Program-made: the position numbers and the translations under genes | Part shown: positions 1 to 64,000 of the stretch, in pieces | Layout: every line of letters begins with the position of its first letter | Position numbering within the stretch: the stretch's first letter is position 1 | The notes under the pieces: generated by a model | The model's database searches: none | What the model saw: the letters and a program-made list of their open reading frames with translations, nothing else | What the model was told of the DNA's origin: nothing | Assembly: GCA_034413595.1 (NCBI GenBank) | Contig: DAOUMC010000018.1 | Coordinates: forward strand, 57,079-121,078 | Direction of reading: 5' to 3' | Origin: Dehalococcoidales bacterium | GTDB taxonomy: Bacteria > Chloroflexota > Dehalococcoidia > Dehalococcoidales > JAUWZL01 | Length of the DNA: 64,000 bases

Positions 1-1
1 G

Positions 2-406
2 GTGGTGGTTGGCAGAAGCAATATCGTGGGTAAACCGGTAGCTAACATGCTCTTGCAGAAGAAGGTCGGTGCCAATGCCACGGTCACCGTGTGCCACACC
101 AGGACCCGGGACCTGGCCTCCCACACCCGGCGGGCCGATATACTCATCGTGGCCGCCGGCGGCAAACCAAAAGCCATCACCGCCGATATGGTCAAGGAAG
201 GGGCCGTGGTTATAGACGTCGGCACTCACCGCATAGGTGAGACGGCCACGGGCAAATCTATCCTGTGCGGAGATGTTGATTTTGATTCCGTCAAGGAGAA
301 AGCCAGTGCCATTACCCCGGTGCCCGGCGGGGTCGGCCCCATGACCATAGCTATGCTTATGTCAAACACGGTAAAGGCAGCCAAAATGGCCACCGGACTG
401 GACTAA
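2..406 (+). CDS. folD: Methylenetetrahydrofolate dehydrogenase/cyclohydrolase FolD, C-terminal part (5' end outside window)
   Basis: ORF is open at the window edge. The translation ([17 protein letters not shown] ... [16 protein letters not shown]) matches the conserved C-terminal NAD(P)-binding half of FolD. Confidence 0.9.
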
Positions 407-423
407 TACCCGAGGAGGAAGTT

Positions 424-642
424 GTGGAATACGAAATAAGGGAAGAGAAAGCACCCGGGCGGGAAAAAGTGAAAGTGCTGGGAGCAACTTTTGAGAAAGG
501 CAAACCTGGGGGTGAGTCCACCGGCAGGTGGCGGCAAAAGCTAAGAAATCGGAAGGAGCAACTCAGATATTTAGAGACTGGGGAAAGATACTGGTATAGC
601 AAGGAATGGTACGGCAGCGAAAAGAGGAAGCAGCCGGCTTAA
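424..642 (+). CDS. Hypothetical small, highly charged K/E/R/W/Y-rich protein (72 aa); coding status uncertain
   Basis: GTG start lies 5 nt after a strong SD (GAGGAGG). Most codons start with a purine. I recognise no family, and the ORF fills the folD-acsD gap. Confidence 0.3.
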   Translation: MEYEIREEKAPGREKVKVLGATFEKGKPGGESTGRWRQKLRNRKEQLRYLETGERYWYSKEWYGSEKRKQPA

Positions 643-658
643 CCCCACGGAGGTAAAG

Positions 659-1609
659 ATGACGTTTGAAATTCCCAAGATACCTTATAGCGGCAAAATC
701 AGAGAAGTGACTCTGGGTAAAGGGGATAAAGCGGTGACCGTAGGCGGCGAGTCCTGCTATCCCTTCCACCTTTTTGAGGGTGGTATGCCCAGACTACCCA
801 GAATAGCCATGGAAGTCTATGACACACCACCGGGTGACTGGCCCGAGGCCGCCCTTGAACCCTTCTCGGAGGTAACCGATGACCCGGTCGCCTGGGCCAG
901 GAAATGTATAGATGACTTCGGGGCAGAGATGATCTGCCTGCAGTTGTCCAGCACCGACCCCAACGGGCTTGACCGGGGGGCCGATGAAGCCGCCGAAGTG
1001 GTCAAAAAAGTAGCTGATGCTATTACCGCCCCCCTGATTGTCTGGGGGACGGCCAACCACGACAAAGACACCGAGGTGCTCAAGAAAGTGTGTGAGGTCT
1101 GTCAGGGGAAGAGCCTGATAGTAGGCCCGGTTGAGGAAGGGGACTACAAGAAGATAGCCGCCTCAGCCCTAGGCTATAACCACATGGTAATCGCCTCCAG
1201 CCCGATAGACATCAACCTGGCCAAGCAACTCAACATTCTTCTGGGCAATCTCGGCATCCCCGACAGCCAGCTCATCATGGACCCCACGGTCAGCAGCATA
1301 GGTTATGGCATTGAGTACTGCTACTCGGTGATGGAGAGGATAAGAATGGCCGCCCTGACCCAGCAGGATGAAAAGCTCCAGTTTCCCATCATCTGCAACA
1401 TAGCCCGGGAGGCATGGAAATCCAAGGAGGTCAAAATTCCCGCCGAGGAGGAACCCAGGCTTGGTGATAGCAAGAAAAGGGGCATACTGATGGAGGCTAT
1501 GTCGGCCATGGTCTTGCTTCTGGCCGGAGGCGACGTCATGATTATGAGGCATCCCGAGGCAATAAAGCTAGTCCGGGAAATGATAGCCGAATTGACAGCC
1601 TCAAGATAG
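659..1609 (+). CDS. acsD: Corrinoid iron-sulfur protein small subunit (AcsD/CdhD-like)
   Basis: 316 aa. The N-terminus (KIPYSGKIREVTLG...VTVGGE) and TIM-barrel-like body are typical of the CFeSP delta subunit. It sits in the ACS cluster with SD GGAGG upstream. Confidence 0.85.
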   Translation: MTFEIPKIPYSGKIREVTLGKGDKAVTVGGESCYPFHLFEGGMPRLPRIAMEVYDTPPGDWPEAALEPFSEVTDDPVAWARKCIDDFGAEMICLQLSSTDPNGLDRGADEAAEVVKKVADAITAPLIVWGTANHDKDTEVLKKVCEVCQGKSLIVGPVEEGDYKKIAASALGYNHMVIASSPIDINLAKQLNILLGNLGIPDSQLIMDPTVSSIGYGIEYCYSVMERIRMAALTQQDEKLQFPIICNIAREAWKSKEVKIPAEEEPRLGDSKKRGILMEAMSAMVLLLAGGDVMIMRHPEAIKLVREMIAELTASR

Positions 1610-1614
1610 GTCTT

Positions 1615-1643
1615 TTGACATTACACCAGTAATAAGCTAAAAT
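1615..1643 (+). promoter_or_regulatory. Sigma70-like promoter for the Fur-family gene (TTGACA-17-TAAAAT)
   Basis: TTGACA at 1615-1620, a 17-nt spacer, and TAAAAT at 1638-1643, located 24 nt upstream of the ATG at 1667. Confidence 0.55.
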
Positions 1644-1645
1644 AG

Positions 1646-1657
1646 TAATAATTATTA
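1646..1657. promoter_or_regulatory. Perfect 12-bp AT palindrome TAATAATTATTA (Fur-box-like operator candidate)
   Basis: Perfect palindrome between the -10 box and the start codon, overlapping the predicted transcription start. It resembles the NATWAT hexamer arrays of Fur-family boxes. Confidence 0.45.
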
Positions 1658-1666
1658 TTAAGATAG

Positions 1667-2044
1667 ATGAGCAGGAAAACCAGACAGAAGGAAACCATCC
1701 TCAGGATTTTGCGGGCCAACAACTGCCACCCCACCGCCGGCTGGATATATGAGCAGGTGAAGCAGGAGCTGCCCCATATCAGCCTGGGGACGGTCTACCG
1801 GGACCTTAAGGCGTTGAAACAGGCGGGCGAGATAGCGGAACTGGGCCTGGCCGGCAGGTTAGGCCGGTTTGATGGCAACAACAGAAATCACTACCATTTC
1901 CAGTGTCAAAAGTGTGGCCGTATCTTTGACATCGCTCAGCCGGTATCTACAGAACTGGATAACCAAATAGCCGGTAAAACCGGCTTTGACGTCCTCTATC
2001 ACCACCTGGAGTTTTACGGACTCTGCCTGGACTGTAAATCTTGA
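1667..2044 (+). CDS. Fur-family metalloregulator (Fur/Zur/Nur/PerR type, specificity unknown)
   Basis: 125 aa. It has a winged-helix region (LGTVYRDLKAL), HYHFQCQKCG and a C-terminal GLCLDC, i.e. two CxxC pairs typical of the Fur family. Confidence 0.85.
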   Translation: MSRKTRQKETILRILRANNCHPTAGWIYEQVKQELPHISLGTVYRDLKALKQAGEIAELGLAGRLGRFDGNNRNHYHFQCQKCGRIFDIAQPVSTELDNQIAGKTGFDVLYHHLEFYGLCLDCKS

Positions 2045-2114
2045 AGACTTTAGCCCGCTCAGCTCCCAGATAATGGGCTGAGCTTAACAATCTTATTGGT
2101 ATTGGAGTAATAGA

Positions 2115-4082
2115 ATGACCCAAGAAGGAAAGAAGAGCATTGACCCGGCCACGGTTGAAATGGTTGCCAAGGCGGCTAAAGACAAACGCAGCACCGCCTT
2201 TGAGCGAGCAGAAATGTTAAAACCATGCCCCATCGGGCTTGAGGGCAGTTGCTGCAGTATGTGCGCCATGGGACCGTGCCGGGTGCCTTTGGGTAGAGGA
2301 AAAGAGGAGACGCCGGAAGAAAAGAAACGACGAAGGGGCATCTGCGGCGCTACGGCAGAGACCATTGCCGCCCGGAATTTCGTGCGCAAGATAGCCGCCG
2401 GCTCAGCGGCTCACAGCGACCACGGGCGCCGCGTGACCCAGGCCTTTCTGGCCGTTGCCAGGGGGGAAGCACCCGGCTACGCCATCAAGGACGAACAGAA
2501 GCTTTTCCAGCTAGCCCTAGACCTGGGTGTTAATATCGGGGACCGCAGCAATAACGAGATAGCCTCTGATATCGGGGAAATCCTCATGAGCGAGTTTGGT
2601 AAACAGGAGGGAGAACTTCTCTTCTTAAAAAGGGCACCGCTAAAGCGTCAGGAACTCTGGCGCAATCTGGGTGTCGCCCCCCGGGGCATAGACCGGGAGG
2701 TCGTTGAGACCATGCACCGCACCCACATGGGCGTTGACCAGGACTACAGAAACCTGTTGCTCCAGGGGTCCAGGGCTGCCCTGGCCGACGGCTGGGGCGG
2801 CAGCATGATTGCCACCGAACTCCAGGACGTCATGTTCGGTACCCCGGCGCCAATACTCAGCCAGATAAACCTTGGTGTGCTCAAAGAAGATGAGGTCAAC
2901 CTCATCATTCACGGTCATGAGCCGCAGTTAGCCGAGATGCTGGCCGTGGTCTCTCAAGACCCGGAAATGATTGAATACGCCCGATCCAAGGGGGCCAAGG
3001 GGATCAATCTGGCCGGTATGTGCTGCACCGCCAATGAGATTTTGATGCGCCACGGTGTGCCCATCGCCGGCAATTTCCTGCAGCAGGAACTGGCCGTCGT
3101 CACCGGAGCCCTGGAAGCCATGGTTGTCGATGTCCAGTGCATCATGCAGGGGCTGGCTGACATCGCCAGCTGCTATCACACCAAGATTATCACCACCGAC
3201 TCCCGGGCCAAGATTGAGGGTGCCACTCATATGGAGTTTGATGACCTCAATGCGGCTGAATCGGCCAGGAACATAATTAAAGTGGCCATTGACAACTTCC
3301 CCAACCGGCAGAAGAATGTCTACATACCGCCGCAGAAAACCGACCTCATCGCCGGCTTCAGCCACGAGACCATCAACTACCTCCTGGGCGGCCTCTTCCG
3401 GGCCTCCTACCGGCCGCTCAACGACAACATCATCAACGGACGAATCAGGGGCGTGGCCGGGGTTGTCGGCTGTAACAACGCCCGGGTCACCCACGATGAC
3501 GCCCACGTGACCATGGTCAAAGAACTAATCAAGAATGACGTGCTGGTCCTCCAGACCGGCTGCGCCGCCATGGCCTGTGCCAAGGCGGGGCTGATGGTTC
3601 CGGAGGCCGCCGCCAAGTACGCCGGTGCCGGGCTGGCCTCGGTCTGTGAAGCCGTGGGTATCCCCCCGGTGTTACACCTGGGTGCCTGCGTGGACAACAG
3701 CCGCATCCTGATAGCGGCCACGGCTATGGTCAAGGACGGCGGCCTGGGTGATGACATCAGTGACCTGCCCGTCGCCGGAGCCGCCCCAGAGTGGATGAGC
3801 GAGAAGGCGCTGGCTATCGGCCAGTACTTCGTCAGCTCCGGTGTCTTCACCGTCTTCGGAGCCACCTGGCCCACCCTGGGCAGCGAAAAGGTGACCAACC
3901 TGTTATTTAAGGACTTTGAGAAGACGTATGGCGGTATGTGGGCTTTTGAACCCGACCCTCTGAAGGCGGCCCAACTCATGATTAGCCACATCGACAAAAA
4001 GCGCAAGGCCCTGGGTATTGATAAAGCCAGAGAAAGAGTGCTCTATGACATGGCGATGAGACGGGAGCTGGAAGCGGTCTAG
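2115..4082 (+). CDS. cooS: Ni-dependent carbon monoxide dehydrogenase catalytic subunit (CooS/AcsA)
   Basis: 655 aa. The N-terminal Cys cluster (CPIGLEGSCCSMCAMGPCRV) and the overall sequence are typical of anaerobic CODH. Confidence 0.95.
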   Translation: MTQEGKKSIDPATVEMVAKAAKDKRSTAFERAEMLKPCPIGLEGSCCSMCAMGPCRVPLGRGKEETPEEKKRRRGICGATAETIAARNFVRKIAAGSAAHSDHGRRVTQAFLAVARGEAPGYAIKDEQKLFQLALDLGVNIGDRSNNEIASDIGEILMSEFGKQEGELLFLKRAPLKRQELWRNLGVAPRGIDREVVETMHRTHMGVDQDYRNLLLQGSRAALADGWGGSMIATELQDVMFGTPAPILSQINLGVLKEDEVNLIIHGHEPQLAEMLAVVSQDPEMIEYARSKGAKGINLAGMCCTANEILMRHGVPIAGNFLQQELAVVTGALEAMVVDVQCIMQGLADIASCYHTKIITTDSRAKIEGATHMEFDDLNAAESARNIIKVAIDNFPNRQKNVYIPPQKTDLIAGFSHETINYLLGGLFRASYRPLNDNIINGRIRGVAGVVGCNNARVTHDDAHVTMVKELIKNDVLVLQTGCAAMACAKAGLMVPEAAAKYAGAGLASVCEAVGIPPVLHLGACVDNSRILIAATAMVKDGGLGDDISDLPVAGAAPEWMSEKALAIGQYFVSSGVFTVFGATWPTLGSEKVTNLLFKDFEKTYGGMWAFEPDPLKAAQLMISHIDKKRKALGIDKARERVLYDMAMRRELEAV

Positions 4083-4111
4083 AAACTAAGTAAGATAGAA
4101 GGACTTTAGGA

Positions 4112-6316
4112 ATGTCAAAAATAATTGCCTCAGCAGCTATCAGGGGAGCCCACAGGATTGTGGGGCAGGCCGAAAAAAAGTGGCAGGAGGCCATGGACAG
4201 ATGGGGAGCTAAAGAGCCTGTTGGCTTCCCCAACAGCGCCTATTACCTGCCCATAATCTACGGGATTCTGGGCGTCAAAGTGGAAAAGCTGGGAGACATG
4301 GAGCAGGTGCTCGGACGGTGTAAATCACTGCTGCCACCACCGGTCAAGGAGACACATCCACTGCCCTATCTGGCACCGGCCCTTGACGCCGGCATGGCCA
4401 CCTTTTTCGCCGAGGAAATCATTGAGGCCATACGCTACCTTGAGAAACCCGACTTCTACACCAAAACAGAAGACCCGATGGATGGCAACATCTGGCTGGG
4501 GGCCGCCGATGACGTCATACTGAGGAAGAGGGGCATTGAGTTTGTGGATGGCACCGCCCCGGGCTTTGCCGCCATCCTTGGTGCCGCTCCCACCAATGAG
4601 ATAGCGGCCAGAATCGCCCAGGAACTGCAGCAGAAGAACCTCTATATCTTTATGTGCGCCGAGAATGATGGCAAAAGGTTCTCGGAGCAGCTGGTTGAGG
4701 CCGGAGTACAGATTGGCTGGCCCACCCGCCTGGTTTCCTTCGGCCCTGATGTCTCCGCCGCCGTGTTTGCCATGGGTTTTGCCAACCGGGTGGCCATGTC
4801 CTTCGGTGGTGTTGAACCCGGTGATTATCGAAAAATCCTAATCTACAACAAAGACCGAACCTTCGCCTTTGCCATGCCTCTGGGCTATGTCACAGACGAG
4901 TGGTACGCCAATGCCGCCGGAGCCATCAACTGGGGGTTCCCCACCATCGCTGATACCCCCATACCCGAGGTCTTGCCCAGCGGTATCTGCACCTACGAGC
5001 ACGTCGTCTCCAATGTGCCGCACGACAGAATAGTGTCCCGGGCGATAGAGGTGAGAGGACTCAAGGTCGCCGTCGCCGAGGTGCCGGTGCCAGTGGCCTA
5101 CGGCCCGGCCTTTGAAGGCGAGAGAGTGCGCGGCGAGGAAATATACCTTGAGTGCGGCGGTGGCAGAAGCCAGATGGTGGAGTGGGTCACCTCAAAGCGC
5201 ATGGATGAGGTGGAAGACGGCAAGATTGAGGTCATCGGGCCGGAGATAACCGACGTCCCCGCCGGCTCCAAGCTGCCCCTGGCTATAGCCGTGGAGGTCG
5301 CCGGCAGAGGAATGCAGGAGGACTACGAGCCCATCCTGGAGAGGCAAATCCACCACCTGATAAACTATGCTCAAGGGGTAATGCACATCGGCCAGAGGGA
5401 TATCGCCTGGCTAAGAGTCAGCAAATCGGCGGTGGAAAAGGGTTTCCATCTCCACCACATCGGCACCATCCTCCATGCCAAATTGCACCAGGACTTCGGC
5501 CGCATCTTTGACAAGCTTCAGGTAAAACTATACACCGAAGAAGACAAGGTAAAAGAGACTGTGGATAAAGCCAAAAAGGTATATGCCACCCGGGATACCC
5601 GCATTGAGGGTATGACCGACGAAACCACCAGCATATACTATTCCTGCACCCTGTGCCAGTCCTTTGCTCCGAGCCATGTCTGCGTCATCAGCCCGGAGAG
5701 AACCGGGCTCTGCGGCTCCTACAACTGGATGGACTGCAAGGCGGCCTACGAAATCAACCCCACCGGGCCTAACGTGCCGGTAGAAAAAGGTGAAACCATA
5801 GACGCCAAGCTGGGGCAGTGGAAAGGGGTGAACGAGTTTGTCTTCAAGGCTTCCCGGGGCAAGATAGACCATTACAACTTTTACAGCATCATAAATGACC
5901 CGATGACCACCTGCGGTTGCTGCGAGTGTATCGCCGCCATCCTGCCATTGTGCAACGGGGTAATGACGGTAAACCGGGAATACATGGGCATGACCCCCTG
6001 TGGGATGAAGTTCACCACGCTGGCCGGGACTATCGGTGGTGGCATCAGCACCCCGGGCTTTGTAGGTCACGGCAAGTATAACATCACCCAGAGGAAGTTC
6101 CTCAGTGCCGAAAACGGTATCAAGCGCCTGGTCTGGATGCCTAAAATGCTGAAGGAGGAGATTGCCCCTCGCTTTAACGCCCGGGCCAGAGAAATCGGTA
6201 TTCCCAATCTCCTGGACATGGTCGCCGATGAGACAGTGGGCGTCACCGAAGAAGAAATCCTACCCTTCCTTCAAGAAAAAGGGCACCCGGCGCTGAGTCT
6301 GGAACCATTGATGTAG
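4112..6316 (+). CDS. acsB: Acetyl-CoA synthase alpha subunit (AcsB)
   Basis: 734 aa. It carries the A-cluster Cys-Gly-Cys context (TTCGCCECI) and lies next to cooS and acsC. Confidence 0.95.
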   Translation: MSKIIASAAIRGAHRIVGQAEKKWQEAMDRWGAKEPVGFPNSAYYLPIIYGILGVKVEKLGDMEQVLGRCKSLLPPPVKETHPLPYLAPALDAGMATFFAEEIIEAIRYLEKPDFYTKTEDPMDGNIWLGAADDVILRKRGIEFVDGTAPGFAAILGAAPTNEIAARIAQELQQKNLYIFMCAENDGKRFSEQLVEAGVQIGWPTRLVSFGPDVSAAVFAMGFANRVAMSFGGVEPGDYRKILIYNKDRTFAFAMPLGYVTDEWYANAAGAINWGFPTIADTPIPEVLPSGICTYEHVVSNVPHDRIVSRAIEVRGLKVAVAEVPVPVAYGPAFEGERVRGEEIYLECGGGRSQMVEWVTSKRMDEVEDGKIEVIGPEITDVPAGSKLPLAIAVEVAGRGMQEDYEPILERQIHHLINYAQGVMHIGQRDIAWLRVSKSAVEKGFHLHHIGTILHAKLHQDFGRIFDKLQVKLYTEEDKVKETVDKAKKVYATRDTRIEGMTDETTSIYYSCTLCQSFAPSHVCVISPERTGLCGSYNWMDCKAAYEINPTGPNVPVEKGETIDAKLGQWKGVNEFVFKASRGKIDHYNFYSIINDPMTTCGCCECIAAILPLCNGVMTVNREYMGMTPCGMKFTTLAGTIGGGISTPGFVGHGKYNITQRKFLSAENGIKRLVWMPKMLKEEIAPRFNARAREIGIPNLLDMVADETVGVTEEEILPFLQEKGHPALSLEPLM

Positions 6317-6329
6317 AAAGGAGTATATA

Positions 6330-7676
6330 GTGCCGCTTACCGGAATAGAGATATTCAAGCTACTGCCCAAGACCAACTGTGGCCAGTGCGGAGTGCCTAC
6401 CTGCCTGGCTTTCGCCATGAGTCTGGCGGCGGGCAAGGCCGAGCTTGCTGCCTGCCCCTACGTCTCTGAGGAGTCCAAGGCCAAGCTGGAGGAAGCATCA
6501 GCCCCGCCTATCAGACCAGTTACTATCGGAGTCGGTGACCGGGCACTGAAAGTGGGTGGTGAGACGGTCATGTTCCGCCACGAAAAGAGGTTTGAAAATC
6601 CTCCCGGCTTTGCCATCCTTGTCAGCGATAGTATGGCTGAAACCGAGGTTGACAGTCGCCTTGACAGGTTTAATAAGCTCCAGTATGAGCGGGTGGGGCT
6701 CACCCTTCGCCCGGAACTGGTAGCCTTAAGGTGCGACTCGCAGGATGCCTCAAAGTTTGGGGCTCTGGTGACCAAAGTAAAACAGAGCAGCGACGCCAGC
6801 ATCATCCTGATGAACCAAAACCCCGAAGTCCTGGCCGCCGGGCTGGCCGTCTGCGCCGATAGAAGACCGCTACTTTACGCCGCCACCAGGGACAATCTGG
6901 AACAGGTAGCGGCACTGGCCAGGGCCAACTCCTGCCCGGTTGTTGCCCAAGCCGATAATCTAGATGAGCTCACCGAACTCACTTCCAGGCTAACCCAGTC
7001 CGGTATCAAGGACATTGTCATTGACTCCGGGGCCAGGACTCTGCGCCGGGCGTTCGAAGACCAAGTTGTAACAAGGAGGGCCGCCCTGCTCAAGAAGTTC
7101 CGCCCCCTGGGCTATCCCACCATAATTTTGGCCAACGAGATGACCGATGACCCGATGAAAGAGGCACTAATGGCGGCTATCTTTGTGGCTAAATACGGCG
7201 GAATCATCGTCCTGTCTGATTTTCAAGGAGAGAGCCTGTTCCCACTGTTGGTGCTCAGGATGAACATCTTCACCGACCCGCAGCGGCCGCTGGCCACTAC
7301 CGAGGGCATCTATGAGATTGGCAGCCCCGATGAAAACTCTCCGGTAATGGTCACTTCCAACTTTTCCCTGACCTACTTCATCGTCTCTGGCGAGGTGGAG
7401 AACAGTCGGGTTTCCAGCTACCTGCTGGTCAAGGACACCGAGGGGCTTTCGGTCATGACCGCCTGGGCCGCCGGCAAGTTCGGCGCCGACACCATCGCCC
7501 CCTTCGTCAAAAAGAGCGGCATTAGCGACAGGATTAAACACCTTAAACTGATAATCCCGGGCTATATCGCCATCGAAAGCGGCGGCCTGGAAGAAGAGCT
7601 GCCCGGCTGGGAGATTCTGGTCGGCCCCAGAGAGGGGGCTCATATCCCGGCCTATCTTAAGACACTGAAATCCTAA
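6330..7676 (+). CDS. acsC: Corrinoid iron-sulfur protein large subunit (AcsC/CdhE-like)
   Basis: 448 aa with a GTG start. The N-terminal 4Fe-4S motif is CGQCGVPTCLAFAMSLAAGKAELAACP. Confidence 0.92.
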   Translation: MPLTGIEIFKLLPKTNCGQCGVPTCLAFAMSLAAGKAELAACPYVSEESKAKLEEASAPPIRPVTIGVGDRALKVGGETVMFRHEKRFENPPGFAILVSDSMAETEVDSRLDRFNKLQYERVGLTLRPELVALRCDSQDASKFGALVTKVKQSSDASIILMNQNPEVLAAGLAVCADRRPLLYAATRDNLEQVAALARANSCPVVAQADNLDELTELTSRLTQSGIKDIVIDSGARTLRRAFEDQVVTRRAALLKKFRPLGYPTIILANEMTDDPMKEALMAAIFVAKYGGIIVLSDFQGESLFPLLVLRMNIFTDPQRPLATTEGIYEIGSPDENSPVMVTSNFSLTYFIVSGEVENSRVSSYLLVKDTEGLSVMTAWAAGKFGADTIAPFVKKSGISDRIKHLKLIIPGYIAIESGGLEEELPGWEILVGPREGAHIPAYLKTLKS

Positions 7677-7687
7677 GGAGAGGGCTT

Positions 7688-8566
7688 ATGATACTTATCG
7701 GGGAAAACATAAACGTAATGTCAAAGACCATTGGTCCGGCGCTCCGGGAGAGAAGCCCGGAGCCAATAAGGGCACTGGCTAAGGCAGAAGCCAGTGCCGG
7801 CGTTGACTATCTTGACCTTAACATCGGTCCGGCCAGAAAAGCCGGCGGCGAGCTGATGTCCTGGCTGGTCAACACCGTGCAGGAGGTCACCGGTAAGCAC
7901 TTGTCCCTGGATACGACAAACTCGGAGGCTACTGAAGCCGGACTGAAAGCCTGCAAGAGAAGGGCATTAATTAATTCCATCTCGCTTCAGCCCGAGAGGC
8001 TGGAGAGGGTGTTGCCTATGGTCAAAGAGTATAAGGCCGATTTTATCGCTCTCCTCTGGGGAGTGGAGGGCATGCCCCGGGACGCCAATGAAAGATGTAT
8101 GCACGCCGTTGACCTGGTCTATAAGGCCAACCAGCTGGGCATATCCAACGAAGACATCTGGATTGACCCTATCGTCACCCCAGTCAGCGTTGAAATCAAT
8201 CAGGTGAAAGCCTGCCTTGAGTTTATGAGCATGCTGACTGAAGTCGCACCGGGATGCAAGTCTATCGTGGGACTCTCCAACGTCTCAAATGGAACACCGG
8301 CACAGCTAAGACCCTACCTCAACCGGACATATCTGGCCATGCTGATGAAGTACAGGCTCCATTCCGCCATAGTCGATGCCTTTGACACCGAGCTGATTAG
8401 AATGGCCCGGGGCGAAATGCCGGAGATAGTCAACCTGGTGCACCGGCTGATGGACGGTGAAAAGCCCGACCCTGCCTCTTTAGGTCAGAAGGAAACGGAA
8501 TACCTTAAAACATTCCGTGTCCTTAATGGCGATGCACTCTACTCACACTCCTGGCTTGAAATATAG
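7688..8566 (+). CDS. acsE: Methyltetrahydrofolate:corrinoid/iron-sulfur protein methyltransferase (AcsE, pterin-binding)
   Basis: 292 aa. The sequence (LIGENIN ... DYLDLNIGPA ... LSNVSNG) matches the pterin-binding MeTr fold. Confidence 0.88.
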   Translation: MILIGENINVMSKTIGPALRERSPEPIRALAKAEASAGVDYLDLNIGPARKAGGELMSWLVNTVQEVTGKHLSLDTTNSEATEAGLKACKRRALINSISLQPERLERVLPMVKEYKADFIALLWGVEGMPRDANERCMHAVDLVYKANQLGISNEDIWIDPIVTPVSVEINQVKACLEFMSMLTEVAPGCKSIVGLSNVSNGTPAQLRPYLNRTYLAMLMKYRLHSAIVDAFDTELIRMARGEMPEIVNLVHRLMDGEKPDPASLGQKETEYLKTFRVLNGDALYSHSWLEI

Positions 8567-8577
8567 CCCGCCCGCCT

Positions 8578-9234
8578 ATGGAAAGAAGAATAACCCGCCC
8601 CGAACAGAAAAGCTACCAGTACGGGTATGAGCTGGCTCTTAAAATGGCCAGCCAGAAGCTGACTGATATTGCTGATTTACCGGAGCAGTGCCGAAGGGCT
8701 GGAGCTCGGCTGGAGCTGGTCGGTGGTAAAAAGCTCATCAGCCTAAAATATCTAAATCAAACCTATAAAATTACTCTGCCTGAAATAGATGTTTTGTTTG
8801 TTGATAGCCAGCAGCCGGTGCCGCCAAGAGATAAGCTACTGATACTCCATTATCTCACCCAGGCCCAGGGTAGCCCCATCAGCACTAAAAAGATAACCTA
8901 CAAGGAACTGCCGGAGGGAACCAGCTATTTCCCCACATTCTACAAGAGGGCTATAAAACCTCTTGTGGATAACTTTGGCAAAGAGCCTCATCGACTGCTT
9001 GATGCTGGTGCCAGACTGGGCGGTCACAGGGCGGACTATGGTGATGTGGCCGTAACCATTAACGCCTTCACTAAGGTGCCGCTGACCCTGGTTCTGTGGC
9101 AGGGTGATGATGAACTTACCCCCGAGGGCAGCGTCCTCTTTGATAGCAGCATCTCTGACTACCTTACCACCGAAGATATAACCGTGCTCTGCGAGACCGT
9201 GGCCTGGAGACTGGTCAGGATATTCAGGGGATAA
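8578..9234 (+). CDS. DUF3786-like protein, last gene of the ACS cluster
   Basis: 218 aa. The motif run LILHYLTQAQGSP...YKELPEGTSYFPTFYKRAI resembles DUF3786 as I remember it. Function unknown. Confidence 0.6.
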   Translation: MERRITRPEQKSYQYGYELALKMASQKLTDIADLPEQCRRAGARLELVGGKKLISLKYLNQTYKITLPEIDVLFVDSQQPVPPRDKLLILHYLTQAQGSPISTKKITYKELPEGTSYFPTFYKRAIKPLVDNFGKEPHRLLDAGARLGGHRADYGDVAVTINAFTKVPLTLVLWQGDDELTPEGSVLFDSSISDYLTTEDITVLCETVAWRLVRIFRG

Positions 9235-9268
9235 TTCCACGAGTACCAATTGTGGTCATTACAGGAGC

Positions 9269-11053
9269 CTACTCAACGGTCACGCTCTTAGCCAAATTCC
9301 TGGGAAAATCTATCGGGCAGCCCCTTTCCTGGGCGGCGTAGTACGCCAGTAGCTGCAACGCCACAGTATTGACCACCGGCGAAAATATGGCATCAACCCT
9401 GGGCAGGGCGATGACAAAATCAGCTACCTCGCTGATTGTCCCGTTTCCTTCTTCAACCAAGGCTATTACCGGTGCTCCCCTGGCCTTAATCTCCCTTACA
9501 CTGTTCACCATAGCCTCATAGGTGCTGTCCTTAGCCAGAATAGTAACTACCGGGGTATCCTTATCTAAAAGAGCAAAAGGGCCGTGCTTAAGCTCCCCGG
9601 CGGCATAACCTTCGGCGTGGATGTAGGCGATCTCTTTTAGCTTCAGGGCCCCCTCCAGAGCGATGGGATAGTTTAAGCCCCGGCCGATAAAGAAGGCACT
9701 TTCATGCCAAGACAGATACTGGCCATACTTCTTAATAACAAATTCATTATCCAGCACCTGCTGAATCTTGCTCGGCAGCTGCCTGATACTCAGGAGCATA
9801 TCAGCCAGTCTCTTGACATCGGCCTTGGAGTAAGACATCACCAGCCAGTAAAGGGCAATAAGCTGAGCGGTAAAGCTCTTGGTGGAGGCCACGCTTATCT
9901 CGGGGCCAGCCTGGGTGTAGATGGTCTGGTCCGCAAGCCGGCTGATGGTGCTACTAGCGACGTTAGTAATGGCTAAAACATGGCAGCCGGCTTCCTGTAA
10001 CCTTCTGGTAGCTCTGATTGTGTCTGCGGTCTCACCGGACTGGGTTATGATGATAGCCATGGTCTTGGCCAGCGCCTGGGGATAGTAATTAAACTCAGAA
10101 GCCAGCTCAGCCCTGACCGGAATCCTGAGAAGCTCCTCAAAAATATATTTGGCCACCAGACCGGCGTGATACGAAGTGCCACAGGCCAGCACCAGTACGG
10201 CCTCAATTCCGGCATCTCTTATACGTGCCAGGTCGGCTATCGGCTCCGTCCTCTGGCAATAAGCGACCAGGGTATCCCGCACCACCCGGGGTTGCTCATG
10301 AATCTCCTTGAGCATGAAATGGGAGTAGCCTCCCCTCTGCGCCTCGGCAACAGACCAGTTTATCTTATGCTCTTTTCCACTGACCCAGCTACCATTTCTC
10401 TTAATCTTTACACCGGAATCGGCTAAAACACCTATGTCACCCTCTTCCAGATATACCACCCGGTTGGTGTAGTCCAGTATCGCCGGTATGTCTGAGGCAG
10501 CGAAAGTCTCGTTGTCGCCGACACCGATTATCAGGGGGCTATCCCTTCTGGCAACCACCAGTTTTGGCTCACCCGCCCTAAGCGCCACAATGGCATAAGA
10601 GCCCGCTATGTCACCCAGGGCAGCCGCCACTGCCGTCTCCAGACTGCCATTGTAGTATCTCTCAATCAGATGAGGAATCACCTCGGTATCCGTATCGGAA
10701 GTAAAGTGGTGCCCTTCAGCGGTTAGCCTGAGCTTCAATTCCTGGAAATTGCTTATTACTCCGTTGTGCACCACGGCGATGTCGCCGGTACAATCACAGT
10801 GCGGGTGGGCATTTGCCGCCGACGGCTCGCCGCAGGTCGCCCAGCGGGTATGGCCGATGCCTACCAGGCCATTAAACTGGGGTATTTTTCGGGTAAGTTC
10901 ACCCACCCGTGAGGTATCCTTATACATTTTTAGAGCACTATCGGACACGGCTATACCCCAGGAGTCATAGCCCCGGTACTCAAGGTGGACAAGACAATTA
11001 AGCAAAACCGATTGAGCCTGCCTATTCCCGATATAACCAACAATGCCGCACAT
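9269..11053 (-). CDS. glmS: Glutamine--fructose-6-phosphate aminotransferase (isomerizing)
   Basis: 594 aa. It has the N-terminal MCGIVGY nucleophile, two SIS domains and a C-terminal KSVTVE. Confidence 0.97.
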   Translation of the reverse strand: MCGIVGYIGNRQAQSVLLNCLVHLEYRGYDSWGIAVSDSALKMYKDTSRVGELTRKIPQFNGLVGIGHTRWATCGEPSAANAHPHCDCTGDIAVVHNGVISNFQELKLRLTAEGHHFTSDTDTEVIPHLIERYYNGSLETAVAAALGDIAGSYAIVALRAGEPKLVVARRDSPLIIGVGDNETFAASDIPAILDYTNRVVYLEEGDIGVLADSGVKIKRNGSWVSGKEHKINWSVAEAQRGGYSHFMLKEIHEQPRVVRDTLVAYCQRTEPIADLARIRDAGIEAVLVLACGTSYHAGLVAKYIFEELLRIPVRAELASEFNYYPQALAKTMAIIITQSGETADTIRATRRLQEAGCHVLAITNVASSTISRLADQTIYTQAGPEISVASTKSFTAQLIALYWLVMSYSKADVKRLADMLLSIRQLPSKIQQVLDNEFVIKKYGQYLSWHESAFFIGRGLNYPIALEGALKLKEIAYIHAEGYAAGELKHGPFALLDKDTPVVTILAKDSTYEAMVNSVREIKARGAPVIALVEEGNGTISEVADFVIALPRVDAIFSPVVNTVALQLLAYYAAQERGCPIDFPRNLAKSVTVE

Positions 11054-11055
11054 AT

Positions 11056-12249
11056 CTACATCACCAGGCTTCTATCTGGCAGCCAGCCACTGATTATCTT
11101 CAGCGCCTGAATCTGAGCATGGTTACCGACAATAACGCCGGGCAGGGCGACCACATTGCTGCCCAAGGTACAGCCCTCCCCCAGCATAGCCCCAACCTTG
11201 ACCGAGTGGTTTTGCTCAATCCTGACCTCTGTTTGACCGCTTGAGGCGTTAAAGTGCCCTCCTATACTGCATCCCTTATCAATAACCGAATCCTGGATAA
11301 TGGAGCCAGGGCCGATAGTGACATCACTGCCTATGACGCTGTTCTCTATCTCGGTGAACGGCGAGATAACCACATTGTCGCCGATGCTGGTCGCGGGCAG
11401 GATACAGGTATTAGGCCCTATCTCACAGCCGCGCCCGATGACCACCGGGCCAGAGATGTAAGAATTTGACTTTATAACCGTATTCTCTGCTACCGAGACT
11501 AACCCTTTTATTGACACACCGGCCTCAATGGTGCCGCCCAGCCCAGGCTGGATTCGGCGAAGAATGGCACCATTAAGGCTCAGTATATCCCAGGGATAGA
11601 CAACTTCAAGCCAGGTGGCGTCTGTTTCCAGAGCTCTGATTTTTCTTCCCTGGGCCAGCATTCCGGTGAGGGCGGCCGGGATGTTGGGCTCGCCTTCAAT
11701 AAAGTCGAAGACTTGCCGGCTAAAGGCGTAGATACCGGTATTGGCAAGATAGATGCCGGCCTCCCGGCTTGGCCCCGAAGCCCGCCTCTCTAGGCGCATC
11801 GCCTCCTTTACCAGGCCTCCATCAACAGACACTATGGCACTTCTCAATGGGTTCTCCACTCTTTTGACCAGCATCGCCTCGGGTTTGGCATCAGCAAACT
11901 GAGCAATGGTATCAGCGTCAATCAGCTTATCCCCGGGCAGAACCAGAAATCTACTGGTAACCATCGGCTTGGCCTGCAGGAGAGCATCGGCGGTGCCCAG
12001 CTGCTTGGCCTGGGTTGCATAGGCTATTTTAACACCCAGTTGCTCTCCGGAAGCCAAGTAGTCAAATATCTGCTCCTGTCGGTAGCCGGCCACAAGTACG
12101 ATTTCACGAATGCCGTTCTGCGCCAGTGATTCCACCACATACTGCAATATCGGTTTACCGGCTATGACCAGCATCGCCTTTGGCTTACTAACCGTAAACG
12201 GTCTCAGCCTCTTCCCCTCCCCGGCCGCCAGAACTACCGCTTGCTTCAT
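11056..12249 (-). CDS. Sugar-1-phosphate nucleotidyltransferase with C-terminal left-handed beta-helix (archaeal GlmU-like), paralog 2
   Basis: MKQAVVLAAGEGKRLRPFT (the NTP-transferase G-x-G-x-R motif) plus hexapeptide repeats at the C-terminus. ATG 12249 is preferred because SD GGAGG lies upstream; the track ORF starts at GTG 12261. Confidence 0.85.
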   Translation of the reverse strand: MKQAVVLAAGEGKRLRPFTVSKPKAMLVIAGKPILQYVVESLAQNGIREIVLVAGYRQEQIFDYLASGEQLGVKIAYATQAKQLGTADALLQAKPMVTSRFLVLPGDKLIDADTIAQFADAKPEAMLVKRVENPLRSAIVSVDGGLVKEAMRLERRASGPSREAGIYLANTGIYAFSRQVFDFIEGEPNIPAALTGMLAQGRKIRALETDATWLEVVYPWDILSLNGAILRRIQPGLGGTIEAGVSIKGLVSVAENTVIKSNSYISGPVVIGRGCEIGPNTCILPATSIGDNVVISPFTEIENSVIGSDVTIGPGSIIQDSVIDKGCSIGGHFNASSGQTEVRIEQNHSVKVGAMLGEGCTLGSNVVALPGVIVGNHAQIQALKIISGWLPDRSLVM

Positions 12250-12261
12250 AGCCCCCTCCAC

Positions 12262-13467
12262 CTAAAAAATCCTTGCCCCGGGTGAAATAACTCCGCTAGC
12301 CACAGCGCCTGGCCCAATGACGGCATCATTGCCAATAACGCTGCCGACGTTAATACTAGCATTAATCCCGGTTTCAACTCCATCCCCAATTATAGCTCCC
12401 AGCTTGCGTCGTCTGCTATCCGCGCCAGCGACACTCACCTCTTTTTTATCCAGCCTTAAATTGGCAATCTTGGTGCCTGAGCCAAGGTTGCAGCCCTCAC
12501 CGACAACACTGTCACCGATGTAATTATGGTGCGGAATTTTACTACCTTTCATTATTATTGAACCCTTTATCTCAACCGCAGCACCAATACGGCAGCCATC
12601 ACCGATAGAGGTATAAGGGCGGATGTAACAGTTGGGGCCGATGTCACAGCCCCGTCCAATAATCACCGGGCCCACGATATAGCTACCAGCCTTCACCGTA
12701 GTACCCTCACCAATGCTGACCGCCCCTCTGATAACCGCATCGTCTTCTATCTCCCCCTGATTTTGTGGCTCAAGTGCGGCGAGGAGAGCCTCGTTGGCCA
12801 CCAGCAACTCCCAGGGGTAGTTCAGAGCAAGCCAATAACCAATCTCCCGACAGGCAACACGATGCCCTTTGTCCAGCATAAGCTGCAGGGAATGGGTTAT
12901 CTCATACTCCCCACGCGGTGATTTCGGCGTCCGGGCTATGGCATCAAATATAGCCGGTGTAAAAAGATAAAGGCCGGTATTGGCGATATGCGAGGGTGGC
13001 CGAGCCACCTTTTCATAGATATGTGTTATATAACCATCCCTCGCCTTAACCACTCCCAGACCCTCAACATCACCAACCTCCTTAACACCAATGGCAATCT
13101 CTCTATCGTCAGCCAGACGGGCGATATCCTCCCTGTTGGCGACAACGTCGCCATTCATTACCAGGAAGAGGTCGCTATCCACCAAAGCCCTGACCCTTCT
13201 AACAGCATCAGCCGTCCCCAGCCGTCTCCTCTGGGTTACGTAGTCTATTTTTAATCCCCATCTGTCCCCATTGCCAAAGTAGTCGCGCACCTGCTCATCG
13301 TGGTAGCCAACAACAAAGATGAATTCAGAAATGCCCGCCCCCGAGGCCTCAATTAGCAGGTGCTCCAGGATAGGCCTGTTGGCTATGGGCAGCATCACCT
13401 TAGGCCGGGTACAGGTCAGGGGGTGCATCCGTTCGCCCTCGCCGGCAGCAAGAACGACCGCTTTCAT
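12262..13467 (-). CDS. Sugar-1-phosphate nucleotidyltransferase with C-terminal left-handed beta-helix (archaeal GlmU-like), paralog 1
   Basis: MKAVVLAAGEGERMHPLT plus hexapeptide repeats. It has the same architecture and length as its downstream neighbour. Confidence 0.85.
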   Translation of the reverse strand: MKAVVLAAGEGERMHPLTCTRPKVMLPIANRPILEHLLIEASGAGISEFIFVVGYHDEQVRDYFGNGDRWGLKIDYVTQRRRLGTADAVRRVRALVDSDLFLVMNGDVVANREDIARLADDREIAIGVKEVGDVEGLGVVKARDGYITHIYEKVARPPSHIANTGLYLFTPAIFDAIARTPKSPRGEYEITHSLQLMLDKGHRVACREIGYWLALNYPWELLVANEALLAALEPQNQGEIEDDAVIRGAVSIGEGTTVKAGSYIVGPVIIGRGCDIGPNCYIRPYTSIGDGCRIGAAVEIKGSIIMKGSKIPHHNYIGDSVVGEGCNLGSGTKIANLRLDKKEVSVAGADSRRRKLGAIIGDGVETGINASINVGSVIGNDAVIGPGAVASGVISPGARIF

Positions 13468-13471
13468 TGCC

Positions 13472-14764
13472 CTAGCTCTCCTCCGCAGAACCCTGTATTA
13501 TCCTTATAGCACTATCGTATAGATGGTACGCCAGTGCCTCACTTTTGGCCTCAGCAGTAACCCTTATCCTGGGCTCAGTGCCTGAAGCACGGATAAGAAG
13601 CCAGCCCTCTTCAAAAACAAGTCTGGCACCATCTATTCTGCTTACCGAAAGCGGTTTCATAGCCGCCACCAGTTTTTCCTCCAGAGACGACATTACCACC
13701 CCATTGCGGCTGACACTACCCCGTAGCAGGGGATAGCCAGACGTGGCCTCTACCAAACGAGACAGCTTTTGCCTGCTGGCGATAGATATCACCAGAGCTG
13801 CCGCATAAATGCCGTCAGGGCACAGCGAGCTCCCAGGGAAAACCCAGCTTCCTGACGGCTCGCCACCAAAATCACCGCTCTTTTTGAGCTCCTGTGAGAC
13901 ATGGTTGTCACCGACGCCGGTCCGGATGACGCTAAAGCCGGCTTCATCCACCGCCATGGAGGCATCTACGGTGGTCACCACCTCTCTGGCACCCAGTTCA
14001 CAGGCCAAGAGCACCAACAGCTTATCTCCGGTAACAAAATAGCCCCGGTCATCAATCACCATCATTCGGTCTCCATCCCCGTCGTGGGCAATGCCCAGAG
14101 CGGCGCCGGACTCGCGGACTACCTTGATAAGCCCCGCTAAACTGGCCTCAGTGGGCTCGGCAGCCCTCGGGAAAAAGCCGCTGGAGTGGCAGTTAAGGGC
14201 TAACACCTCACAGCCCATCCTTCTTAACAGCTCAGGAGTAACCAGTGAGGCAGCACCACAGCCGCAGTCAAGTACCACCTTGAGCCTGAATTTCCCGGGA
14301 AAGTCAGCCAGTATGTGTTCAATATGCTTCTCAATGGCATCAAGGTACACATCAGGCGACTGAAACCTGTCCCACGAGGTAACAGAAAGGGAGTCACTTG
14401 AAATCATCTCCTCTATCTGCCTCTGCTGGTGCCAATCAAAGGCAGAGCCATCCGGGTTCAGTAGCTTGAGGCCATTATATTCCGGAGGGTTATGAGAAGC
14501 GGTAACCATCACTCCACAGTCAAACTCTCTTGCCGCCAGAGCCAGCGCTGGCGTGGGCAAAACTCCGGCGTCATAGCTCCTGGCGCCAGCCGCCAGCAAC
14601 CCGGAAGTGACCGCCTGTTTCAGGGCGTTTGAGGAGGTTCTGGTATCACAGCCAACAATCACACCGGTGTTTTGTCTCCCTATCGCCAGTCCGGCCTTTA
14701 GTGTCGTCTGAAGTAGCCAACTGTCCACAACAGCCCTGATACCAGATGTGCCAAACAACCCCAT
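13472..14764 (-). CDS. Phosphohexomutase (phosphoglucosamine/phosphomannomutase, archaeal-like)
   Basis: The active-site loop is TASHNPPEYNG and the N-terminus is MGLFGTSGIR. The start is set at ATG 14764; the track begins at TTG 14794. Confidence 0.85.
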   Translation of the reverse strand: MGLFGTSGIRAVVDSWLLQTTLKAGLAIGRQNTGVIVGCDTRTSSNALKQAVTSGLLAAGARSYDAGVLPTPALALAAREFDCGVMVTASHNPPEYNGLKLLNPDGSAFDWHQQRQIEEMISSDSLSVTSWDRFQSPDVYLDAIEKHIEHILADFPGKFRLKVVLDCGCGAASLVTPELLRRMGCEVLALNCHSSGFFPRAAEPTEASLAGLIKVVRESGAALGIAHDGDGDRMMVIDDRGYFVTGDKLLVLLACELGAREVVTTVDASMAVDEAGFSVIRTGVGDNHVSQELKKSGDFGGEPSGSWVFPGSSLCPDGIYAAALVISIASRQKLSRLVEATSGYPLLRGSVSRNGVVMSSLEEKLVAAMKPLSVSRIDGARLVFEEGWLLIRASGTEPRIRVTAEAKSEALAYHLYDSAIRIIQGSAEES

Positions 14765-14830
14765 TGATACAATTTTAACCACCTGAAGAGCCAAAAGTCA
14801 ACAACTATGGCGTAGTATTTCAGTAATTTC

Positions 14831-14860
14831 TTGACACAAAACGGGTAAAACCTTTAGTAT
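14831..14860 (+). promoter_or_regulatory. Candidate promoter for trxA (TTGACA-18-TAGTAT)
   Basis: TTGACA at 14831-14836 and TAGTAT at 14855-14860, about 45 nt upstream of the trxA ATG. Confidence 0.4.
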
Positions 14861-14904
14861 AAAGCTAGCAGTCCGGTAATCCAAGACCGAAAGGGGACGA
14901 AGGC

Positions 14905-15222
14905 ATGGTTTCAGACATTACTGACCAGAACTTTGAACAAGAGGTAATAAAATCTACCCAGCCGGTGCTGGTAGACCTGTGGGCACCCTGGTGTGGGCCC
15001 TGCCGCATCATCGGACCGGTCATTGATAGACTGGCGGAGAAGTACCAGGGCAGGTTTAAATTCTGCCGTCTGAACGTTGACGAAAACCCGAAAACGGCCG
15101 GTAGTTACAGGATTATGTCAATACCAACGCTGATGTTCTTTAAGGATGGAAAGGCGGTAGACACGGTGATTGGTGCCGTACCTGAAGCGGTTCTCAAAGC
15201 CAAGATAGAAAAACTTGTTTAG
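14905..15222 (+). CDS. trxA: Thioredoxin
   Basis: 105 aa with the WCGPC active site. Confidence 0.95.
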   Translation: MVSDITDQNFEQEVIKSTQPVLVDLWAPWCGPCRIIGPVIDRLAEKYQGRFKFCRLNVDENPKTAGSYRIMSIPTLMFFKDGKAVDTVIGAVPEAVLKAKIEKLV

Positions 15223-15225
15223 ACC

Positions 15226-16035
15226 TCAGCCAGAATCAGCCGGCTTTTGCTGGCTGCTGCCGGCGGTCGGTAGCACCACCGGCAGTCCGCTTAACGGATG
15301 GCTATAGATACAACTTCCGGAGCCATATACCTGCCCGATATTCTCGGCATTGATGACCTCACCCGGTTTACCCTCAGAATGAATCTGCCCCTTGTCCACC
15401 AGCACCAGACGGTCGCAGTATTGCGCCGCCAGATTCAGGTCGTGCAGAGCGATAACAACCGCCAGCTTATCCCGATGGCACAGGGCTTTGATTAAGTCCA
15501 TAATTTCAACCTGGCGGCCGATATCCAGATTGGCCGTCGGCTCATCAAGGAGAATGGCCTCAGTCTGCTGGGCTAGAACACGGGCGATAACAATGCCCTG
15601 TATTTCACCACCGGAAAGCTCACCAATCCTTCTACGGGCGAGGTGCTCAGTTGATGTTCTGACCATGGCCTGCCAGGCGACGTCAATGTCTCCTGCCCCC
15701 TCGTACCGGAGAAGACCGAGGTGAGGGTTTCTGCCCATGAGCACTATCTCAAAAGCAGTAAAGGTACTGGGCAGAAGCGGAATCTGAGGAACAACTCCGA
15801 TTAAGCAAGACAGCTCCCGCCTTGGTATCCGGGATATATCCCGCCCGTTCACCAAGATGCTGCCGGAATAAGGCCAGATGACCCGGCTTATCGCCTTAAT
15901 GATGGTGGACTTACCGCAGCCATTAGGTCCGACCAGACCCAGCATCTCCCCGGGCCTTATCTCAAGGGTCATATCTTTGACCACCGCTTTTCGCCTGTAG
16001 CCCAGAGTAACGCTTTTAAGCTTTAGCTCAACCAT
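15226..16035 (-). CDS. ABC transporter ATP-binding protein (iron-siderophore/cobalamin type, BtuD/FepC-like)
   Basis: Walker A GPNGCGKST, signature LSGGE and Walker B ILLDEP. Confidence 0.9.
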   Translation of the reverse strand: MVELKLKSVTLGYRRKAVVKDMTLEIRPGEMLGLVGPNGCGKSTIIKAISRVIWPYSGSILVNGRDISRIPRRELSCLIGVVPQIPLLPSTFTAFEIVLMGRNPHLGLLRYEGAGDIDVAWQAMVRTSTEHLARRRIGELSGGEIQGIVIARVLAQQTEAILLDEPTANLDIGRQVEIMDLIKALCHRDKLAVVIALHDLNLAAQYCDRLVLVDKGQIHSEGKPGEVINAENIGQVYGSGSCIYSHPLSGLPVVLPTAGSSQQKPADSG

Positions 16036-16044
16036 CCTTGGTCC

Positions 16045-17148
16045 TCAAAAAAGCATCCCCGCCCGGCGACGAAGCAAATAGAGAAAGAAGGGTACGCCGC
16101 ACAGCGCGGTAATCACCCCGATGGGTATCTCAGAGGGTGCAGCAACGGTGCGGGCCAGAATGTCGGCCAGGATAAGAAAGATAGCACCGCTCAACAGCGA
16201 CAGGGGTAGCAGGAAGCGGTGGTCCGGCCCCCAGATGAGACGCACGCCATGGGGAATGATGATGCCCACAAAGCCGATAATGCCCACAAAAGAAACGGCG
16301 GCGGCCGTACTCACGGTAGCCGCAGCCAGAAGAACAAGCTTCACCCGTTCCACGTTGATGCCCAGCTGCTGGGCCTGTTCCTCATCCAGCTGCATTATGT
16401 TGAGCGAACGGGCAAAAAGCAGAATAACGGCCGTCCCGACGACCACGATGGGCAGGACAATCCCGACGTCAGACCACTGGCTTAAGGAGAAACTGCCCAT
16501 AAGCCAGAACAGTATTCCGTGTAGCTGTTCCCCGCTGGTAATTATCAGGTAAGAAACGACCGAGGCCAGAAGAGCTCCCAGAGCGACGCCGGCCAGGATG
16601 AGAGTGGTTACGGGCACCGTTCTTCCCACCCGTGCCAGGCTATAGACGACAGCCACGCTTATTAGTGCCCCGGCAAATGCCAGCACCGGCACCAGGCCAA
16701 CATCCAGGCCTGATAATGAGATCGGAAGCAAGAAACCGATAACAGCCCCCAGGGCTGCCCCCTGGGCCACACCGATGAGATAGGGGTCAGCCAGGGGATT
16801 ACGAAACAGCCCCTGGTAGCCAGCCCCGGCCACCGCCAGGGCAGCACCAACCACTCCGGCCAGAAGGACCCGGGGCAGACGTATGTCCAGGATTATGGTT
16901 TCCGCAGCGCTCGTCCAGGTTGGAGTTATGTCAACAAAAGGTAGCCGTGATAAAAGGATTTTGGAAGTGACCGGGAAAGGGATGCCCACGCTACCAACGG
17001 TGGTGGCGAAGACAATCACCAGCACCAGCAGTATTAAGAGCCCCAGAATGGCAGGCAAACGCCGCCGGTAAGAGTAGATAGCCCTGGGCATTTGCCGGTT
17101 GTCTACATCTGACTCAGACTGTTTAGGTGGCATAACAAAGACCGCCAC
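16045..17148 (-). CDS. FecCD/BtuC-family ABC permease
   Basis: 367 aa and polytopic hydrophobic. It shows the typical FecCD pattern (LAGVVGAALAVAGAGYQGLFRNPLADPYLIG). Confidence 0.9.
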   Translation of the reverse strand: MAVFVMPPKQSESDVDNRQMPRAIYSYRRRLPAILGLLILLVLVIVFATTVGSVGIPFPVTSKILLSRLPFVDITPTWTSAAETIILDIRLPRVLLAGVVGAALAVAGAGYQGLFRNPLADPYLIGVAQGAALGAVIGFLLPISLSGLDVGLVPVLAFAGALISVAVVYSLARVGRTVPVTTLILAGVALGALLASVVSYLIITSGEQLHGILFWLMGSFSLSQWSDVGIVLPIVVVGTAVILLFARSLNIMQLDEEQAQQLGINVERVKLVLLAAATVSTAAAVSFVGIIGFVGIIIPHGVRLIWGPDHRFLLPLSLLSGAIFLILADILARTVAAPSEIPIGVITALCGVPFFLYLLRRRAGMLF

Positions 17149-17194
17149 CCCCTTTCCCGCTCACGCTAATTAAACGCCTTACCAAAAATACTGG

Positions 17195-18220
17195 CTACTC
17201 AACAGGGCCGAATATCTCAGGGTGTATCATCCTGGCCAGCTGTTCCAGCGCCTCCACTATCCTGGGCCCGGGACGGCCGGTCAGGTCATCATTTACTCCG
17301 TACACCTGATGGTTGATACGGGCATCCGTAGCCTTGAGTCTATCCTCATTCAAGGCAAACTGATAGGGCAGGTCAGAACCCGTTCCCATAGTCCGAGAGG
17401 CAAGAATCACCTGAGGGTTCCTGTCGATAATTGTTTCCAGGTTAACTATAGGAGCGCCGGCGAGGTCCTGAAAAATGTTCACGCCACCGGCGGCCTCAAT
17501 CAGTGTATTACCCAGGGTGTCACCACCTATGGCATAAATGGGGTCATGCCAGACGATATAGAGCACCCTGGGCCTCTCGGAGTCCGGCAGATTTTCGGTC
17601 TTGTCGGTGATGGCCTTAATCCGTTCCTTCATTCCGGCCACCAGCTGAGCAGCCTCATCCTCGGTGCCGGTGCACTTGCCCACCAGATTGATAGCCTGGT
17701 AGACCAAATCAAAGGTATCCACCTGCGTCTTCAGGACCAGGATGGCTGAGCCCGGGATGAACTGCTCCAGCTTGGGGACGACCTCGGGTAGATGGGTCTC
17801 GCTCACCAGAACCAGGTCTGGTTTAATGGTCACTATCTGTTCTATACTGACGTCTATATCGGTCAGGCTGAAGCCGCCTATCTTAGGCTTCTCCTGTGCC
17901 TCAGGAGGGTAGTTGCAGAACTGTGTTACCCCGACTACCCTATCACCAAGACCCAGGGCAAATGCGATTTCGGTATTGCTCGGTGCCAGCGAAACAATCG
18001 TTTCCGGCATTTTATTTATGGTGACCAGTCTGCCAGCCTGGTCGGTCACCGTTAGCGGAAATCCTGCCCCTCCTGAAACCGGTGTCGTGGACACCCCGGC
18101 TCCCAGGCAAGCCGTAGCAACCGCCAGCAAGACCAGTAATATGCCACCCGCCAGAATCCCTTTAAACCACAGTTTCTTCTTTCCTTGGTCAAAAGCACCA
18201 ATACCAATCAATCTCTTCAC
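17195..18220 (-). CDS. Periplasmic/lipoprotein substrate-binding protein, BtuF/FhuD class (likely corrinoid binding)
   Basis: GTG 18220 follows SD GGAGGA. A signal peptide with lipobox-like AVATAC is present. This is the first gene after the cobalamin riboswitch. The longer track ORF (to 18394) would translate the riboswitch and its terminator. Confidence 0.8.
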   Translation of the reverse strand: MKRLIGIGAFDQGKKKLWFKGILAGGILLVLLAVATACLGAGVSTTPVSGGAGFPLTVTDQAGRLVTINKMPETIVSLAPSNTEIAFALGLGDRVVGVTQFCNYPPEAQEKPKIGGFSLTDIDVSIEQIVTIKPDLVLVSETHLPEVVPKLEQFIPGSAILVLKTQVDTFDLVYQAINLVGKCTGTEDEAAQLVAGMKERIKAITDKTENLPDSERPRVLYIVWHDPIYAIGGDTLGNTLIEAAGGVNIFQDLAGAPIVNLETIIDRNPQVILASRTMGTGSDLPYQFALNEDRLKATDARINHQVYGVNDDLTGRPGPRIVEALEQLARMIHPEIFGPVE

Positions 18221-18261
18221 TATTTCCTCCGATGTAGTATTGTCTGTTCTGATTTTGTGGC

Positions 18262-18296
18262 TAAAAAAATTCCCTTGCCCCTCGGGCAAGGGAACG
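18262..18296 (-). terminator. Intrinsic terminator acting as riboswitch expression platform
   Basis: The minus strand reads TTCCCTTGCCC-GAGG-GGCAAGGGAA followed by TTTTTTT. It sits between the riboswitch aptamer and the SBP start codon. Confidence 0.75.
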
Positions 18297-18299
18297 CCC

Positions 18300-18490
18300 T
18301 CATGTCTTACTAAACATGACGCACCTCCTTCTCCCGCGGAGGATAAGGGCTCAGGAGGTCTGGCGTTCTGACTTCTGGCACATCTGCCAGTCACAGCAGG
18401 CGGTACTGCGTCGGAATTTCACCGACTTGCTCTCCAGTCGAGCCTGAACCAGCTCAGGCCCCTCCGAGCCACCGGTATTAAATTGTTCCC
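18300..18490 (-). promoter_or_regulatory. Cobalamin (B12) riboswitch
   Basis: The minus strand contains GGTGAAATTCCGA, CAGTACCGCCTGCTGTGA and a B12-box-like GCCAGAAGTCAGAACGCCAGACC. It lies upstream of btuFCD-like genes. Confidence 0.75.
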
Positions 18491-18491
18491 T

Positions 18492-18520
18492 AACCTACTA
18501 TCTTTTTAAACATTTGTCAA
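18492..18520 (-). promoter_or_regulatory. Candidate promoter of the riboswitch-btuFCD transcript (TTGACA-17-TAGGTT)
   Basis: Minus-strand TTGACA at 18520-18515 and a weak -10 TAGGTT at 18497-18492. Confidence 0.4.
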
Positions 18521-18527
18521 GCCATCT

Positions 18528-18556
18528 TTGCCTAACCTCAAGCTGGTTGATATAAT
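18528..18556 (+). promoter_or_regulatory. Promoter of the ccdA operon (TTGCCT-17-TATAAT); very short leader
   Basis: TTGCCT at 18528-18533 and TATAAT at 18551-18556. The ATG at 18568 lies only 11 nt after the -10 box, with no SD. Confidence 0.55.
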
Positions 18557-18567
18557 GAAATAAATCA

Positions 18568-19254
18568 ATGGAAAATGTTTCCTTTTTGGCCGCCTTTGGC
18601 GCCGGGCTGGTCTCTTTTGTTTCACCCTGCGTTCTGCCACTGGTTCCGGTATACTTTGCCAGCCTGGTCGGACCGGAGATTCTGGAAAGAGAGACTGCTC
18701 CAGGCCCCGTGCCGGTATTTTTACACTCCTTCAGCTTTGTCCTTGGCTTCTCCCTGGTCTTCACCCTGATGGGCGCTCTGATCGGGCTGGCAGGAATCGC
18801 TATCAGCCCCAGCTCACCACTGGTTCAGAGGATATCCGGCAGCCTGCTGATAGCTTTTGGCCTGTTCCTCCTGGCTGCCCTGAAAATACCGTGGCTTAAC
18901 TACGAGAAAAGGCTGACTTTGCCTCTGGGGATAACCACCGGCTATCTGCGGTCATTTCTCATCGGAAGTGTCTTCGCTCTTGCCTGGACTCCGTGCATCA
19001 GCCCGATACTGGGCGGCGTGCTGGCACTCGCCCTTAGCTCGGAAACCGCCTGGCAGGGCGCTTTCCTGCTGGCCAGCTATTCCCTGGGTCTGGGGCTTCC
19101 CTTCCTGATAATCGGCGCCGCATTCGGCTCTATCAGCCCGCTACTCAAACGCATCCGCGGCTACTCAAGACTGATATATATCGTCAGCGGCGTTCTTCTG
19201 GTAGCCGTGGGTGTTCTGATATTGACCAATAATCTGACCTGGCTTTACCCGTAA
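18568..19254 (+). CDS. ccdA: CcdA/DsbD-family thiol-disulfide electron transporter (membrane)
   Basis: 228 aa and polytopic. It has the motifs SPCVLPLVP and WTPCISPILG, each with a conserved Cys. Confidence 0.9.
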   Translation: MENVSFLAAFGAGLVSFVSPCVLPLVPVYFASLVGPEILERETAPGPVPVFLHSFSFVLGFSLVFTLMGALIGLAGIAISPSSPLVQRISGSLLIAFGLFLLAALKIPWLNYEKRLTLPLGITTGYLRSFLIGSVFALAWTPCISPILGGVLALALSSETAWQGAFLLASYSLGLGLPFLIIGAAFGSISPLLKRIRGYSRLIYIVSGVLLVAVGVLILTNNLTWLYP

Positions 19255-19280
19255 GCGGTAAGCCAACGGAGGTGTAAAAA

Positions 19281-19814
19281 ATGCTTAGAAGGCTAGCAGT
19301 GATAATCCTGGTGATAACAACCGTGCTACCGGTTTTAATCGGCTGCCAGTCACAGGTATCGACCAGCGGCACCAACCCCCCCGTTGAGGGCACCAAGGTG
19401 GGTAACCTGGCACCCGACTTCACGCTCCAGAACCTCGAGGGCCAAACGATTACTCTGAGTGAACTCAGAGGCAACCCGGTGATGCTCAACTTCTGGGCGA
19501 CCTGGTGCGGCTGGTGCACCCTGGAGATGCCCTTCATTCAACAGATATACCAGGAACGGCAAGACGAGGGACTGATAATACTGGCGGTTAACAAGGGGGA
19601 GAGTCTGGCTGCGGCAAGCCAGTTCATACAGAGCAACAACTTTACCTTTACCGTGCTTCTTGACACCGATGAGGCGGTGTCAAACAGATACGGGGTCAGC
19701 GGCATTCCGGTTTCCGTCTTTACCGATAAAGATGGTATAATTCAAGGAGTGAAGCTCGGCGCTTTCCTGGCCAAGGATGAAATGGAAAGCTACCTGAGCA
19801 AGATTCTACCCTAG
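19281..19814 (+). CDS. TlpA/ResA-like extracytoplasmic thioredoxin-fold thiol:disulfide oxidoreductase
   Basis: Signal/lipobox LIGC and active site WATWCGWC. Confidence 0.88.
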   Translation: MLRRLAVIILVITTVLPVLIGCQSQVSTSGTNPPVEGTKVGNLAPDFTLQNLEGQTITLSELRGNPVMLNFWATWCGWCTLEMPFIQQIYQERQDEGLIILAVNKGESLAAASQFIQSNNFTFTVLLDTDEAVSNRYGVSGIPVSVFTDKDGIIQGVKLGAFLAKDEMESYLSKILP

Positions 19815-19826
19815 CTCAATAAATGA

Positions 19827-20150
19827 ATGGAGTCACAGGAAATGGGCGATGTTTTGGACGAAGCCTACGGCATAATACAGTGCAAGGAGTGCCCGTGGTA
19901 TAAGGCATGCATAATGCCTATGAGGTTCACTGCCGAGGACATCCGCCGACAGTTAGCGCAAACTCCGGGGACCGATATCTCACAGCAGGCTGACCTGGGC
20001 ATACAGAGCCTTATCTCCAGTATGGCTACTGCCGCCCAGAACTCTCTACTCGAGGGCTGCCCGGTGCTTATTTACCGCCTGCGCCAGAGCCCCAGGCTTG
20101 CCCAGCAGATAAAGAAGATGATGCAGAACTGGAGCCAGGAAGAGGGATAA
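19827..20150 (+). CDS. Hypothetical Cys-containing protein (107 aa), third gene of the ccdA-tlpA operon
   Basis: It starts 13 nt after the tlpA-like stop and contains CKECPWYKAC plus a later GCP. I recognise no family. The start could instead be ATG 19842. Confidence 0.55.
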   Translation: MESQEMGDVLDEAYGIIQCKECPWYKACIMPMRFTAEDIRRQLAQTPGTDISQQADLGIQSLISSMATAAQNSLLEGCPVLIYRLRQSPRLAQQIKKMMQNWSQEEG

Positions 20151-20165
20151 ACAGTCTCGACAGGG

Positions 20166-21560
20166 TTAAAATACCGAGGCCGGAGCCCTGAGCTTCTTGA
20201 CCATATAGCCTGCCTTAAAGCTGTAGCCCAAGTCCGAGCGGTAGTACTCCCGGGCGCCAACCCCGCTCAAAACAGCCATAAGCGGAGTGCCAGACTCATT
20301 GGCTATCCTCTCTGCTTCAGAAAGCAGCAGCCTGCCCAGTCCTTTGTGCTGGGCTGCGGTCATATCCCTTTCCCCTAGAGAGACCTCACGACCATAGACA
20401 TGAAGTTCTCTAACCAGTGCCAGACCGCCACTAGCCTGCCCCAATTCTGACAGGGGCTTTGACTCAAGCCTCATTCTCAGGAGACCGAAAATGGTCTCAT
20501 TCTCGTCTTCAAAGGAAAGAAAGACTTCCTTGTCGCCGGCAGCAGTGTAATCCATTCGCACCAAGTGAGGTTCGCCGATCTCCCAGCCGTTCCGCAGCCT
20601 GTGACCATACTCGCGGCAGCGGATGCAGCGGCACCGGATCCCCCGTTCTTCCATTCGCTGCCTGACCACATCTCTCAGCGAGTCCTTAAGCCCGGCGACA
20701 ATAAACTTGGACGGTATGTCGCGCAGCACCCGTGAGATTCTGACATACCCGGGGACAACGGACTTAATACCGACTATCAGGTCAGTCATGGTATCATTAT
20801 TGTAGGGCTGGTAGCGCCCCTCCCGGTACCATCGCTCAAGCTCGGTGCCGGCAACCACCATGGTCGGGTAAAGCTTCAGGCCGTCCGGCCTGAAGCGGTC
20901 ATCGCCAAACAGCATAGCCGACATGTCCAGGTCGTGTTCCGGAGTTGAGCCGGGCAATCCCGGCATCCAGTGGTAGTGCACCTTAAAGCCATATTCTCTG
21001 AGGAGGGCTGTCGCTTTCATCACATCCGCCACCTGGTGTCCCCGGTTGACCAACCGGTATATACCATCATCCAGAGTCTGGACACCGAGTTCAACCCTGG
21101 TAGTGCCAAACTCAAGCATCCGCCTAACCTCTTCCTGCCCGCACCAGTCCGGCCTGGTCTCTATGCACAGACCAACACAGCGATGCTTGCCGCTCTCATT
21201 AAACCGCTGGGCTTCTTGCAGGGTGGCTGACTCTATGCCGTTTAAGGCATCAAAGCAGTCCTTGATGAACCGGTACTGATAGTCCGCCGGGCAGGCAAGG
21301 AAAGTGCCGCCCATCACTATAAGCTCAACCTTATCCGTGGAGTGCCCCATCTGTGATAGAATCTTTAGCCTGAGCTTGACCTGCTTCTGGGCGTCATAGC
21401 CACACCGTATCGCCCGGAGCACGGCCGGCGACTCCGGTGTATAGCTCTGAGGCGCCGAGTCAAAACTGGGGCAGTAGATGCACCGCCCGGGGCACTTCAT
21501 GGGTCGTGCCATCACCGCCACCGGGGTGACACCGGAGATTGTCCTGGCCAGTTTCTTCAT
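20166..21560 (-). CDS. elp3: Elp3-type radical SAM / GNAT tRNA uridine(34) carboxymethyl-transferase homolog
   Basis: Radical SAM CPGRCIYC (CX3CX2C) at the N-terminus and a C-terminal GNAT with QHKGLGRLLL. Size and architecture match Elp3. The start is set at ATG 21560 (SD AGGAAG upstream). Confidence 0.88.
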   Translation of the reverse strand: MKKLARTISGVTPVAVMARPMKCPGRCIYCPSFDSAPQSYTPESPAVLRAIRCGYDAQKQVKLRLKILSQMGHSTDKVELIVMGGTFLACPADYQYRFIKDCFDALNGIESATLQEAQRFNESGKHRCVGLCIETRPDWCGQEEVRRMLEFGTTRVELGVQTLDDGIYRLVNRGHQVADVMKATALLREYGFKVHYHWMPGLPGSTPEHDLDMSAMLFGDDRFRPDGLKLYPTMVVAGTELERWYREGRYQPYNNDTMTDLIVGIKSVVPGYVRISRVLRDIPSKFIVAGLKDSLRDVVRQRMEERGIRCRCIRCREYGHRLRNGWEIGEPHLVRMDYTAAGDKEVFLSFEDENETIFGLLRMRLESKPLSELGQASGGLALVRELHVYGREVSLGERDMTAAQHKGLGRLLLSEAERIANESGTPLMAVLSGVGAREYYRSDLGYSFKAGYMVKKLRAPASVF

Positions 21561-21719
21561 TGTACAAGCACTTCCTAACACAGATTATACTTCACCCGCT
21601 CCCGTGATTAAAGTATAATGCTGGAAGAGGCAAAGCGGCACTTTTTAATGGGGTGTCTTGGGGCATAAAGCCCTAAATTCTTCCCCTTCCCCCAAAGGAA
21701 GGGAAACAAAGGGGATAAA

Positions 21720-22370
21720 GTGAATCAGCAAGAAGTCTTTGACCAGATGGCGCCCGGGTGGTACGGCTTCCGGCACCGGTCTATCTTTACCAAAGAGCTG
21801 GAGATGCTGGCCAGACGCTGGCACAAGGGCAAGCTGCTTAACCTCGGCTGTGCCCACGGACCGGACTTCCTGCCTTTCAGGCAGAGCTTTGAGCTTTACG
21901 GCGTTGACTTCTCGCCCGAGATGCTCAGACTCGCCCGGAGATACTCCCGGAAATTCAACCTTGACCTCAACCTTTTGCTGGCCGATGTCAGGCACCTGCC
22001 CTACCCCGATAATACCTTCGACTGGGCGATATCAGTGGCCACCTACCATCACATAAAGGGTGAAGACGAAAGACTGAAGGCCCTGATTGAGCTAAAGCGG
22101 GCACTGAAGCCCGGGGGTGAAGCCTTCATCACCGTCTGGAACCGGTGGCAGCCCAGGTTCTGGTTCAAGCCAAATGAGCTACTAGTCCCCTGGCACAAAA
22201 AGGATAAGACCCTGTATCGCTACTACTACCTTTTTTCCTATGCCAGACTTGAAAAACTGGCCGAAAAAGCCGGCTTAAAAGTGATAAGCTCCTTCCCCGA
22301 AAGCAGCTATCATTTCCCTCTTAAACTTTTTTCCAGGAATATCTGTCTGCTGGTGAAGAGAGGTGGCTAA
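21720..22370 (+). CDS. Class I SAM-dependent methyltransferase, Trm9/ALKBH8-MTase-like
   Basis: GTG start after SD AAGGGGA. Motifs are LNLGCAHG, DVRHLPYPDNTFDWAISVATYHH, GGEAFITVWN, LLVPWH and YRYYYLF. From memory, they align along the full length of yeast Trm9. Confidence 0.7.
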   Translation: MNQQEVFDQMAPGWYGFRHRSIFTKELEMLARRWHKGKLLNLGCAHGPDFLPFRQSFELYGVDFSPEMLRLARRYSRKFNLDLNLLLADVRHLPYPDNTFDWAISVATYHHIKGEDERLKALIELKRALKPGGEAFITVWNRWQPRFWFKPNELLVPWHKKDKTLYRYYYLFSYARLEKLAEKAGLKVISSFPESSYHFPLKLFSRNICLLVKRGG

Positions 22371-22474
22371 CGACCTGGCTTAATCTCTGAACGCACTGTA
22401 ATAAGAACGAGAACCCAATCGATATCACCCCCTTTGTCTCCCTCTCCTCTTTTTTAGGCGGATTATTCGTGCTA

Positions 22475-22503
22475 TTGACAATGCTATCAACCATAACTAT
22501 GAT
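22475..22503 (+). promoter_or_regulatory. Strong sigma70-like promoter (TTGACA-17-TATGAT) upstream of the small-protein operon
   Basis: TTGACA at 22475-22480, a 17-nt spacer, and TATGAT at 22498-22503. Confidence 0.6.
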
Positions 22504-22512
22504 GAGTCTAAA

Positions 22513-22524
22513 TAGCCAAGGTTA
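22513..22524. promoter_or_regulatory. Operator-like imperfect palindrome TAGCCAAGGTTA
   Basis: It lies just downstream of the 22475-22503 promoter and is related to the TAGCCAGGCTA palindrome at 22582-22592 and to TTAGCCAGG at 22555-22563. Confidence 0.35.
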
Positions 22525-22581
22525 ACAGAAAAACAGTTGAGATAGAAGAGGAGGTTAGCCAGGTGTTTATCTTGACTATAA

Positions 22582-22592
22582 TAGCCAGGCTA
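22582..22592. promoter_or_regulatory. Operator-like perfect palindrome TAGCCAGGCTA, abutting a second TATAAT box
   Basis: TATAAT at 22577-22582 is immediately followed by (and overlaps by one base) TAGCC-A-GGCTA. Confidence 0.35.
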
Positions 22593-22651
22593 ACTGCAAA
22601 CTCCCTCTTCTAAAGAGCAGATATGATATAAGAATTATCTGGAGGTAGGAT

Positions 22652-22870
22652 ATGCTGGTAAAAATAAAATGCCCGCAGTGTAGTATTGAGGGCTCTATCT
22701 CCCTGCTTGAGTCAAGCTACCAGGGGCCGTACCGCTGCTGGAAGTGCCGGGGGCTGTTCACCATCAGGCTGGAGAACAGCGAGCTCAAGTCCTGCCAGCC
22801 CCTGAGCCAGGAAGAGTTTGACAAGCAGCAGGAGCTTGAAGCCCTGAGGAAAAAGTTCCGGCGTCAGTAA
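22652..22870 (+). CDS. Small zinc-ribbon protein (72 aa; CPQC ... CWKC) with charged C-terminal tail
   Basis: SD GGAGG lies 6 nt upstream. Two CxxC knuckles sit 18 residues apart. I recognise no family. Confidence 0.6.
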
Positions 22871-22905
22871 TTAGTTGCCAAATCAAAATAGCAAGGATAA
22901 TCAAA

Positions 22906-23028
22906 ATGAGCGTTGAAAAGGTCGGCGAGAAATACAGGTGCAACATCTGCGGCAATGAAGTGGTAGTCACCAAGGCTGGAGGCGGTACCCTCGTCTGCTG
23001 CGGGCAGGACATGGAGAAAATTGAATAG
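22906..23028 (+). CDS. Desulforedoxin-like Fe(Cys)4 protein (40 aa); below the ORF-track size cutoff
   Basis: Translation is [40 protein letters not shown]. The CxxCG ... [12 protein letters not shown] pattern matches Desulfovibrio gigas desulforedoxin as I recall it. Confidence 0.75.
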
Positions 23029-23066
23029 AAATATCCCCACCGGACTAATTAATACAAGGGGAAGGT

Positions 23067-23252
23067 ATGCCGGTAGTTATTGTTGAGATGTGGCAGGGAC
23101 GAACAGTTGAGCAGAAGAGGCAACTGGCACAGGGGATAACCGAGGAATTTGTTAAGATTGGTGTTCCCCGGCAGCAAGTCCACGTTATCTTTAAGGACAA
23201 CCCGAAGTGTAACTGGGCTACCGGGGGTAAGCTTGCCTCAGAAGAGGTCTAA
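23067..23252 (+). CDS. 4-oxalocrotonate tautomerase family protein
   Basis: 61 aa. It has N-terminal MP (catalytic Pro1) and the VVIVEMWQGRTVEQKRQL pattern. Confidence 0.85.
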   Translation: MPVVIVEMWQGRTVEQKRQLAQGITEEFVKIGVPRQQVHVIFKDNPKCNWATGGKLASEEV

Positions 23253-23280
23253 ACAAAGGCAAATACCCCGTCAGAGTACC

Positions 23281-23820
23281 TCACTTCCTGGAGTGGACTT
23301 TCTTTAGCCGGTTCAGGTACTCCCTGAAGGTTGCCGAATCTACATTGTCCAGGGTCATTATTATGGCATCCTCTTTATCATCCGAATAATAACCACGCCG
23401 TAAGCCTGTAACAGTAAAGCCATACTTGTGGTAAAGGCTCTGGGCGGTGCTGTTTGAGGCACGCACTTCCAGGGTAACCAGGCTCGCCTTCATCCTCACG
23501 GCCTGGTCTACGAGAGATAGAAGCAGCAATTCGCCTATCCCCCGGCGGCGATGGGTCTGCCTGACGGCGATATTGACTATGTGAGCTTCCCCGGCCATAA
23601 TCCAGAAGCCGGCGAAACCGATTATGTAATGCCCGGCTTTCTCCGCTCCAGGCTCACCAATTGCCCTCTTGTCGTCATAGGCCACGATATAATGGGCCAG
23701 CGAACTGCCAAGCTCACGCTTAAAATTCGTTGGCGGCATCATGGTCGGGAAGGACTCCCGGTCAATCTCAGACACCTGAGCAATGTCTTGCTGGCGCATC
23801 AACGAAACACGATATGCCAA
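23281..23820 (-). CDS. rimI: GNAT N-acetyltransferase, RimI-like
   Basis: Acetyl-CoA motif RRRGIGELLL; 179 aa. Confidence 0.75.
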   Translation of the reverse strand: MAYRVSLMRQQDIAQVSEIDRESFPTMMPPTNFKRELGSSLAHYIVAYDDKRAIGEPGAEKAGHYIIGFAGFWIMAGEAHIVNIAVRQTHRRRGIGELLLLSLVDQAVRMKASLVTLEVRASNSTAQSLYHKYGFTVTGLRRGYYSDDKEDAIIMTLDNVDSATFREYLNRLKKVHSRK

Positions 23821-23866
23821 TTTTTACCCCGTAAAAAGACCTGTCTTGCTTAATTTTAACATACCC

Positions 23867-24427
23867 TTATTTTCCAGCATAACGCTCCCACTCGCTGTAA
23901 AGGCAGCCGCAGTACTGCTGGCGGTAGAGGTCCAGAGGCTTGGTGATATGCCGGCTGTCTGAGTAGCGCTTCCTGAGGTCGGCATAAAGGAAAGAAACGC
24001 CCTCCTCCCGAGTCAGCAGCCGGTTGCCAATCTCCAGCAGCAGCTCGTGCTTCTGGTGAGGGCTGATAAGCAGGCTGGTGGTAAAGGCGGCAAAACCCAG
24101 CCTGATAGCCGTTTCAGCCGTTTTCATCAGGCGAAGCTGAAAGCAGTAACGGCAACGGTCAGCTTCATGCCCGGTTACCTTCGCAAAGTAGTCTTTTACA
24201 TCATAGCCCTCGGCTACAATCAAAGGGAAATCCATATTTTTTGCCAGGGACTTCATTGACCCGAGGCGGCTCTGGTGCTCGGTGTAGGGGTGTATATTGG
24301 GGTTGTACCAAAAAGCAGCCACTTCATAACCCTGTTTACGCCAGTGGTTGATGGGATAGGCGGTACAGTGAGCACAGCAACAATGAACCAGAACAGAGCC
24401 GACCTTCATATCCCGACCGGTTACCAT
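23867..24427 (-). CDS. queH: Epoxyqueuosine reductase QueH (DUF208)
   Basis: Contains [20 protein letters not shown] and a C-terminal YCGC. The start could instead be ATG 24409. Confidence 0.8.
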
Positions 24428-25452
24428 AGGCTTGGCTGGGGCGGTTTTTCCTTATTACAGGGAAGGCCAAGATGCTGATAGGCCAGCGGCGTAGCCAGAC
24501 GGCCACGGGGAGTCCTCTCCAGGAAACCCAGCTGTAGCAGATAGGGCTCATAGACATCCATAATGGTGTCAGCCTCTTCGCTGATAGAGGCGGCAATGGT
24601 ATCCAGGCCCACCGGGCCGCCATTGAACTTGGTAACGATAGCCTGCAACACCCGGTGGTCTATTTCATCCAGGCCGATAGGGTCAACTTCGAGCTTGGAC
24701 AGGGCTTCAACCGCCACCTTACGGCTGACAACACCGTCAGCCATCACCTGGGCATAGTCCCTGACCCGCTTGAGCAGGCGATTAGCCACCCTGGGTGTGC
24801 CCCTAGCCCGGCAGGAAATCTCACGCAAACCCTCGGCTTCGGTTACCACCCCCAGGATACCGGCCGAGCGCTTGAGAATGGTCTCAATTGACGCCTGGTC
24901 ATAGAAGTCAAGGCGGTAGATAGCGCCAAAGCGGTCTCTCAGAGGCGGGCTCAGCTGGGCAAAGCGGGTGGTAGCCCCTATCAGGGTGAAGGCTGGCAGC
25001 TTGAGTCTGAGGCTCCGGGCGCCGGGCCCCTTGCCAATAATAATATCCAGGGCCCGTTCTTCCATGGCCGGATAGAGTATCTCCTCCACGGCACGATTCA
25101 GGCGGTGAATCTCGTCAATGAAGAGAACGTCCTGGCTCTTGAGATTGGTCAGTATCGCCGCCAGGTCACCGGTGCGCTCTATCGCCGGTCCCGAAGTAAC
25201 CCGGATGCTGACTCCCATCTCGACGGCTATTATATAAGCCAGGGTGGTCTTGCCCAGGCCGGGCGGCCCATAGAGCAATATATGGTCCAGTGCCTCACTC
25301 CTGCCCTTGGCGGCAGCAATGGCGATGCTCAGGTTTTCTTTAATCTTGTTCTGCCCGATAAAATCGCTAAGACACCGGGGGCGCAGGCTGGTGTCAAGGG
25401 GCATATCCTCAGCACCGGGTTTCCCCGAGACAACGCGAGCTATTTCAACCAC
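24421..25452 (-). CDS. ruvB: Holliday junction branch migration helicase RuvB
   Basis: Contains [12 protein letters not shown], Walker [10 protein letters not shown] and DEIHRL. Confidence 0.97.
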
Positions 25453-25533
25453 CTCCGACTGTGTAAAATAAAGACCAGCCTATTTGGAAATTATTATACC
25501 ACATCCCAATCCTAATTAAATCTGACGGCCAGA

Positions 25534-25568
25534 TAAAAGGAACCACCCCAGCTAGCTGGGGTGGTTCC
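25534..25568 (-). terminator. Intrinsic terminator after rpoC
   Basis: Perfect 13-bp stem GGAACCACCCCAG / CTGGGGTGGTTCC with loop CTAG, followed on the minus strand by TTTTA. Confidence 0.7.
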
Positions 25569-25588
25569 TGGTTTAGCATAAGAAAGCT

Positions 25589-28500
25589 CTAGGCCGCTGG
25601 CTCTTCTCTACTCTCCATATTCTGGCTCTCAGCGCTAGGGAATAATAGAGGCAGCTCCTGAGATTGTTCCAGACGCTGTGCCTCTTCCTGTATTCTCAGA
25701 CGCTGGGCTTCTTCCTCGGACGCCTCCTTGCAGGCACGGCACCGGGCCGGTATTAACTTGCCGATAATCACATTTTCCTTAAGACCGGTCAGCCTATCCA
25801 CCCTGCCGTGAATTGCCGCCTCGGTAAGCACCCGGGTGGTCTCCTGGAAAGAGGCCGCCGCCAGCCAGCTATCGGTGCTCAGAGAGGCCCTGGTTATACC
25901 CATGAGTACGGTATGAGCCGTGGCCGGCTCGCCGCCTTCGGCCAGAACCTTGGCGTTAATCTCCTCATAATGGAACCTGTCCACCAGTTCCCTAGGCACC
26001 AGGTCGGTGTCACCCGGAGAATCAATCCGAACCTTGGCCAGCATCTGGCGTACGATAACCTCAATGTGCTTGTCATTTATGTGGACTCCCTGAGAGCAAT
26101 ACACCTTCTGCACCTCATCCACCAGGTAGCGCTGCACGGCATCCTTACCCAGAACCGCCAGGATATCCTGAGGGTTTATGGAACCATCGGTAAGCTGCTG
26201 GCCCGCCTTGACCCGGTCTCCATCCTGGATGCGAATATGAGTGGCCGCCGGAACGGCATACTCTCTCTCTTCTGTCTCTTCGTAGCTGATGGTTAAGTTG
26301 CCATCTTCAATCACCACTTCCCCGGCGACGCGGGCCAGAACAGGCTCAGCCGCAACAGTTAATGATGAGGCTTCAGTCTCAGGCGCCGGACTGGCCAGCA
26401 GGGTGCCTATATCCACCTGCTGGCCGTTGGCCACCATAACCTGCCACCCTGGGGGCAGAGGGTATTCGTCCTTAAAGACTTCGGAACTGGTAATCTTAAT
26501 CCACTGGCCGGTGGCGCTGACCACCACCTGTGCTATACCATCAATCTCCGATATTATCGCCTGGGCCTTGGGCGGCCTGGCTTCAAAGAGCTCTTCCACC
26601 CTGGGCAGACCACTGGTAATATCAAGCCCGACGACACCACCGGTGTGGAAGGTGCGTAATGTTAGCTGGGTTCCCGGCTCACCGATGCTCTGGGCGGCGA
26701 TAATACCTGCGGCGGTATTCATCTCAACCGAACAACCGCGGGCGAGGTCTCGGCCATAGCAAAACTGGCAGACACCCTGTACGGACTGGCAGCTGATCGG
26801 TGACCTAACATGGACAGTCTTTAGCCCGGCGGCAATGATTTCGGCCGCCTTTACCTCGTCTATCTCCTCATTACGACTGACCAGCACTTCCCCGGTGCCG
26901 GGATTGACCAACTCACTGGCCGCCAGACGACCGATTATTCGGTCAGCAAATGATGGCAGTACACCCTTTTCCTGAGGCTCATTTATCCATATCCCATCGG
27001 TAGTGCCACAGTCTGCTTCAAGAACAATGACATCCTGGGTAACATCAATGAGACGCCGGGTAAGATAACCGCTGCCCGATGTCCTTAAGGCGGTATCGGC
27101 CAACCCTTTGCGGGCACCATGGGTGGAGATAAAGTACTCCATGGCACTAAGCCCCTCACGGAGGCTGGATTTGATGGGGAAATCAATAATTCTGCCCGCC
27201 GGGTTGGTCATTAGTCCCCGCATACCGGCCATCTGCCTGATCTGGGAGATATTACCCTTGGCCCCCGAAGTAGCCATCATATAGATGCTGCCGTATTTGT
27301 TGAGAGACTCGGAAATGGCATTGGTAATCCGGTCAGTAGTCTCCATCCACACCTCTATGAGGCTGTTATATCTTTCGTCCTCGGTTATCAAACCCCGCTG
27401 ATGCTGACCCTCAATAATAGCCACCCTTTCCTCGGCTTCCTCCAGCAGCTTCGGTTTTTTCGCCGGAACCTCAATATCACCCATGGCAATGGTGATACCC
27501 GACCTGGTAGCATAGTGAAAACCAAGCCTCTTCAGCCCGTCCAGGAGCACCGCCATCCGCTCACTGTCACCCAGAAGCTGATAGCTATCGGCTATTATCT
27601 GCTTTAAGGTTGATTTATCAATCAGCTTGTTGACAAAACCTATCTCCTGGGGCATAACCTCGTTGAAGATAATGCGTCCGACGCTGGTCTTGATTCTCTG
27701 CCCATCCTCAAGCCTGACCTCAATCTCGGCTCTCAGGTCAACAGCACCCAGTTCGTAGCACAGCTTCGCCTCCCCGAAATCACTGAACAGCTTGCCCTCA
27801 CCCTTGGCCCCTGGTCTGACGGTAGTAAGATAATAACAGCCAAAAACCATATCCAGGGTCGGCGTTACTATCGGTTCACCGCAACTAGGCAAGAGCATGT
27901 TGTGAATGCTAAGCATCATCTCTCTGGCCTCTTTCACCGCCGCCCGGGACAATGGAACATGAACTGCCATCTGATCGCCATCAAAGTCGGCGTTAAAGGC
28001 GGCACACACCAGAGGGTGTATCTGGATGGCACTGCCATCAATCAGCACCGGCTCAAAAGCCTGGATGCTAAGCCGGTGAAGGGTGGGCGCCCGGTTAAGA
28101 AGAACCGGCCTCTCCTTAACCACCTCCTCAAGAATATCGTAAACCTCCGGTCTGGCTCTCTCCACCAGACGCCGGGCGCTCTTTATATTGGAAGCCAGCC
28201 CGTTAATCACCAGCCGGTGCATAACGAAAGGCTTAAATAACTCCACGGCCATCCTCCGGGGCAGACCGCACTGATGAAGCTTGAGCGTCGGGCCGACAAC
28301 GATAACCGAACGACCGCTATAGTCAACCCGCTTACCCAGCAGGTTCTGGCGGAAACGACCCTGTTTGCCCCGCAGCATATCCGAAAGCGACTTAGCCTTG
28401 TGGTCTCCGCTAACAGAGACCGCCCGACCTCTTCGGCCATTGTCAATAAGGGAATCAACCGCTTCCTGAAGCATTCTCTTCTCATTACGGATGATGATCT

Positions 28501-29533
28501 CCGGTGCCCCGATTTCAATCAGGTGATGCAACCGGTTGTTGCGGTTAATAACCCGCCGGTAGAGGTCGTTTAAGTCGCTGGTGGCAAACCGGCCGCCATC
28601 CAGTTGGACCATAGGCCGGAGGTCAGGTGGCAGCACCGGCAACACCGTCAAGACCATCCACGCCGGCTTATTGCCACTGCGGCGAAAGGCCTCCACCAAC
28701 TGCAACTGCTTGGACGCCTTCCGCCGGCGCTGGCCCGAGGACGAGTGAGTCTCCTGAATCAGATGACTGCGCATCTCACCAAGATCAATATCCTTCAGCA
28801 GCTTGAGTATGGCCTCAGCCCCCATCCCGGCCTCAAAAACTTGGGCATGCTTCTGCTTAAGCTCCTGGTATTGGTTCTCGGTAAGCAGGGCCCCCTTCCT
28901 GAGGTCTTTCAGCTGTTCTATACTGGCCGGAAGCTCCCCCTCAAGCATGGCTTTGGTCTCCTCAAAGTCGCGCCTCAGCTGATTTACTTCCTCAACTTCT
29001 GCCTGCTCTTGCTCCATTTCAGCTATCTTACTCTCCAGAGCCGCCTTACGCTGAGCTATTTCCTGAGAAACCGACTCCTCCATCTGTCTGATTACTTCCT
29101 GGCGTGCCTCCTCATCCACAGAGGTGACAATGTAGTGAGAAAAATAGATGACCCGCTCCAGGCTCCGGGCCGAAAGGTCAAGCAGTAGCCCTATCCGGCT
29201 GGGTATGCCCCGGGCAAACCAGATGTGAGAGACCGGGCAGGCCAGCTCAATATGCCCCATTCGCTCCCGGCGCACCTTTGACCGGGCTATCTCAACACCG
29301 CACTTATCGCAGATAATCCCTTTAAAGCGTATCCTCTTGTACTTGCCGCAGGCACACTCAAAGTCTTTGGTCGGGCCAAAGATTCGCTCACAGAAAAGCC
29401 CGTCCCTCTCCGGCTTTAGAGTGCGGTAGTTGATTGTCTCCGGCTTGGTAACTTCACCATAGGACCAGCTTAAAATCTGCTCCGGTGAAGCCAGTGAAAT
29501 GCGAACGGCATCAAAATCGTTGACTTCAAGCAT
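25589..29533 (-). CDS. rpoC: DNA-directed RNA polymerase subunit beta'
   Basis: 1314 aa with the NADFDGD catalytic motif. The start overlaps the rpoB stop by 1 nt (TAATG). Confidence 0.99.
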
Positions 29534-32500
29534 TATTCCTTTGCTACCTCGCTCTCAATTGAATCAGGAGTTACTAAAGCTGGGCCGGCTATAGCCTCAA
29601 CCTCTACCTCGGGAGCCTCATCGGCTTTCCCGGACTGAACCGCCTTTTCCTCCTCATTGATGACCTCAACCGCCAGCCCCAGACTCTGCAGCTCCTTGAC
29701 CAGGACTTTAAAGGATTCTGGCACCCCGGGCGGCAGGATGTCTTCACCCTTAACTATGGCCTCATAGGTCTTAGCCCGCCCGGTAACGTCATCCGATTTG
29801 GTGGTCAGCATCTCCTGAAGGTTGTGGGCGGCACCATAAGCCTCCAGAGACCACACCTCCATCTCGCCAAACCGCTGACCGCCGAACTGGGCCTTACCAC
29901 CCAGTGGCTGCTGGGAGATCAGAGAATAGGGCCCGGTGGCCCGGGCGTGAACCTTGTCCTCAACCAGGTGAATGAGTTTCATCATATAGATATTGCCCAC
30001 CGTTACCGGCTGGTCAAACGGCTCCCCGGTCCGACCATCACGGAGTATAGTCTTTCCCGATATAGGCGAGGGCAGATTCCTCTCCAGGCTTACTTTGTTC
30101 ACAGTCTGCTCCAGTTCTTCTGGGCTAAGCTCTCGGCTGGCTATCCCCAGTTCTTCCAGCCACAGGCGCAGGCATACTTCTCTGGCCTCTCCCTTCAAAT
30201 CATCATCAAACGCCCTTTCACCATCAAAGCCCTGAGCACTCACCCAGGCCTTGGCCAGCTCCGGTTGCCCCAAAGAGTAAGCACCGTCAGGGGTAATCCT
30301 GATTGCCCCCGCCTTTTGCGCCAGCCATACTCTGGCCAGGGCGTCTTCAATAGCCACATCGCTGGCACCATCAAAAACCGGAGTCAGCGCCTTAAAACCC
30401 AGCGCCATGGCCGCCCAGCCGAGATGGGTCTCCAGAATCTGGCCGATATTCATTCTTGAGGGAACACCTATGGGGTTGAGTATTATATCCACCGGGGTTC
30501 CATTCGGCAGAAAGGGCATGTCCTCGGCCGGAGCAACAATAGATATGACTCCCTTGTTGCCGTGCCTTCCCGCCAGCTTATCACCCACCGATACCTTTCT
30601 TCTCTGGGCTACCCAGACCTGAACCCACTTGTTGACCCTGACCGGAAGTTCTTCGCCTTCATCACGGGAGAAGAGCCTGACATTTATCACCTTGCCCCAC
30701 TCGCCGTGAGGCACCCTGAGGGAGGTATCCTTAACCTCACGGGCTTTTTCACCAAAAATGGCCCGCAGAAGCTTCTCTTCGGCCGATAACTCGGTCTCGC
30801 CTTTAGGTGTAATCTTACCCACTAGAATATCACCCGGCTCTACGTCGGCACCAATACGGATGATGCCACTCTCATCAAGCTCGCGCAGGCTTTCCTCGCC
30901 CACATTGGGTATATCCCTGGTAATCTCTTCTGGCCCCAGTTTGGTGTCCCGGGCTTCAACCTCGTGTTTGGAGATGTGGATTGAAGTGAATTTGTCCTGC
31001 TTGGCCAGGCGGTCACTGACAATGATGGCATCCTCAAAATTGTAGCCGCCCCAGCTCATAAAGGCACAGACCACATTCTGCCCCAGGGCCAGGTCACCCT
31101 CTTCCGTAGCCGAGCTATCAGCCAAGACCTGCCCCGATTCAACCCGCTCGCCAGCACTGACCACCGGGTGCTGATTGATGCAGGTGCCCTGATTGGTGCG
31201 CACAAACTTCATCAGCGGATAGACATCTTCCTGACCACTATCGGCTTTAATCACAACCTGCTGACTGGTAACCGAGGCCACCACTCCGGAATTCTTGGCA
31301 AACAGCACCTGCCCGCTGTACTTGGCGGCCTCTTTCTCCATACCCGTAGCCACCAGGGGTGACTCGGGGCGGAGCAGGGGCACGGCCTGCCGCTGCATAT
31401 TGGCCCCCATCAGGGCGCGATTGGCATCATTGTGTTCCAGGAAGGGTATCAAAGCCGCGGCAACGCTAAATATCTGCTTGGGTGACACATCCATAAAGTC
31501 GACCTTATCAGGCGCCGCCAAAAGGTAACGGTCACCCAGCCTGGCTTCAACCTTATCATCAGCAAACTGACCGCTCTCATCAAGACGGACATTGGCCTGG
31601 GCAATGATGTACTTGTCCTCCTCATCCGCCGGCAGGTAGACAACCTCGCCTGAAACAAAGGGCTCTATCTTTATGGTTTTGGCACGGAAGCGGGCCAGTT
31701 TCCCGGCAAGCTGCGGAGTGACAATGGCACCGGCTTTGGCTATAGTACCGCCCTTACTATCAAGGACGTCCTCGCCCAGCTTCCTGCCTATCAGACCCTT
31801 ATCAGTGTTCTCCATCTGGTTTATAACTCTGCGGTAGGCCGTCTCGATGAAACCATAGCGATTAACCCGGCCATAGGTCGCCAGCGAACCGATGAGACCG
31901 ATGTTAGGCCCCTCTGGCGTCTCAATGGGGCAGATTCGGCCATAGTGAGAATAGTGAACATCCCGCACATCAAATCCGGCTCGCTCCCGCGAGAGTCCAC
32001 CCGGCCCCATGGCGGACAGCCGGCGCTTGTGGGTCAGCTCTGCCAGTGGATTGGTCTGGTCCATGAACTGTGATAGCTGTGAACCACCGAAAAACTCCCT
32101 GATGGCCGACACCACGGGACGAATGTTGACCAGGGCACCCGGCGTCACTACATCGGTAGCTATGATGCTCATCCGTTCCCTGGCTACCCTCTCCAGGCGC
32201 ACCAGGCCGATGCGGAACTGATTTTGAATCAACTCCCCGACAGTCCGCACCCGACGATTGCCCAGGTGGTCAATATCATCAGGGGAGTCATCGTCATTAT
32301 TGACCATAATAATGTGCCTGACTATCTCTAAGACATCATCTCTGGTCAGAGCCCGCTGGTTCTCATCAACTTTACCCTTAAGACCCAATCGCCGGTTAAG
32401 CTTATAACGGCCCACAATGCCCAGGTCATAGTGCTGGTGATTAAAGAACAGATTGTTTATCAGCTTGCGGGCATTCTCAATGTTGGGTGGGTCACCGGGG

Positions 32501-33264
32501 CGCACCTTCCGGTAGATATCAATCAGAGCTGAGGCCTCATCCCTGACCAGAGGGTCTCTCTCCATCGTTGACTGCACAAAATGGTGCTCCTGAGAGCTGT
32601 CCTCCCTGGAGAACAAGCTGGCCAGCTCCTCATCACTGCCATAGCCGATAGCCCGTAGAAGCGTGGTCACCGGAATCTTGCGCTTACCGTCTATTTTGAC
32701 TGAGATAATATCCCGGCTGCTGGTCTCAAACTCCAACCAGGCACCCCGACTGGGTATCAGGTTGGCGGAGCACAGTCTTCGGCCACTGGCAATATCCTCC
32801 TCGGCGGTGAAATAAACACCCGGTGAGCGCAGCAGCTGACTGACTATCACCCGCTCGGTACCGCTGGTTATGAAGGTACCCCTGGCCGTCATTATGGGGA
32901 TGTCACCAAAGAACAGGTCAAACGGTTCTTTGATTTCCCCGGTTCCTTTAACCAGTAGCCTGGCCTTGACGTAGAGGGGTGCTGAATAGGTCTGGTCGCG
33001 CTGGAAACACTCCTGCTCGGTGTAGCGGGGTTCGCGGAACTCATAGCCGATAAAACTGAGCTCCAACCTGTTACCGGTGAAGTCCTCAATGGGAGATATT
33101 TCCTCCAGTAACTGCTTGATTCCTTCCTCCTGAAACCAGCGGAAGGATTCCAGTTGAACTTCAATCAGGTTGGGTACATCTAGAACCTGGGGTAATCTGG
33201 CATAGGACTTACGGGGAACGGGAGACTTTTTCACATCAGGAAGTGCTGGTGACTCAAAAACCAT
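29533..33264 (-). CDS. rpoB: DNA-directed RNA polymerase subunit beta
   Basis: 1243 aa with conserved beta-subunit blocks ([34 protein letters not shown]). Confidence 0.99.
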
Positions 33265-33386
33265 TTCTACTCCTTAAAAAGACGTGCGGAAGAAAAGCAT
33301 AGTTACAGTGCTAATGCAAAGTCAGATACGCGGAAAATGAAGGGACATAATAGGATAAATCATTAAGGGGCATAATGCAAACATTA

Positions 33387-33415
33387 ATAATACCACAGTT
33401 TATCTTTCTTGTCAA
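33387..33415 (-). promoter_or_regulatory. Strong promoter of rpoBC (TTGACA-17-TATTAT with TG extension and A-tract upstream)
   Basis: The minus strand reads AAAAAATAG-TTGACA-agaaagataaactgtgg-TATTAT. It gives a leader of about 120 nt before the rpoB SD AAGGAG. Confidence 0.6.
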
Positions 33416-33562
33416 CTATTTTTTGTACCGATTCCGATAGTTTTTAGTGCCTGACCTAGAAAAAGATTCGGGTAGTGCCGGCCTACTTGGGTTTCCCTTT
33501 TACTTATACTCCACTATCTAGTATTATATTCTTTATTTAGCCAGAAATACCAAGGGTAGATT

Positions 33563-34495
33563 ATGTCACTAGAGGAAGAGTTGGCCAGTTCAACACCTGA
33601 AAAGGGAACGCTGCTGACCATCGGAGTTTTTGATGGGGTTCACCTGGGTCACAAGCACCTGCTATCCGAGCTGGTCAGGGAAGCAAGGCTCAAAAATCTG
33701 ACCAGCGGGGTAGTTACTTTCAAGCAGCACCCCCAGAAGGCACTCAACCACAATGCCGACATACCCTTCCTGACCAGCCTGCCTCAGAGAATCAAGCTTC
33801 TCAGGGAGGAGGGGGTGGAGGTAATCATTACCCTGTCATTCACCCCGGAGTTGGCACGGACGGGGGCCCATAAATTCATCGGCCTGCTACAGAAATACCT
33901 CAGAATGCAGGGGCTGGTGCTCGGACCGGACTCCACTCTGGGGCGAAACCGTGAAGGAGGTATAGACTCCCTCGGCAAACTGGGGCAGAGCATGAACTTC
34001 AGCCTGACGGTAGTCCCCCAGACAAAGCTAAATGGCGAAGTGGTCAGCAGCACCGCCATCAGAAATGAACTGGCCAGAGGCAACATGGGAAAGGTAAACC
34101 GGATGCTGGGGCGCTTCTTCAGCCTGGAGGGCAAGGTAACCACCGGCAGCGGCAGGGGTATAGGGCTGGGTTTTCCGACGGCCAACCTGGACATCGACCC
34201 GGAGCAGGCACTGCCGGCAGACGGCGTCTATGTCACCTGGGCTTACACTGACAGCCAGCGCCAACCGTCGGTGGCCAACATAGGCCGCCGGCCTACCTTC
34301 GGGGGAAACGAACGCTTTGTGGAAGTCTATATCTTTAACTTTAATGATAACCTTTACCGCCAGCAGCTAAAAATTGATATAATAGAAAGGTTACGCCAAG
34401 AAAAAAGATTTGATACCGCCGAGGAGCTAAAGAACCAGATTGAACAGGATGTAAGGCAGGCCAAAGCGGTGTTAGACCGCCTGACCAGCCGGTAG
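33563..34495 (+). CDS. ribF: Bifunctional riboflavin kinase / FMN adenylyltransferase
   Basis: 310 aa; contains GVFDGVHLGH and the C-terminal riboflavin kinase domain (PTANL). Confidence 0.93.
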   Translation: MSLEEELASSTPEKGTLLTIGVFDGVHLGHKHLLSELVREARLKNLTSGVVTFKQHPQKALNHNADIPFLTSLPQRIKLLREEGVEVIITLSFTPELARTGAHKFIGLLQKYLRMQGLVLGPDSTLGRNREGGIDSLGKLGQSMNFSLTVVPQTKLNGEVVSSTAIRNELARGNMGKVNRMLGRFFSLEGKVTTGSGRGIGLGFPTANLDIDPEQALPADGVYVTWAYTDSQRQPSVANIGRRPTFGGNERFVEVYIFNFNDNLYRQQLKIDIIERLRQEKRFDTAEELKNQIEQDVRQAKAVLDRLTSR

Positions 34496-34496
34496 A

Positions 34497-35789
34497 TTGG
34501 AGGACAACACTACGTCAGACCAGGATATTCAGAGGCTACTGCACCGGGGGGTGGCTGAGGTCATTGTTGAAAAGGAGCTTGTAGAGCTACTGCGCTCAGG
34601 CGGGAAACTGCGCCTGAAAGAAGGCTTTGACCCCAGCTTCCCCGACATTCACCTGGGGCATATGGTCGCCCTGAAGAAGCTGCGCCAGTTCCAAGAGCTG
34701 GGCCACCAGGTGGTTCTGATAGTCGGCGACTGGACGGCCCAGATTGGTGACCCCAGCGGCGTCTCGGTCACCAGGCCGATGTTATCCGCCGAAGAGGTGA
34801 AAGCCAACGCCCAGACCTATATGGAGCAGTTCTTCAAGATAGTGGACAGGGACAGGACAGAGGTCAGGTGGCAGAGCGAATGGTTCGGCAAGTTCACCCT
34901 GGCTGACGTCATCCGGCTTACCAGCAGGTTCACCATAGCCCAGCTTCTAGCCCGGGAAGATTTCAGCAAGAGATATAGCGCCGGTCAGCCCATCACCATG
35001 ACCGAGTTCCTCTATCCCCTGCTCCAGGCATATGACTCGGTAGCGGTAAAAGCCGATGTGGAGTTTGGCGGCACCGACCAGAAGTTTAACCTTCTGGTGG
35101 GCCGAGAACTGCAGTCAATGGTCGGCCAGAAGCCTCAGCAGGTCCTCCTTGTCCCGCTGCTGGTGGGCACCGATGGCGTCAAAAAGATGAGCAAGAGCCT
35201 GGGCAACTACATCGGTGTGGCCGAGCCAGCTAACGAGATATACGGCAAGGCAATGTCCATTCCCGACAGCCTGATTATGGACTACTTTGAACTGCTGACC
35301 GACGTTCCGAATGAGGAACTAAGGGAACTCAGACAGGCACTTGACAATAGCACTGTTAACCCGATGGAACTCAAGAAAAGGCTGGCGAGAGAGATAGTGA
35401 CCCAGCTTTATGACAAGGAGGCGGCGGCCCAGGCTGAAAACTGTTTCTACCGGCAAGTGCAGTGCAAAGAGATACCTGAAGAGATACCAGAGGTTCAAAT
35501 TACCAAGGAATTACTAGACAAAATACGTGTTCGCTCGTCTACAGAGGAAGAGCCTTTAATCGAGGTGGGGACGATTAATCGTGGCACACGCCGTCCCCAA
35601 TGGTACTTTGTCTCAATACCTCTGTTACTTCTTGAAGCGGGTCTTGTTAAAAGCAAGGGTGAGGCCAAGCGTCTTATTGACCAAGGGGCTGTGGAGGTAG
35701 ATGACAACACGGTTACAGAAATGAATTGGAAGATTACTAAAGGCAGCCTCATAAGAGTAGGCAAGAGACGTTATTTTAGGTCAACTTAG
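34497..35789 (+). CDS. tyrS: Tyrosine--tRNA ligase
   Basis: HIGH-type motif HLGH, KMSKS, and a C-terminal S4-like domain (SKGEAKRLIDQGAVEVD). The TTG start at 34497 is uncertain. Confidence 0.9.
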   Translation: MEDNTTSDQDIQRLLHRGVAEVIVEKELVELLRSGGKLRLKEGFDPSFPDIHLGHMVALKKLRQFQELGHQVVLIVGDWTAQIGDPSGVSVTRPMLSAEEVKANAQTYMEQFFKIVDRDRTEVRWQSEWFGKFTLADVIRLTSRFTIAQLLAREDFSKRYSAGQPITMTEFLYPLLQAYDSVAVKADVEFGGTDQKFNLLVGRELQSMVGQKPQQVLLVPLLVGTDGVKKMSKSLGNYIGVAEPANEIYGKAMSIPDSLIMDYFELLTDVPNEELRELRQALDNSTVNPMELKKRLAREIVTQLYDKEAAAQAENCFYRQVQCKEIPEEIPEVQITKELLDKIRVRSSTEEEPLIEVGTINRGTRRPQWYFVSIPLLLLEAGLVKSKGEAKRLIDQGAVEVDDNTVTEMNWKITKGSLIRVGKRRYFRST

Positions 35790-35849
35790 CCCCTTTTCTA
35801 AAGTCATCAATTCAGATATAATAGAAAATTAAAGCAAAAGGAGCGACAT

Positions 35850-36941
35850 ATGACCAACCTGCGCATTCCAGGACCAACCCCCTGCCCGGAAGAAGTGCTC
35901 AAGGTAATGGGCCGGCAGATGATAAACCATCGGGGGCCGGAGTTCGCCCAGCTTCTGGGTGACGTTACAGGCAAGCTGAAGCAGTTATTCCAGACAAAGA
36001 ACGATGTTTTTCTGCTCACCGGTTCGGGCACGGGTGGACTGGAAGCAGCAGTGGTCAACACCCTGTCGCCGGGAGATAAGGTGCTGTCGGTGTCCATAGG
36101 CGTCTTCGGTGACCGATTTGCTGCCGTCGCCCGCACTTTCGGCGCCGAGGTGATTCCCCTGGACTTTGAATGGGGCACGGCGGCTGATGCGGATGAAATA
36201 AGAAAAGCGTTAAAGCAAGACCCGGGCATAAAGGCGGTGCTAGTTACCCACAATGAGACCTCCACCGGCGTCACCAATGACCTGGCTCGAATCAGCTCGG
36301 TGGTCAAGGAGTTTGACAAACTCCTGCTGGTTGACGCCATAAGCAGCCTGGGCTCAATTGAACTGCCGGTTGATGACTGGGACTGCGACGTCGTCATTAC
36401 CGGCTCCCAGAAAGGGTGGATGGTACCCCCGGGCCTGGCTATGGTGGCTGTCGGTCAGAAGGCATGGCAGGCCAATACCGAGGCAAAGATGCCCAGATTC
36501 TACTGGGACTTTGCCAAAGCCAGGAGCTACTTTGAGAAAAAGCAGACGCCGTGGACACCGGCCGTCTCCGTTGTTTTTGCCCTATCGGTGGCCGTAGACA
36601 TGATGCTCAAAGAGGGGCTAAGTAACATCTTCGCCCGCCACGCCCGCATCGCCCGGAAGGCCCGCGAGGGAGTAAAGGCTCTGGGACTGCCTCTCTTCGC
36701 CCAGGAGAGCCATGTCTCCAACACGGTCACCTCAGTATCAGTCCCGGATGGCCTGGATGCCAAGAAGCTGGTCAAGATTCTCAGGGAAGAGCATCAGGTC
36801 GTGCTAAGTGGCGGCCAGCAGAAGCTGGACGGCAAAATCTTCCGCATCGGACACCTGGGCTGGGTAACGGAGAATGATATTGATGGCGTCCTAAAGGCGT
36901 TAAAAATAGCCCTGCCAAAAGCGGGCTTCAGGAGTGGCTAA
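35850..36941 (+). CDS. Class V aminotransferase (serine-pyruvate / phosphoserine aminotransferase-like)
   Basis: 363 aa. It has a PLP-fold pattern (TGSQKGW with the Schiff-base Lys context) and overlaps serA by 8 nt. Confidence 0.8.
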   Translation: MTNLRIPGPTPCPEEVLKVMGRQMINHRGPEFAQLLGDVTGKLKQLFQTKNDVFLLTGSGTGGLEAAVVNTLSPGDKVLSVSIGVFGDRFAAVARTFGAEVIPLDFEWGTAADADEIRKALKQDPGIKAVLVTHNETSTGVTNDLARISSVVKEFDKLLLVDAISSLGSIELPVDDWDCDVVITGSQKGWMVPPGLAMVAVGQKAWQANTEAKMPRFYWDFAKARSYFEKKQTPWTPAVSVVFALSVAVDMMLKEGLSNIFARHARIARKAREGVKALGLPLFAQESHVSNTVTSVSVPDGLDAKKLVKILREEHQVVLSGGQQKLDGKIFRIGHLGWVTENDIDGVLKALKIALPKAGFRSG

Positions 36942-38517
36942 AATGAAAATACTGGTGGCCGACCCCATCGCTCAGGAGGGCATAGCCCTTCTGGGCCAGT
37001 ATGCCCAGGTTGATGCCAAGACCAAGCTGAAGTCGGAGGAGATCGTTTCTATCATCGGTGAGTATGAAGCCCTGATAGTCCGCAGCCAGACCAAGGTCAC
37101 GGCCGCTATCATAGCCGCCGGTAAGAAGCTCCAGGTCATCGGTCGGGCAGGTGTCGGGGTGGACAACATCGATATTGATGCCGCCACCAAAAATGGGGTT
37201 ATCGTGGTCAACGCCCCCACCGGCAACACCATATCGGCCGCAGAGCACACCATCGCCCTGATGCTGGCACTGGCCCGCAACATCCCCCAGGCCAATGCTT
37301 CGCTAAAGTCCTGCCAGTGGCGCCGGGGAGACTTCATGGGCACCGAGGTCAAGGGAAAAACACTGGGCATCATCGGGCTGGGCAATGTCGGCTCGGAGGT
37401 AGCCAGGCGGGCGCACGGCCTGGAGATGAAGCTCATCGGCTATGACCCTTTCATCTCCCCTGAGCGGGCAGGCAATTTTCAGGTAGAGCTTGTAACCCTG
37501 GAACGGCTTTTCCGGGAGGCAGACTTCATCACTCTGCACATTCCGCTTATTGAATCGACCAGGGGCTTAATCGGGGCTAAGGAACTGGCCACGATGAAGC
37601 CAGCGGTGCGCATCATTAATACCGCCCGGGGCGGGCTGATTGACGAAGAGGCGCTGGTCAGGGCAATTAACGAAAACCGTGTAGCCGGTGCCGCCATCGA
37701 CGTCTTTGCCAACGAGCCCTGTACCGAGAGCATACTCTTTGGGAGCGACCGGATAATCGTCACTCCCCACCTGGGAGCATCCACCACCGAAGCCCAGACT
37801 CTGGCGGCCACTGAAATCGCCAAACAGATTATTGATGTCTTCAACGGGCAGCCAGCAAGGTACGCCGTTAATGCTCCGCTCATCTCTGCTGAAGCTCTGT
37901 CGGTGCTGGTGCCGTTCTTAAAGGCAGCCACTGCAGTGGGCAATCTGGCTAGCTACCTGGGTGAAGGACAGCTGAAGAGCATCCAGATAAGATATCAGGG
38001 GGAGATTGCCGGCTACGAAACCAATGCCCTCAAGGCGTCTCTCCTGGGGGGACTGCTTGACCGGCTGACCGAGGAAAGGGTCAATGTGGTGAATGCCAAC
38101 ATGGTGGCGGCACGGCGGGGCATCAAGGTAACGGAGCAGAAAGAGGCTACCTGCGAAAACTACGCCAACCTGATTACATTGGAAGTCTCTACCAGTGCCG
38201 GGGTTACCACCGTTTCCGGCACGGTGCTGCGTGGAGAGACGCACGTCGTCCAGGTCAACAACTACTGGATTGACATCGTGCCCACCGGTGGCTACTTCCT
38301 GTTCAGCGACCACCGCGACCGCCCGGGCCTGATTGGGGCGGTGGGCAAGATAACCGGTGACGCCGATATCAACATCAGCTACATGCACCTCAGCCGCCTC
38401 AAGCCCAGAGGGCAAGCCCTGATGATACTGGCTCTGGACGAGCCTCTGCCTGAGAAACAGAGACAGCAGATTCTGGCCCTATCCGATGTCAACACCGCCA
38501 AGCTGGTCAAGCTATAG
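36934..38517 (+). CDS. serA: D-3-phosphoglycerate dehydrogenase (long form with ASB and ACT domains)
   Basis: 527 aa; NAD motif GIIGLGNVGSEVA and a C-terminal ACT domain. Confidence 0.93.
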   Translation: MAKMKILVADPIAQEGIALLGQYAQVDAKTKLKSEEIVSIIGEYEALIVRSQTKVTAAIIAAGKKLQVIGRAGVGVDNIDIDAATKNGVIVVNAPTGNTISAAEHTIALMLALARNIPQANASLKSCQWRRGDFMGTEVKGKTLGIIGLGNVGSEVARRAHGLEMKLIGYDPFISPERAGNFQVELVTLERLFREADFITLHIPLIESTRGLIGAKELATMKPAVRIINTARGGLIDEEALVRAINENRVAGAAIDVFANEPCTESILFGSDRIIVTPHLGASTTEAQTLAATEIAKQIIDVFNGQPARYAVNAPLISAEALSVLVPFLKAATAVGNLASYLGEGQLKSIQIRYQGEIAGYETNALKASLLGGLLDRLTEERVNVVNANMVAARRGIKVTEQKEATCENYANLITLEVSTSAGVTTVSGTVLRGETHVVQVNNYWIDIVPTGGYFLFSDHRDRPGLIGAVGKITGDADINISYMHLSRLKPRGQALMILALDEPLPEKQRQQILALSDVNTAKLVKL

Positions 38518-38558
38518 AGACAGCAACCTTCCTCATAGGATTTAGAGGCAATCACGGT

Positions 38559-39170
38559 ATGAAAATCGGCGTTCTGGCCCTGCAGGGCGATTTCGTAGAG
38601 CACGTCAATGTCCTCGAGAGACTGGGGGCAGAGACTCTGGAGGTTCGCCTACCGGATGAACTCACAGAGCTGGACGGCCTCATCATCCCCGGTGGTGAAA
38701 GCACCACCATGCACAATCTGATGCACGGCTTCGGCCTGTTCAAACCCCTCCGGGAGCTGGCCCAGGCCGGGCTGCCCGTTATGGCCACCTGCGCCGGCAT
38801 GATACTGCTAGCCAAGAAGGTGGCCAATAACAGCATGGACACCCTGGCAGTTATGGATATTGAAGTCAGACGCAACGCCTTCGGCCGGCAGGTTGACAGC
38901 TTTGAGGCCGAACTTGCCCTGCCCTTTCTGGGCAGAGAGCCCTTCCACGCCGTGTTCATCCGTGCCCCACATATTGAAAAGGCAGGCCCCGATGTGGAAA
39001 TCCTGGGCAGGCTGGAGGATGGCACTATCGTGGCCGCCAGACAGGGGAACCTGCTGGCTCTTGCCTTCCACCCCGAGCTCGGCCCCGACCCGAGGCTGCA
39101 CTGCTATTTTCTGGAGACCGCCGCCAGCCACCGCCTGGAAGGCAAAGAAATAGCTACTCCAGCCGATTGA
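38559..39170 (+). CDS. pdxT: Pyridoxal 5'-phosphate synthase glutaminase subunit PdxT
   Basis: Contains MKIGVLALQGDF, the GTCAGMILLA nucleophile Cys, and FHPE. Confidence 0.92.
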   Translation: MKIGVLALQGDFVEHVNVLERLGAETLEVRLPDELTELDGLIIPGGESTTMHNLMHGFGLFKPLRELAQAGLPVMATCAGMILLAKKVANNSMDTLAVMDIEVRRNAFGRQVDSFEAELALPFLGREPFHAVFIRAPHIEKAGPDVEILGRLEDGTIVAARQGNLLALAFHPELGPDPRLHCYFLETAASHRLEGKEIATPAD

Positions 39171-40461
39171 AGACCAGGCCTGACGGCAGCTTGGGGTAGA
39201 AATAGGTTGATTTCCTGGGCATTCGGTCGCCGGCGTCGGCGATAGCCTTGATTGTCTCCGCCCTCACCGGGCTTATAATGAAGGCCAGCTGGCACTCCCC
39301 GGACAGCACCTTGTCGACCGCATCCTGGCGGTCGTAGTTGTAGGAAATCTTTACATCATCCTCAATGGCGAGCCCCAGGAGCTCCTCAAGTATGACGTGG
39401 TCAACGACACTGACATCCAGTCTCTTGTACAGCTCGGAGTGAAAATAGGGCATCATACTGCCAGCGGCGTCAAAGTCATGCAGCGTGAGCACCAGAAGGT
39501 CTCGCCGGTCAAGACCAAAGGCCACCAGCCTTACCCTGTCTTTTCCGGCCAGCAATCTGTCAATCTGTTGCCAGACACCAGTCATGTCCAGTGATAACCT
39601 TTGCACGTCAAAAAAGGACTTCAGTTTGGTCATCAGGCCGGCTACTTTTGACACGGGTAGCCCGCGGAGCAGGCGGTGCGGCGGCAGAATCAACAGCCCC
39701 GGGTCGGCGAACTCAACCAGCGTCATCATGACAAAGTTAAAGGCTTCCTCGCCGGATACAGCCGGAGACAGGGTAAGCCGCTCACGCTGGTAGGTGAGGG
39801 CGCTCTCATAGCGATGGTGGCCATCGGCGATATAAAGCGGCTTGCCACTAAAGGCTTCGCTCAGCCCATCAACCACTGCAGGCTCGGTTATTGCCCAGAT
39901 ATCGTGCCTTTCGCCATTAAGGCTTCCCGAGCTTATTAGCGGCTGGCCTGATTCCTGCCGCTTCAGCAGAGAAGAGATAAGCTGGTTCTGGTCTCCAAAC
40001 ATGGCCAGGATGGGGCTGGTGTTGGCCTTCAGTGCCCACAGAAGATTCACCCGGTCACTCTTGGGCTCGGCCAGCGTGCCTTCATGCGGGCGGATGACAT
40101 TCCGGTGCCACTCCTCAAGTTTGACCCGGCAGACTAATCCTCGGCGCCGGTATTCTTTGCCCTGATAGCTAAAGCAGTGGTCGTGGAGATAGAAAGCCGG
40201 GACGCCATCGGTAACCAGCACCCCTTCTCTAAGCCACCGCTCCAGAATAGCCGCCGAGCGGTTATAGCGGTTATCGGCAGCCGAGTCCTGGGGCAACTGC
40301 TGGTTGTGCTCTATGCGGACGAAGTTGTACGGGCTCCGCCGGTAAAGCTCCTGCTCCAGCTGGGGGGTGATAATGTCATAGGGCGGGCAGATGACCTCCG
40401 CCAGGTTGCCAACCAGTGAACCGTTGTAATGCACACCGCGAAAAGGGAGGACATCAGCCAT
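39154..40461 (-). CDS. DUF1015 family protein
   Basis: The N-terminus (LPFRGVHY ... ICPPYDII) and the GHHRYESAL motif are typical of DUF1015. The 3' end overlaps pdxT by 17 nt in convergent orientation. Confidence 0.8.
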   Translation of the reverse strand: MADVLPFRGVHYNGSLVGNLAEVICPPYDIITPQLEQELYRRSPYNFVRIEHNQQLPQDSAADNRYNRSAAILERWLREGVLVTDGVPAFYLHDHCFSYQGKEYRRRGLVCRVKLEEWHRNVIRPHEGTLAEPKSDRVNLLWALKANTSPILAMFGDQNQLISSLLKRQESGQPLISSGSLNGERHDIWAITEPAVVDGLSEAFSGKPLYIADGHHRYESALTYQRERLTLSPAVSGEEAFNFVMMTLVEFADPGLLILPPHRLLRGLPVSKVAGLMTKLKSFFDVQRLSLDMTGVWQQIDRLLAGKDRVRLVAFGLDRRDLLVLTLHDFDAAGSMMPYFHSELYKRLDVSVVDHVILEELLGLAIEDDVKISYNYDRQDAVDKVLSGECQLAFIISPVRAETIKAIADAGDRMPRKSTYFYPKLPSGLVFNRLE

Positions 40462-40463
40462 GT

Positions 40464-43144
<2,681 letters not shown>

Positions 43145-43173
43145 CCTTTATTTACCCACCCCCTCCCCAGTGT

Positions 43174-43202
43174 TTACCAACCCCCGCACCCGATGCTATA
43201 AT
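43174..43202 (+). promoter_or_regulatory. Candidate promoter (TTACCA-17-TATAAT) for the TIGR00725-like gene
   Basis: It lies inside the N-terminal extension of the track ORF, which argues for the ATG 43224 start. Confidence 0.45.
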
Positions 43203-43223
43203 CTTCTTGTCAGGTCTGGCGTG

Positions 43224-43706
43224 ATGATAAACAGGAAGAAGTTCATTGCCATTATCGGCGGCTCGCAAGCCTCAGCGACTGAAATCAGGCTGGCAGAGGA
43301 GGTCGGCCGTGAGCTGGCCAGGAAGGGGGTCGCCCTGGTCTGCGGCGGGCTGGACGGAGTTATGGAAGCCGCCTGTCGCGGCGCCAGTTCCGAGGGTGGA
43401 GTGACCGTCGGTATCCTGCCAGGAGAGAATCGCCGCGAGGCCAATAAGTATGTCCAGATACCCATAGCCACCGGCATCGGCTATGCCCGGAACGTGGCCG
43501 TGGTCAAATCCGCCCAGGCAGTCATCGCCATCGGTGGCAGTTACGGGACTCTGTCTGAAATCGGCCACGCTCTACAGAGCGGAATACCGGTTATCGGGCT
43601 TAACACCTGGCAACTATCTAAGAAAGAAAAACTGAATAACTCGATTATTTCCACTCAGAACCCGCAAGAAGCGGTAGAAAAAGCCCTAGAGCTAGCCAAG
43701 GACTAA
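43224..43706 (+). CDS. TIGR00725 / LOG-like Rossmann-fold protein
   Basis: Contains KKFIAIIGGS ... LVCGGLDGVMEAACRGA ... IAIGGSYGTLSEI. Confidence 0.75.
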   Translation: MINRKKFIAIIGGSQASATEIRLAEEVGRELARKGVALVCGGLDGVMEAACRGASSEGGVTVGILPGENRREANKYVQIPIATGIGYARNVAVVKSAQAVIAIGGSYGTLSEIGHALQSGIPVIGLNTWQLSKKEKLNNSIISTQNPQEAVEKALELAKD

Positions 43707-43726
43707 GGGCTTAACTCAAGCTTTAA

Positions 43727-45022
<1,296 letters not shown>

Positions 45023-45025
45023 AAA

Positions 45026-45862
45026 ATGAATGAGCCAGAGACCAACATCCCCAGGCAGATAAGCAAGTGGGCCTGCCACAAGCTGGAATGCTTTGGTGAC
45101 TTCGTTGAGGCTTATGCCAGAAACAACACCAAACGTTGCTACCTGGAGCTGTTTGCCGGTGGTGGCCAATACGCCTGCAAAGGCACTGACTGTGTGGTTG
45201 ATGGCCCGGAACTCAGAGCACTCAAGGCCAGGTTTTCAAGATGCATCTTTGTGGCAAAAAAGCCACCAGACGCTGAAAGCCTAAAAAGACTTTCGGCACC
45301 GCTTAACACTAACGATAGTGTTAAGATAGTGATAGGTAACTGCGTCCGGGAAAAGGTCTTTCGCCAAGCTCTTGACCTTATCCCCCGCTCGGCAGCCAGT
45401 CTTGCCTTAATTGACCCGCCAGGCTACAGCCGGCTGCGCTGGTCAACGATAAGAAAGCTGGCCAGCCACAGCCGGGACTGGAAGGGACACAAGATAGACC
45501 TGCTGGTAATCTTCCCGCTGGAAATGGCTCTACTAAAAAATCTGACCCGCCCGGACTGCGAGGCCTCCATCGACCGGCTCTACGGCAACCAGAAGTGGCA
45601 GCAGGTCAGACAGAAGAGGCTGGATGATAAAATAGGATGGGACGAAGCCAGCAAAAAGCTGATAACTTTGTTCAAAGCCGGGCTAAAGGGTCTGGGCTAC
45701 AGACATGTTGAGGACTTAAAGCCGGCCCGCTTCTCCAACCCGCTCTACTACCACATCATCTGGGCGAGCGACACCAGAAGCCAGCTAAAGGAGCTTAGCG
45801 AAATCTGGGGCAAAGAAAGATACCTGCCCTGCGAGCTGTTTCACAATGAGAAAAAAGGTTAG
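45026..45862 (+). CDS. TcmP-like / gamma-class SAM-methyltransferase-fold protein of unknown target
   Basis: 278 aa. ELFAGGG (motif I-like) is followed about 88 aa later by LIDPPGY (a DPPY-type motif IV). The N-terminal W..HK...F pattern resembles the three-Cys-motif partner protein family as I remember it. Confidence 0.5.
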   Translation: MNEPETNIPRQISKWACHKLECFGDFVEAYARNNTKRCYLELFAGGGQYACKGTDCVVDGPELRALKARFSRCIFVAKKPPDAESLKRLSAPLNTNDSVKIVIGNCVREKVFRQALDLIPRSAASLALIDPPGYSRLRWSTIRKLASHSRDWKGHKIDLLVIFPLEMALLKNLTRPDCEASIDRLYGNQKWQQVRQKRLDDKIGWDEASKKLITLFKAGLKGLGYRHVEDLKPARFSNPLYYHIIWASDTRSQLKELSEIWGKERYLPCELFHNEKKG

Positions 45863-45867
45863 GCCTA

Positions 45868-46893
45868 ATGACTAAAATCGGCATCACCACCACTGTCCCC
45901 ATAGAGGTCTTGCTGGCCGCCGGTTACCAGCCGGTTGACCTGAACAATGTTTTCATTTCTGATCCCAATCCGGAGAGGCTGGTGGCTATCGCCGAGAGGG
46001 ACGGCTTTCCCTTAAACTGCTGTAGCTGGATAAAGGGAATATATGGAGTGTGTATGGAGTCTGGAATTGACACCGTTCTGTGCGTCACCACCGGCGACTG
46101 CTCCAATACCATAATGCTTATGGAGGTCTTAAAGCTCAGAGGGCTCAAGGCCATACCCTTCGCCTACCCCGACCAGCCAGATGCCATAAAAATGCAGCAG
46201 GCTCTTGAAGTACTTGCCCAAAGTCTGGGCACTACCCTGGAAATAGCTGAAAGGATTAGAGAAGAGCTAAAGCCATGCCGCCAACTGGCGCACACCCTTG
46301 ACCGGCTTACCTGGCAGGAGAGGCTGGTAAGTGGTTTCGAGAACCACTTCTGGCTGGTATCAACCTCTGACTTCAACCAGAACCACCACGAATACTCCAG
46401 CCAGCTACAGGAGTTGGTAACCAGTTGCTGCCAGCGTTCACCCTACCCGGAAGACATGCTCCGGCTGGGCTACATCGGGGTGCCTTCAGTCTACGGAAGA
46501 GACCTCTACCCGTTTTTGGAGAGGGACGGGGTCAGGGTGGTCTTTAATGAGATTCAGCGCCAGTTCACCATGCCCCGGCCAGGAGACTCACTGGCTGAGC
46601 AGTACACCAGTTACACCTACCCGTACTCAATATACCACAGATTGGATGACATTCTAACCGAAATCGGGAGACGCCAGGTCGACGGCATCATCCACTATGT
46701 CCAGGCTTTCTGCCACCGGGGCATCGGGGATATCGTCTTCCGGGAAAGGTTAAGACTGCCCATCCTCACCCTTGAAGGCAACGATGACTTCTTCCTGAAC
46801 CCACACACAAGGACAAGGGTTGAAGCCTTTGTTGATATGCTCAGGCGCAGCATGAAAAGTCCAAAATACGCAAAGTCAGCACTCAAAAAATAA
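45868..46893 (+). CDS. 2-hydroxyacyl-CoA dehydratase (HgdB/BcrC/BadD) family protein, orphan subunit
   Basis: 341 aa. Overall similarity to the dehydratase D-component family, with conserved Cys residues (NCCSW, TTGDCSN, AFCHRG). No activator ATPase is adjacent. Confidence 0.6.
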   Translation: MTKIGITTTVPIEVLLAAGYQPVDLNNVFISDPNPERLVAIAERDGFPLNCCSWIKGIYGVCMESGIDTVLCVTTGDCSNTIMLMEVLKLRGLKAIPFAYPDQPDAIKMQQALEVLAQSLGTTLEIAERIREELKPCRQLAHTLDRLTWQERLVSGFENHFWLVSTSDFNQNHHEYSSQLQELVTSCCQRSPYPEDMLRLGYIGVPSVYGRDLYPFLERDGVRVVFNEIQRQFTMPRPGDSLAEQYTSYTYPYSIYHRLDDILTEIGRRQVDGIIHYVQAFCHRGIGDIVFRERLRLPILTLEGNDDFFLNPHTRTRVEAFVDMLRRSMKSPKYAKSALKK

Positions 46894-46910
46894 CACAAGG
46901 AGGCAGCAAA

Positions 46911-47924
46911 ATGGTAACCAGAATCGGAATCAACGGATTTGGCCGAATAGGCCGGCTAACCCTGAGGACCATCAACCGTTACCATGCCGGTGAACTTGAG
47001 GTGGTGGCCGTCAATGACCTGACCGACGCCAGAACCAATGCCCACCTGCTGAAGTGGGACAGCACCTACGGAGCCTATCCCGGCACCATAGCCGCCAGCG
47101 ATGACGCCCTCACCGTTGACGGCAAAAAGATAAAGGTCTTTGCCGAGCGTGAGCCGGCCAGTATACCATGGTCAGAGATGGGGGTTGAGATAGTGATAGA
47201 GTCAACCGGAAAGTTCACCGATGCCACCAAGGCCGCCGCCCACCGGCAGGGCGGCGCCAAAAAGGTTGTTATCTCGGCCCCGGCCAAGAACGAAGATGTA
47301 ACCATCGTCCTGGGCGTCAACGAAGACCGCTACCGGCCGGACAGGCACCACATCATATCCAACGCCTCCTGCACCACCAATGGTCTGGCCCCGGTAGTCA
47401 AGGTGTTGCACCAGAGCTTCGGCATAAGAAAGGGACTAATGACCACCATACACGCCTATACCAACGACCAGAGGCTGCAGGACACGTTCCATAGAGACCT
47501 GCGACGGGCACGGGCGGCGGCAGAGAACCTGGTGCCCACAACCACCGGCGCCGCCTACGCCATAGGCCGGGTCATACCTGAACTTGGCGGCAGGCTCCAC
47601 GGCATAGCCCTCAGGGCACCGCTGGCCACGGTCTCCATCGTAGACCTGGTCGCCGAGCTGGATAAAGAGGTCACCGTAGAACAGGTGAACCAGGCTTTCA
47701 AACAGGCCGCTGAAGGGGGGCTGACGGGAATCCTGGAGTACTGCACCGAGCCGCTGGTCAGCTCTGACTTTAAGGGCAGTTCGTCAAGTGCCATTTTTGA
47801 TGCCCTTAGTACTATAGTTATCGGCAGCAATCTGGTAAAGGTACTTGCCTGGTATGATAATGAGTGGGGCTACTGCTGCCGTTTGGCCGACCTTACCGCC
47901 TTCATCGCCCAAAAGGGTCTATGA
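46911..47924 (+). CDS. gap: Glyceraldehyde-3-phosphate dehydrogenase, type I
   Basis: Contains INGFGRIGR and the SNASCTTN active site. Confidence 0.98.
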   Translation: MVTRIGINGFGRIGRLTLRTINRYHAGELEVVAVNDLTDARTNAHLLKWDSTYGAYPGTIAASDDALTVDGKKIKVFAEREPASIPWSEMGVEIVIESTGKFTDATKAAAHRQGGAKKVVISAPAKNEDVTIVLGVNEDRYRPDRHHIISNASCTTNGLAPVVKVLHQSFGIRKGLMTTIHAYTNDQRLQDTFHRDLRRARAAAENLVPTTTGAAYAIGRVIPELGGRLHGIALRAPLATVSIVDLVAELDKEVTVEQVNQAFKQAAEGGLTGILEYCTEPLVSSDFKGSSSSAIFDALSTIVIGSNLVKVLAWYDNEWGYCCRLADLTAFIAQKGL

Positions 47925-47940
47925 ATTGCTTAAACAAGGG

Positions 47941-47970
47941 TTGACATCAGCCAAAAGGTATAGTTAAAAT
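47941..47970 (+). promoter_or_regulatory. Promoter of the CetZ-like gene (TTGACA-18-TAAAAT)
   Basis: TTGACA at 47941-47946 and TAAAAT at 47965-47970. A short hairpin (CACAC/GTGTG) and SD GGGAGG follow. Confidence 0.55.
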
Positions 47971-48007
47971 AACACACCAGTGATTGTGTGCCGTAAGGGA
48001 GGTAGAC

Positions 48008-49180
48008 ATGAAATTAGTGGTAATTGGTTTCGGCCAGTGTGGCAGCCGGATTGCTGATGAGTTTGCCCGGCTGGATAGAAGAGCACGGGGGCACCGGGGG
48101 ATTGAGATAACCCCGGGGGTATTTGCCGTCAACACCGATGCCGCCGACCTGACCGGGCTGGCCACCATAAAATCTGATTACCAGCACCGGATTCTTATCG
48201 GCGGGCGGAAGACCGGCGGGCATGGTGTGGGCAAGATAAACGAGCTGGGCGCCGAGGTAGCCAGAGAAGACGCTGACAAGGTGGTTGATGCCCTAAGGGC
48301 AACCAAGCGTTTCTATGAAACCGACGCCTTCCTGCTGATTGCCGGCGCCGCCGGTGGCACCGGCTCAGGCTCAATACCGATAATGGCACAGCACATCAAG
48401 GAGCGTTACACCGACAAACCGGTATATGCTCTGGTCATCCTGCCCTTTGAACACGAAGAGGAGAACGAAGAACGGACGGTATACAACACAGCGGTATGCC
48501 TCAAGTCCGTCTCCTCGATAGCTGATGCGGTGATACTCATTGATAATCAAAGGTATGTCAGAAAGGATTTCTCACTAAAAAACAATCTGGCCAAGATTAA
48601 CGCCTTGATAGTCGAGCCCTTCTACGACCTGCTCTGCGCCGGGGAAGAGAAAAAGGCCAAGTATGTCGGTGCCAAGACGGTTGATGCCGGGGATATAATA
48701 CAGACACTGCTGGGCTGGACGGTAATCGGCTACGGCCAATCACAACTGAGACGGCTCAAGCTGCCTATGGCCAGCAAGAGTTTCAGGGAAAAAAGCACCG
48801 AGACCCACAAGGGAATCCAGTCCATGGATGAGGCCATCAGCGAGCTGTCAACCAGATGTAACCCCAAGGATGCCGGCCGGGCTATATACCTAATCTCGGC
48901 GCCAGCCCGGGAGATAAACATGGACCTAGTCAAAGAACTCGGTGACTGGCTGAAAGACCTGGCGCCCAACGCCATCATAAGAAACGGGGACTATCCCAGG
49001 GAAAGGGGCGTCATGGACGTCACCCTTATCCTGTCCGAGCTCAGCGACGTGGAAAAGGTCAGGCAATACTATAATGAGTCCACCAGTCTGGTGCCGATAA
49101 TCAAAGAAAGGCAAAAAGAGGTCAAGGCCAAGCTCCTCACCATTGAGGAGGCAGCCAAAGACATACCCACGGTGTTCTAA
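48008..49180 (+). CDS. Tubulin/FtsZ-superfamily GTPase, CetZ-like
   Basis: ATG 48008 follows SD AAGGGAGG. The sequence shows MKLVVIGFGQCG, AVNTD, the tubulin signature AGAAGGTGSGS and a C-terminal RNGDYP. It lacks the canonical FtsZ GGGTGTG. Confidence 0.8.
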   Translation: MKLVVIGFGQCGSRIADEFARLDRRARGHRGIEITPGVFAVNTDAADLTGLATIKSDYQHRILIGGRKTGGHGVGKINELGAEVAREDADKVVDALRATKRFYETDAFLLIAGAAGGTGSGSIPIMAQHIKERYTDKPVYALVILPFEHEEENEERTVYNTAVCLKSVSSIADAVILIDNQRYVRKDFSLKNNLAKINALIVEPFYDLLCAGEEKKAKYVGAKTVDAGDIIQTLLGWTVIGYGQSQLRRLKLPMASKSFREKSTETHKGIQSMDEAISELSTRCNPKDAGRAIYLISAPAREINMDLVKELGDWLKDLAPNAIIRNGDYPRERGVMDVTLILSELSDVEKVRQYYNESTSLVPIIKERQKEVKAKLLTIEEAAKDIPTVF

Positions 49181-49210
49181 ATAGTTAAGATTTTTGTTTC
49201 GTAAAATTGC

Positions 49211-49246
49211 AAAAAAGTCCTCCTCCTTTTAGAGGAGGACTTTTTT
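49211..49246 (+). terminator. Intrinsic (bidirectional-looking) terminator after the CetZ-like gene
   Basis: AAAAAA-GTCCTCCTC-cttta-GAGGAGGAC-TTTTTT; the stem is 9 bp. Confidence 0.85.
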
Positions 49247-49325
49247 GGCTAAACCCGAAGGTGCCCTCTGCTGGCAACGACAAAATAAAAAACAATCAAA
49301 CTAAACCAGAACCAATCCAAGCTCT

Positions 49326-49354
49326 TTTAGAAACCAGGCAATATAAGGTATAAT
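49326..49354 (+). promoter_or_regulatory. Candidate dnaX promoter with TATAAT at 49349-49354
   Basis: TTTAGA/TTAGAA -35 and a TATAAT -10. The first ATG (49359) lies only 4 nt after the -10 box, and the second ATG (49365) 10 nt after. Confidence 0.4.
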
Positions 49355-49364
49355 AAGGATGCCG

Positions 49365-50924
49365 ATGGCTTCCCAGGTCTTTTACCGCAAGTGGCGTCCC
49401 CAGACTCTGGCTGAGGTAGTGGGGCAGGAGCACGTAACCCGAACGCTGCTCAATGCCCTGACCAGCGACCGCGTCTCACACGCCTATCTCTTTTGCGGCC
49501 CCAGGGGCACCGGCAAGACCAGCACCGGCCGTATACTGGCCAAGGCGGTAAACTGCGTCAGCCCGGTAAACGGAGAACCCTGCAACACCTGTTCTATGTG
49601 CCAGGCAATCACCGAGGGCCGGGCGCTGGATGTTATTGAGATTGACGCCGCTTCAAACACCGGCGTTGAAGACATCCGCACCCTGAGGGAGAGGGCCGGC
49701 TACGCTCCGAGCCAGGCACATCGCAAGGTCTATATCATTGATGAAGTCCATATGCTCTCAAACAGCGCTTCCAATGCCCTGCTCAAGACCCTTGAAGAGC
49801 CACCACCAAGCGTTATCTTTATCCTGGCGACTACCGAAATCCATAAAGTCCTGCCCACCATCATGTCACGCTGCCAGCGCTTTGATTTTCGAAGGCTTAC
49901 CCAGAAGGACATTTCAACCAAGCTAGAGCTTATCTGTAACACAGAAGGCATCAAGATAGAGCCCGAAGCTCTTAGACTTATCGCCCGGAGCGCCGCCGGC
50001 AGCCTGCGGGATGCCGAAAACCTGCTGGAACAGCTCTTTACCTACTACGGCTCAGAAATAGGGCTACCACAGGTTCAGGCTATCCTGGGCATCACCGGCG
50101 ATGCGCGAGCCAGGGAGTTGGCCAGGCAGATTATAGATAGCGATGTTGCCGCCGGTATGAAAACTATAAATGCCATAAGCAGTGACGGGCTTGACCTCAG
50201 GCAGTTCAACCGGGAACTGGTGGCCCATCTCAGGGCTCTGCTGCTGATAAAGAACGGCTGTGAAAAAGACCTGGACCTCACCCCTGAAGAGACGGCTGAG
50301 CTAAAAGACCTGGCACAAAGTGCCTCTCTGGAGCAGATCTTAAAGGCGGTCAAGCTCTTCGGCCAACTGGAGCTCGGCTTTGACAGCTGCTCCACCCTGC
50401 CCCTGGAGCTGGCGCTGGTAGACTGCAGTCTGGCACCAGAGATTGAAAAACCGGCAATTCAACCCAGGGCTGAGCCGGTCAAGCCAGCCAGAGTCAGTCC
50501 ACCAGTCTCACCACCCAGACCAGCAAGAAAGCCAGAACCGGCCGCCGTCACTCCACCGGTAGAATCAGCCGCTATCGCACCGCCAGAGCCGGGCAGCGAA
50601 CTGGAGCAGCTAATATCAAACTGGAGACAGGTCATTGAACAGGCTCCGGAAAGAACCAAAAGGACGCCGGCCATCGCCATCCTGAGGAGCGCCGGGGTCA
50701 AACCGATAGCCTTTGAGGATAACACCGTCGTCCTATCCTTCAGATATCCTTACCACAAGGAGAAGATAGAAGAGATAGAAAACAGAAAACTGGTTGCCGA
50801 GGTCATAAGCAGCTTCATCGGGCATCCCTGCCAGGTGCGCTGCATTTATGAGCCCGAAGCCAATCACCTGGTGCGGGAGGCACAGAGAATCGGCGGTCAA
50901 ATAGTTGACGTGGAGGAAAAATGA
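49365..50924 (+). CDS. dnaX: DNA polymerase III subunit gamma/tau
   Basis: Contains FYRKWRPQTLAEVVGQEH, Walker A GPRGTGKTS, and Zn-module cysteines. The start is set at the second ATG because of the promoter geometry; the track ORF starts at 49359. Confidence 0.93.
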   Translation: MASQVFYRKWRPQTLAEVVGQEHVTRTLLNALTSDRVSHAYLFCGPRGTGKTSTGRILAKAVNCVSPVNGEPCNTCSMCQAITEGRALDVIEIDAASNTGVEDIRTLRERAGYAPSQAHRKVYIIDEVHMLSNSASNALLKTLEEPPPSVIFILATTEIHKVLPTIMSRCQRFDFRRLTQKDISTKLELICNTEGIKIEPEALRLIARSAAGSLRDAENLLEQLFTYYGSEIGLPQVQAILGITGDARARELARQIIDSDVAAGMKTINAISSDGLDLRQFNRELVAHLRALLLIKNGCEKDLDLTPEETAELKDLAQSASLEQILKAVKLFGQLELGFDSCSTLPLELALVDCSLAPEIEKPAIQPRAEPVKPARVSPPVSPPRPARKPEPAAVTPPVESAAIAPPEPGSELEQLISNWRQVIEQAPERTKRTPAIAILRSAGVKPIAFEDNTVVLSFRYPYHKEKIEEIENRKLVAEVISSFIGHPCQVRCIYEPEANHLVREAQRIGGQIVDVEEK

Positions 50925-51229
50925 ACCTTTCTATGGTAAAACAGGCCCTGGAGCTCAAGTCCAAGCTGGAGAAGGCCCAGAAGGAGCTGGCCAAAATGAC
51001 CGTGGAGGCGGAGTCGGGCAAGGGTGCCGTCAGGGTCACCGCCAGCGGTAAGCAAGAAATCCTGTCCATCACCATATCACCTGAGGTTATAAACCCGGCC
51101 AAGAAAGAGCAGCTGGAGAAACTGGTACTCAAGGGCGTAACCGATGCCCTGGATAAGTCCAAGAAGCTGGCCGAGAAGCACCTGGGCCAGATGACTGGGG
51201 GCATCAAGATTCCCGGAATAACCGCCTAG
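50921..51229 (+). CDS. ybaB: Nucleoid-associated protein YbaB/EbfC
   Basis: 102 aa, overlapping dnaX by ATGA. It sits in the conserved dnaX-ybaB-recR order. Confidence 0.9.
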   Translation: MNLSMVKQALELKSKLEKAQKELAKMTVEAESGKGAVRVTASGKQEILSITISPEVINPAKKEQLEKLVLKGVTDALDKSKKLAEKHLGQMTGGIKIPGITA

Positions 51230-51856
51230 ATGAAGGAGCCTAGATTGGAGCTGAACCCGTCGTCCACCGCCGGCCCGGTAAGCCGGCTCATCGGGGAGCT
51301 ATCAAAGCTGCCGGGCATCGGTCCCAAGAGCGCCCAGCGTCTTACCTACTACCTGCTCCGCGCCCCGGATGAGCAGGCAAAAGTGCTGGCCGAAGCTGTG
51401 CTGTCTCTGAGACAAAAGACCCGGCTCTGCTCCGGCTGTTTCAATATCGCCGACTCTGACCTGTGCTCCATCTGCCGCAGTGATGAGCGGGACAAAACCA
51501 AAATCTGCATCGTGGAACAGCCCCAGGACATCCTGGCTCTGGAGCACGTCGGCGCCTATAAGGGGCTATACCACGTGCTCCACGGCGCCATCTCGCCCAC
51601 CGAGGGGATAGGTGCCGACAGCATAAGAATCAAAGAGCTTGTGGAAAGGCTGAAGACTGGTCCAGTAGACGAGGTCATCCTGGCTACCAACCCCACTCTT
51701 GAAGGTGAAGCCACGGCTATGTATCTAAATAAGCTCATCTCACCCCTGGGCATCAAGGTCACCCGCCTCGCCCGGGGGCTTCCCTTCGGCACCGAGCTGG
51801 AATACGCCGACGACGTCACCCTGACCCGAGCCCTTGAGGGCCGGCAGGAGTTTTGA
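51230..51856 (+). CDS. recR: Recombination protein RecR
   Basis: Contains [13 protein letters not shown] (HhH), the Zn finger CSGC...CSIC and a Toprim domain. Confidence 0.95.
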
Positions 51857-51923
51857 GGTTAAAATCCCCCTTTTGTAAAGGGAGATTAAGAGGGACTTCA
51901 GGCCAATCTGTGAATGAAATAAA

Positions 51924-52694
51924 ATGACCAAGCCCCGCAACTACCAGACCGAAGCCATCACCATCAAAAAGACCAAGCTGGGCGAGGCCGATAGAATCCT
52001 CACCCTCTACACTCCCCACCTGGGCAAGATTCAGGCGGTAGCCAAAGGGGTGAGAAGGCCGAGGAGCAAGCTCTCGGGGCACCTGGAACTGCTCACCCAC
52101 AGCCTGGTGACACTGGCCAGAGGCAAAAATCTTGATACCATAATCGGCAGCCAGACCGTAGACAGCTTCCTGCCACTCAAGAGCGACCTCGAGCTTATGT
52201 CCTGTGCCCTTTATGTTACCGAGCTGGTCAACCAGTTCACCGCCGAGCATGTTGAAGACTATAACCTGTTCGGCTTACTGCTTGAGACCTTCAAGCAGCT
52301 ATGCCATAACCAGAACAATGAACTTATCCTGCGTTACTTTGAACTCCACCTGTTAAATGAGGTCGGCTACCGCCCTCAGCTTGAGTGCTGTGTTCGGTGC
52401 CGCTCACAGCTTGAGCTGGCTGCCAGCTATTTCGGCCCCGGTGCCGGCGGCATGCTGTGCCCCAGGTGCACCAGAGACCAATTTGCCCATCCCCTCTCGG
52501 CAAGCGGGTTAAAGGTGCTCAGGCTACTACAGGATGGCGACTATAGTATCATTAGCCAGTTAGAAATGAACCAGGAGCTTTCCACCGAGCTTGAGCGGAT
52601 AATGAGAGGCTACATGAGATACCTCCTAGAAAGAGAAATAAAGTCGGCCACCTGGCTGGATACTTTGAGAGAGCAGACATCTGGCAAGTATTAG
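51924..52694 (+). CDS. recO: DNA repair protein RecO
   Basis: 256 aa with an OB-fold N-terminus and the Zn motif CVRC...CPRC. Confidence 0.9.
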   Translation: MTKPRNYQTEAITIKKTKLGEADRILTLYTPHLGKIQAVAKGVRRPRSKLSGHLELLTHSLVTLARGKNLDTIIGSQTVDSFLPLKSDLELMSCALYVTELVNQFTAEHVEDYNLFGLLLETFKQLCHNQNNELILRYFELHLLNEVGYRPQLECCVRCRSQLELAASYFGPGAGGMLCPRCTRDQFAHPLSASGLKVLRLLQDGDYSIISQLEMNQELSTELERIMRGYMRYLLEREIKSATWLDTLREQTSGKY

Positions 52695-52717
52695 CTGGTA
52701 GCAAAAGGGAGAGATTC

Positions 52718-52743
52718 GTAGAGAGGGCAAAGCCCCTCTCTAC
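52718..52743 (+). terminator. Hairpin after recO (possible terminator; weak U tract)
   Basis: 10-bp stem GTAGAGAGGG / CCCTCTCTAC, followed by TCTATATT. Confidence 0.4.
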
Positions 52744-52750
52744 TCTATAT

Positions 52751-52781
52751 TCCCCTTCCCTTCCTTGGCAAGGGAAGGGGA
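52751..52781. repeat. C-rich/G-rich 12-bp-stem hairpin carrying the recurring 11-mer GGGAAGGGGAT
   Basis: TCCCCTTCCCTT-ccttggc-AAGGGAAGGGGA. The 11-mer GGGAAGGGGAT recurs exactly at 54695-54705 and 54812-54822. Related copies lie at about 21686-21716 and 51866-51895. Confidence 0.6.
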
Positions 52782-52866
52782 TGGATTTCAAAACCTCCGC
52801 TTTACTATAAGCCAGAGATAACATATACTAACTGCAATCCTTCACTTATAATCAAAGTCAACAAAG

Positions 52867-54348
52867 ATGACATCAAGACTGGAGCGCATAAGCCGGCAGA
52901 GGCTGGAAAAGGTAGAAAGGCTGAGAGCCCGGGGCATTGACCCCTACCCTGCCCGCTTCCGCCCGACTCACACCACTGAGCAGGCCATAGCTCTGCTCAG
53001 ACAGAACGAGGAAGGCCTAGCCCATCAGGACGAGGTTAGCGTCGCCGGAAGAATCATGGCCAAAAGAGAGATGGGCAAGAGTGCCTTCTTTGACCTCCGC
53101 GATGGCTCGGGCAGGATTCAACTGATGTTCCGCGATATAGACAAGTCTGAGGAGGGCAAAGCCCGGCTTCTTAACGACCTGGACATCGGCGACATCATCG
53201 GTGTTAGCGGCAGCCTGATTCGGACAAGAACTGGCGAACCCACCGTCCGGGTAGCCGATTTTGCCCTGCTGGCCAAGTCCTTAAGACCTCTGCCCGAAAA
53301 GTGGCACGGACTCCAGGATGTTGACGCCCGTCACCGCCGGCGCTATCTGGACTTGATCAGCAACCCCGAGGTCAAGTCGGCATTCAGGACGCGCAGCCGG
53401 GTCATCTCGGCGGTAAGAGCCTTCCTGGACAAACGGGGCTTCCTTGAAGTAGAGACGCCGGTGCTACAGCCCTCGGCGGGAGGGGCGCTGGCCCGCCCCT
53501 TCGTCACCCACCACCACGCCCTTGACCAGGACTTCTACCTGAGGATTGCCCTTGAGCTCCATCTAAAAAGGCTCATCATCGGCGGTTTTGACAGGGTCTA
53601 TGAGATAGGGCGCACCTTCCGCAATGAAGGCATCTCCACCAGACACAACCCGGAGTTCACCATGCTGGAAGCTTACCAGGCTTATGCCGACTACAATGAT
53701 GTCATGAACCTGCTTGAGGCAATGGTCTCCGGCATCATCAGAAAGCTCACCGGTAAGTATAAGGTCAAATTCGGCGAAGAAATTATTAACTTCAAGCCAC
53801 CATGGCAAAGGATGGAGTTGCGCCAGGCGGTCATAAAATACTGCGGCATTGACTTTGTCCAGTATCCAGATGCCGACCTGCTCCGGGCTAAGATGAGAGA
53901 GCTTGGCTTGGAGGTCGACCCGCAGAAGAACTGGCCGCGGCTGGTTGACGAGCTAATCTCCACCTGCGTTGAGCCCAACCTCATCCAGCCCACCTTTCTT
54001 ATAGACTACCCGGCGTCGATGTCCCCGTTGGCCAAGAGAAAACCGGGGCAGGAGCGGGTGGTGGAGCGCTTTGAAGCCTTTGCCGGAGGCATGGAGATGG
54101 CCAACGCCTTCACCGAGCTTAACGACCCCGTTGAGCAGCGCCAGCGCTTCGTGGAACAGCAGAAGGAGCAAAAGAAGGCAGAGGACGAGACCGAAACGAT
54201 TGACGAGGACTTCCTGACGGCCATGGAATACGGCATGCCTCCCACGGGTGGGCTGGGGGTGGGCATCGACCGGCTGGTGATGCTCCTCACCAACCAGCAG
54301 TCGATAAGAGAGGTGATACTGTTTCCACAGTTGAGGGAGAAGGAATAA
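52867..54348 (+). CDS. lysS: Lysine--tRNA ligase (class II)
   Basis: 493 aa with an OB anticodon-binding domain and class II motifs (FRNEG, GGLGVGIDRLVM). Confidence 0.97.
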   Translation: MTSRLERISRQRLEKVERLRARGIDPYPARFRPTHTTEQAIALLRQNEEGLAHQDEVSVAGRIMAKREMGKSAFFDLRDGSGRIQLMFRDIDKSEEGKARLLNDLDIGDIIGVSGSLIRTRTGEPTVRVADFALLAKSLRPLPEKWHGLQDVDARHRRRYLDLISNPEVKSAFRTRSRVISAVRAFLDKRGFLEVETPVLQPSAGGALARPFVTHHHALDQDFYLRIALELHLKRLIIGGFDRVYEIGRTFRNEGISTRHNPEFTMLEAYQAYADYNDVMNLLEAMVSGIIRKLTGKYKVKFGEEIINFKPPWQRMELRQAVIKYCGIDFVQYPDADLLRAKMRELGLEVDPQKNWPRLVDELISTCVEPNLIQPTFLIDYPASMSPLAKRKPGQERVVERFEAFAGGMEMANAFTELNDPVEQRQRFVEQQKEQKKAEDETETIDEDFLTAMEYGMPPTGGLGVGIDRLVMLLTNQQSIREVILFPQLREKE

Positions 54349-54371
54349 ATAATGGGAAGAGGCTCCTCTTT

Positions 54372-54811
54372 GTGAAAAAGAAAAAAGAATACGTAGGGAA
54401 AATCAAATTATACGCTGATGAAAATATCCGATATGGGATTGTGTTAGCGCTTAGATTGCAAGGGGTCAACATAAAGCACGCAAGCGAAGTAAATCTCACA
54501 AATAAGGATGATGGGATTCATTTTCAATATGCCAAAAAGGAAAAAAGGTGGTTATTGACCACAGACAGGCATTTTCTAAATCATAATGTTTTCCCATTTG
54601 AACAAATAAAGGTATTGCTATAGTACCAGATACTGGTGATGGTCTCATTGCTGGGGCAATTATGGCTTGGCTAAAATACGAACTAACCCCAAGTGGGAAG
54701 GGGATAGACAATTGTAAAGTTGAATTTCAGAGGGATGGTGTTTTGTTTCACTTTAGAAGAGAAGGGACAATATACACCCAGAAGCTAAAATCTCGTAGTA
54801 TTGAACAATAG
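54372..54811 (+). pseudogene. DUF5615 / PIN-like (Mut7-C-like) gene split by a frameshift
   Basis: Frame A (54372-54623) reads KLYADENI ... LLTTDRHF ... FEQIK then stops. Frame B is open over 54602-54811 and continues KGIAIVPDTGDG.... A 1-nt indel within 54602-54620 would join them. GC content is much lower than in the flanks. Confidence 0.55.
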
Positions 54812-54838
54812 GGGAAGGGGATATGGTTAATAAACAAA

Positions 54839-54937
54839 GTCATTGCGAGGAGCGCAGCGACGAAGCAATCTCGGGTGAAAGCGAGATCCATTTAGATTGC
54901 TTCGCTCCAGAATGACAAAAGAAGGACTCGCAATGAC
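54839..54937. repeat. Nested palindromic intergenic element (CATTGCGAG...CTCGCAATG type) abutting the serS SD
   Basis: Outer 11-bp arms are GTCATTGCGAG (54839-49) and CTCGCAATGAC (54927-37). Inner 11-bp arms are CGAAGCAATCT (54861-71) and AGATTGCTTCG (54894-904). An alternative helix pairs ATCTCG (54868-73) with CGAGAT (54882-87). Confidence 0.7.
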
Positions 54938-54948
54938 AGGAGAAGACA

Positions 54949-56190
54949 ATGCTTGACCTGAAGTTTATCCGCGAAAACACCGAGCTGGTGCGCCAGGCAG
55001 TAGCCGACAGACACGACAGCGCCCCGATAGAAGACATCCTCAAGCTTGACGCCCAGCGACGGCAGAAGCTCCTAGAGCTGGAAGACTCCAGGCGCCGGCG
55101 CAAGGAGCTGGCCAAGAGCAGGGGCGCCGATGCCCCAGAAGAGGGACGCCGGCTCCGGGAAAGGATTAAGACGCTTGAAGAGGAGCTAAGAGTCCTGGAC
55201 TGTCAGCTTGAAGACCTGCTGCTCCGCGTGCCCAACATCCCCCAGCCCACGGTGCCGGTGGGCAAAGACGAAAACGATAACATAGTTATTCGTTCCTGGG
55301 GAGAACCAAAGGGCTTTGATTTTACACCTGCCCCCCACTGGAAGCTGGGCGAAGACCTGGGCATCATCGACTTTGAAAGAGGGGTGAAGCTGTCCGGAAC
55401 CCGCTTCTATGTCCTCAGGGGGGGCGGCTCTCACCTGCAACGGGCGCTGATTAACTTTATGCTTGACCTCCACACCGGAGAGCACGGCTACCAGGAAATC
55501 TATCCCCCGTTCATGGTCAAGCGGGAGACCATGGTCGGCTCGGGGAATCTGCCCAAATTTGCCGATAACCTCTACCACGACGCAGAGGATGACCTATGGT
55601 TTGTGCCCACGGCCGAGGTGCCGCTGACCAACCTCCACCGGGATGAAATCATCCCGCCAGGCGTTCTTCCACTACATTATGTCGCCTACACCGCCTGCTT
55701 CCGCCGGGAGAAGATGTCTGCCGGCAAGGACACCCGGGGCATAAAAAGGCTCCACCAGTTTGACAAGGTAGAGCTTTACAAGTTCACCGAACCGGACAGG
55801 TCTAACGACGAGCTTGAGAAGATGGTGAATGACGCTGAAGATGTCAGCCAGAAGCTAGGGCTGCCCTACCGCATCAAACAGCTATGCACCGCCGACCTGG
55901 GCTTTGCCTCAACCAAGTCCTATGACATCGAGATGTGGGCTCCGGGCATCGGTGAGTGGCTGGAGGTAAGCTCCTGCTCCAACTGCAGCGATTTCCAGGC
56001 CCGCAGGGCCAACATCCGCTACCGCCCCTCCCCGGAAAGCAAACCCCAGTTCGTCCACACTCTGAACGGCTCCGGGCTGGCCCTGCCCAGAGTGCTAATT
56101 GCCATAATGGAAAACTATCAGCAGGCCGACGGCAGCATTACCATCCCCGAAATCCTCCAGCCCTACTTTGGCGAGAAATCTATCGGTTAG
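54949..56190 (+). CDS. serS: Serine--tRNA ligase
   Basis: 413 aa with an N-terminal coiled coil (MLDLKFIREN) and class II motifs (FRRE, GSGLA). Confidence 0.97.
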   Translation: MLDLKFIRENTELVRQAVADRHDSAPIEDILKLDAQRRQKLLELEDSRRRRKELAKSRGADAPEEGRRLRERIKTLEEELRVLDCQLEDLLLRVPNIPQPTVPVGKDENDNIVIRSWGEPKGFDFTPAPHWKLGEDLGIIDFERGVKLSGTRFYVLRGGGSHLQRALINFMLDLHTGEHGYQEIYPPFMVKRETMVGSGNLPKFADNLYHDAEDDLWFVPTAEVPLTNLHRDEIIPPGVLPLHYVAYTACFRREKMSAGKDTRGIKRLHQFDKVELYKFTEPDRSNDELEKMVNDAEDVSQKLGLPYRIKQLCTADLGFASTKSYDIEMWAPGIGEWLEVSSCSNCSDFQARRANIRYRPSPESKPQFVHTLNGSGLALPRVLIAIMENYQQADGSITIPEILQPYFGEKSIG

Positions 56191-56222
56191 TCCTCTAATA
56201 GCCACCGCGACAGGAAAATAGC

Positions 56223-57047
56223 ATGACCAAGAACAACAGAACCGGCCTGCCAAGCCAGACCAGTCATGATAAGATGACAGACTTACTCCGGCTTAACCAG
56301 GAAATCGCCTACAAGGGGAAGATAGGCTGGCTGCGAGAGCAATACTGTCTGGAGCAGATAAGGTATATGAAGGTCTGTCACCAGAAAATCGGCCAGGACC
56401 AGATTGAACACGCCCGGGCCCGTGGTGGGGTCATCTCCTGTGGCAAGGGCTGCTCCTGCTGCTGTTACTTATATATCGGGGCCAACCTGCAGGAATGTGA
56501 GGCCATCGCCTATTACCTCTACCACCATAAGCCGCTGTTAGATAGCTTCATTGAGAAATACCCTGGCTGGCGGGAAGCGGTAAGGCAGGGTGGTGACCAG
56601 TTCCGTAATTGCGAGCAACTTTTCACCAAGATGCTGCTATCCGGCACAGACAAACAAAGAGAGCAAACCTTTGAGGCAGCATTGAGGCGCCACAATAAAC
56701 AGAATATCGCCTGCCCCTTCCTGGAAAATGACCTGTGTCTGATTTATGAAACTCGCCCCTGCAACTGTGCCGGCCTCTTCATCACCACTTCGCCTGAGCA
56801 GTGCCAGCCCCAGAACAACGAAGACCCGAGGTTCAACATCACCACCATTGACGACGTGGTGTCTGATACTTCCTTCTACTACAGAAGCCTGAGCCACCCC
56901 ATCCACCTGTATATGCCGGTAGCGGTCTACCGGATTCTGGAAGAGGGCTTCTCTTATCTGGCCCAATTCCCCGGCCTTGAGGGGCTGGAGTCCGAGGCTA
57001 TGAGTGACCCCGAAGTCAAAGCCATCATCCAGTCCCTAGAGGTTTAA
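56223..57047 (+). CDS. YkgJ/UPF0153-like CxxCxxCC cysteine-cluster protein
   Basis: Contains CGKGCSCCC and CPFLENDLCLIYETRPCNCAG, the pattern of the putative Zn/Fe-chelating CxxCxxCC domain. Confidence 0.65.
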   Translation: MTKNNRTGLPSQTSHDKMTDLLRLNQEIAYKGKIGWLREQYCLEQIRYMKVCHQKIGQDQIEHARARGGVISCGKGCSCCCYLYIGANLQECEAIAYYLYHHKPLLDSFIEKYPGWREAVRQGGDQFRNCEQLFTKMLLSGTDKQREQTFEAALRRHNKQNIACPFLENDLCLIYETRPCNCAGLFITTSPEQCQPQNNEDPRFNITTIDDVVSDTSFYYRSLSHPIHLYMPVAVYRILEEGFSYLAQFPGLEGLESEAMSDPEVKAIIQSLEV

Positions 57048-57054
57048 ATCAAGT

Positions 57055-57084
57055 TTGACGCCCGGGGCACAAACTTTTTATACT
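57055..57084 (+). promoter_or_regulatory. Promoter of tRNA-Ser (TTGACG-18-TATACT)
   Basis: TTGACG at 57055-60 and TATACT at 57079-84. The mature tRNA 5' end lies 12 nt downstream. Confidence 0.55.
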
Positions 57085-57095
57085 TAGCCTGGCCC

Positions 57096-57185
57096 GGAGG
57101 GGTGTCCGAGTGGACTATGGAGACGGTCTTGAAAACCGTTGTCGCCGCAAGGTGACCGTGGGTTCGAATCCCACCCCCTCCGCCA
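57096..57185 (+). tRNA. tRNA-Ser (anticodon UGA), class II with long variable arm, encoded CCA
   Basis: Acceptor stem GGAGGGG/CCCCTCC, anticodon stem-loop ACGGT-CTTGAAA-ACCGT, variable arm TGTCGCCGCAAGGTGACCG, T arm GTGGGTTCGAATCCCAC, and a 3' GCCA. Confidence 0.95.
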
Positions 57186-57225
57186 CCCTCGCCTTAAACC
57201 CCGTCTCTTAAACTCTCCTCGGCGT

Positions 57226-58821
57226 TTAGTGTGGCTCGACGGACACCATATTTAGCCTGGCATAACCCAACTGGTTCAGCCGATAGCCGGTCACATAAGG
57301 CTTGACCAGCACATAGTCCTGCTCAAACCACAAGGGCAGGCAGGCAGCATCGCTGACCAGCTTCTGCTCCGCCTGCCGATAAAGCTCAAGGCTCAGGTCA
57401 CTATCCCATTCCACGCCGGCCGCCCGGAGTAAGGCGTCCACCTCCGGATTGCTGTACTCACCAACATTACTTCTAGAACCAGTGGCGAACAGGATTTCAA
57501 GAAAATTCTGAGGGCGGGGATAATCAGCATACCAGCTCCAGTAGACCATCTCGTCTTTCTCCTGCATGATGTTATAAAGGAATTCCTCAGGTTCCAGCTG
57601 CCTCACTGTCACCTCCACCCCCAGGTTAACCCGCCACTCATAAACGATGGCCTCCAGGTCCGATGAGATTAGGCCTCCCCAGCCCCCGGTGGTAATAGTA
57701 ATCGGCGGTAAGTTGGATACATCACCATATTTTGAAGCCGCAATCAGTGCCCTGGCCTGGTCAATATCAAAATCAAGCCCTGTCAAATCAGGGTTAAATC
57801 CAGGCATGCCCGGGGGCAGTATGCCGTCTGCCCAGGTCACGGTATCCTTGAAGACCAGAGAAACCAGCTTGTCCTTATCTATAGCCTGGGAAAAAGCGCG
57901 GCGGATGTCAGGGTCATCAAAAGGCGGCTTGGTGCAGTTAAAGCCGATGTACGTCAGCCCAAACACCGGGGCTACCGAAAGCTCCTGATAGAAGCTACCA
58001 GCCGGGTCAGTGACCTTGTCAAAATAGCCGGAGTCAACGCTGGTGACATCAATCTGGCCCGTCTCGTACAAGTCCATCGGCAGGCCCGCCCAGAGATGGA
58101 AATCAACATAATCAACCCGGGCTAGGTCACCGTAGTAGAGCTCATTTCTCTCCAGCACCAGCTGGCTGCCCTGCTCCCACTTCATAAGTCTGAAAGGGCC
58201 GGTACCGCTGGGCTGGAGCCACCAGGAAGCCCCCTGTTCTACGTTATCCCTGTCCACAACAAAGCTGGTGACGTGGGTCATCTCGGACAAGAAGTAGGAC
58301 TTGGGCTCATCTATGGTAACCCTGAGGGTAAAGTCATCAACTACCTCAACACCACTGAGCTCGTCACTCTCTCCAGCCAGCATCTGGTTGGCGCCGACTA
58401 TATCACCCAGGTAGATGCTGGCCGTCTGAGAGTCGGTCGCCGGGTCTAAGGCACGCTCCCAGGAGTACTTGAAGTCCTGGGCCCTGACCTGCCTTCCGCT
58501 ATGGAAATAGACGTCGTCTCTCAGGTAAAAGGTGTACACCCTGCCATCCGGACTTACCTCCCAGTCCCGGGCTATGTCGGGGACCGTCCCAAGATTATCA
58601 TCCAGAGTAACCAGGCCACTAAAAAGTTGAATTATATAGCCGTTGGACAGGGCATCATTGGCCAGCGCCGGGTCAAGGGTCAAGGGGTCTATGCCGTAGA
58701 GGTTAAGGACTGTCCCGGTAAGAGTTGTTTCGCCGGACTTAATCGGGCACTGGCAGCCGGTCAGCACCAGGCTGCCCGCCAGTACTGCCGAGAGAAGGGC
58801 TAACGATACTTTTCTAACCAT
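57226..58821 (-). CDS. ABC transporter substrate-binding lipoprotein, family 5 (peptide/nickel type)
   Basis: 531 aa with lipobox LTGC and overall OppA/DppA/NikA-like sequence. No permease or ATPase gene is adjacent. Confidence 0.8.
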   Translation of the reverse strand: MVRKVSLALLSAVLAGSLVLTGCQCPIKSGETTLTGTVLNLYGIDPLTLDPALANDALSNGYIIQLFSGLVTLDDNLGTVPDIARDWEVSPDGRVYTFYLRDDVYFHSGRQVRAQDFKYSWERALDPATDSQTASIYLGDIVGANQMLAGESDELSGVEVVDDFTLRVTIDEPKSYFLSEMTHVTSFVVDRDNVEQGASWWLQPSGTGPFRLMKWEQGSQLVLERNELYYGDLARVDYVDFHLWAGLPMDLYETGQIDVTSVDSGYFDKVTDPAGSFYQELSVAPVFGLTYIGFNCTKPPFDDPDIRRAFSQAIDKDKLVSLVFKDTVTWADGILPPGMPGFNPDLTGLDFDIDQARALIAASKYGDVSNLPPITITTGGWGGLISSDLEAIVYEWRVNLGVEVTVRQLEPEEFLYNIMQEKDEMVYWSWYADYPRPQNFLEILFATGSRSNVGEYSNPEVDALLRAAGVEWDSDLSLELYRQAEQKLVSDAACLPLWFEQDYVLVKPYVTGYRLNQLGYARLNMVSVEPH

Positions 58822-58826
58822 TTGGT

Positions 58827-59525
58827 TTAAAACAACCCCTGCCTCTTCAGGCTGAGGTAGTCCCTACCGCCGATAATGATGTGGTCTAAGACATCTATGC
58901 CCATAATCTCCCCGGCCCGGGCCAGCCTCTTGGTCAATTTTATGTCATCTTCCGAGGCAGAGGGGTCGCCCGAGGGGTGGTTGTGGGCGAAAATAACCGA
59001 AGCCGCACTGGCTGATAAGGCTTCCTTAAACACCTCTCTGGGATGAACGATACTGGTATCCAGACTGCCCACCGAGATTTCCGAGACCTTCAGCAGCCGG
59101 CTGCGGTTGTCCAGCAAGATTGCCAGGAAGTGCTCCTTCTTCTTTTCCTTCAGCCTTCCCCTTACCAGGCCGACGACATCCTCAGGAGTCTTCACCAGCG
59201 GTCTTTCTGAAGCCTCCGCATAAGTCTCCAGGCGGCTAGCCAGCTCAAAGGCCGCCTTTAGCTGTGCCGCCTTCGCCAGACCGATTCCCCTCACCCCGGA
59301 CAGCTCCTCTACCGAGGCGCCGGCCACTCCCTTGAGGCTACCAAAACTGGCGAGCAGTCTCTGTGCTGTTACCATCACCGACTCGCCGCTGATACCCCGG
59401 CCCAGAATCAGGGCCAGAATCTCCTGGGCCGAGAGGGAATCAGCGCCAAACTTGAGTAGCCTTTCCCTGGGGCGTTCCGAGACAGGCAAATCGTGGATTG
59501 TAAATGACTTCTTCACCGGGCTCAT
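58827..59525 (-). CDS. radC: RadC-like JAB-domain protein
   Basis: Contains ERPRERL, an HhH region, and the JAMM motif HNHPSGDPSAS. ATG 59525 directly follows the upstream stop (TAAAATG); the track start is TTG 59546. Confidence 0.88.
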   Translation of the reverse strand: MSPVKKSFTIHDLPVSERPRERLLKFGADSLSAQEILALILGRGISGESVMVTAQRLLASFGSLKGVAGASVEELSGVRGIGLAKAAQLKAAFELASRLETYAEASERPLVKTPEDVVGLVRGRLKEKKKEHFLAILLDNRSRLLKVSEISVGSLDTSIVHPREVFKEALSASAASVIFAHNHPSGDPSASEDDIKLTKRLARAGEIMGIDVLDHIIIGGRDYLSLKRQGLF

Positions 59526-59526
59526 T

Positions 59527-60705
59527 TTATGACCGGCCTCCGGCAACCAGAGATGCTAGTGACAGTGTGGATGGTATCCCCGCCTGTGCCCGGGTTGACG
59601 CACCGGCCGGCTGGTACCTACTGGTCGCATAGTCCCGCCACAGGACATTCAGACCATCCATATCAAAGCCATAGACAGCCATCAGGGCACCATCATAGGT
59701 GGCCCCCTGCTTGAAGGTGTTGAGCAGCTCAAACATCTTGTCCTGACCATAGGTTGAGATGAGAAACTCAACCAGACTGTAGCTCTGAGCATAGGAGAGA
59801 TAGGACTGGTCCGGGTAGGCGGAAAAGGGACTGGCCAGGCTGCGCACCGAAATGAGGCTATCCTGGGCCACCGCCTCGGCCAGCAGGTTCTGGTAGAACA
59901 GCTCCAGCTCTCCCTCGGCGTACATGGACAGGCCTTCACTAAGCCAGGTGGGTAAAGAGTTGTAGGGGTTAAAGGTCATCTGGTGCGTTACCACATGGGC
60001 CAGTTCGTGGACAATGGCCCTCTTGCCCCAGTCAATGTTTGCCGGGTCTATACCGATGACTATGGTCCCCTGCCGGGCATAGGTTACTCCTCCGGTCCAC
60101 TCCTGAGGATATATCATCGCCCCCTGCAAATCCTGGGTACTGCCATAGATATAAAACTTGATCGGCTTTTCCAGATGGGCACCGGTATCTTCGGCCAGCC
60201 GGACCAGTGCCTGCTCAATGGTTGCCATCAGCTCCTGGGCAAAGGAGTCGTCACCCTTATACCAGTACAGGGTGATATTGTCCCGGCTCATACTTTGCCA
60301 GGAATAGCGGTTATCGTCAAAGTTGACCTGCTGCCGGTTTGTTATAAAATCACCGCCGGCGGCGTCAACTATAGTCCACCAGTACTCCACCACTGCCCCG
60401 GGGGGTAGACCGCCGGTCTTTACCATATCCAGGCTCCAGCTGGCCGCCACGCTGGTGCCGGGGACAAAGCTGATTTTAACCTCATTGGTCACCGGGGCAA
60501 AGCTCTCCAGTTCAATGACATAGTGGAGACGAACATCGGTGATATTTACCTCACTCTTAATGGCCAGATTAAAGTCAAGAGAGGTCGGAAACACCGCCCT
60601 GGCCGAGTCCGTGGGCACCGTTATCTCCGTCTGGGCCTGAACCGGGCTCAGCGCTGGCAGCAGCAAGCCCAGGACTGTGGCCAAAGCAACGATTTTCTTA
60701 ATCAT
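59527..60705 (-). CDS. Secreted peptidase MA (gluzincin)-like protein
   Basis: Signal peptide ending PVQAQ, then HELAHV plus a downstream EGLSMYAE. The start overlaps the prfB 3' end by 8 nt. Confidence 0.7.
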   Translation of the reverse strand: MIKKIVALATVLGLLLPALSPVQAQTEITVPTDSARAVFPTSLDFNLAIKSEVNITDVRLHYVIELESFAPVTNEVKISFVPGTSVAASWSLDMVKTGGLPPGAVVEYWWTIVDAAGGDFITNRQQVNFDDNRYSWQSMSRDNITLYWYKGDDSFAQELMATIEQALVRLAEDTGAHLEKPIKFYIYGSTQDLQGAMIYPQEWTGGVTYARQGTIVIGIDPANIDWGKRAIVHELAHVVTHQMTFNPYNSLPTWLSEGLSMYAEGELELFYQNLLAEAVAQDSLISVRSLASPFSAYPDQSYLSYAQSYSLVEFLISTYGQDKMFELLNTFKQGATYDGALMAVYGFDMDGLNVLWRDYATSRYQPAGASTRAQAGIPSTLSLASLVAGGRS

Positions 60706-61799
60706 CTTCCCTGCCCAACCCGGACCTAAAGTATGCGGTGATAAAGCCGTCTATTTCCCCGTTTAACACCGCTTCGGTATCACTCGTCTGATAACCGGTA
60801 CGGTGGTCTTTCACCATCTTATACGGGTGAAGGACATAGCTCCTGATCTGGTTGCCCCAGCCAGCGACTATCCGCTCGCCCTTGAGCTTGGCTCTTTCCT
60901 CCTGCCTCCTGGCCAACTCCAGCTTTAACAGGCGGGCTTCAAGAATTTTCATGGCGATTTCCCGGTTTTGATACTGTGAACGCTCACTCTGGGAGGTAGC
61001 GGTAAGCCCGGTAGGCAGGTGAGTGATTCTGACGGCGCTGCTGGTCTTCTGCATGTGCTGCCCGCCGGGCCCGCTAGAGCGAAAGGTATCAATCCTCAGG
61101 TCATCCGGTGACAGCTTTATATCAACTTCATCTTCGGCTTCGGGCATGACCTCAACCAGGGCAAACGAGGTGTGACGGGCATGGTCGGCATCAAAGGGGG
61201 AAAGACGGACCAGCCGATGGACGCCGTGTTCTGATTTCAGGTAGCCGAAGCTGTAATCACCGCTGACCTCAACCACAGCGCTCTTTACCCCGGCCTCTTC
61301 GCCAGGTGAGGAGTCCAGCACCTCGGCCTGATAGCCACGGTGCTCAGCCCAGCGAAGGTACATCCGGAGCAACATTTCAGCCCAGTCCTGGGATTCAACG
61401 CCTCCAGCCCCGGCATGAATGGCCAGTATAGCGTTACGGCTGTCATAATCACCGCCTAAAGACATCTGCAGTTCCAACTCAGCAAGAAGGGCGCCAATCT
61501 TGTTTATCTCGGACTGAAGCTCTTTGCTTAACGGGGTGTCCTCCGTCTCAAGCGAGGCCAGTTCAGCAACATCGGCCAGCCTCTTTTCCAGTCCCCGCCA
61601 TCTGTCCACAATCCTCTTTGCTTCAGCCAACCGGCGCATAACATCCTTAGCCCTGCTCTGGTCCTGCCAGAAGTCGGGCCTGGCAGCCAGTTTCTCCAGC
61701 CTCTTTACCTCTTGTTCTCTGGCGGCGATGTCAAAGACACACCATAGCTTGAGAGATTCTTTGCCGCAGTGTGCTTATTTGTTCCTCTGATTGCTGCAC
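60698..61799 (-). CDS. prfB: Peptide chain release factor 2, with programmed +1 frameshift
   Basis: Frame 0 runs from GTG 61799 to CTT (61736-34), followed by an in-frame TGA (61733-31). The +1 frame continues GAC ATC ... into the 313-aa ORF with GGQ (SGPGGQH) and SPF motifs. The site is the classic CTT TGA C. Confidence 0.93.
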
Positions 61800-61831
61800 A
61801 ATTTCCTCCTGCCCATTAACCAGTTATAATA

Positions 61832-62557
61832 CTAATCTGCCCGGCCAAAAAGCCTTCCCTGATAGGCCGATTGGTACTCCTTGCTCTTAGGCTGAAGAGC
61901 ACCCCCGGCCGCCAGGTGAGCCAGGCGCGTCGGCTCGGGCAGACGATAGCCACGGCAGTACTCCAACACCCAGTAAATGGCATTCTCAAGGCTAATTTTA
62001 TGGCCTGTAGAGACATAGACCGGCTTTACCCCGTTTTTGGTTCTCAGGGCGACGCCTACGGTCTCACCCCGGTCGGTGACCACGGCATAGCTGCCCGATT
62101 CCCTGCCCGGCTCCTGATGGCTGCCGCAGAGCCGGGATTTGGCGCAACCGATAGTCGGTATATCCAGAATCAACCCCAGATGGCTGGCGATGCCCAGCCT
62201 CCGGGGGTGGGCAATCCCCTGGCCATCAACCATTATGAGGTCTGGAGAAAGGGAAAGCTTCTGGCAGGCAGCCAGAATCAGTGGTGACTCCCTGAAGGAC
62301 AAAAGACCCGGAATATAGGGAAAATCCAGCTTCCCCTGGGCCGCCTCCACTTCTACCAGCCTTAGCTCAGGATAGCTCAGGACAACAATCGCCGCCTGGG
62401 CCATCTCCCCGGCCTTGCCGACAGCGATATCCACTCCGGCGACAAATCTGGGGGCCGTGACCTCCCCGGTTTTTGACACCCGCCGTGACAGTTGCCGCTG
62501 AAGCCCTACGGCCTGAGTCGGGCTGAGCTGCCACCGATGCCGGTTACTAATTTCCAC
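61832..62557 (-). CDS. nfi: Endonuclease V (deoxyinosine 3' endonuclease)
   Basis: Contains HRWQLSPTQAVGLQ, VAGVDI and DGQGIAHPRRLGIASHLG. The start is GTG. Confidence 0.9.
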   Translation of the reverse strand: MEISNRHRWQLSPTQAVGLQRQLSRRVSKTGEVTAPRFVAGVDIAVGKAGEMAQAAIVVLSYPELRLVEVEAAQGKLDFPYIPGLLSFRESPLILAACQKLSLSPDLIMVDGQGIAHPRRLGIASHLGLILDIPTIGCAKSRLCGSHQEPGRESGSYAVVTDRGETVGVALRTKNGVKPVYVSTGHKISLENAIYWVLEYCRGYRLPEPTRLAHLAAGGALQPKSKEYQSAYQGRLFGRAD

Positions 62558-62563
62558 CCTTCA

Positions 62564-62593
62564 ATTATAACGATTGTATAAACACCTTGACAA
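62564..62593 (-). promoter_or_regulatory. nfi promoter (TTGTCA-18-TATAAT) placed 6 nt from the GTG start (leaderless geometry)
   Basis: Minus-strand TTGTCA at 62593-88 and TATAAT at 62569-64, then TGAAGG and GTG at 62557. Confidence 0.5.
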
Positions 62594-62613
62594 ATAGAAG
62601 TTCAGATACACTA

Positions 62614-62642
62614 TTGACAGCCAAATAGTTATAGTGCATAAT
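62614..62642 (+). promoter_or_regulatory. rpsP promoter (TTGACA-17-CATAAT), 10 nt from ATG, no SD
   Basis: TTGACA at 62614-19 and CATAAT at 62637-42; ATG at 62653. Confidence 0.55.
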
Positions 62643-62652
62643 AACCAACAAC

Positions 62653-62922
62653 ATGGTAAAAATCAGGCTCAGGCGAGTAGGTGCCCCAAAGAAACCGAGC
62701 TACCGGCTGGTGGTAGCCGACTCCCGCTCACCACGAGACGGGGCTTTTATCACCGTTATCGGGCATTACAACCCCATGACCAACCCCGAGACGGTTGTTA
62801 TTAATGAAGAAGAAGCGCTGAAATGGCTGGGGCGAGGCGCCCAACCCACAATCACCGCCGGCAGACTGCTGACCAAGGCAGGTATTATGGAAAAGTTTAA
62901 GGCAACAAAGGAGAAAACATGA
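62653..62922 (+). CDS. rpsP: 30S ribosomal protein S16
   Basis: Starts [30 protein letters not shown]. Confidence 0.97.
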
Positions 62923-63146
62923 AAGACCTAGTAGAGTACATCGCCAAATCACTGGTCAACTCACCCGATGATGTAGTGGTTACCGAGGAAAAGGACGAAG
63001 AGGGAATAGTTCTGAAACTGCAGGTTGCTGACGAAGATAAGGGCCGGATTATCGGCAAACAGGGCCGGATAGCCCAGGCCATGCGCACCCTGATCAGGGT
63101 AAAGGCGGCCAAGGCGGGCACCAGAGCCACCCTGGAGATTATCTGA
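62919..63146 (+). CDS. KH-domain RNA-binding protein (YlqC/UPF0109)
   Basis: 75 aa with the [17 protein letters not shown] loop. It overlaps rpsP by ATGA. Confidence 0.88.
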
Positions 63147-63265
63147 GAAACAAGGCCACAAAGTCAAGGGGTTTCTGTCTTCAGAATCTTCCCATCCAAG
63201 CATCTGGGCCAGCTGATTGCTTTTACAGACAGGTGCTGGCAAGCTGGCACCGTTGTCGCCCTAAG

Positions 63266-63691
63266 CTAGACCTCGGGTCTCTTTCTCCTGCGTCTGGCGG
63301 CTACCCTGAGCCGGATCAGTGAGCGGTGCAGAGCAGCCTCGGCTCGGGCGGCATCAACTCCAGGGGTGTATCTTTCCGCCAGACGCTGCTCGGCACGGCG
63401 TTTGGCCTCTTCAGCCCGGGCGATATCAATCTCTTCGGCCCTCTCAGCAGAGTCAGCCAGGACAATGACCCGGTCCGGGCGCACCTCAAAAAAACCTCCA
63501 GAAACAGCCAGGGCAAACTCTTCATCTCCTTTTCTGGCTATCAGTTCTCCCGGCTGGAGCATGGTCATCAGGGGGGCGTGGTGCGGCAGAATTCCCAGCT
63601 GCCCCTCAACACCCGGGGCGATGACCATGTCAACATCGTCGGAGTAAACCGAGCGCTCGGCAGTAACAATATCAAGCCTCATTCTGGTCAT
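63266..63691 (-). CDS. atpC: F0F1 ATP synthase subunit epsilon
   Basis: Contains [11 protein letters not shown] ... [11 protein letters not shown] and a helical C-terminus. Confidence 0.92.
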
Positions 63692-63709
63692 AATTTTTAT
63701 AATCCCCGA

Positions 63710-64000
<291 letters not shown>

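Follow-up and report, generated by a model that had tools for sequence, protein, structure and literature searches.

The window analysed here is a 64,000-nucleotide stretch of a Dehalococcoidales contig in which two adjacent genes, ORF1 of the TcmP family and ORF2 of the HGD-D family, lie between the genes for enolase (eno) and type I GAPDH (gap). The features of this region are as follows:

43173..43202, + strand: promoter-like site TTTACC-18-TATAAT, with TG, just 5' of the SLOG gene (a consensus match only)
43221..43706, + strand: SLOG / TIGR00725-family gene (LDcluster4, 153 bits; TIGR00725, 140.8 bits against a cut-off of 106.9)
43736-45022, stop included, + strand: eno, enolase (Enolase_C, 417 bits; Enolase_N, 180 bits)
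45026-45862, + strand: ORF1, 278 aa, ATG start, beginning 3 nt past eno
45868-46893, + strand: ORF2, 341 aa, ATG start, beginning 5 nt past ORF1
46911-47924, + strand: gap, type I GAPDH, starting 17 nt past ORF2 and preceded by a strong AAGGAGG ribosome-binding site
47941..47970, + strand: promoter-like site TTGACA-18-TAAAAT (11/12), between gap and the tubulin-like gene, the best of the region

These coordinates bear out the layout described in an earlier sequence-only reading of the locus, which gave gaps of 3, 5 and 17 nt and proteins of 278 and 341 aa. ORF1 and ORF2 are genuine conserved genes and not chance ORFs, since intact orthologues of one or both were found in 139 related loci. Their GC content is 52.7% each versus 58% in eno and gap, a real though small difference (z about -1.1, ranking fourth and fifth lowest among 51 genes), and their GC3 is ordinary (z -0.5 and -0.1). 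The sequence-only reading had taken the lower GC as a hint of acquisition; the difference itself stands, but the ordinary GC3 speaks against what was drawn from it.

The sole + strand terminator-like match in the SLOG-gap interval lies inside eno (44102-44116), and none was found in the intergenic gaps from the 43173-43202 promoter-like site to the end of gap. This first site is the likely start of a predicted SLOG-eno-ORF1-ORF2-gap transcript, while the 47941-47970 site probably marks the end of the eno-gap unit. Because promoter-like sites occur only before SLOG and after gap, and the intergenic gaps contain no + strand terminator-like site, it is plausible that ORF1 and ORF2 are co-transcribed with eno and gap, as previously proposed.

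The gene string pth-SLOG-eno-ORF1-ORF2-gap-tubulin-dnaX-ybaB-recR is repeated in 139 loci of Dehalococcoidia. The arrangement was found in 55 genomes of species level and in 80 loci from metagenomes, spanning the class-level diversity of Dehalococcoidia, and both a Dehalococcoidia genome of 1.53 Mb and long contigs from metagenomes showed an identical gene order. The SLOG gene is always upstream of eno in the relatives. By its own criterion, the sequence-only reading would be refuted by relatives carrying both genes as a universally conserved part of the operon with a known function; half of this was observed, as the genes are a conserved part of the operon in relatives, but no known function is attached to them.

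The stretch between eno and gap is a variable slot, with a metallo-beta-lactamase-fold (MBL) gene as a third optional occupant. Loci were sampled via ORF1 or via ORF2, and loci without both, or copies elsewhere in a genome, are invisible to the following counts. Among loci with eno and gap, 66 contained ORF1 and ORF2, 26 only ORF2, five MBL and ORF2, four all three genes, two MBL and ORF1, and two only ORF1. These states group by clade on a GAPDH tree, and without ORF1 the eno-ORF2-gap arrangement is compact, at about 1.1 kb. ORF1 was missing in 31/58 loci found through ORF2, and ORF2 was missing from the locus in 6/48 loci found through ORF1. Each gene can occur or be missing whatever the state of the other, and an obligate pair was rejected on the strength of the six slot states observed. 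The two-gene unit of the sequence-only reading was thereby contradicted, as eno-ORF2-gap, eno-ORF1-gap and MBL versions all exist.

In one locus (L008) a QueF-family gene replaces ORF2, and a QueH-like gene is located 21 kb off in the window. A link with queuosine was considered and rejected, as the QueF-family gene was seen once and was treated as a coincidence.

Pairwise distances over 61 loci were correlated between ORF1 and eno (0.84), ORF1 and gap (0.88), ORF2 and gap (0.89) and, highest of all gene pairs, ORF1 and ORF2 (0.92); the value for eno and gap themselves was 0.84. Identity averaged over all pairs was 78.0% (eno), 77.3% (gap), 74.6% (ORF2) and 62.8% (ORF1), which makes ORF1 the fastest-evolving of the four genes and places ORF2 close to eno and gap. 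Co-divergence with eno and gap (r 0.84-0.92), together with a normal GC3, gives no hint that either gene was acquired recently. Both are old, vertically inherited Dehalococcoidia genes under purifying selection, and recent horizontal acquisition, which had been proposed in calling them captured or acquired, was rejected on the basis of class-wide conserved synteny, co-divergence with eno and gap, and normal GC3.

It is doubtful that ORF1 and ORF2 form one functional unit inserted in a glycolytic operon, in which a nucleic-acid or protein methyltransferase would act with an Fe-S partner by analogy with TcmP and its radical-SAM enzyme. Their linkage is tight (5 nt here and a 4-nt overlap in the relative locus L001), their correlation is the best of the gene pairs, ORF2 follows ORF1 in 42/46 ORF1-selected loci carrying both eno and gap (about 91%), and canonical TcmP does pair with an Fe-S (radical-SAM) enzyme. 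However, each gene occurs without the other in the 31 and six loci mentioned above, unrelated genes are inserted between them in five loci, HGD-D proteins are unrelated to the radical-SAM partners, and inheritance was vertical with normal GC3. Given the correlation of 0.92 and the position of ORF2 after ORF1 in 42 of the 46 loci, a functional link may exist where both genes occur.

ORF1 matched the NCBIfam model TIGR04474 (TcmP) with 95.6 bits, above the 53-bit cut-off, with residues 15-260 aligned to positions 2-258 of 263, and it shares the family motifs W..KL, (D/E)xFAGxG, DPxG, W.TI..LA, FP..MA..R and Y.hI.ASD. At 50% identity its orthologues form a cluster of their own, with about 13 representatives that score >170 bits versus 80-120 for the rest. 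In the AF2 model (pLDDT 85, pTM 0.85), ORF1 is predicted to have a class I SAM-methyltransferase fold. Foldseek retrieved 104 PDB matches at E<=1e-3, the best 50 of which were all methyltransferases or methyltransferase-fold proteins, with RlmJ (6qe0, TM 0.49) and RsmD among the matches listed. The TcmP-like character and methyltransferase fold suggested from the sequence alone were thus recovered.

Sequence searches outside the TcmP family returned little. ORF1 had no Pfam match at E<=1, the RlmJ, N6_N4_Mtase, RsmD/Cons_hypoth95 and MethyltransfD12 models included, and no NCBIfam RlmJ model matched; 47 TcmP family members gave isolated weak Pfam matches only, for example Cons_hypoth95 with E 0.16 in one of them. 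There was no PDB sequence match at E<=10, and a PHROGs sequence search found nothing. A BFVD fold search gave generic methyltransferases only, and a weak similarity to the PADLOC candidate defence protein PDC-M41A was observed.

RlmJ is the 23S rRNA m6A2030 methyltransferase of E. coli, and it has the class I methyltransferase fold and a similar size in common with ORF1. It showed the highest query-length-normalised TM of the top 50 matches (0.49), tied with 3axs (0.47-0.49), but was 22nd by E-value, and hhalign of the TcmP profile gave a probability of only 72.6% (E 3e-5). The profile alignment pairs motif I (YxDxxAGxG), GSPL.A and (L/I)DPx. In contrast to RlmJ, ORF1 lacks the helical subdomain (a 35-residue alignment gap), contains DPPGY in place of DPPY, and has extra cysteines. 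The conserved elements of ORF1 map as follows:

45074..45091, + strand: C17-H-K19-L-E-C22, with K19 invariant across TcmP and C17 and C22 clade-specific
45146..45166, + strand: motif I, E41-L-F-A-G-G-G47, the SAM-binding glycine loop, intact in the window copy
45176..45193, + strand: C51-K-G-T-D-C56, a clade-specific Cys pair on a beta-hairpin immediately following motif I
45413..45427, + strand: D130-P-P-G-Y134, the family DPxG plus a clade-specific aromatic residue, aligning with DPPYE of RlmJ
45557..45559, + strand: C178, invariant in the clade (60/60), absent from general TcmP
45830..45832, + strand: C269, in a conserved RYLPCE tail, in 56/58 clade members

K19 of ORF1 and K18 of RlmJ are each located 22 residues ahead of the acidic residue of motif I, and K19 and D130 are present in 35/35 general TcmP sequences. 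The LIDPPGY segment (residues 128-134) lies 87 residues beyond ELFAGGG (41-47), in agreement with the spacing of about 88 reported before. The interpretation of this segment as a DPPY motif did not hold: the family-wide motif is DPxG followed by a non-aromatic residue, DPPGY is derived in the ORF1 clade, the contiguous tetrapeptide (D/N)PP(Y/F/W) is absent (D-P-P-G-Y instead), and the N6_N4, RsmD and RlmJ Pfam models do not match.

Motif I of ORF1 begins with E, whereas general TcmP has an invariant D, and its glycines are relaxed in the clade. G45 is kept in 41/60 clade sequences versus 32/35 in general TcmP, being S, R, K, H or C in 19/60; G47 is kept in 50/60 versus 34/35 and changed in 10/60; and GxG is missing entirely from deeper clade members. 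As the SAM loop is degenerate in many orthologues, the conserved function of ORF1 may not need SAM, and SAM-dependent methyl transfer by ORF1 in this genome is possible, though somewhat less probable than its absence. Five or six conserved cysteines and one aromatic residue (Y134) are, judging from the alignment, gains of the ORF1 clade: C17 (59/59), C22, C51 (58/60), C56 (57/60), C178 and C269. Most likely these cysteines are ligands of a metal (Zn or Fe-S) located around the cofactor and substrate pocket. ORF1 is basic (pI 9.4; orthologue median 9.2) and probably binds nucleic acid.

These features bear on whether ORF1 could be what is left of a defence or prophage TcmP that no longer has catalytic activity, either with a non-enzymatic role (nucleic-acid binding, regulation) or slowly decaying. 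In favour of this are the relaxed glycine loop and the complete loss of motif I in deep clade members. Moreover, ORF1 was lost from about half of the ORF2-bearing lineages and evolves fastest of the four genes, and its relatives are defence- or prophage-associated. Such a fate is nonetheless improbable, with reading frames intact in all 59 recovered loci (4 cut by a contig end), >50 invariant positions in these loci, including K19, P131, G133, PLEMALL and the cysteines, and a complete motif I and D130 in the window copy.

The genomic context of ORF1 also differs from that of canonical TcmP. Canonical TcmP genes adjoin Gp37/Gp68 (DUF5131) or radical-SAM genes and are found in plasmids, prophages or defence islands, and the nearest outgroup clade of ORF1 is located in prophages or after lexA, beside SPL-like radical-SAM genes; ORF1, on the other hand, is chromosomal and vertically inherited among housekeeping genes. 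By tblastn, no Gp37/Gp68 partner was detected in the window or in 59 Dehalococcoidia loci, and no SPL-like radical-SAM partner in the window or in 139 related loci. A canonical TcmP system was rejected, since these searches did not reveal the radical-SAM partner. In the literature, no functional study of TcmP or Gp37/Gp68 and no biochemical or genetic data on the ORF1 subfamily were found.

ORF2 matched the Pfam HGD-D model PF06050 end to end, with 97.7 bits against a cut-off of 28.4 bits (residues 8-325 aligned to positions 2-342 of 342), which together with its conserved cysteines agrees with the earlier assignment to the HgdB/BcrC/BadD family. The top 11 Foldseek matches of its low-confidence model (pLDDT 64) were all HadB/HadC, DCCP, BzdNO or MbdON, the best being HadC (PDB 3o3m_B, E 2e-11, TM 0.59). 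HadC and HgdB are beta subunits of 2-hydroxyacyl-CoA dehydratases, and BzdO and MbdO belong to class I benzoyl-CoA reductases. ORF2 keeps the cysteine of the C-terminal FC motif of HadC (C282), but it is 30-45 residues shorter than these proteins and has the additional invariant cysteines C51, C72 and C187. In all, six cysteines of ORF2 are invariant (C51, C52, C72, C78, C187 and C282), of which the following can be related to those of known proteins:

46018..46023, + strand: C51-C52, both invariant; C52 aligns with YjiM C78, a 7-Cys motif cysteine
46081..46101, + strand: C72...C78 (CVTTGDC), both invariant; C78 is two residues off the position of YjiM C108
46711..46713, + strand: C282, invariant; aligns with the cysteine of DCCP (FCQ), YjiM C335 and the HadC FCD cysteine

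DCCP of C. hydrogenoformans (PDB 6eno/7yyl) and YjiM of E. coli are, like ORF2, single HGD-D-type polypeptides that could be homodimers. DCCP gave the best PDB sequence matches of ORF2, over the C-terminal 70 residues, and YjiM aligned end to end with about 24% identity. The DCCP FCQ cysteine and YjiM C335 belong to the double-cubane 7-Cys motif, CX19CX18-19CX29CX166-170CX32-34CX32C (PMC7317905), and ORF2 has a cysteine at or near 3/7 positions of this motif. A double-cubane protein was rejected, as the NF040772 score was 31.9 bits versus a cut-off of 350 and the cysteine pattern was mismatched. Instead, the conserved positions suggest that ORF2 probably binds one three-Cys [4Fe-4S] cluster, through C52, C72 or C78, and C282.

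Enzymes of the HGD-D radical-enzyme family normally need a partner subunit and an ATP-driven activator. ORF2 is solitary, with neither the alpha-type paralogue nor the HgdC-type activator expected from HadC/HgdB, nor the adjacent reductase gene that accompanies DCCP (DCCP-R) and YjiM (YjiL). Neither the 64-kb window nor the surroundings of ORF2 in the 139 loci yielded another HGD-D paralogue; a motif scan for HgdC/BcrAD_BadFG/YjiL-type activators was negative in the 64-kb window, and tblastn with E. coli YjiL gave no matches in 1.27 Mb (window plus 139 loci). The sequence-only reading, which had noted the lack of a partner or activator nearby, was therefore correct for the window, and the same is true of the 139 loci. 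Neither a CoA-transferase nor a CoA-ligase was found in the 1.27 Mb of flanks. The literature yielded no functional study of HGD-D proteins in Dehalococcoidia and no biochemical or genetic data on the ORF2 subfamily.

The constant position of ORF2, between eno and gap in 58/58 ORF2-recovered loci with both flanking genes on the contig, raises the question of whether the slot genes, ORF2 above all and possibly MBL, serve lower glycolysis/gluconeogenesis or a side-reaction of it, for example by handling 2-hydroxyacyl or lactoyl thioesters from triose phosphates; the eno-gap position would then reflect function. ORF2 is conserved like both neighbours and shares a predicted transcript with them, the HGD-D family acts on 2-hydroxyacyl-CoA substrates (PMC7317905), and the third occupant is an MBL-fold hydrolase, the fold of glyoxalase II. 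However, the same string also carries the functionally unrelated genes pth, dnaX, ybaB, recR and ligA, and therefore synteny is a weak guide to function here. The lack of a CoA-transferase, CoA-ligase or activator in the flanks, the absence of ORF2 from the locus in six of the 48 ORF1-recovered loci, and a literature in which no support was found also make this role unlikely.

Taken together, the reading we prefer, with a probability of about 0.6, is that ORF1 and ORF2 each belong, separately, to the lineage-specific core genes of Dehalococcoidia and occupy a variable slot in an otherwise rigid housekeeping string, which could be written as pth-SLOG-eno-[MBL]-[ORF1]-[ORF2]-gap-tubulin-dnaX-ybaB-recR. 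The locus is a domesticated variant of known families and not a recently captured module. ORF1 would be a domesticated descendant of the mobile TcmP family, whose members appear to be RlmJ-like methyltransferase-fold proteins normally encoded on mobile or defence islands, beside a radical-SAM enzyme. ORF1 would have lost this neighbour but retained what may be the catalytic residues of an RlmJ-type enzyme (K19 and D130), and its SAM loop is intact in this genome. Our best guess is that ORF1 is a housekeeping enzyme that modifies or recognises RNA or DNA bases. ORF2, of the HgdB/HadC type, is probably a homodimeric low-potential redox or dehydratase-type enzyme, and the gene for its electron donor or activator would have to lie elsewhere.

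A bolder proposal starts from the clade-specific cysteines of ORF1. After the loss of the radical-SAM partner, the ORF1 clade could have built its own Cys-ligated Fe-S centre in the SAM and substrate pocket of its Rossmann methyltransferase fold, with C17, C22, C51, C56, C178 and C269 as ligands. ORF1 would then be a self-contained, non-canonical enzyme that modifies nucleic acids by radical-type or redox-dependent chemistry, comparable in principle to Dph2, with ORF2 as low-potential electron donor where present. We regard this as very unlikely; if true, it would be a new class-specific housekeeping modification of RNA or DNA.

Bacteria of the class Dehalococcoidia abound in subsurface and marine sediments and are relevant to bioremediation; for much of the core gene set of their small genomes, no function has been assigned. 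For this locus the gain is mainly corrective: it is not a module that arrived by horizontal transfer, and it does not encode a canonical DPPY methyltransferase. ORF2 is solitary yet conserved about as well as enolase and GAPDH, and it lies between them in every spanning ORF2 locus recovered; this conservation and constant position make it likely to be an important enzyme. ORF1 shows the domestication of a defence- or prophage-type methyltransferase-fold protein into a chromosomal core gene, in which the radical-SAM partner seems to have been shed and a probable metal site acquired. Comparing the natural lineages that carry ORF1 with those that lack it would be a convenient route to its target.

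The genes between eno and gap were found exactly as the sequence-only reading had mapped them, including their sizes and the gaps of 3, 5 and 17 nt:

eno, + strand, stop at 45022
45026-45862, + strand, ORF1, 278 aa, 3 nt past eno
45868-46893, + strand, ORF2, 341 aa, 5 nt past ORF1
gap, + strand, start at 46911, 17 nt past ORF2

The GC content of ORF1 and ORF2 is indeed lower (52.7% each vs 58% for eno and gap), about 1.1 SD under the window's gene mean, but their third-position GC is ordinary, which argues against the acquisition that the low GC had been taken to hint at. Hundreds of ORF1 homologues were found (57-78% identity), and for ORF2 several thousand HGD-D ones, with 72-82% identity for the best 120; the organism-named homologues, for ORF2 among those best 120, belong to Dehalococcoidia, Dehalococcoidales or Chloroflexota. 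A scan taking one genome per species gave 55 loci, 54 of them labelled Dehalococcoidia, Dehalococcoidales, Dehalococcoidaceae or Chloroflexota and one "uncultured delta proteobacterium", and ORF1 was located between eno and gap in all scanned loci with flanks present. The order pth, SLOG/TIGR00725, eno, ORF1, ORF2, gap, CetZ-like tubulin gene, dnaX was shared by a complete Dehalococcoidia genome of 1.53 Mb and three long contigs from metagenomes, with ybaB and recR downstream of dnaX in the two loci that reach that far. In the 61 loci that carry all four genes, ORF1 and ORF2 diverge in step with their neighbours: their pairwise protein distances correlate with those of the two glycolytic genes no less well than eno correlates with gap (0.84-0.92). 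Mean pairwise identity falls from 78.0% (eno) and 77.3% (gap) to 74.6% (ORF2) and 62.8% (ORF1). This co-divergence and the shared synteny show vertical inheritance under purifying selection, and not the capture proposed earlier.

The following flanking genes and consensus-scan signals were identified around the interval:

43173-43202, promoter-like site before the SLOG gene
43221-43706, + strand, SLOG/TIGR00725-family (LOG-like) gene, found 5' of eno in most related loci reaching that far
47941-47970, promoter-like site after gap (11/12 matches)
47984/48008-49180, + strand, tubulin/FtsZ-superfamily gene with a C-terminal domain of archaeal CetZ type
49221-49239, + strand, terminator-like hairpin past the tubulin gene

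From the first promoter to the end of gap, no + strand terminator-like match was detected in the intergenic gaps, the sole one lying inside eno. Promoter-like sites at both ends and the lack of an intergenic terminator make a single SLOG-eno-ORF1-ORF2-gap transcript plausible but unproven, a result that fits the suggested co-transcription with glycolytic genes. ORF1 and ORF2 are thus probably co-transcribed with eno and gap, the SLOG gene probably being the first of the transcript; a metabolic role linked to lower glycolysis would be a rival explanation for genes in this position. The tubulin gene matched Pfam Tubulin (116 bits) and CetZ_C (62 bits), but reached only 75 bits on NCBIfam FtsZ vs a 295-bit cut-off. 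It is located 3' of gap in most Dehalococcoidia loci whose downstream flank is long enough, and a second copy is often close by (e.g. related loci L002, L010, L012, L015 and L085).

In relatives, ORF1 and ORF2 commonly lie between eno and gap, with contents that vary by locus. Among loci with both eno and gap, the interval held ORF1 and ORF2 in 66, ORF2 only in 26, a metallo-beta-lactamase (MBL)-fold gene with ORF2 in five, all three genes in four, MBL with ORF1 in two, and ORF1 only in two; these states group by clade in the GAPDH tree. The MBL-fold gene (~330 aa, Lactamase_B 132 bits) is located between eno and ORF1 or ORF2. Eno and gap were both present in 58/80 metagenome loci found through ORF2, about half of which have ORF2 directly after eno in a compact 1.1-kb interval lacking ORF1. 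Conversely, six loci found through ORF1 lack ORF2 between ORF1 and gap (L008, L043, L046, L052, L056 and L057). In five loci, unrelated ORFs interrupt the ORF1-ORF2 junction precisely; no significant Pfam match was obtained for these inserts, with sub-threshold ones in L020 only, and two, each of 388 aa, are homologous to each other, altogether suggesting a hot spot for insertion. The variable occupants are:

L043 6979-7968, MBL-fold gene (also in L044, L046, L052, L055, L059, L071, L103, L106, L112, L116, L118, L125 and L142)
L008 8926-9345, QueF-family gene (PF14489, 101 bits) at ORF2's usual place before gap, in a Dehalococcoidales MAG
L047 8875-10041, L048 2236-3405, L020 2680-3255, L028 8831-9622 and L036 8872-9435, junction inserts

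A rigid gene string thus contains a variable slot between eno and gap, where ORF2 is nearly constant and ORF1 occurs in roughly half of the lineages. That each gene occurs without the other among the six states rules out an obligate ORF1-ORF2 unit at this locus, and the two-gene unit of the sequence-only reading is not supported. A functional ORF1-ORF2 pair would be a rival explanation, against which stand the loci where each was found alone. ORF1 and ORF2 are two conserved, independently variable core genes.

Elsewhere in the window, a 186-aa ORF (23867-24427, - strand) with an HCCCAHC motif resembles by eye the epoxyqueuosine reductase QueH (DUF208) and adjoins a RuvB-like gene. A large + strand ORF cluster (659-8566) looks like CODH/acetyl-CoA synthase and corrinoid Fe-S/methyltransferase genes, an apparent Wood-Ljungdahl pathway judged on N-terminal sequences alone.

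ORF1 scored 95.6 bits on the NCBIfam TcmP model (cut-off 53), as its proposed TcmP likeness had implied, and matched no Pfam family. Its AlphaFold model is confident (pLDDT 85, pTM 0.85) and arranges strands and helices as in a class I methyltransferase. All 50 PDB matches listed by Foldseek were methyltransferases or methyltransferase-fold proteins (E about 1e-4), E. coli RlmJ (TM 0.49) and RsmD among them, and a viral structure library likewise gave mostly generic methyltransferases. Among 1.8 billion representatives of protein clusters, 1619 TcmP-type clusters were recovered, of which the Dehalococcoidia clade makes up only ~13 full-length representatives above 170 bits, the others scoring 80-120 bits. 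Alignment of both groups gave the family motifs W..KL, YxDLFAGxG, GSPL.AL, LDPxG, W.TI..LA, ELLI.FP..MA..R and PLY.LIFASD, which align with RlmJ YLDTHAGAG, PGSPLIA and LIDPPYE in profile-sequence comparison (probability 72.6%, E 3e-5). The family-invariant K19 lies 22 residues ahead of the motif I acidic residue, a spacing identical to that of RlmJ K18, which together with D164 is reportedly catalytic; the RlmJ helical subdomain is missing from TcmP. Although ELFAGGG (residues 41-47) and LIDPPGY (128-134) are both present in ORF1, as claimed, the family-wide motif is DPxG and not DPPY, and TcmP is best described, from these alignments, as a minimal RlmJ-like protein.

Compared with general TcmP, the Dehalococcoidia clade has E instead of D as the motif I acidic residue, an aromatic gain after the glycine (Y134, 58/60) and additional cysteines (C17 59/59, C22 56/59, C51 58/60, C56 57/60, C178 60/60, C269 56/58), which probably form a metal site particular to the clade. 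Its glycine loop is relaxed, with G45 kept in 41/60 sequences (32/35 in general TcmP) and G47 in 50/60 (34/35), and GxG is wholly missing in deep members. The window's ORF1 appears to keep everything needed for SAM-dependent transfer, but because the loop is relaxed in orthologues its conserved role may not require SAM, and a non-catalytic ORF1 is the corresponding rival. The protein is basic (pI 9.4; orthologue median 9.2), and would be an RlmJ-like protein recognizing or modifying a base in housekeeping RNA or DNA.

Plasmid tcmP genes adjoin a "phage Gp37/Gp68 family" gene in Leisingera, Deinococcus and Burkholderia, or a "radical SAM protein" gene in Nostoc, with Abi, BREX and transposon genes around; DUF5131 (Gp37/Gp68) is placed within the radical-SAM superfamily (PMC9477430). 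In the literature TcmP appears as an annotation only, beside the Hna defence gene and in prophages of rhizobia, and distant relatives are listed in PADLOC under the candidate defence protein PDC-M41A. Dehalococcoidia MAGs also contain the closest outgroup to the ORF1 clade, a second TcmP clade (P0258 family) that forms a pair with an adjoining SPL-family radical-SAM gene, in two settings:

L150 3198-5718 and L151, directly downstream of lexA
L146 and L148, around 5100-6830, within a prophage, flanked by capsid and portal genes

Neither Gp37/Gp68 nor SPL-type radical-SAM partners were detected in the window or in the related loci searched, which rules out a canonical TcmP system there and indicates that ORF1 is probably a domesticated TcmP that has lost the partner defining the system.

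ORF2 matched Pfam HGD-D over the full length of the model (97.7 bits), in agreement with the HgdB/BcrC/BadD assignment. Its structure model is weak (pLDDT 64), and still the top 11 PDB matches were exclusively HadB/HadC, DCCP, BzdNO and MbdON; profile searches matched DCCP and HadC. The invariant cysteines are C51, C52, C72, C78, C187 and C282. E. coli YjiM carries a seven-Cys double-cubane motif (PMC7317905), and ORF2 has counterparts for three of these cysteines only, C52, C78 (two-residue offset) and C282, a pattern that fits the single three-Cys [4Fe-4S] site of dehydratase/reductase subunits rather than a double cubane. A double-cubane protein was rejected on this count and on the score of 31.9 bits vs a 350-bit cut-off. 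As previously noted, no partner subunit was found nearby: a second HGD-D gene was absent from the window and from beside ORF2 in related loci, and a YjiL/HgdC-type activator from 1.27 Mb (window and related loci). ORF2 would be a homodimer and a putative Fe-S enzyme belonging to the ketyl-radical or low-potential reductase family, and its reductant is presumably encoded elsewhere.

The original observation was confirmed and its interpretation is partly supported. ORF1 and ORF2 add new variants to known families, and their conserved synteny is of an ordinary kind, the more attractive leads being a solitary, very highly conserved HgdB-like protein and a cysteine-rich, partner-less TcmP clade.

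Follow-up and report, generated by a model that had tools for sequence, protein, structure and literature searches.

A CetZ-like tubulin/FtsZ-superfamily GTPase in bacterial chromosomes of the Dehalococcoidia

The 64,000 nucleotides of Dehalococcoidales DNA analyzed here (the window) contain a gene for a CetZ-like GTPase of the tubulin/FtsZ superfamily, located at 48008..49180 on the forward strand and encoding 390 amino acids plus stop. The protein is CetZ-like; it is not an FtsZ, a TubZ or a tubulin. Papers on CetZ still call the family archaea-specific (Brown & Duggin 2023, PMC9856176), and the survey that defined it searched archaeal proteomes only. Where the family has been tied to archaeal hosts, both the window and the 70 loci related to it belong to bacteria: the host is clearly a bacterium because rpoB/rpoC, ligA (NAD-ligase), dnaX-ybaB-recR and recO surround the gene in the 64-kb window, which also holds a PCRF release factor and pth. 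A large, strongly conserved and well-expressed-looking CetZ-like branch exists in the bacterial Dehalococcoidia, which include the bioremediation organisms Dehalococcoides and Dehalogenimonas. We favor, with moderate confidence, the reading that the gene is chromosomally fixed, vertically inherited and functional, that its product is present beside FtsZ and FtsA, and that it acts as a non-division scaffold for the envelope or cell shape.

The open reading frame as listed spans 47984..49180, opening at an upstream TTG. Translation in fact begins with the ATG at 48008 and yields MKLVVIGFGQCG...; all 85 homologous copies have M/V-K-L as their first residues here, and the stop codon is at 49178-49180. 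All features described below are on the forward strand. A sigma-70-type promoter (47941..47970) consists of a -35 box, TTGACA (47941-47946), an 18-nt spacer and a -10 box, TAAAAT (47965-47970), and matched 11 of 12 consensus positions in a consensus scan. Because the pattern TTGACA-N17/18-TAAAAT recurs in about 20 orthologous loci, at an approximately equal distance from the start and usually with a TGxGxT extension, the match is not a chance one. The Shine-Dalgarno sequence, read directly from the DNA as AAGGGAGG (47995..48002), lies 5 nt before the ATG, and GGAGG or GAGGT is kept in the leaders of orthologs; the 5' leader also contains a hairpin (47971-47992), which the orthologs do not share. 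Downstream of the gene, a predicted intrinsic terminator (49210..49247), potentially bidirectional, comprises A6, a 9-bp GC stem with a 6-nt loop, and U6. Its stem, GUCCUCCUC/GAGGAGGAC, is made of nine G+C base pairs lengthened by A6/U6, and folds with a free energy of -25.9 kcal/mol (z = -7.25), which none of 200 shuffled sequences equaled. The promoter, strong Shine-Dalgarno, 9-bp-stem terminator and 390-residue product described in the initial annotation were all recovered. Its description of the gene as monocistronic stood only in part: the gene has its own promoter and terminator, but no terminator was found between the stop codon of gap (47924) and the -35 box, so that read-through from gap is possible and a monocistronic transcript is no more than likely.

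Profiles, database searches and fold agree on the CetZ-like identity that had been proposed from the sequence, and the checks by which the initial annotation could have failed all went in its favor. In Pfam, the protein matched Tubulin (PF00091) with 116 bits against a 33-bit cut-off (2.8e-33) and CetZ_C (PF21011) with 62.1 bits against a 21.6-bit cut-off (5.9e-17), the latter aligning residues 189-355 to positions 3-175 of a 180-position profile; the same search gave no match to Tubulin_C. A phmmer search of the PDB returned CetZ1 (4b46, 2.4e-46) and CetZ2 (4b45, 2.9e-31), both over the full length, and 3zid (1.7e-14). All FtsZs fell behind these three CetZs, the best of them at 9e-12 and across the N-terminal domain only, and tubulins reached only about 31 bits. 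The AF2 model of the protein (pLDDT 88) has the two-domain tubulin fold, and Foldseek placed CetZ crystal structures closest to it, with CetZ1 (E 2e-32, TM 0.93, rmsd 1.9 A), CetZ2 (TM 0.92) and 3ZID (TM 0.78) in the same order as in the phmmer search and FtsZs at about 1e-23. We also scored 22 alignment columns that discriminate archaeal CetZ from FtsZ, our own proxy for the published CetZ-specific residues, which cluster at the nucleotide pocket: 17 are of CetZ type, one is of FtsZ type and four are neither.

Conservation of individual residues was scored over 86 copies. The T1 nucleotide-binding loop, GFGQCG (residues 7-12, 48026..48043), aligns to GFGQAG in CetZ1 and GVGGGG in FtsZ, with G7, G9, Q10, C11 and G12 invariant. 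The T4 tubulin signature is AGGTGSG (residues 115-121, 48350..48370), which fits the superfamily signature [SAG]GGTG[SA]G and which we take to be compatible with the tubulin signature known from gamma-tubulin; GGTGSG is invariant, and Ser120 within it is of CetZ/tubulin type, where FtsZ has Thr. Ala115 occupies the position of G108 in CetZ1, of which a G108S mutant is inactive (bioRxiv 10.1101/2024.04.08.588506). Alignment places the T7 loop and helix H8 at VDAGDIIQTL (residues 225-234, 48680..48709), with D226, A227, G228 and D229 invariant and Asp229 as the predicted catalytic residue. D229 aligns both to the second Asp of LDFAD in FtsZ and to E218 in CetZ1, where E218A is a GTPase-defective mutant (bioRxiv 10.1101/2024.04.08.588506). 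The GDYP motif (residues 327-330, 48986..48997) is invariant in the 86 copies and common to archaeal CetZ; the region reads GGDYP in CetZ1 and GGDFP in CetZ2, and is absent from FtsZ. The invariant residues number 62 in all, with those of GGTGSG, the T7 DAGD and GDYP among them, and a dN/dS of about 0.04-0.07 points to strongly purifying selection on the gene. Judging by the alignments, all nucleotide-binding loops and the T7 acidic residue are kept and the GTPase residues are intact; their loss would have weighed against the initial annotation. Each of the motifs it quoted (GFGQCG, AVNTD, AGAAGGTGSGS, RNGDYP and LILSEL) is present, and both CetZ1 parallels that it had drawn, MKLAMIGFGQAGGK and GGDYP, occur in the CetZ1 chain of PDB 4b46.

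Two further regions could be matched to CetZ1. In the M-loop equivalent, LRRLKLPMASKSFREK (residues 247-262, 48746..48793), a near-invariant F-R-x-K comes after a hydrophobic/basic tip that varies, with F259, R260 and K262 conserved at 93-99% across the 86 copies. It corresponds to the long M-loop of CetZ1, and its residues 250-254 are the sole low-confidence stretch of the AF2 model. The C-terminal tail, DIPTVF-COOH (residues 385-390, 49160..49177), follows a long helix (349-383) and corresponds to the LESLF tail of CetZ1, mutation of which abolishes rod formation (bioRxiv 10.1101/2024.04.08.588506). A motif of the form [DNEAS][ILV]Px[LVI][LFI] is found within the last 10 residues of every one of the 86 copies. 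For CetZ1, docking of the tail onto an adjacent subunit has been proposed.

The closest known relative is CetZ1 of Haloferax volcanii (HVO_2204; PDB 4B46), with which the protein shares full-length homology at about 33% identity, the same fold, an N-terminus of the form MKLxxIGFGQxG, the motifs GGTGSG, GHGVG and GDYP, the CetZ_C domain and a T7 catalytic residue that is acidic; in both, the M-loop region is long and a short hydrophobic tail comes after a long helix. Unlike CetZ1, it has a bacterial host, a T7 catalytic Asp as in FtsZ where CetZ1 has Glu, Ala in place of the first signature Gly (the G108 position), clade-specific insertions of two residues in SDYQH and five after PFEHEE, a CAGEE motif, and a tail of the DIPxLL type as opposed to LESLF. 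The basic patch at the lateral interface of CetZ1 (R276, K277, R282) is not conserved either, the window protein having A, I and S at these positions, and filament bundling may for this reason differ from that of CetZ1. H. volcanii CetZ2 (4B45) and Methanosaeta thermophila CetZ (3ZID) rank second and third among the solved relatives; both have lower identity and neither has the DIPxLL tail, and the M-loop of CetZ2 is short. With bacterial FtsZ the protein has in common the superfamily fold, the GTPase loops, the T7 Asp, a PF after strand S5 (ILPF versus RPF) and a C-terminal peptide similar to the FtsZ CTP core (D/S)IPxF(L/M); it differs in having GGTGSG where FtsZ has GGTGTG, and in having no FtsZ_C and no dcw/ftsA context in the window. 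The superfamily GTPase domain is common to TubZ/PhuZ, BtubA/B and tubulin as well, with the signature Ser as in tubulin.

The GC content of the gene is that of its neighbors, and no ftsA, ftsQ or mur genes occur anywhere in the 64-kb window, in keeping with the initial annotation. We examined 70 GTDB species loci from Dehalococcoidia MAGs, in most of which the order eno...gap, cetZ-like gene, dnaX, recR, recO is kept. These neighbors are glycolysis and replication/repair genes, and are uninformative on envelope function. The gene had been called stand-alone, which is true of the window but not of the group, as many relatives have one or two cetZ-like paralogs together with conserved coiled-coil neighbors; coiled-coil genes adjoin the paralogs in 25 of the 70 loci. 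At E <= 0.001 the query matches more than 7000 clusters (90% identity), a figure to be read as a maximum since inspection covered the 120 listed, and among the matches listed the named ones are only Dehalococcoidia, Dehalogenimonas or Chloroflexota. A further homology search, started from a Dehalogenimonas MAG protein, likewise returned only metagenome and Chloroflexota names. Among named records, the bacterial clade is restricted to Dehalococcoidia.

A canonical ftsZ is present elsewhere in related genomes. In one of the 70 loci (L039), canonical ftsA-ftsZ lies tail-to-tail with the cetZ-like gene, and a published study reports that every high-quality Dehalococcoidales genome it investigated carries mraZ-mraW-ftsA-ftsZ but is devoid of the dcw/peptidoglycan genes (PMC10608941). 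On the strength of both observations, the CetZ-like protein is an extra cytoskeletal protein beside FtsZ. By extension from these relatives, a canonical FtsZ would also be encoded in the window's own genome.

Dehalococcoidia have an S-layer, like archaea, and no peptidoglycan wall. In the reading that we favor, the CetZ-like protein would bind GTP and polymerize head-to-tail into dynamic protofilaments, with Asp229 of one subunit activating hydrolysis in the next. The flexible DIPxLL-type tail, possibly together with the hydrophobic/basic M-loop tip, would bring the filament to the envelope or to a partner protein, for which FtsA is a candidate, as are the adjacent coiled-coil proteins where extra paralogs exist. 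The polymer would then be a non-division scaffold organizing envelope or cell-shape machinery, parallel to CetZ1 in Haloferax. We infer this role, like the contribution to a disc or coccoid, wall-less morphology put forward in the initial annotation, by analogy and from one correlative proteomics report. If it is true, it would account for the defined disc shape of a bacterium that has no wall, and it would offer a second, independent system for learning how CetZ filaments function. The invariant C-terminal peptide and the coiled-coil neighbor genes lead to concrete interaction hypotheses.

The same tail could instead belong to a second division protein, which would cooperate or co-assemble with FtsZ at the division site and share an FtsA or SepF anchor via the C-terminal peptide, like FtsZ1/FtsZ2, which wall-less archaea require to assemble and constrict the ring; we regard this as possible, if rather unlikely. 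The DIP[ST]L[LF] tail does resemble the C-terminal peptide of FtsZ, which reads ...EELSIPSFMRQ... at the end of the L039 Dehalococcoidales FtsZ, and the tail motif is present in 86 of 86 copies. Yet a C-terminus of a similar acidic-hydrophobic kind is found on archaeal CetZs too (D-I-D/E-S-L-L/F; LESLF in CetZ1), so that such a tail need not mean FtsA binding. Similarly, the tail-to-tail arrangement with ftsA-ftsZ in L039 is suggestive of a division role, but this adjacency occurs in only 1 of the 70 loci. The linkage to the replication genes dnaX-ybaB-recR is tight and wide, peptidoglycan synthesis has been lost in the Dehalococcoidales lineage (PMC10608941), and archaea without a pseudopeptidoglycan wall reportedly depend on two FtsZ paralogs (Brown & Duggin 2023, PMC9856176), all of which would fit a second division protein.

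Cultured Dehalococcoides bear on the same question through proteins that are tied to the CetZ-like family by literature annotations only. D. mccartyi 195 has ftsZ/ftsA (DET0343/0342) and two further genes annotated 'FtsZ', and in a transcript network growth-related genes are connected with DET0589 and DET0636 (PMC5102406), a link that favors a division role. In D. mccartyi BTF08, the 'FtsZ/tubulin GTPase' proteins btf_0551 and btf_0595 became less abundant as cells changed from disc to barrel, a correlation that counts for the shape role; the authors ascribe this change to reduced division and group these proteins with cell division (PMC8163811), and the fall in abundance alongside slower division again speaks for it. 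Against a division role, the window protein is CetZ-like and not FtsZ1- or FtsZ2-like. Duggin et al. are said to have found in 2015 that CetZ1 and CetZ2 are dispensable for Haloferax division.

That the protein is simply the organism's canonical FtsZ is very improbable, and the candidate was rejected. Close homologs are annotated 'cell division protein FtsZ' or 'cell division GTPase FtsZ' at NCBI and JGI, and there is a weak N-terminal match to the FtsZ model. However, this match to TIGR00065 scores 73.4 bits against a cut-off of 295.2, and the Pfam search found CetZ_C but no FtsZ_C. In pairwise comparisons, the protein scores 27-30 bits against genuine FtsZs, from Dehalococcoidales and from B. 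subtilis, versus 112-156 bits against archaeal CetZs; moreover, a true ftsA-ftsZ coexists with the gene in L039 and is found in published Dehalococcoidales genomes. The name 'cell division protein FtsZ', which many database records give to these proteins, is wrong.

There is still less to be said for a DNA-segregation GTPase of the TubZ/PhuZ type encoded by a plasmid, a prophage or another mobile element, which we consider highly improbable. Its one point of support is a Pfam Tubulin_2 (PF13809) match of 18.9 bits, under the 27-bit threshold, whereas TubZ is not among the best 60 PDB sequence matches. In contrast to the setting expected of a mobile element, the gene sits in a core-chromosome context that is syntenic in many species and shows no GC anomaly, and no TubR, centromere repeats or integrase flanks were seen at the locus. 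Searches of 50,697 phage records gave no matches, plasmid matches were only to haloarchaeal megaplasmid CetZ paralogs (31-35% identity), none of them on a bacterial plasmid, and IMG/VR gave one weak N-terminal match (26%). Nor is it credible that an assembly or binning artefact joined an archaeal gene to a bacterial contig, an idea that has nothing for it beyond the protein's archaeal affinity: the same junctions recur in dozens of independent assemblies, among them the closed MAG chromosomes CP070645, CP070842 and CP070729, where the same gene lies between the same bacterial genes, GCA_964580355.1 has an identical protein in the same gene context, and the promoter, Shine-Dalgarno and terminator are of bacterial type.

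The favored reading, a vertically inherited scaffold protein present beside FtsZ, leaves the origin of the gene to be considered. We built an NJ tree from Kimura-type distances and rooted it on two FtsZs; its deep branching order is not trustworthy. In it, 36 representatives of the bacterial CetZ-like proteins form one clade (bootstrap 96), the archaeal CetZ side has a bootstrap of 8%, and the window protein stays apart from both FtsZs. In pairwise comparisons, archaeal CetZs, those of Thermococci among them, score higher with one another (280 bits, 44%) than with the window protein (112-156 bits), and the bacterial clade accordingly looks like a sister or outlying branch to archaeal CetZ, although it may also be nested there. 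The gene may be horizontally shared or ancient, the two origins that the initial annotation had named. The branch is less new than the initial annotation implied. Its CetZ-like nature in bacteria stands, but some JGI and NCBI records already say CetZ, and one paper (Santana-Molina et al. 2023, PMC9871819) has a sentence on 'sparse paraphyletic' CetZ-like proteins in Chloroflexota-Dehalococcoidia, which are almost certainly those described here. We found no literature mention of a bacterial CetZ-like group beyond that paper. Compared with the groups described there, the proteins here are abundant, monophyletic in the NJ tree (bootstrap 96), multi-paralogous and syntenic.

An unlikely but far-reaching scenario is that an archaeal CetZ gene was taken up by the ancestor of the wall-less Dehalococcoidia, at about the time of peptidoglycan loss and adoption of an archaeal-style S-layer, and was then duplicated, becoming with its coiled-coil partners a morphogenetic cytoskeleton that replaced wall-based shape control. 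If true, a cytoskeletal system would have passed from one domain to another in connection with an envelope transition, and the textbook line that CetZ is archaea-specific would be overturned. Loss of the dcw genes maps to the node of Dehalococcoidales plus SAR202; Tepidiformales and UBA6077 have walls. A published archaea-to-Dehalococcoides transfer, that of PAB0075 (Gao & Gupta 2007), was considered as a possible record of the cetZ-like gene and rejected, as PAB0075 is a dehydratase.

The 390-residue window protein (48008-49180, + strand) is, near-certainly, of CetZ type, and the initial annotation was right to set it apart from FtsZ. In Pfam it matches Tubulin (116 bits) and CetZ_C (62 bits versus a 21.6-bit cut-off), with no match to FtsZ_C or Tubulin_C and with Tubulin_2 under threshold, and its score against the NCBIfam FtsZ equivalog (73 bits) falls far under the 295-bit cut-off. 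The top match among all PDB sequences is Haloferax volcanii CetZ1 (4b46; 2.4e-46, residues 1-379), followed by CetZ2 (4b45; 2.9e-31) and then a Methanosaeta CetZ (3zid); for PDB FtsZs the similarity is confined to the N-terminal domain (1e-12 to 1e-6), while tubulins reach about 1e-6. The comparison with CetZ crystal structures proposed at the outset also places CetZ1 nearest to the AlphaFold2 model (pLDDT 88.3; E 2e-32, TM 0.93, rmsd 1.9 Å), along with CetZ2, and about fifty FtsZ chains rank behind them at E near 1e-23. CetZ-type residues occupy 17 of the 22 alignment columns that separate the archaeal CetZ consensus from FtsZ, and the FtsZ-type residue occupies one. All protein motifs quoted earlier are present, the signature reading AGGTGSG with Ala at the position of CetZ1 G108. 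No GTPase residue loss was found: the T7 segment VDAGDII retains both acidic residues, with D229 aligned to CetZ1 E218. Across 86 copies, 62 residues are invariant.

Most source annotations of the family, among the records listed, read 'cell division protein FtsZ' or 'cell division GTPase FtsZ'. Judged by the equivalog cut-off, such names are wrong, and the misnaming could distort ftsZ counts in Dehalococcoidia genomes.

The long gene call (47984-49180, +) starts at an upstream TTG. The ATG at 48008 is the biologically sensible start, since it lies 5 nt downstream of the Shine-Dalgarno sequence AAGGGAGG (47995-48002, +) and all 85 extracted homologous copies start at the equivalent position; the product, MKLVVIGFGQCG..., then has 390 residues, as first described. 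The promoter-like site TTGACA-18-TAAAAT (47941-47970, +) matches 11 of 12 consensus positions, and because the box recurs at about equal distance from the start codon in some twenty orthologous loci whose leaders have otherwise diverged, phylogenetic evidence supports a real promoter. Together with a terminator at approximately 49210-49247 (+; -25.9 kcal/mol, z = -7.25), this upholds the control elements of the monocistronic unit described earlier. Its isolation is less firm, as some read-through from gap is possible given that no terminator separates the gap stop (47924) from the promoter. The 5' leader contains an inverted repeat, AACACAC...GTGTGCC (47971-47992), after the -10 box and before the Shine-Dalgarno sequence; the scan reports a terminator-like element there for the minus strand, and the repeat is not kept in the orthologous leaders compared.

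Unambiguously, the 64-kb window comes from the core chromosome of a bacterium: it holds rpoB/rpoC, NAD-dependent ligase, dnaX-ybaB-recR and recO, along with glmS, pth, eno, gap, lysS, serS, the PCRF release factor and a CO dehydrogenase/acetyl-CoA synthase (Wood-Ljungdahl) cluster (659-9231). The members of that cluster are CdhD-like, Prismane/CODH, ACS beta, CdhD/FeS, a pterin-binding methyltransferase and DUF3786. The dnaX-ybaB-recR block, a classical bacterial arrangement, lies directly downstream of the cetZ-like gene, with a 102-aa ybaB-like ORF (50921-51229) between dnaX and recR. The gene has the same GC content as its neighbours, and NCBI assembly GCA_964580355.1 encodes an identical protein in identical gene order. 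Among the matches listed, the nearest homologues with a name come from Dehalococcoidales MAGs. Scanning a single genome for each GTDB species gave 70 related loci; the scan matched exact peptide words taken from the query and so reached only fairly close relatives. All 70 are from MAGs named Dehalococcoidia, Dehalococcoidales, Dehalococcoidaceae or 'Chloroflexota', and most keep the order eno...gap, cetZ-like, dnaX, recR, recO, lysS. Against five orthologues dN/dS is 0.04-0.07, with dS near saturation. Phage records yielded no match to the protein, plasmid matches were haloarchaeal megaplasmid CetZs only, and IMG/VR gave one weak, N-terminal match.

In an all-against-library HMMER search, 1920 cluster representatives passed E <= 1e-3, of which 82 had E < 1e-30. 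Neighbour-joining on 84 full-length sequences, with two FtsZs as the root, united the window protein with the Dehalococcoidia copies and 24 of the representatives in a single clade (bootstrap 96); the other representatives, including CetZ1, CetZ2 and proteins named from Nitrososphaerales and Thermococci, do not form a supported clade (8%). When a profile was built from the most divergent sequences in the bacterial clade, every name that it retrieved was Chloroflexota or Dehalogenimonas. Pairwise, the window protein scores 112-156 bits (31-35%) with archaeal CetZs versus 27-30 bits with FtsZ, and archaeal CetZs are nearer to each other (CetZ1 versus a Thermococci CetZ, 280 bits, 44%). Given that bootstrap value and the mutual closeness of the archaeal proteins, the bacterial proteins are, on these sequence comparisons, best described as a monophyletic CetZ-like branch at or beyond the boundary of the archaea-based CetZ definition. 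Of a nested position, which would mean transfer from archaea to bacteria, and a sister position, the former would be the more parsimonious, since the branch occupies one bacterial class and archaeal CetZs are widely distributed. The most divergent subfamily of the clade, of 419-440 aa (P0291, P0149 and P0169 type), has 28-30% identity to the window protein; a gene of this subfamily (locus L071, 4288-5547) shares a contig with the bacterial marker TilS and adjoins a transposase-associated gene and an ORF of 281 aa that matches no Pfam family.

As first noted, the gene lacks an ftsA context: none of ftsZ, ftsA, sepF or mreB lies within the window. In one Dehalococcoidales MAG (L039), a CetZ-like gene (359-1534, +) and a canonical ftsA-ftsZ operon (1930-4309, -) are arranged tail-to-tail, and the FtsZ of that operon has 53% identity to that of B. 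subtilis. According to a Chloroflexota-wide study, D. mccartyi has mraZ-mraW-ftsA-ftsZ, and so does every high-quality Dehalococcoidales or SAR202 genome examined; these genomes no longer carry the dcw/peptidoglycan genes, and the cell wall of such bacteria resembles an archaeal S-layer (PMC10608941). D. mccartyi 195 has ftsZ/ftsA as DET0343/0342 and two more 'FtsZ' genes, DET0589 and DET0636 (PMC5102406). Since ftsA-ftsZ coexist in L039 and in published Dehalococcoidales genomes, the window protein is additional to FtsZ; for the source genome itself, the canonical ftsZ is extrapolated from these relatives.

Taken as a whole statement, we modestly favor a CetZ-type cytoskeleton that organises envelope or shape and does not act in division; for its role part alone, the balance is roughly even. 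A division-associated second tubulin ranks next and is rather unlikely. In D. mccartyi BTF08 co-cultures whose cells changed from disc to barrel, three proteins had lower abundance or escaped detection: an 'FtsZ/tubulin GTPase' (btf_0551), an 'FtsZ' (btf_0595) and a neighbouring hypothetical protein (PMC8163811). These proteins are known by annotation rather than by sequence match, and within bacteria they are the sole clue to function.

The tail bears on both readings of the role. All 86 copies carry [DNEAS][ILV]Px[LVI][LFI] within their last 10 residues, 68 in the strict form DIP[ST][LV][LFI], preceded in the AlphaFold2 model by a long predicted helix (residues 349-383). The bacterial tail is closer to the FtsZ C-terminal peptide than the archaeal CetZ tails are. 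The B. subtilis FtsZ peptide is DIPTFL and Dehalococcoidales FtsZ has SIPSFM; in L039 the two endings are ...KDIPTLL (CetZ-like) and ...EELSIPSFMRQ... (FtsZ). Many archaeal representatives end in D-I-[DE]-S-L-[LF]. Changing the CetZ1 end from LESLF to AESGG abolished rod development, and the hydrophobic tip of its M-loop is also essential (bioRxiv 10.1101/2024.04.08.588506). Model confidence is low only in the M-loop equivalent (247-262), whose tip is variable and hydrophobic/basic and is followed by a nearly invariant F-R-x-K; the lateral basic patch of CetZ1 is not conserved in the window protein. From these features we infer that the protein may polymerise head-to-tail, driven by GTP, and that the polymer would be recruited to a partner through its tail peptide.

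Candidate filament partners are found beside CetZ-like paralogues, where 25 of the 70 loci have a pair of Ala/Glu/Lys/Arg/Gln-rich coiled-coil ORFs (about 175 aa and 600-775 aa), as in L018 (6925-7446 and 7506-9740, -) and, for example, L016, L020, L021, L036, L040, L047 and L066. The long ORF passes Pfam Phasin_2 (55 bits), perhaps a compositional effect. Many Dehalococcoidaceae-type loci hold two copies, in the order gap, cetZ-like', about 3 kb, cetZ-like, dnaX, and one contig, L040, holds three (3623-4801, 5027-6193 and 13528-14703), together with a coiled-coil ORF of 369 aa (11356-12465) and another ORF, of 150 aa (12751-13203), that has a hydrophobic N-terminal segment. The second copy and the coiled-coil ORFs are absent from the 64-kb window.

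The gene belongs to a known kind that others had noticed but that has not been studied, since CetZ-like proteins in Chloroflexota-Dehalococcoidia were mentioned by Santana-Molina et al. 2023 (PMC9871819) and some JGI and NCBI homologue records are already named 'tubulin-like protein CetZ'. CetZ specialists still call CetZ 'archaea-specific'; their survey queried archaea only. The present analysis adds that the bacterial clade is monophyletic and abundant, that its synteny and promoter are conserved, that purifying selection on it is strong, that it coexists with FtsZ/FtsA, that its tail peptide is invariant and that coiled-coil neighbours recur.

Two further window ORFs on the + strand have no Pfam family (278 aa, 45026-45862; 274 aa, 56223-57047). 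The former is probably a real conserved gene of uncharacterised function, since it is syntenic in many related loci, between eno and an HGD-D-family gene.
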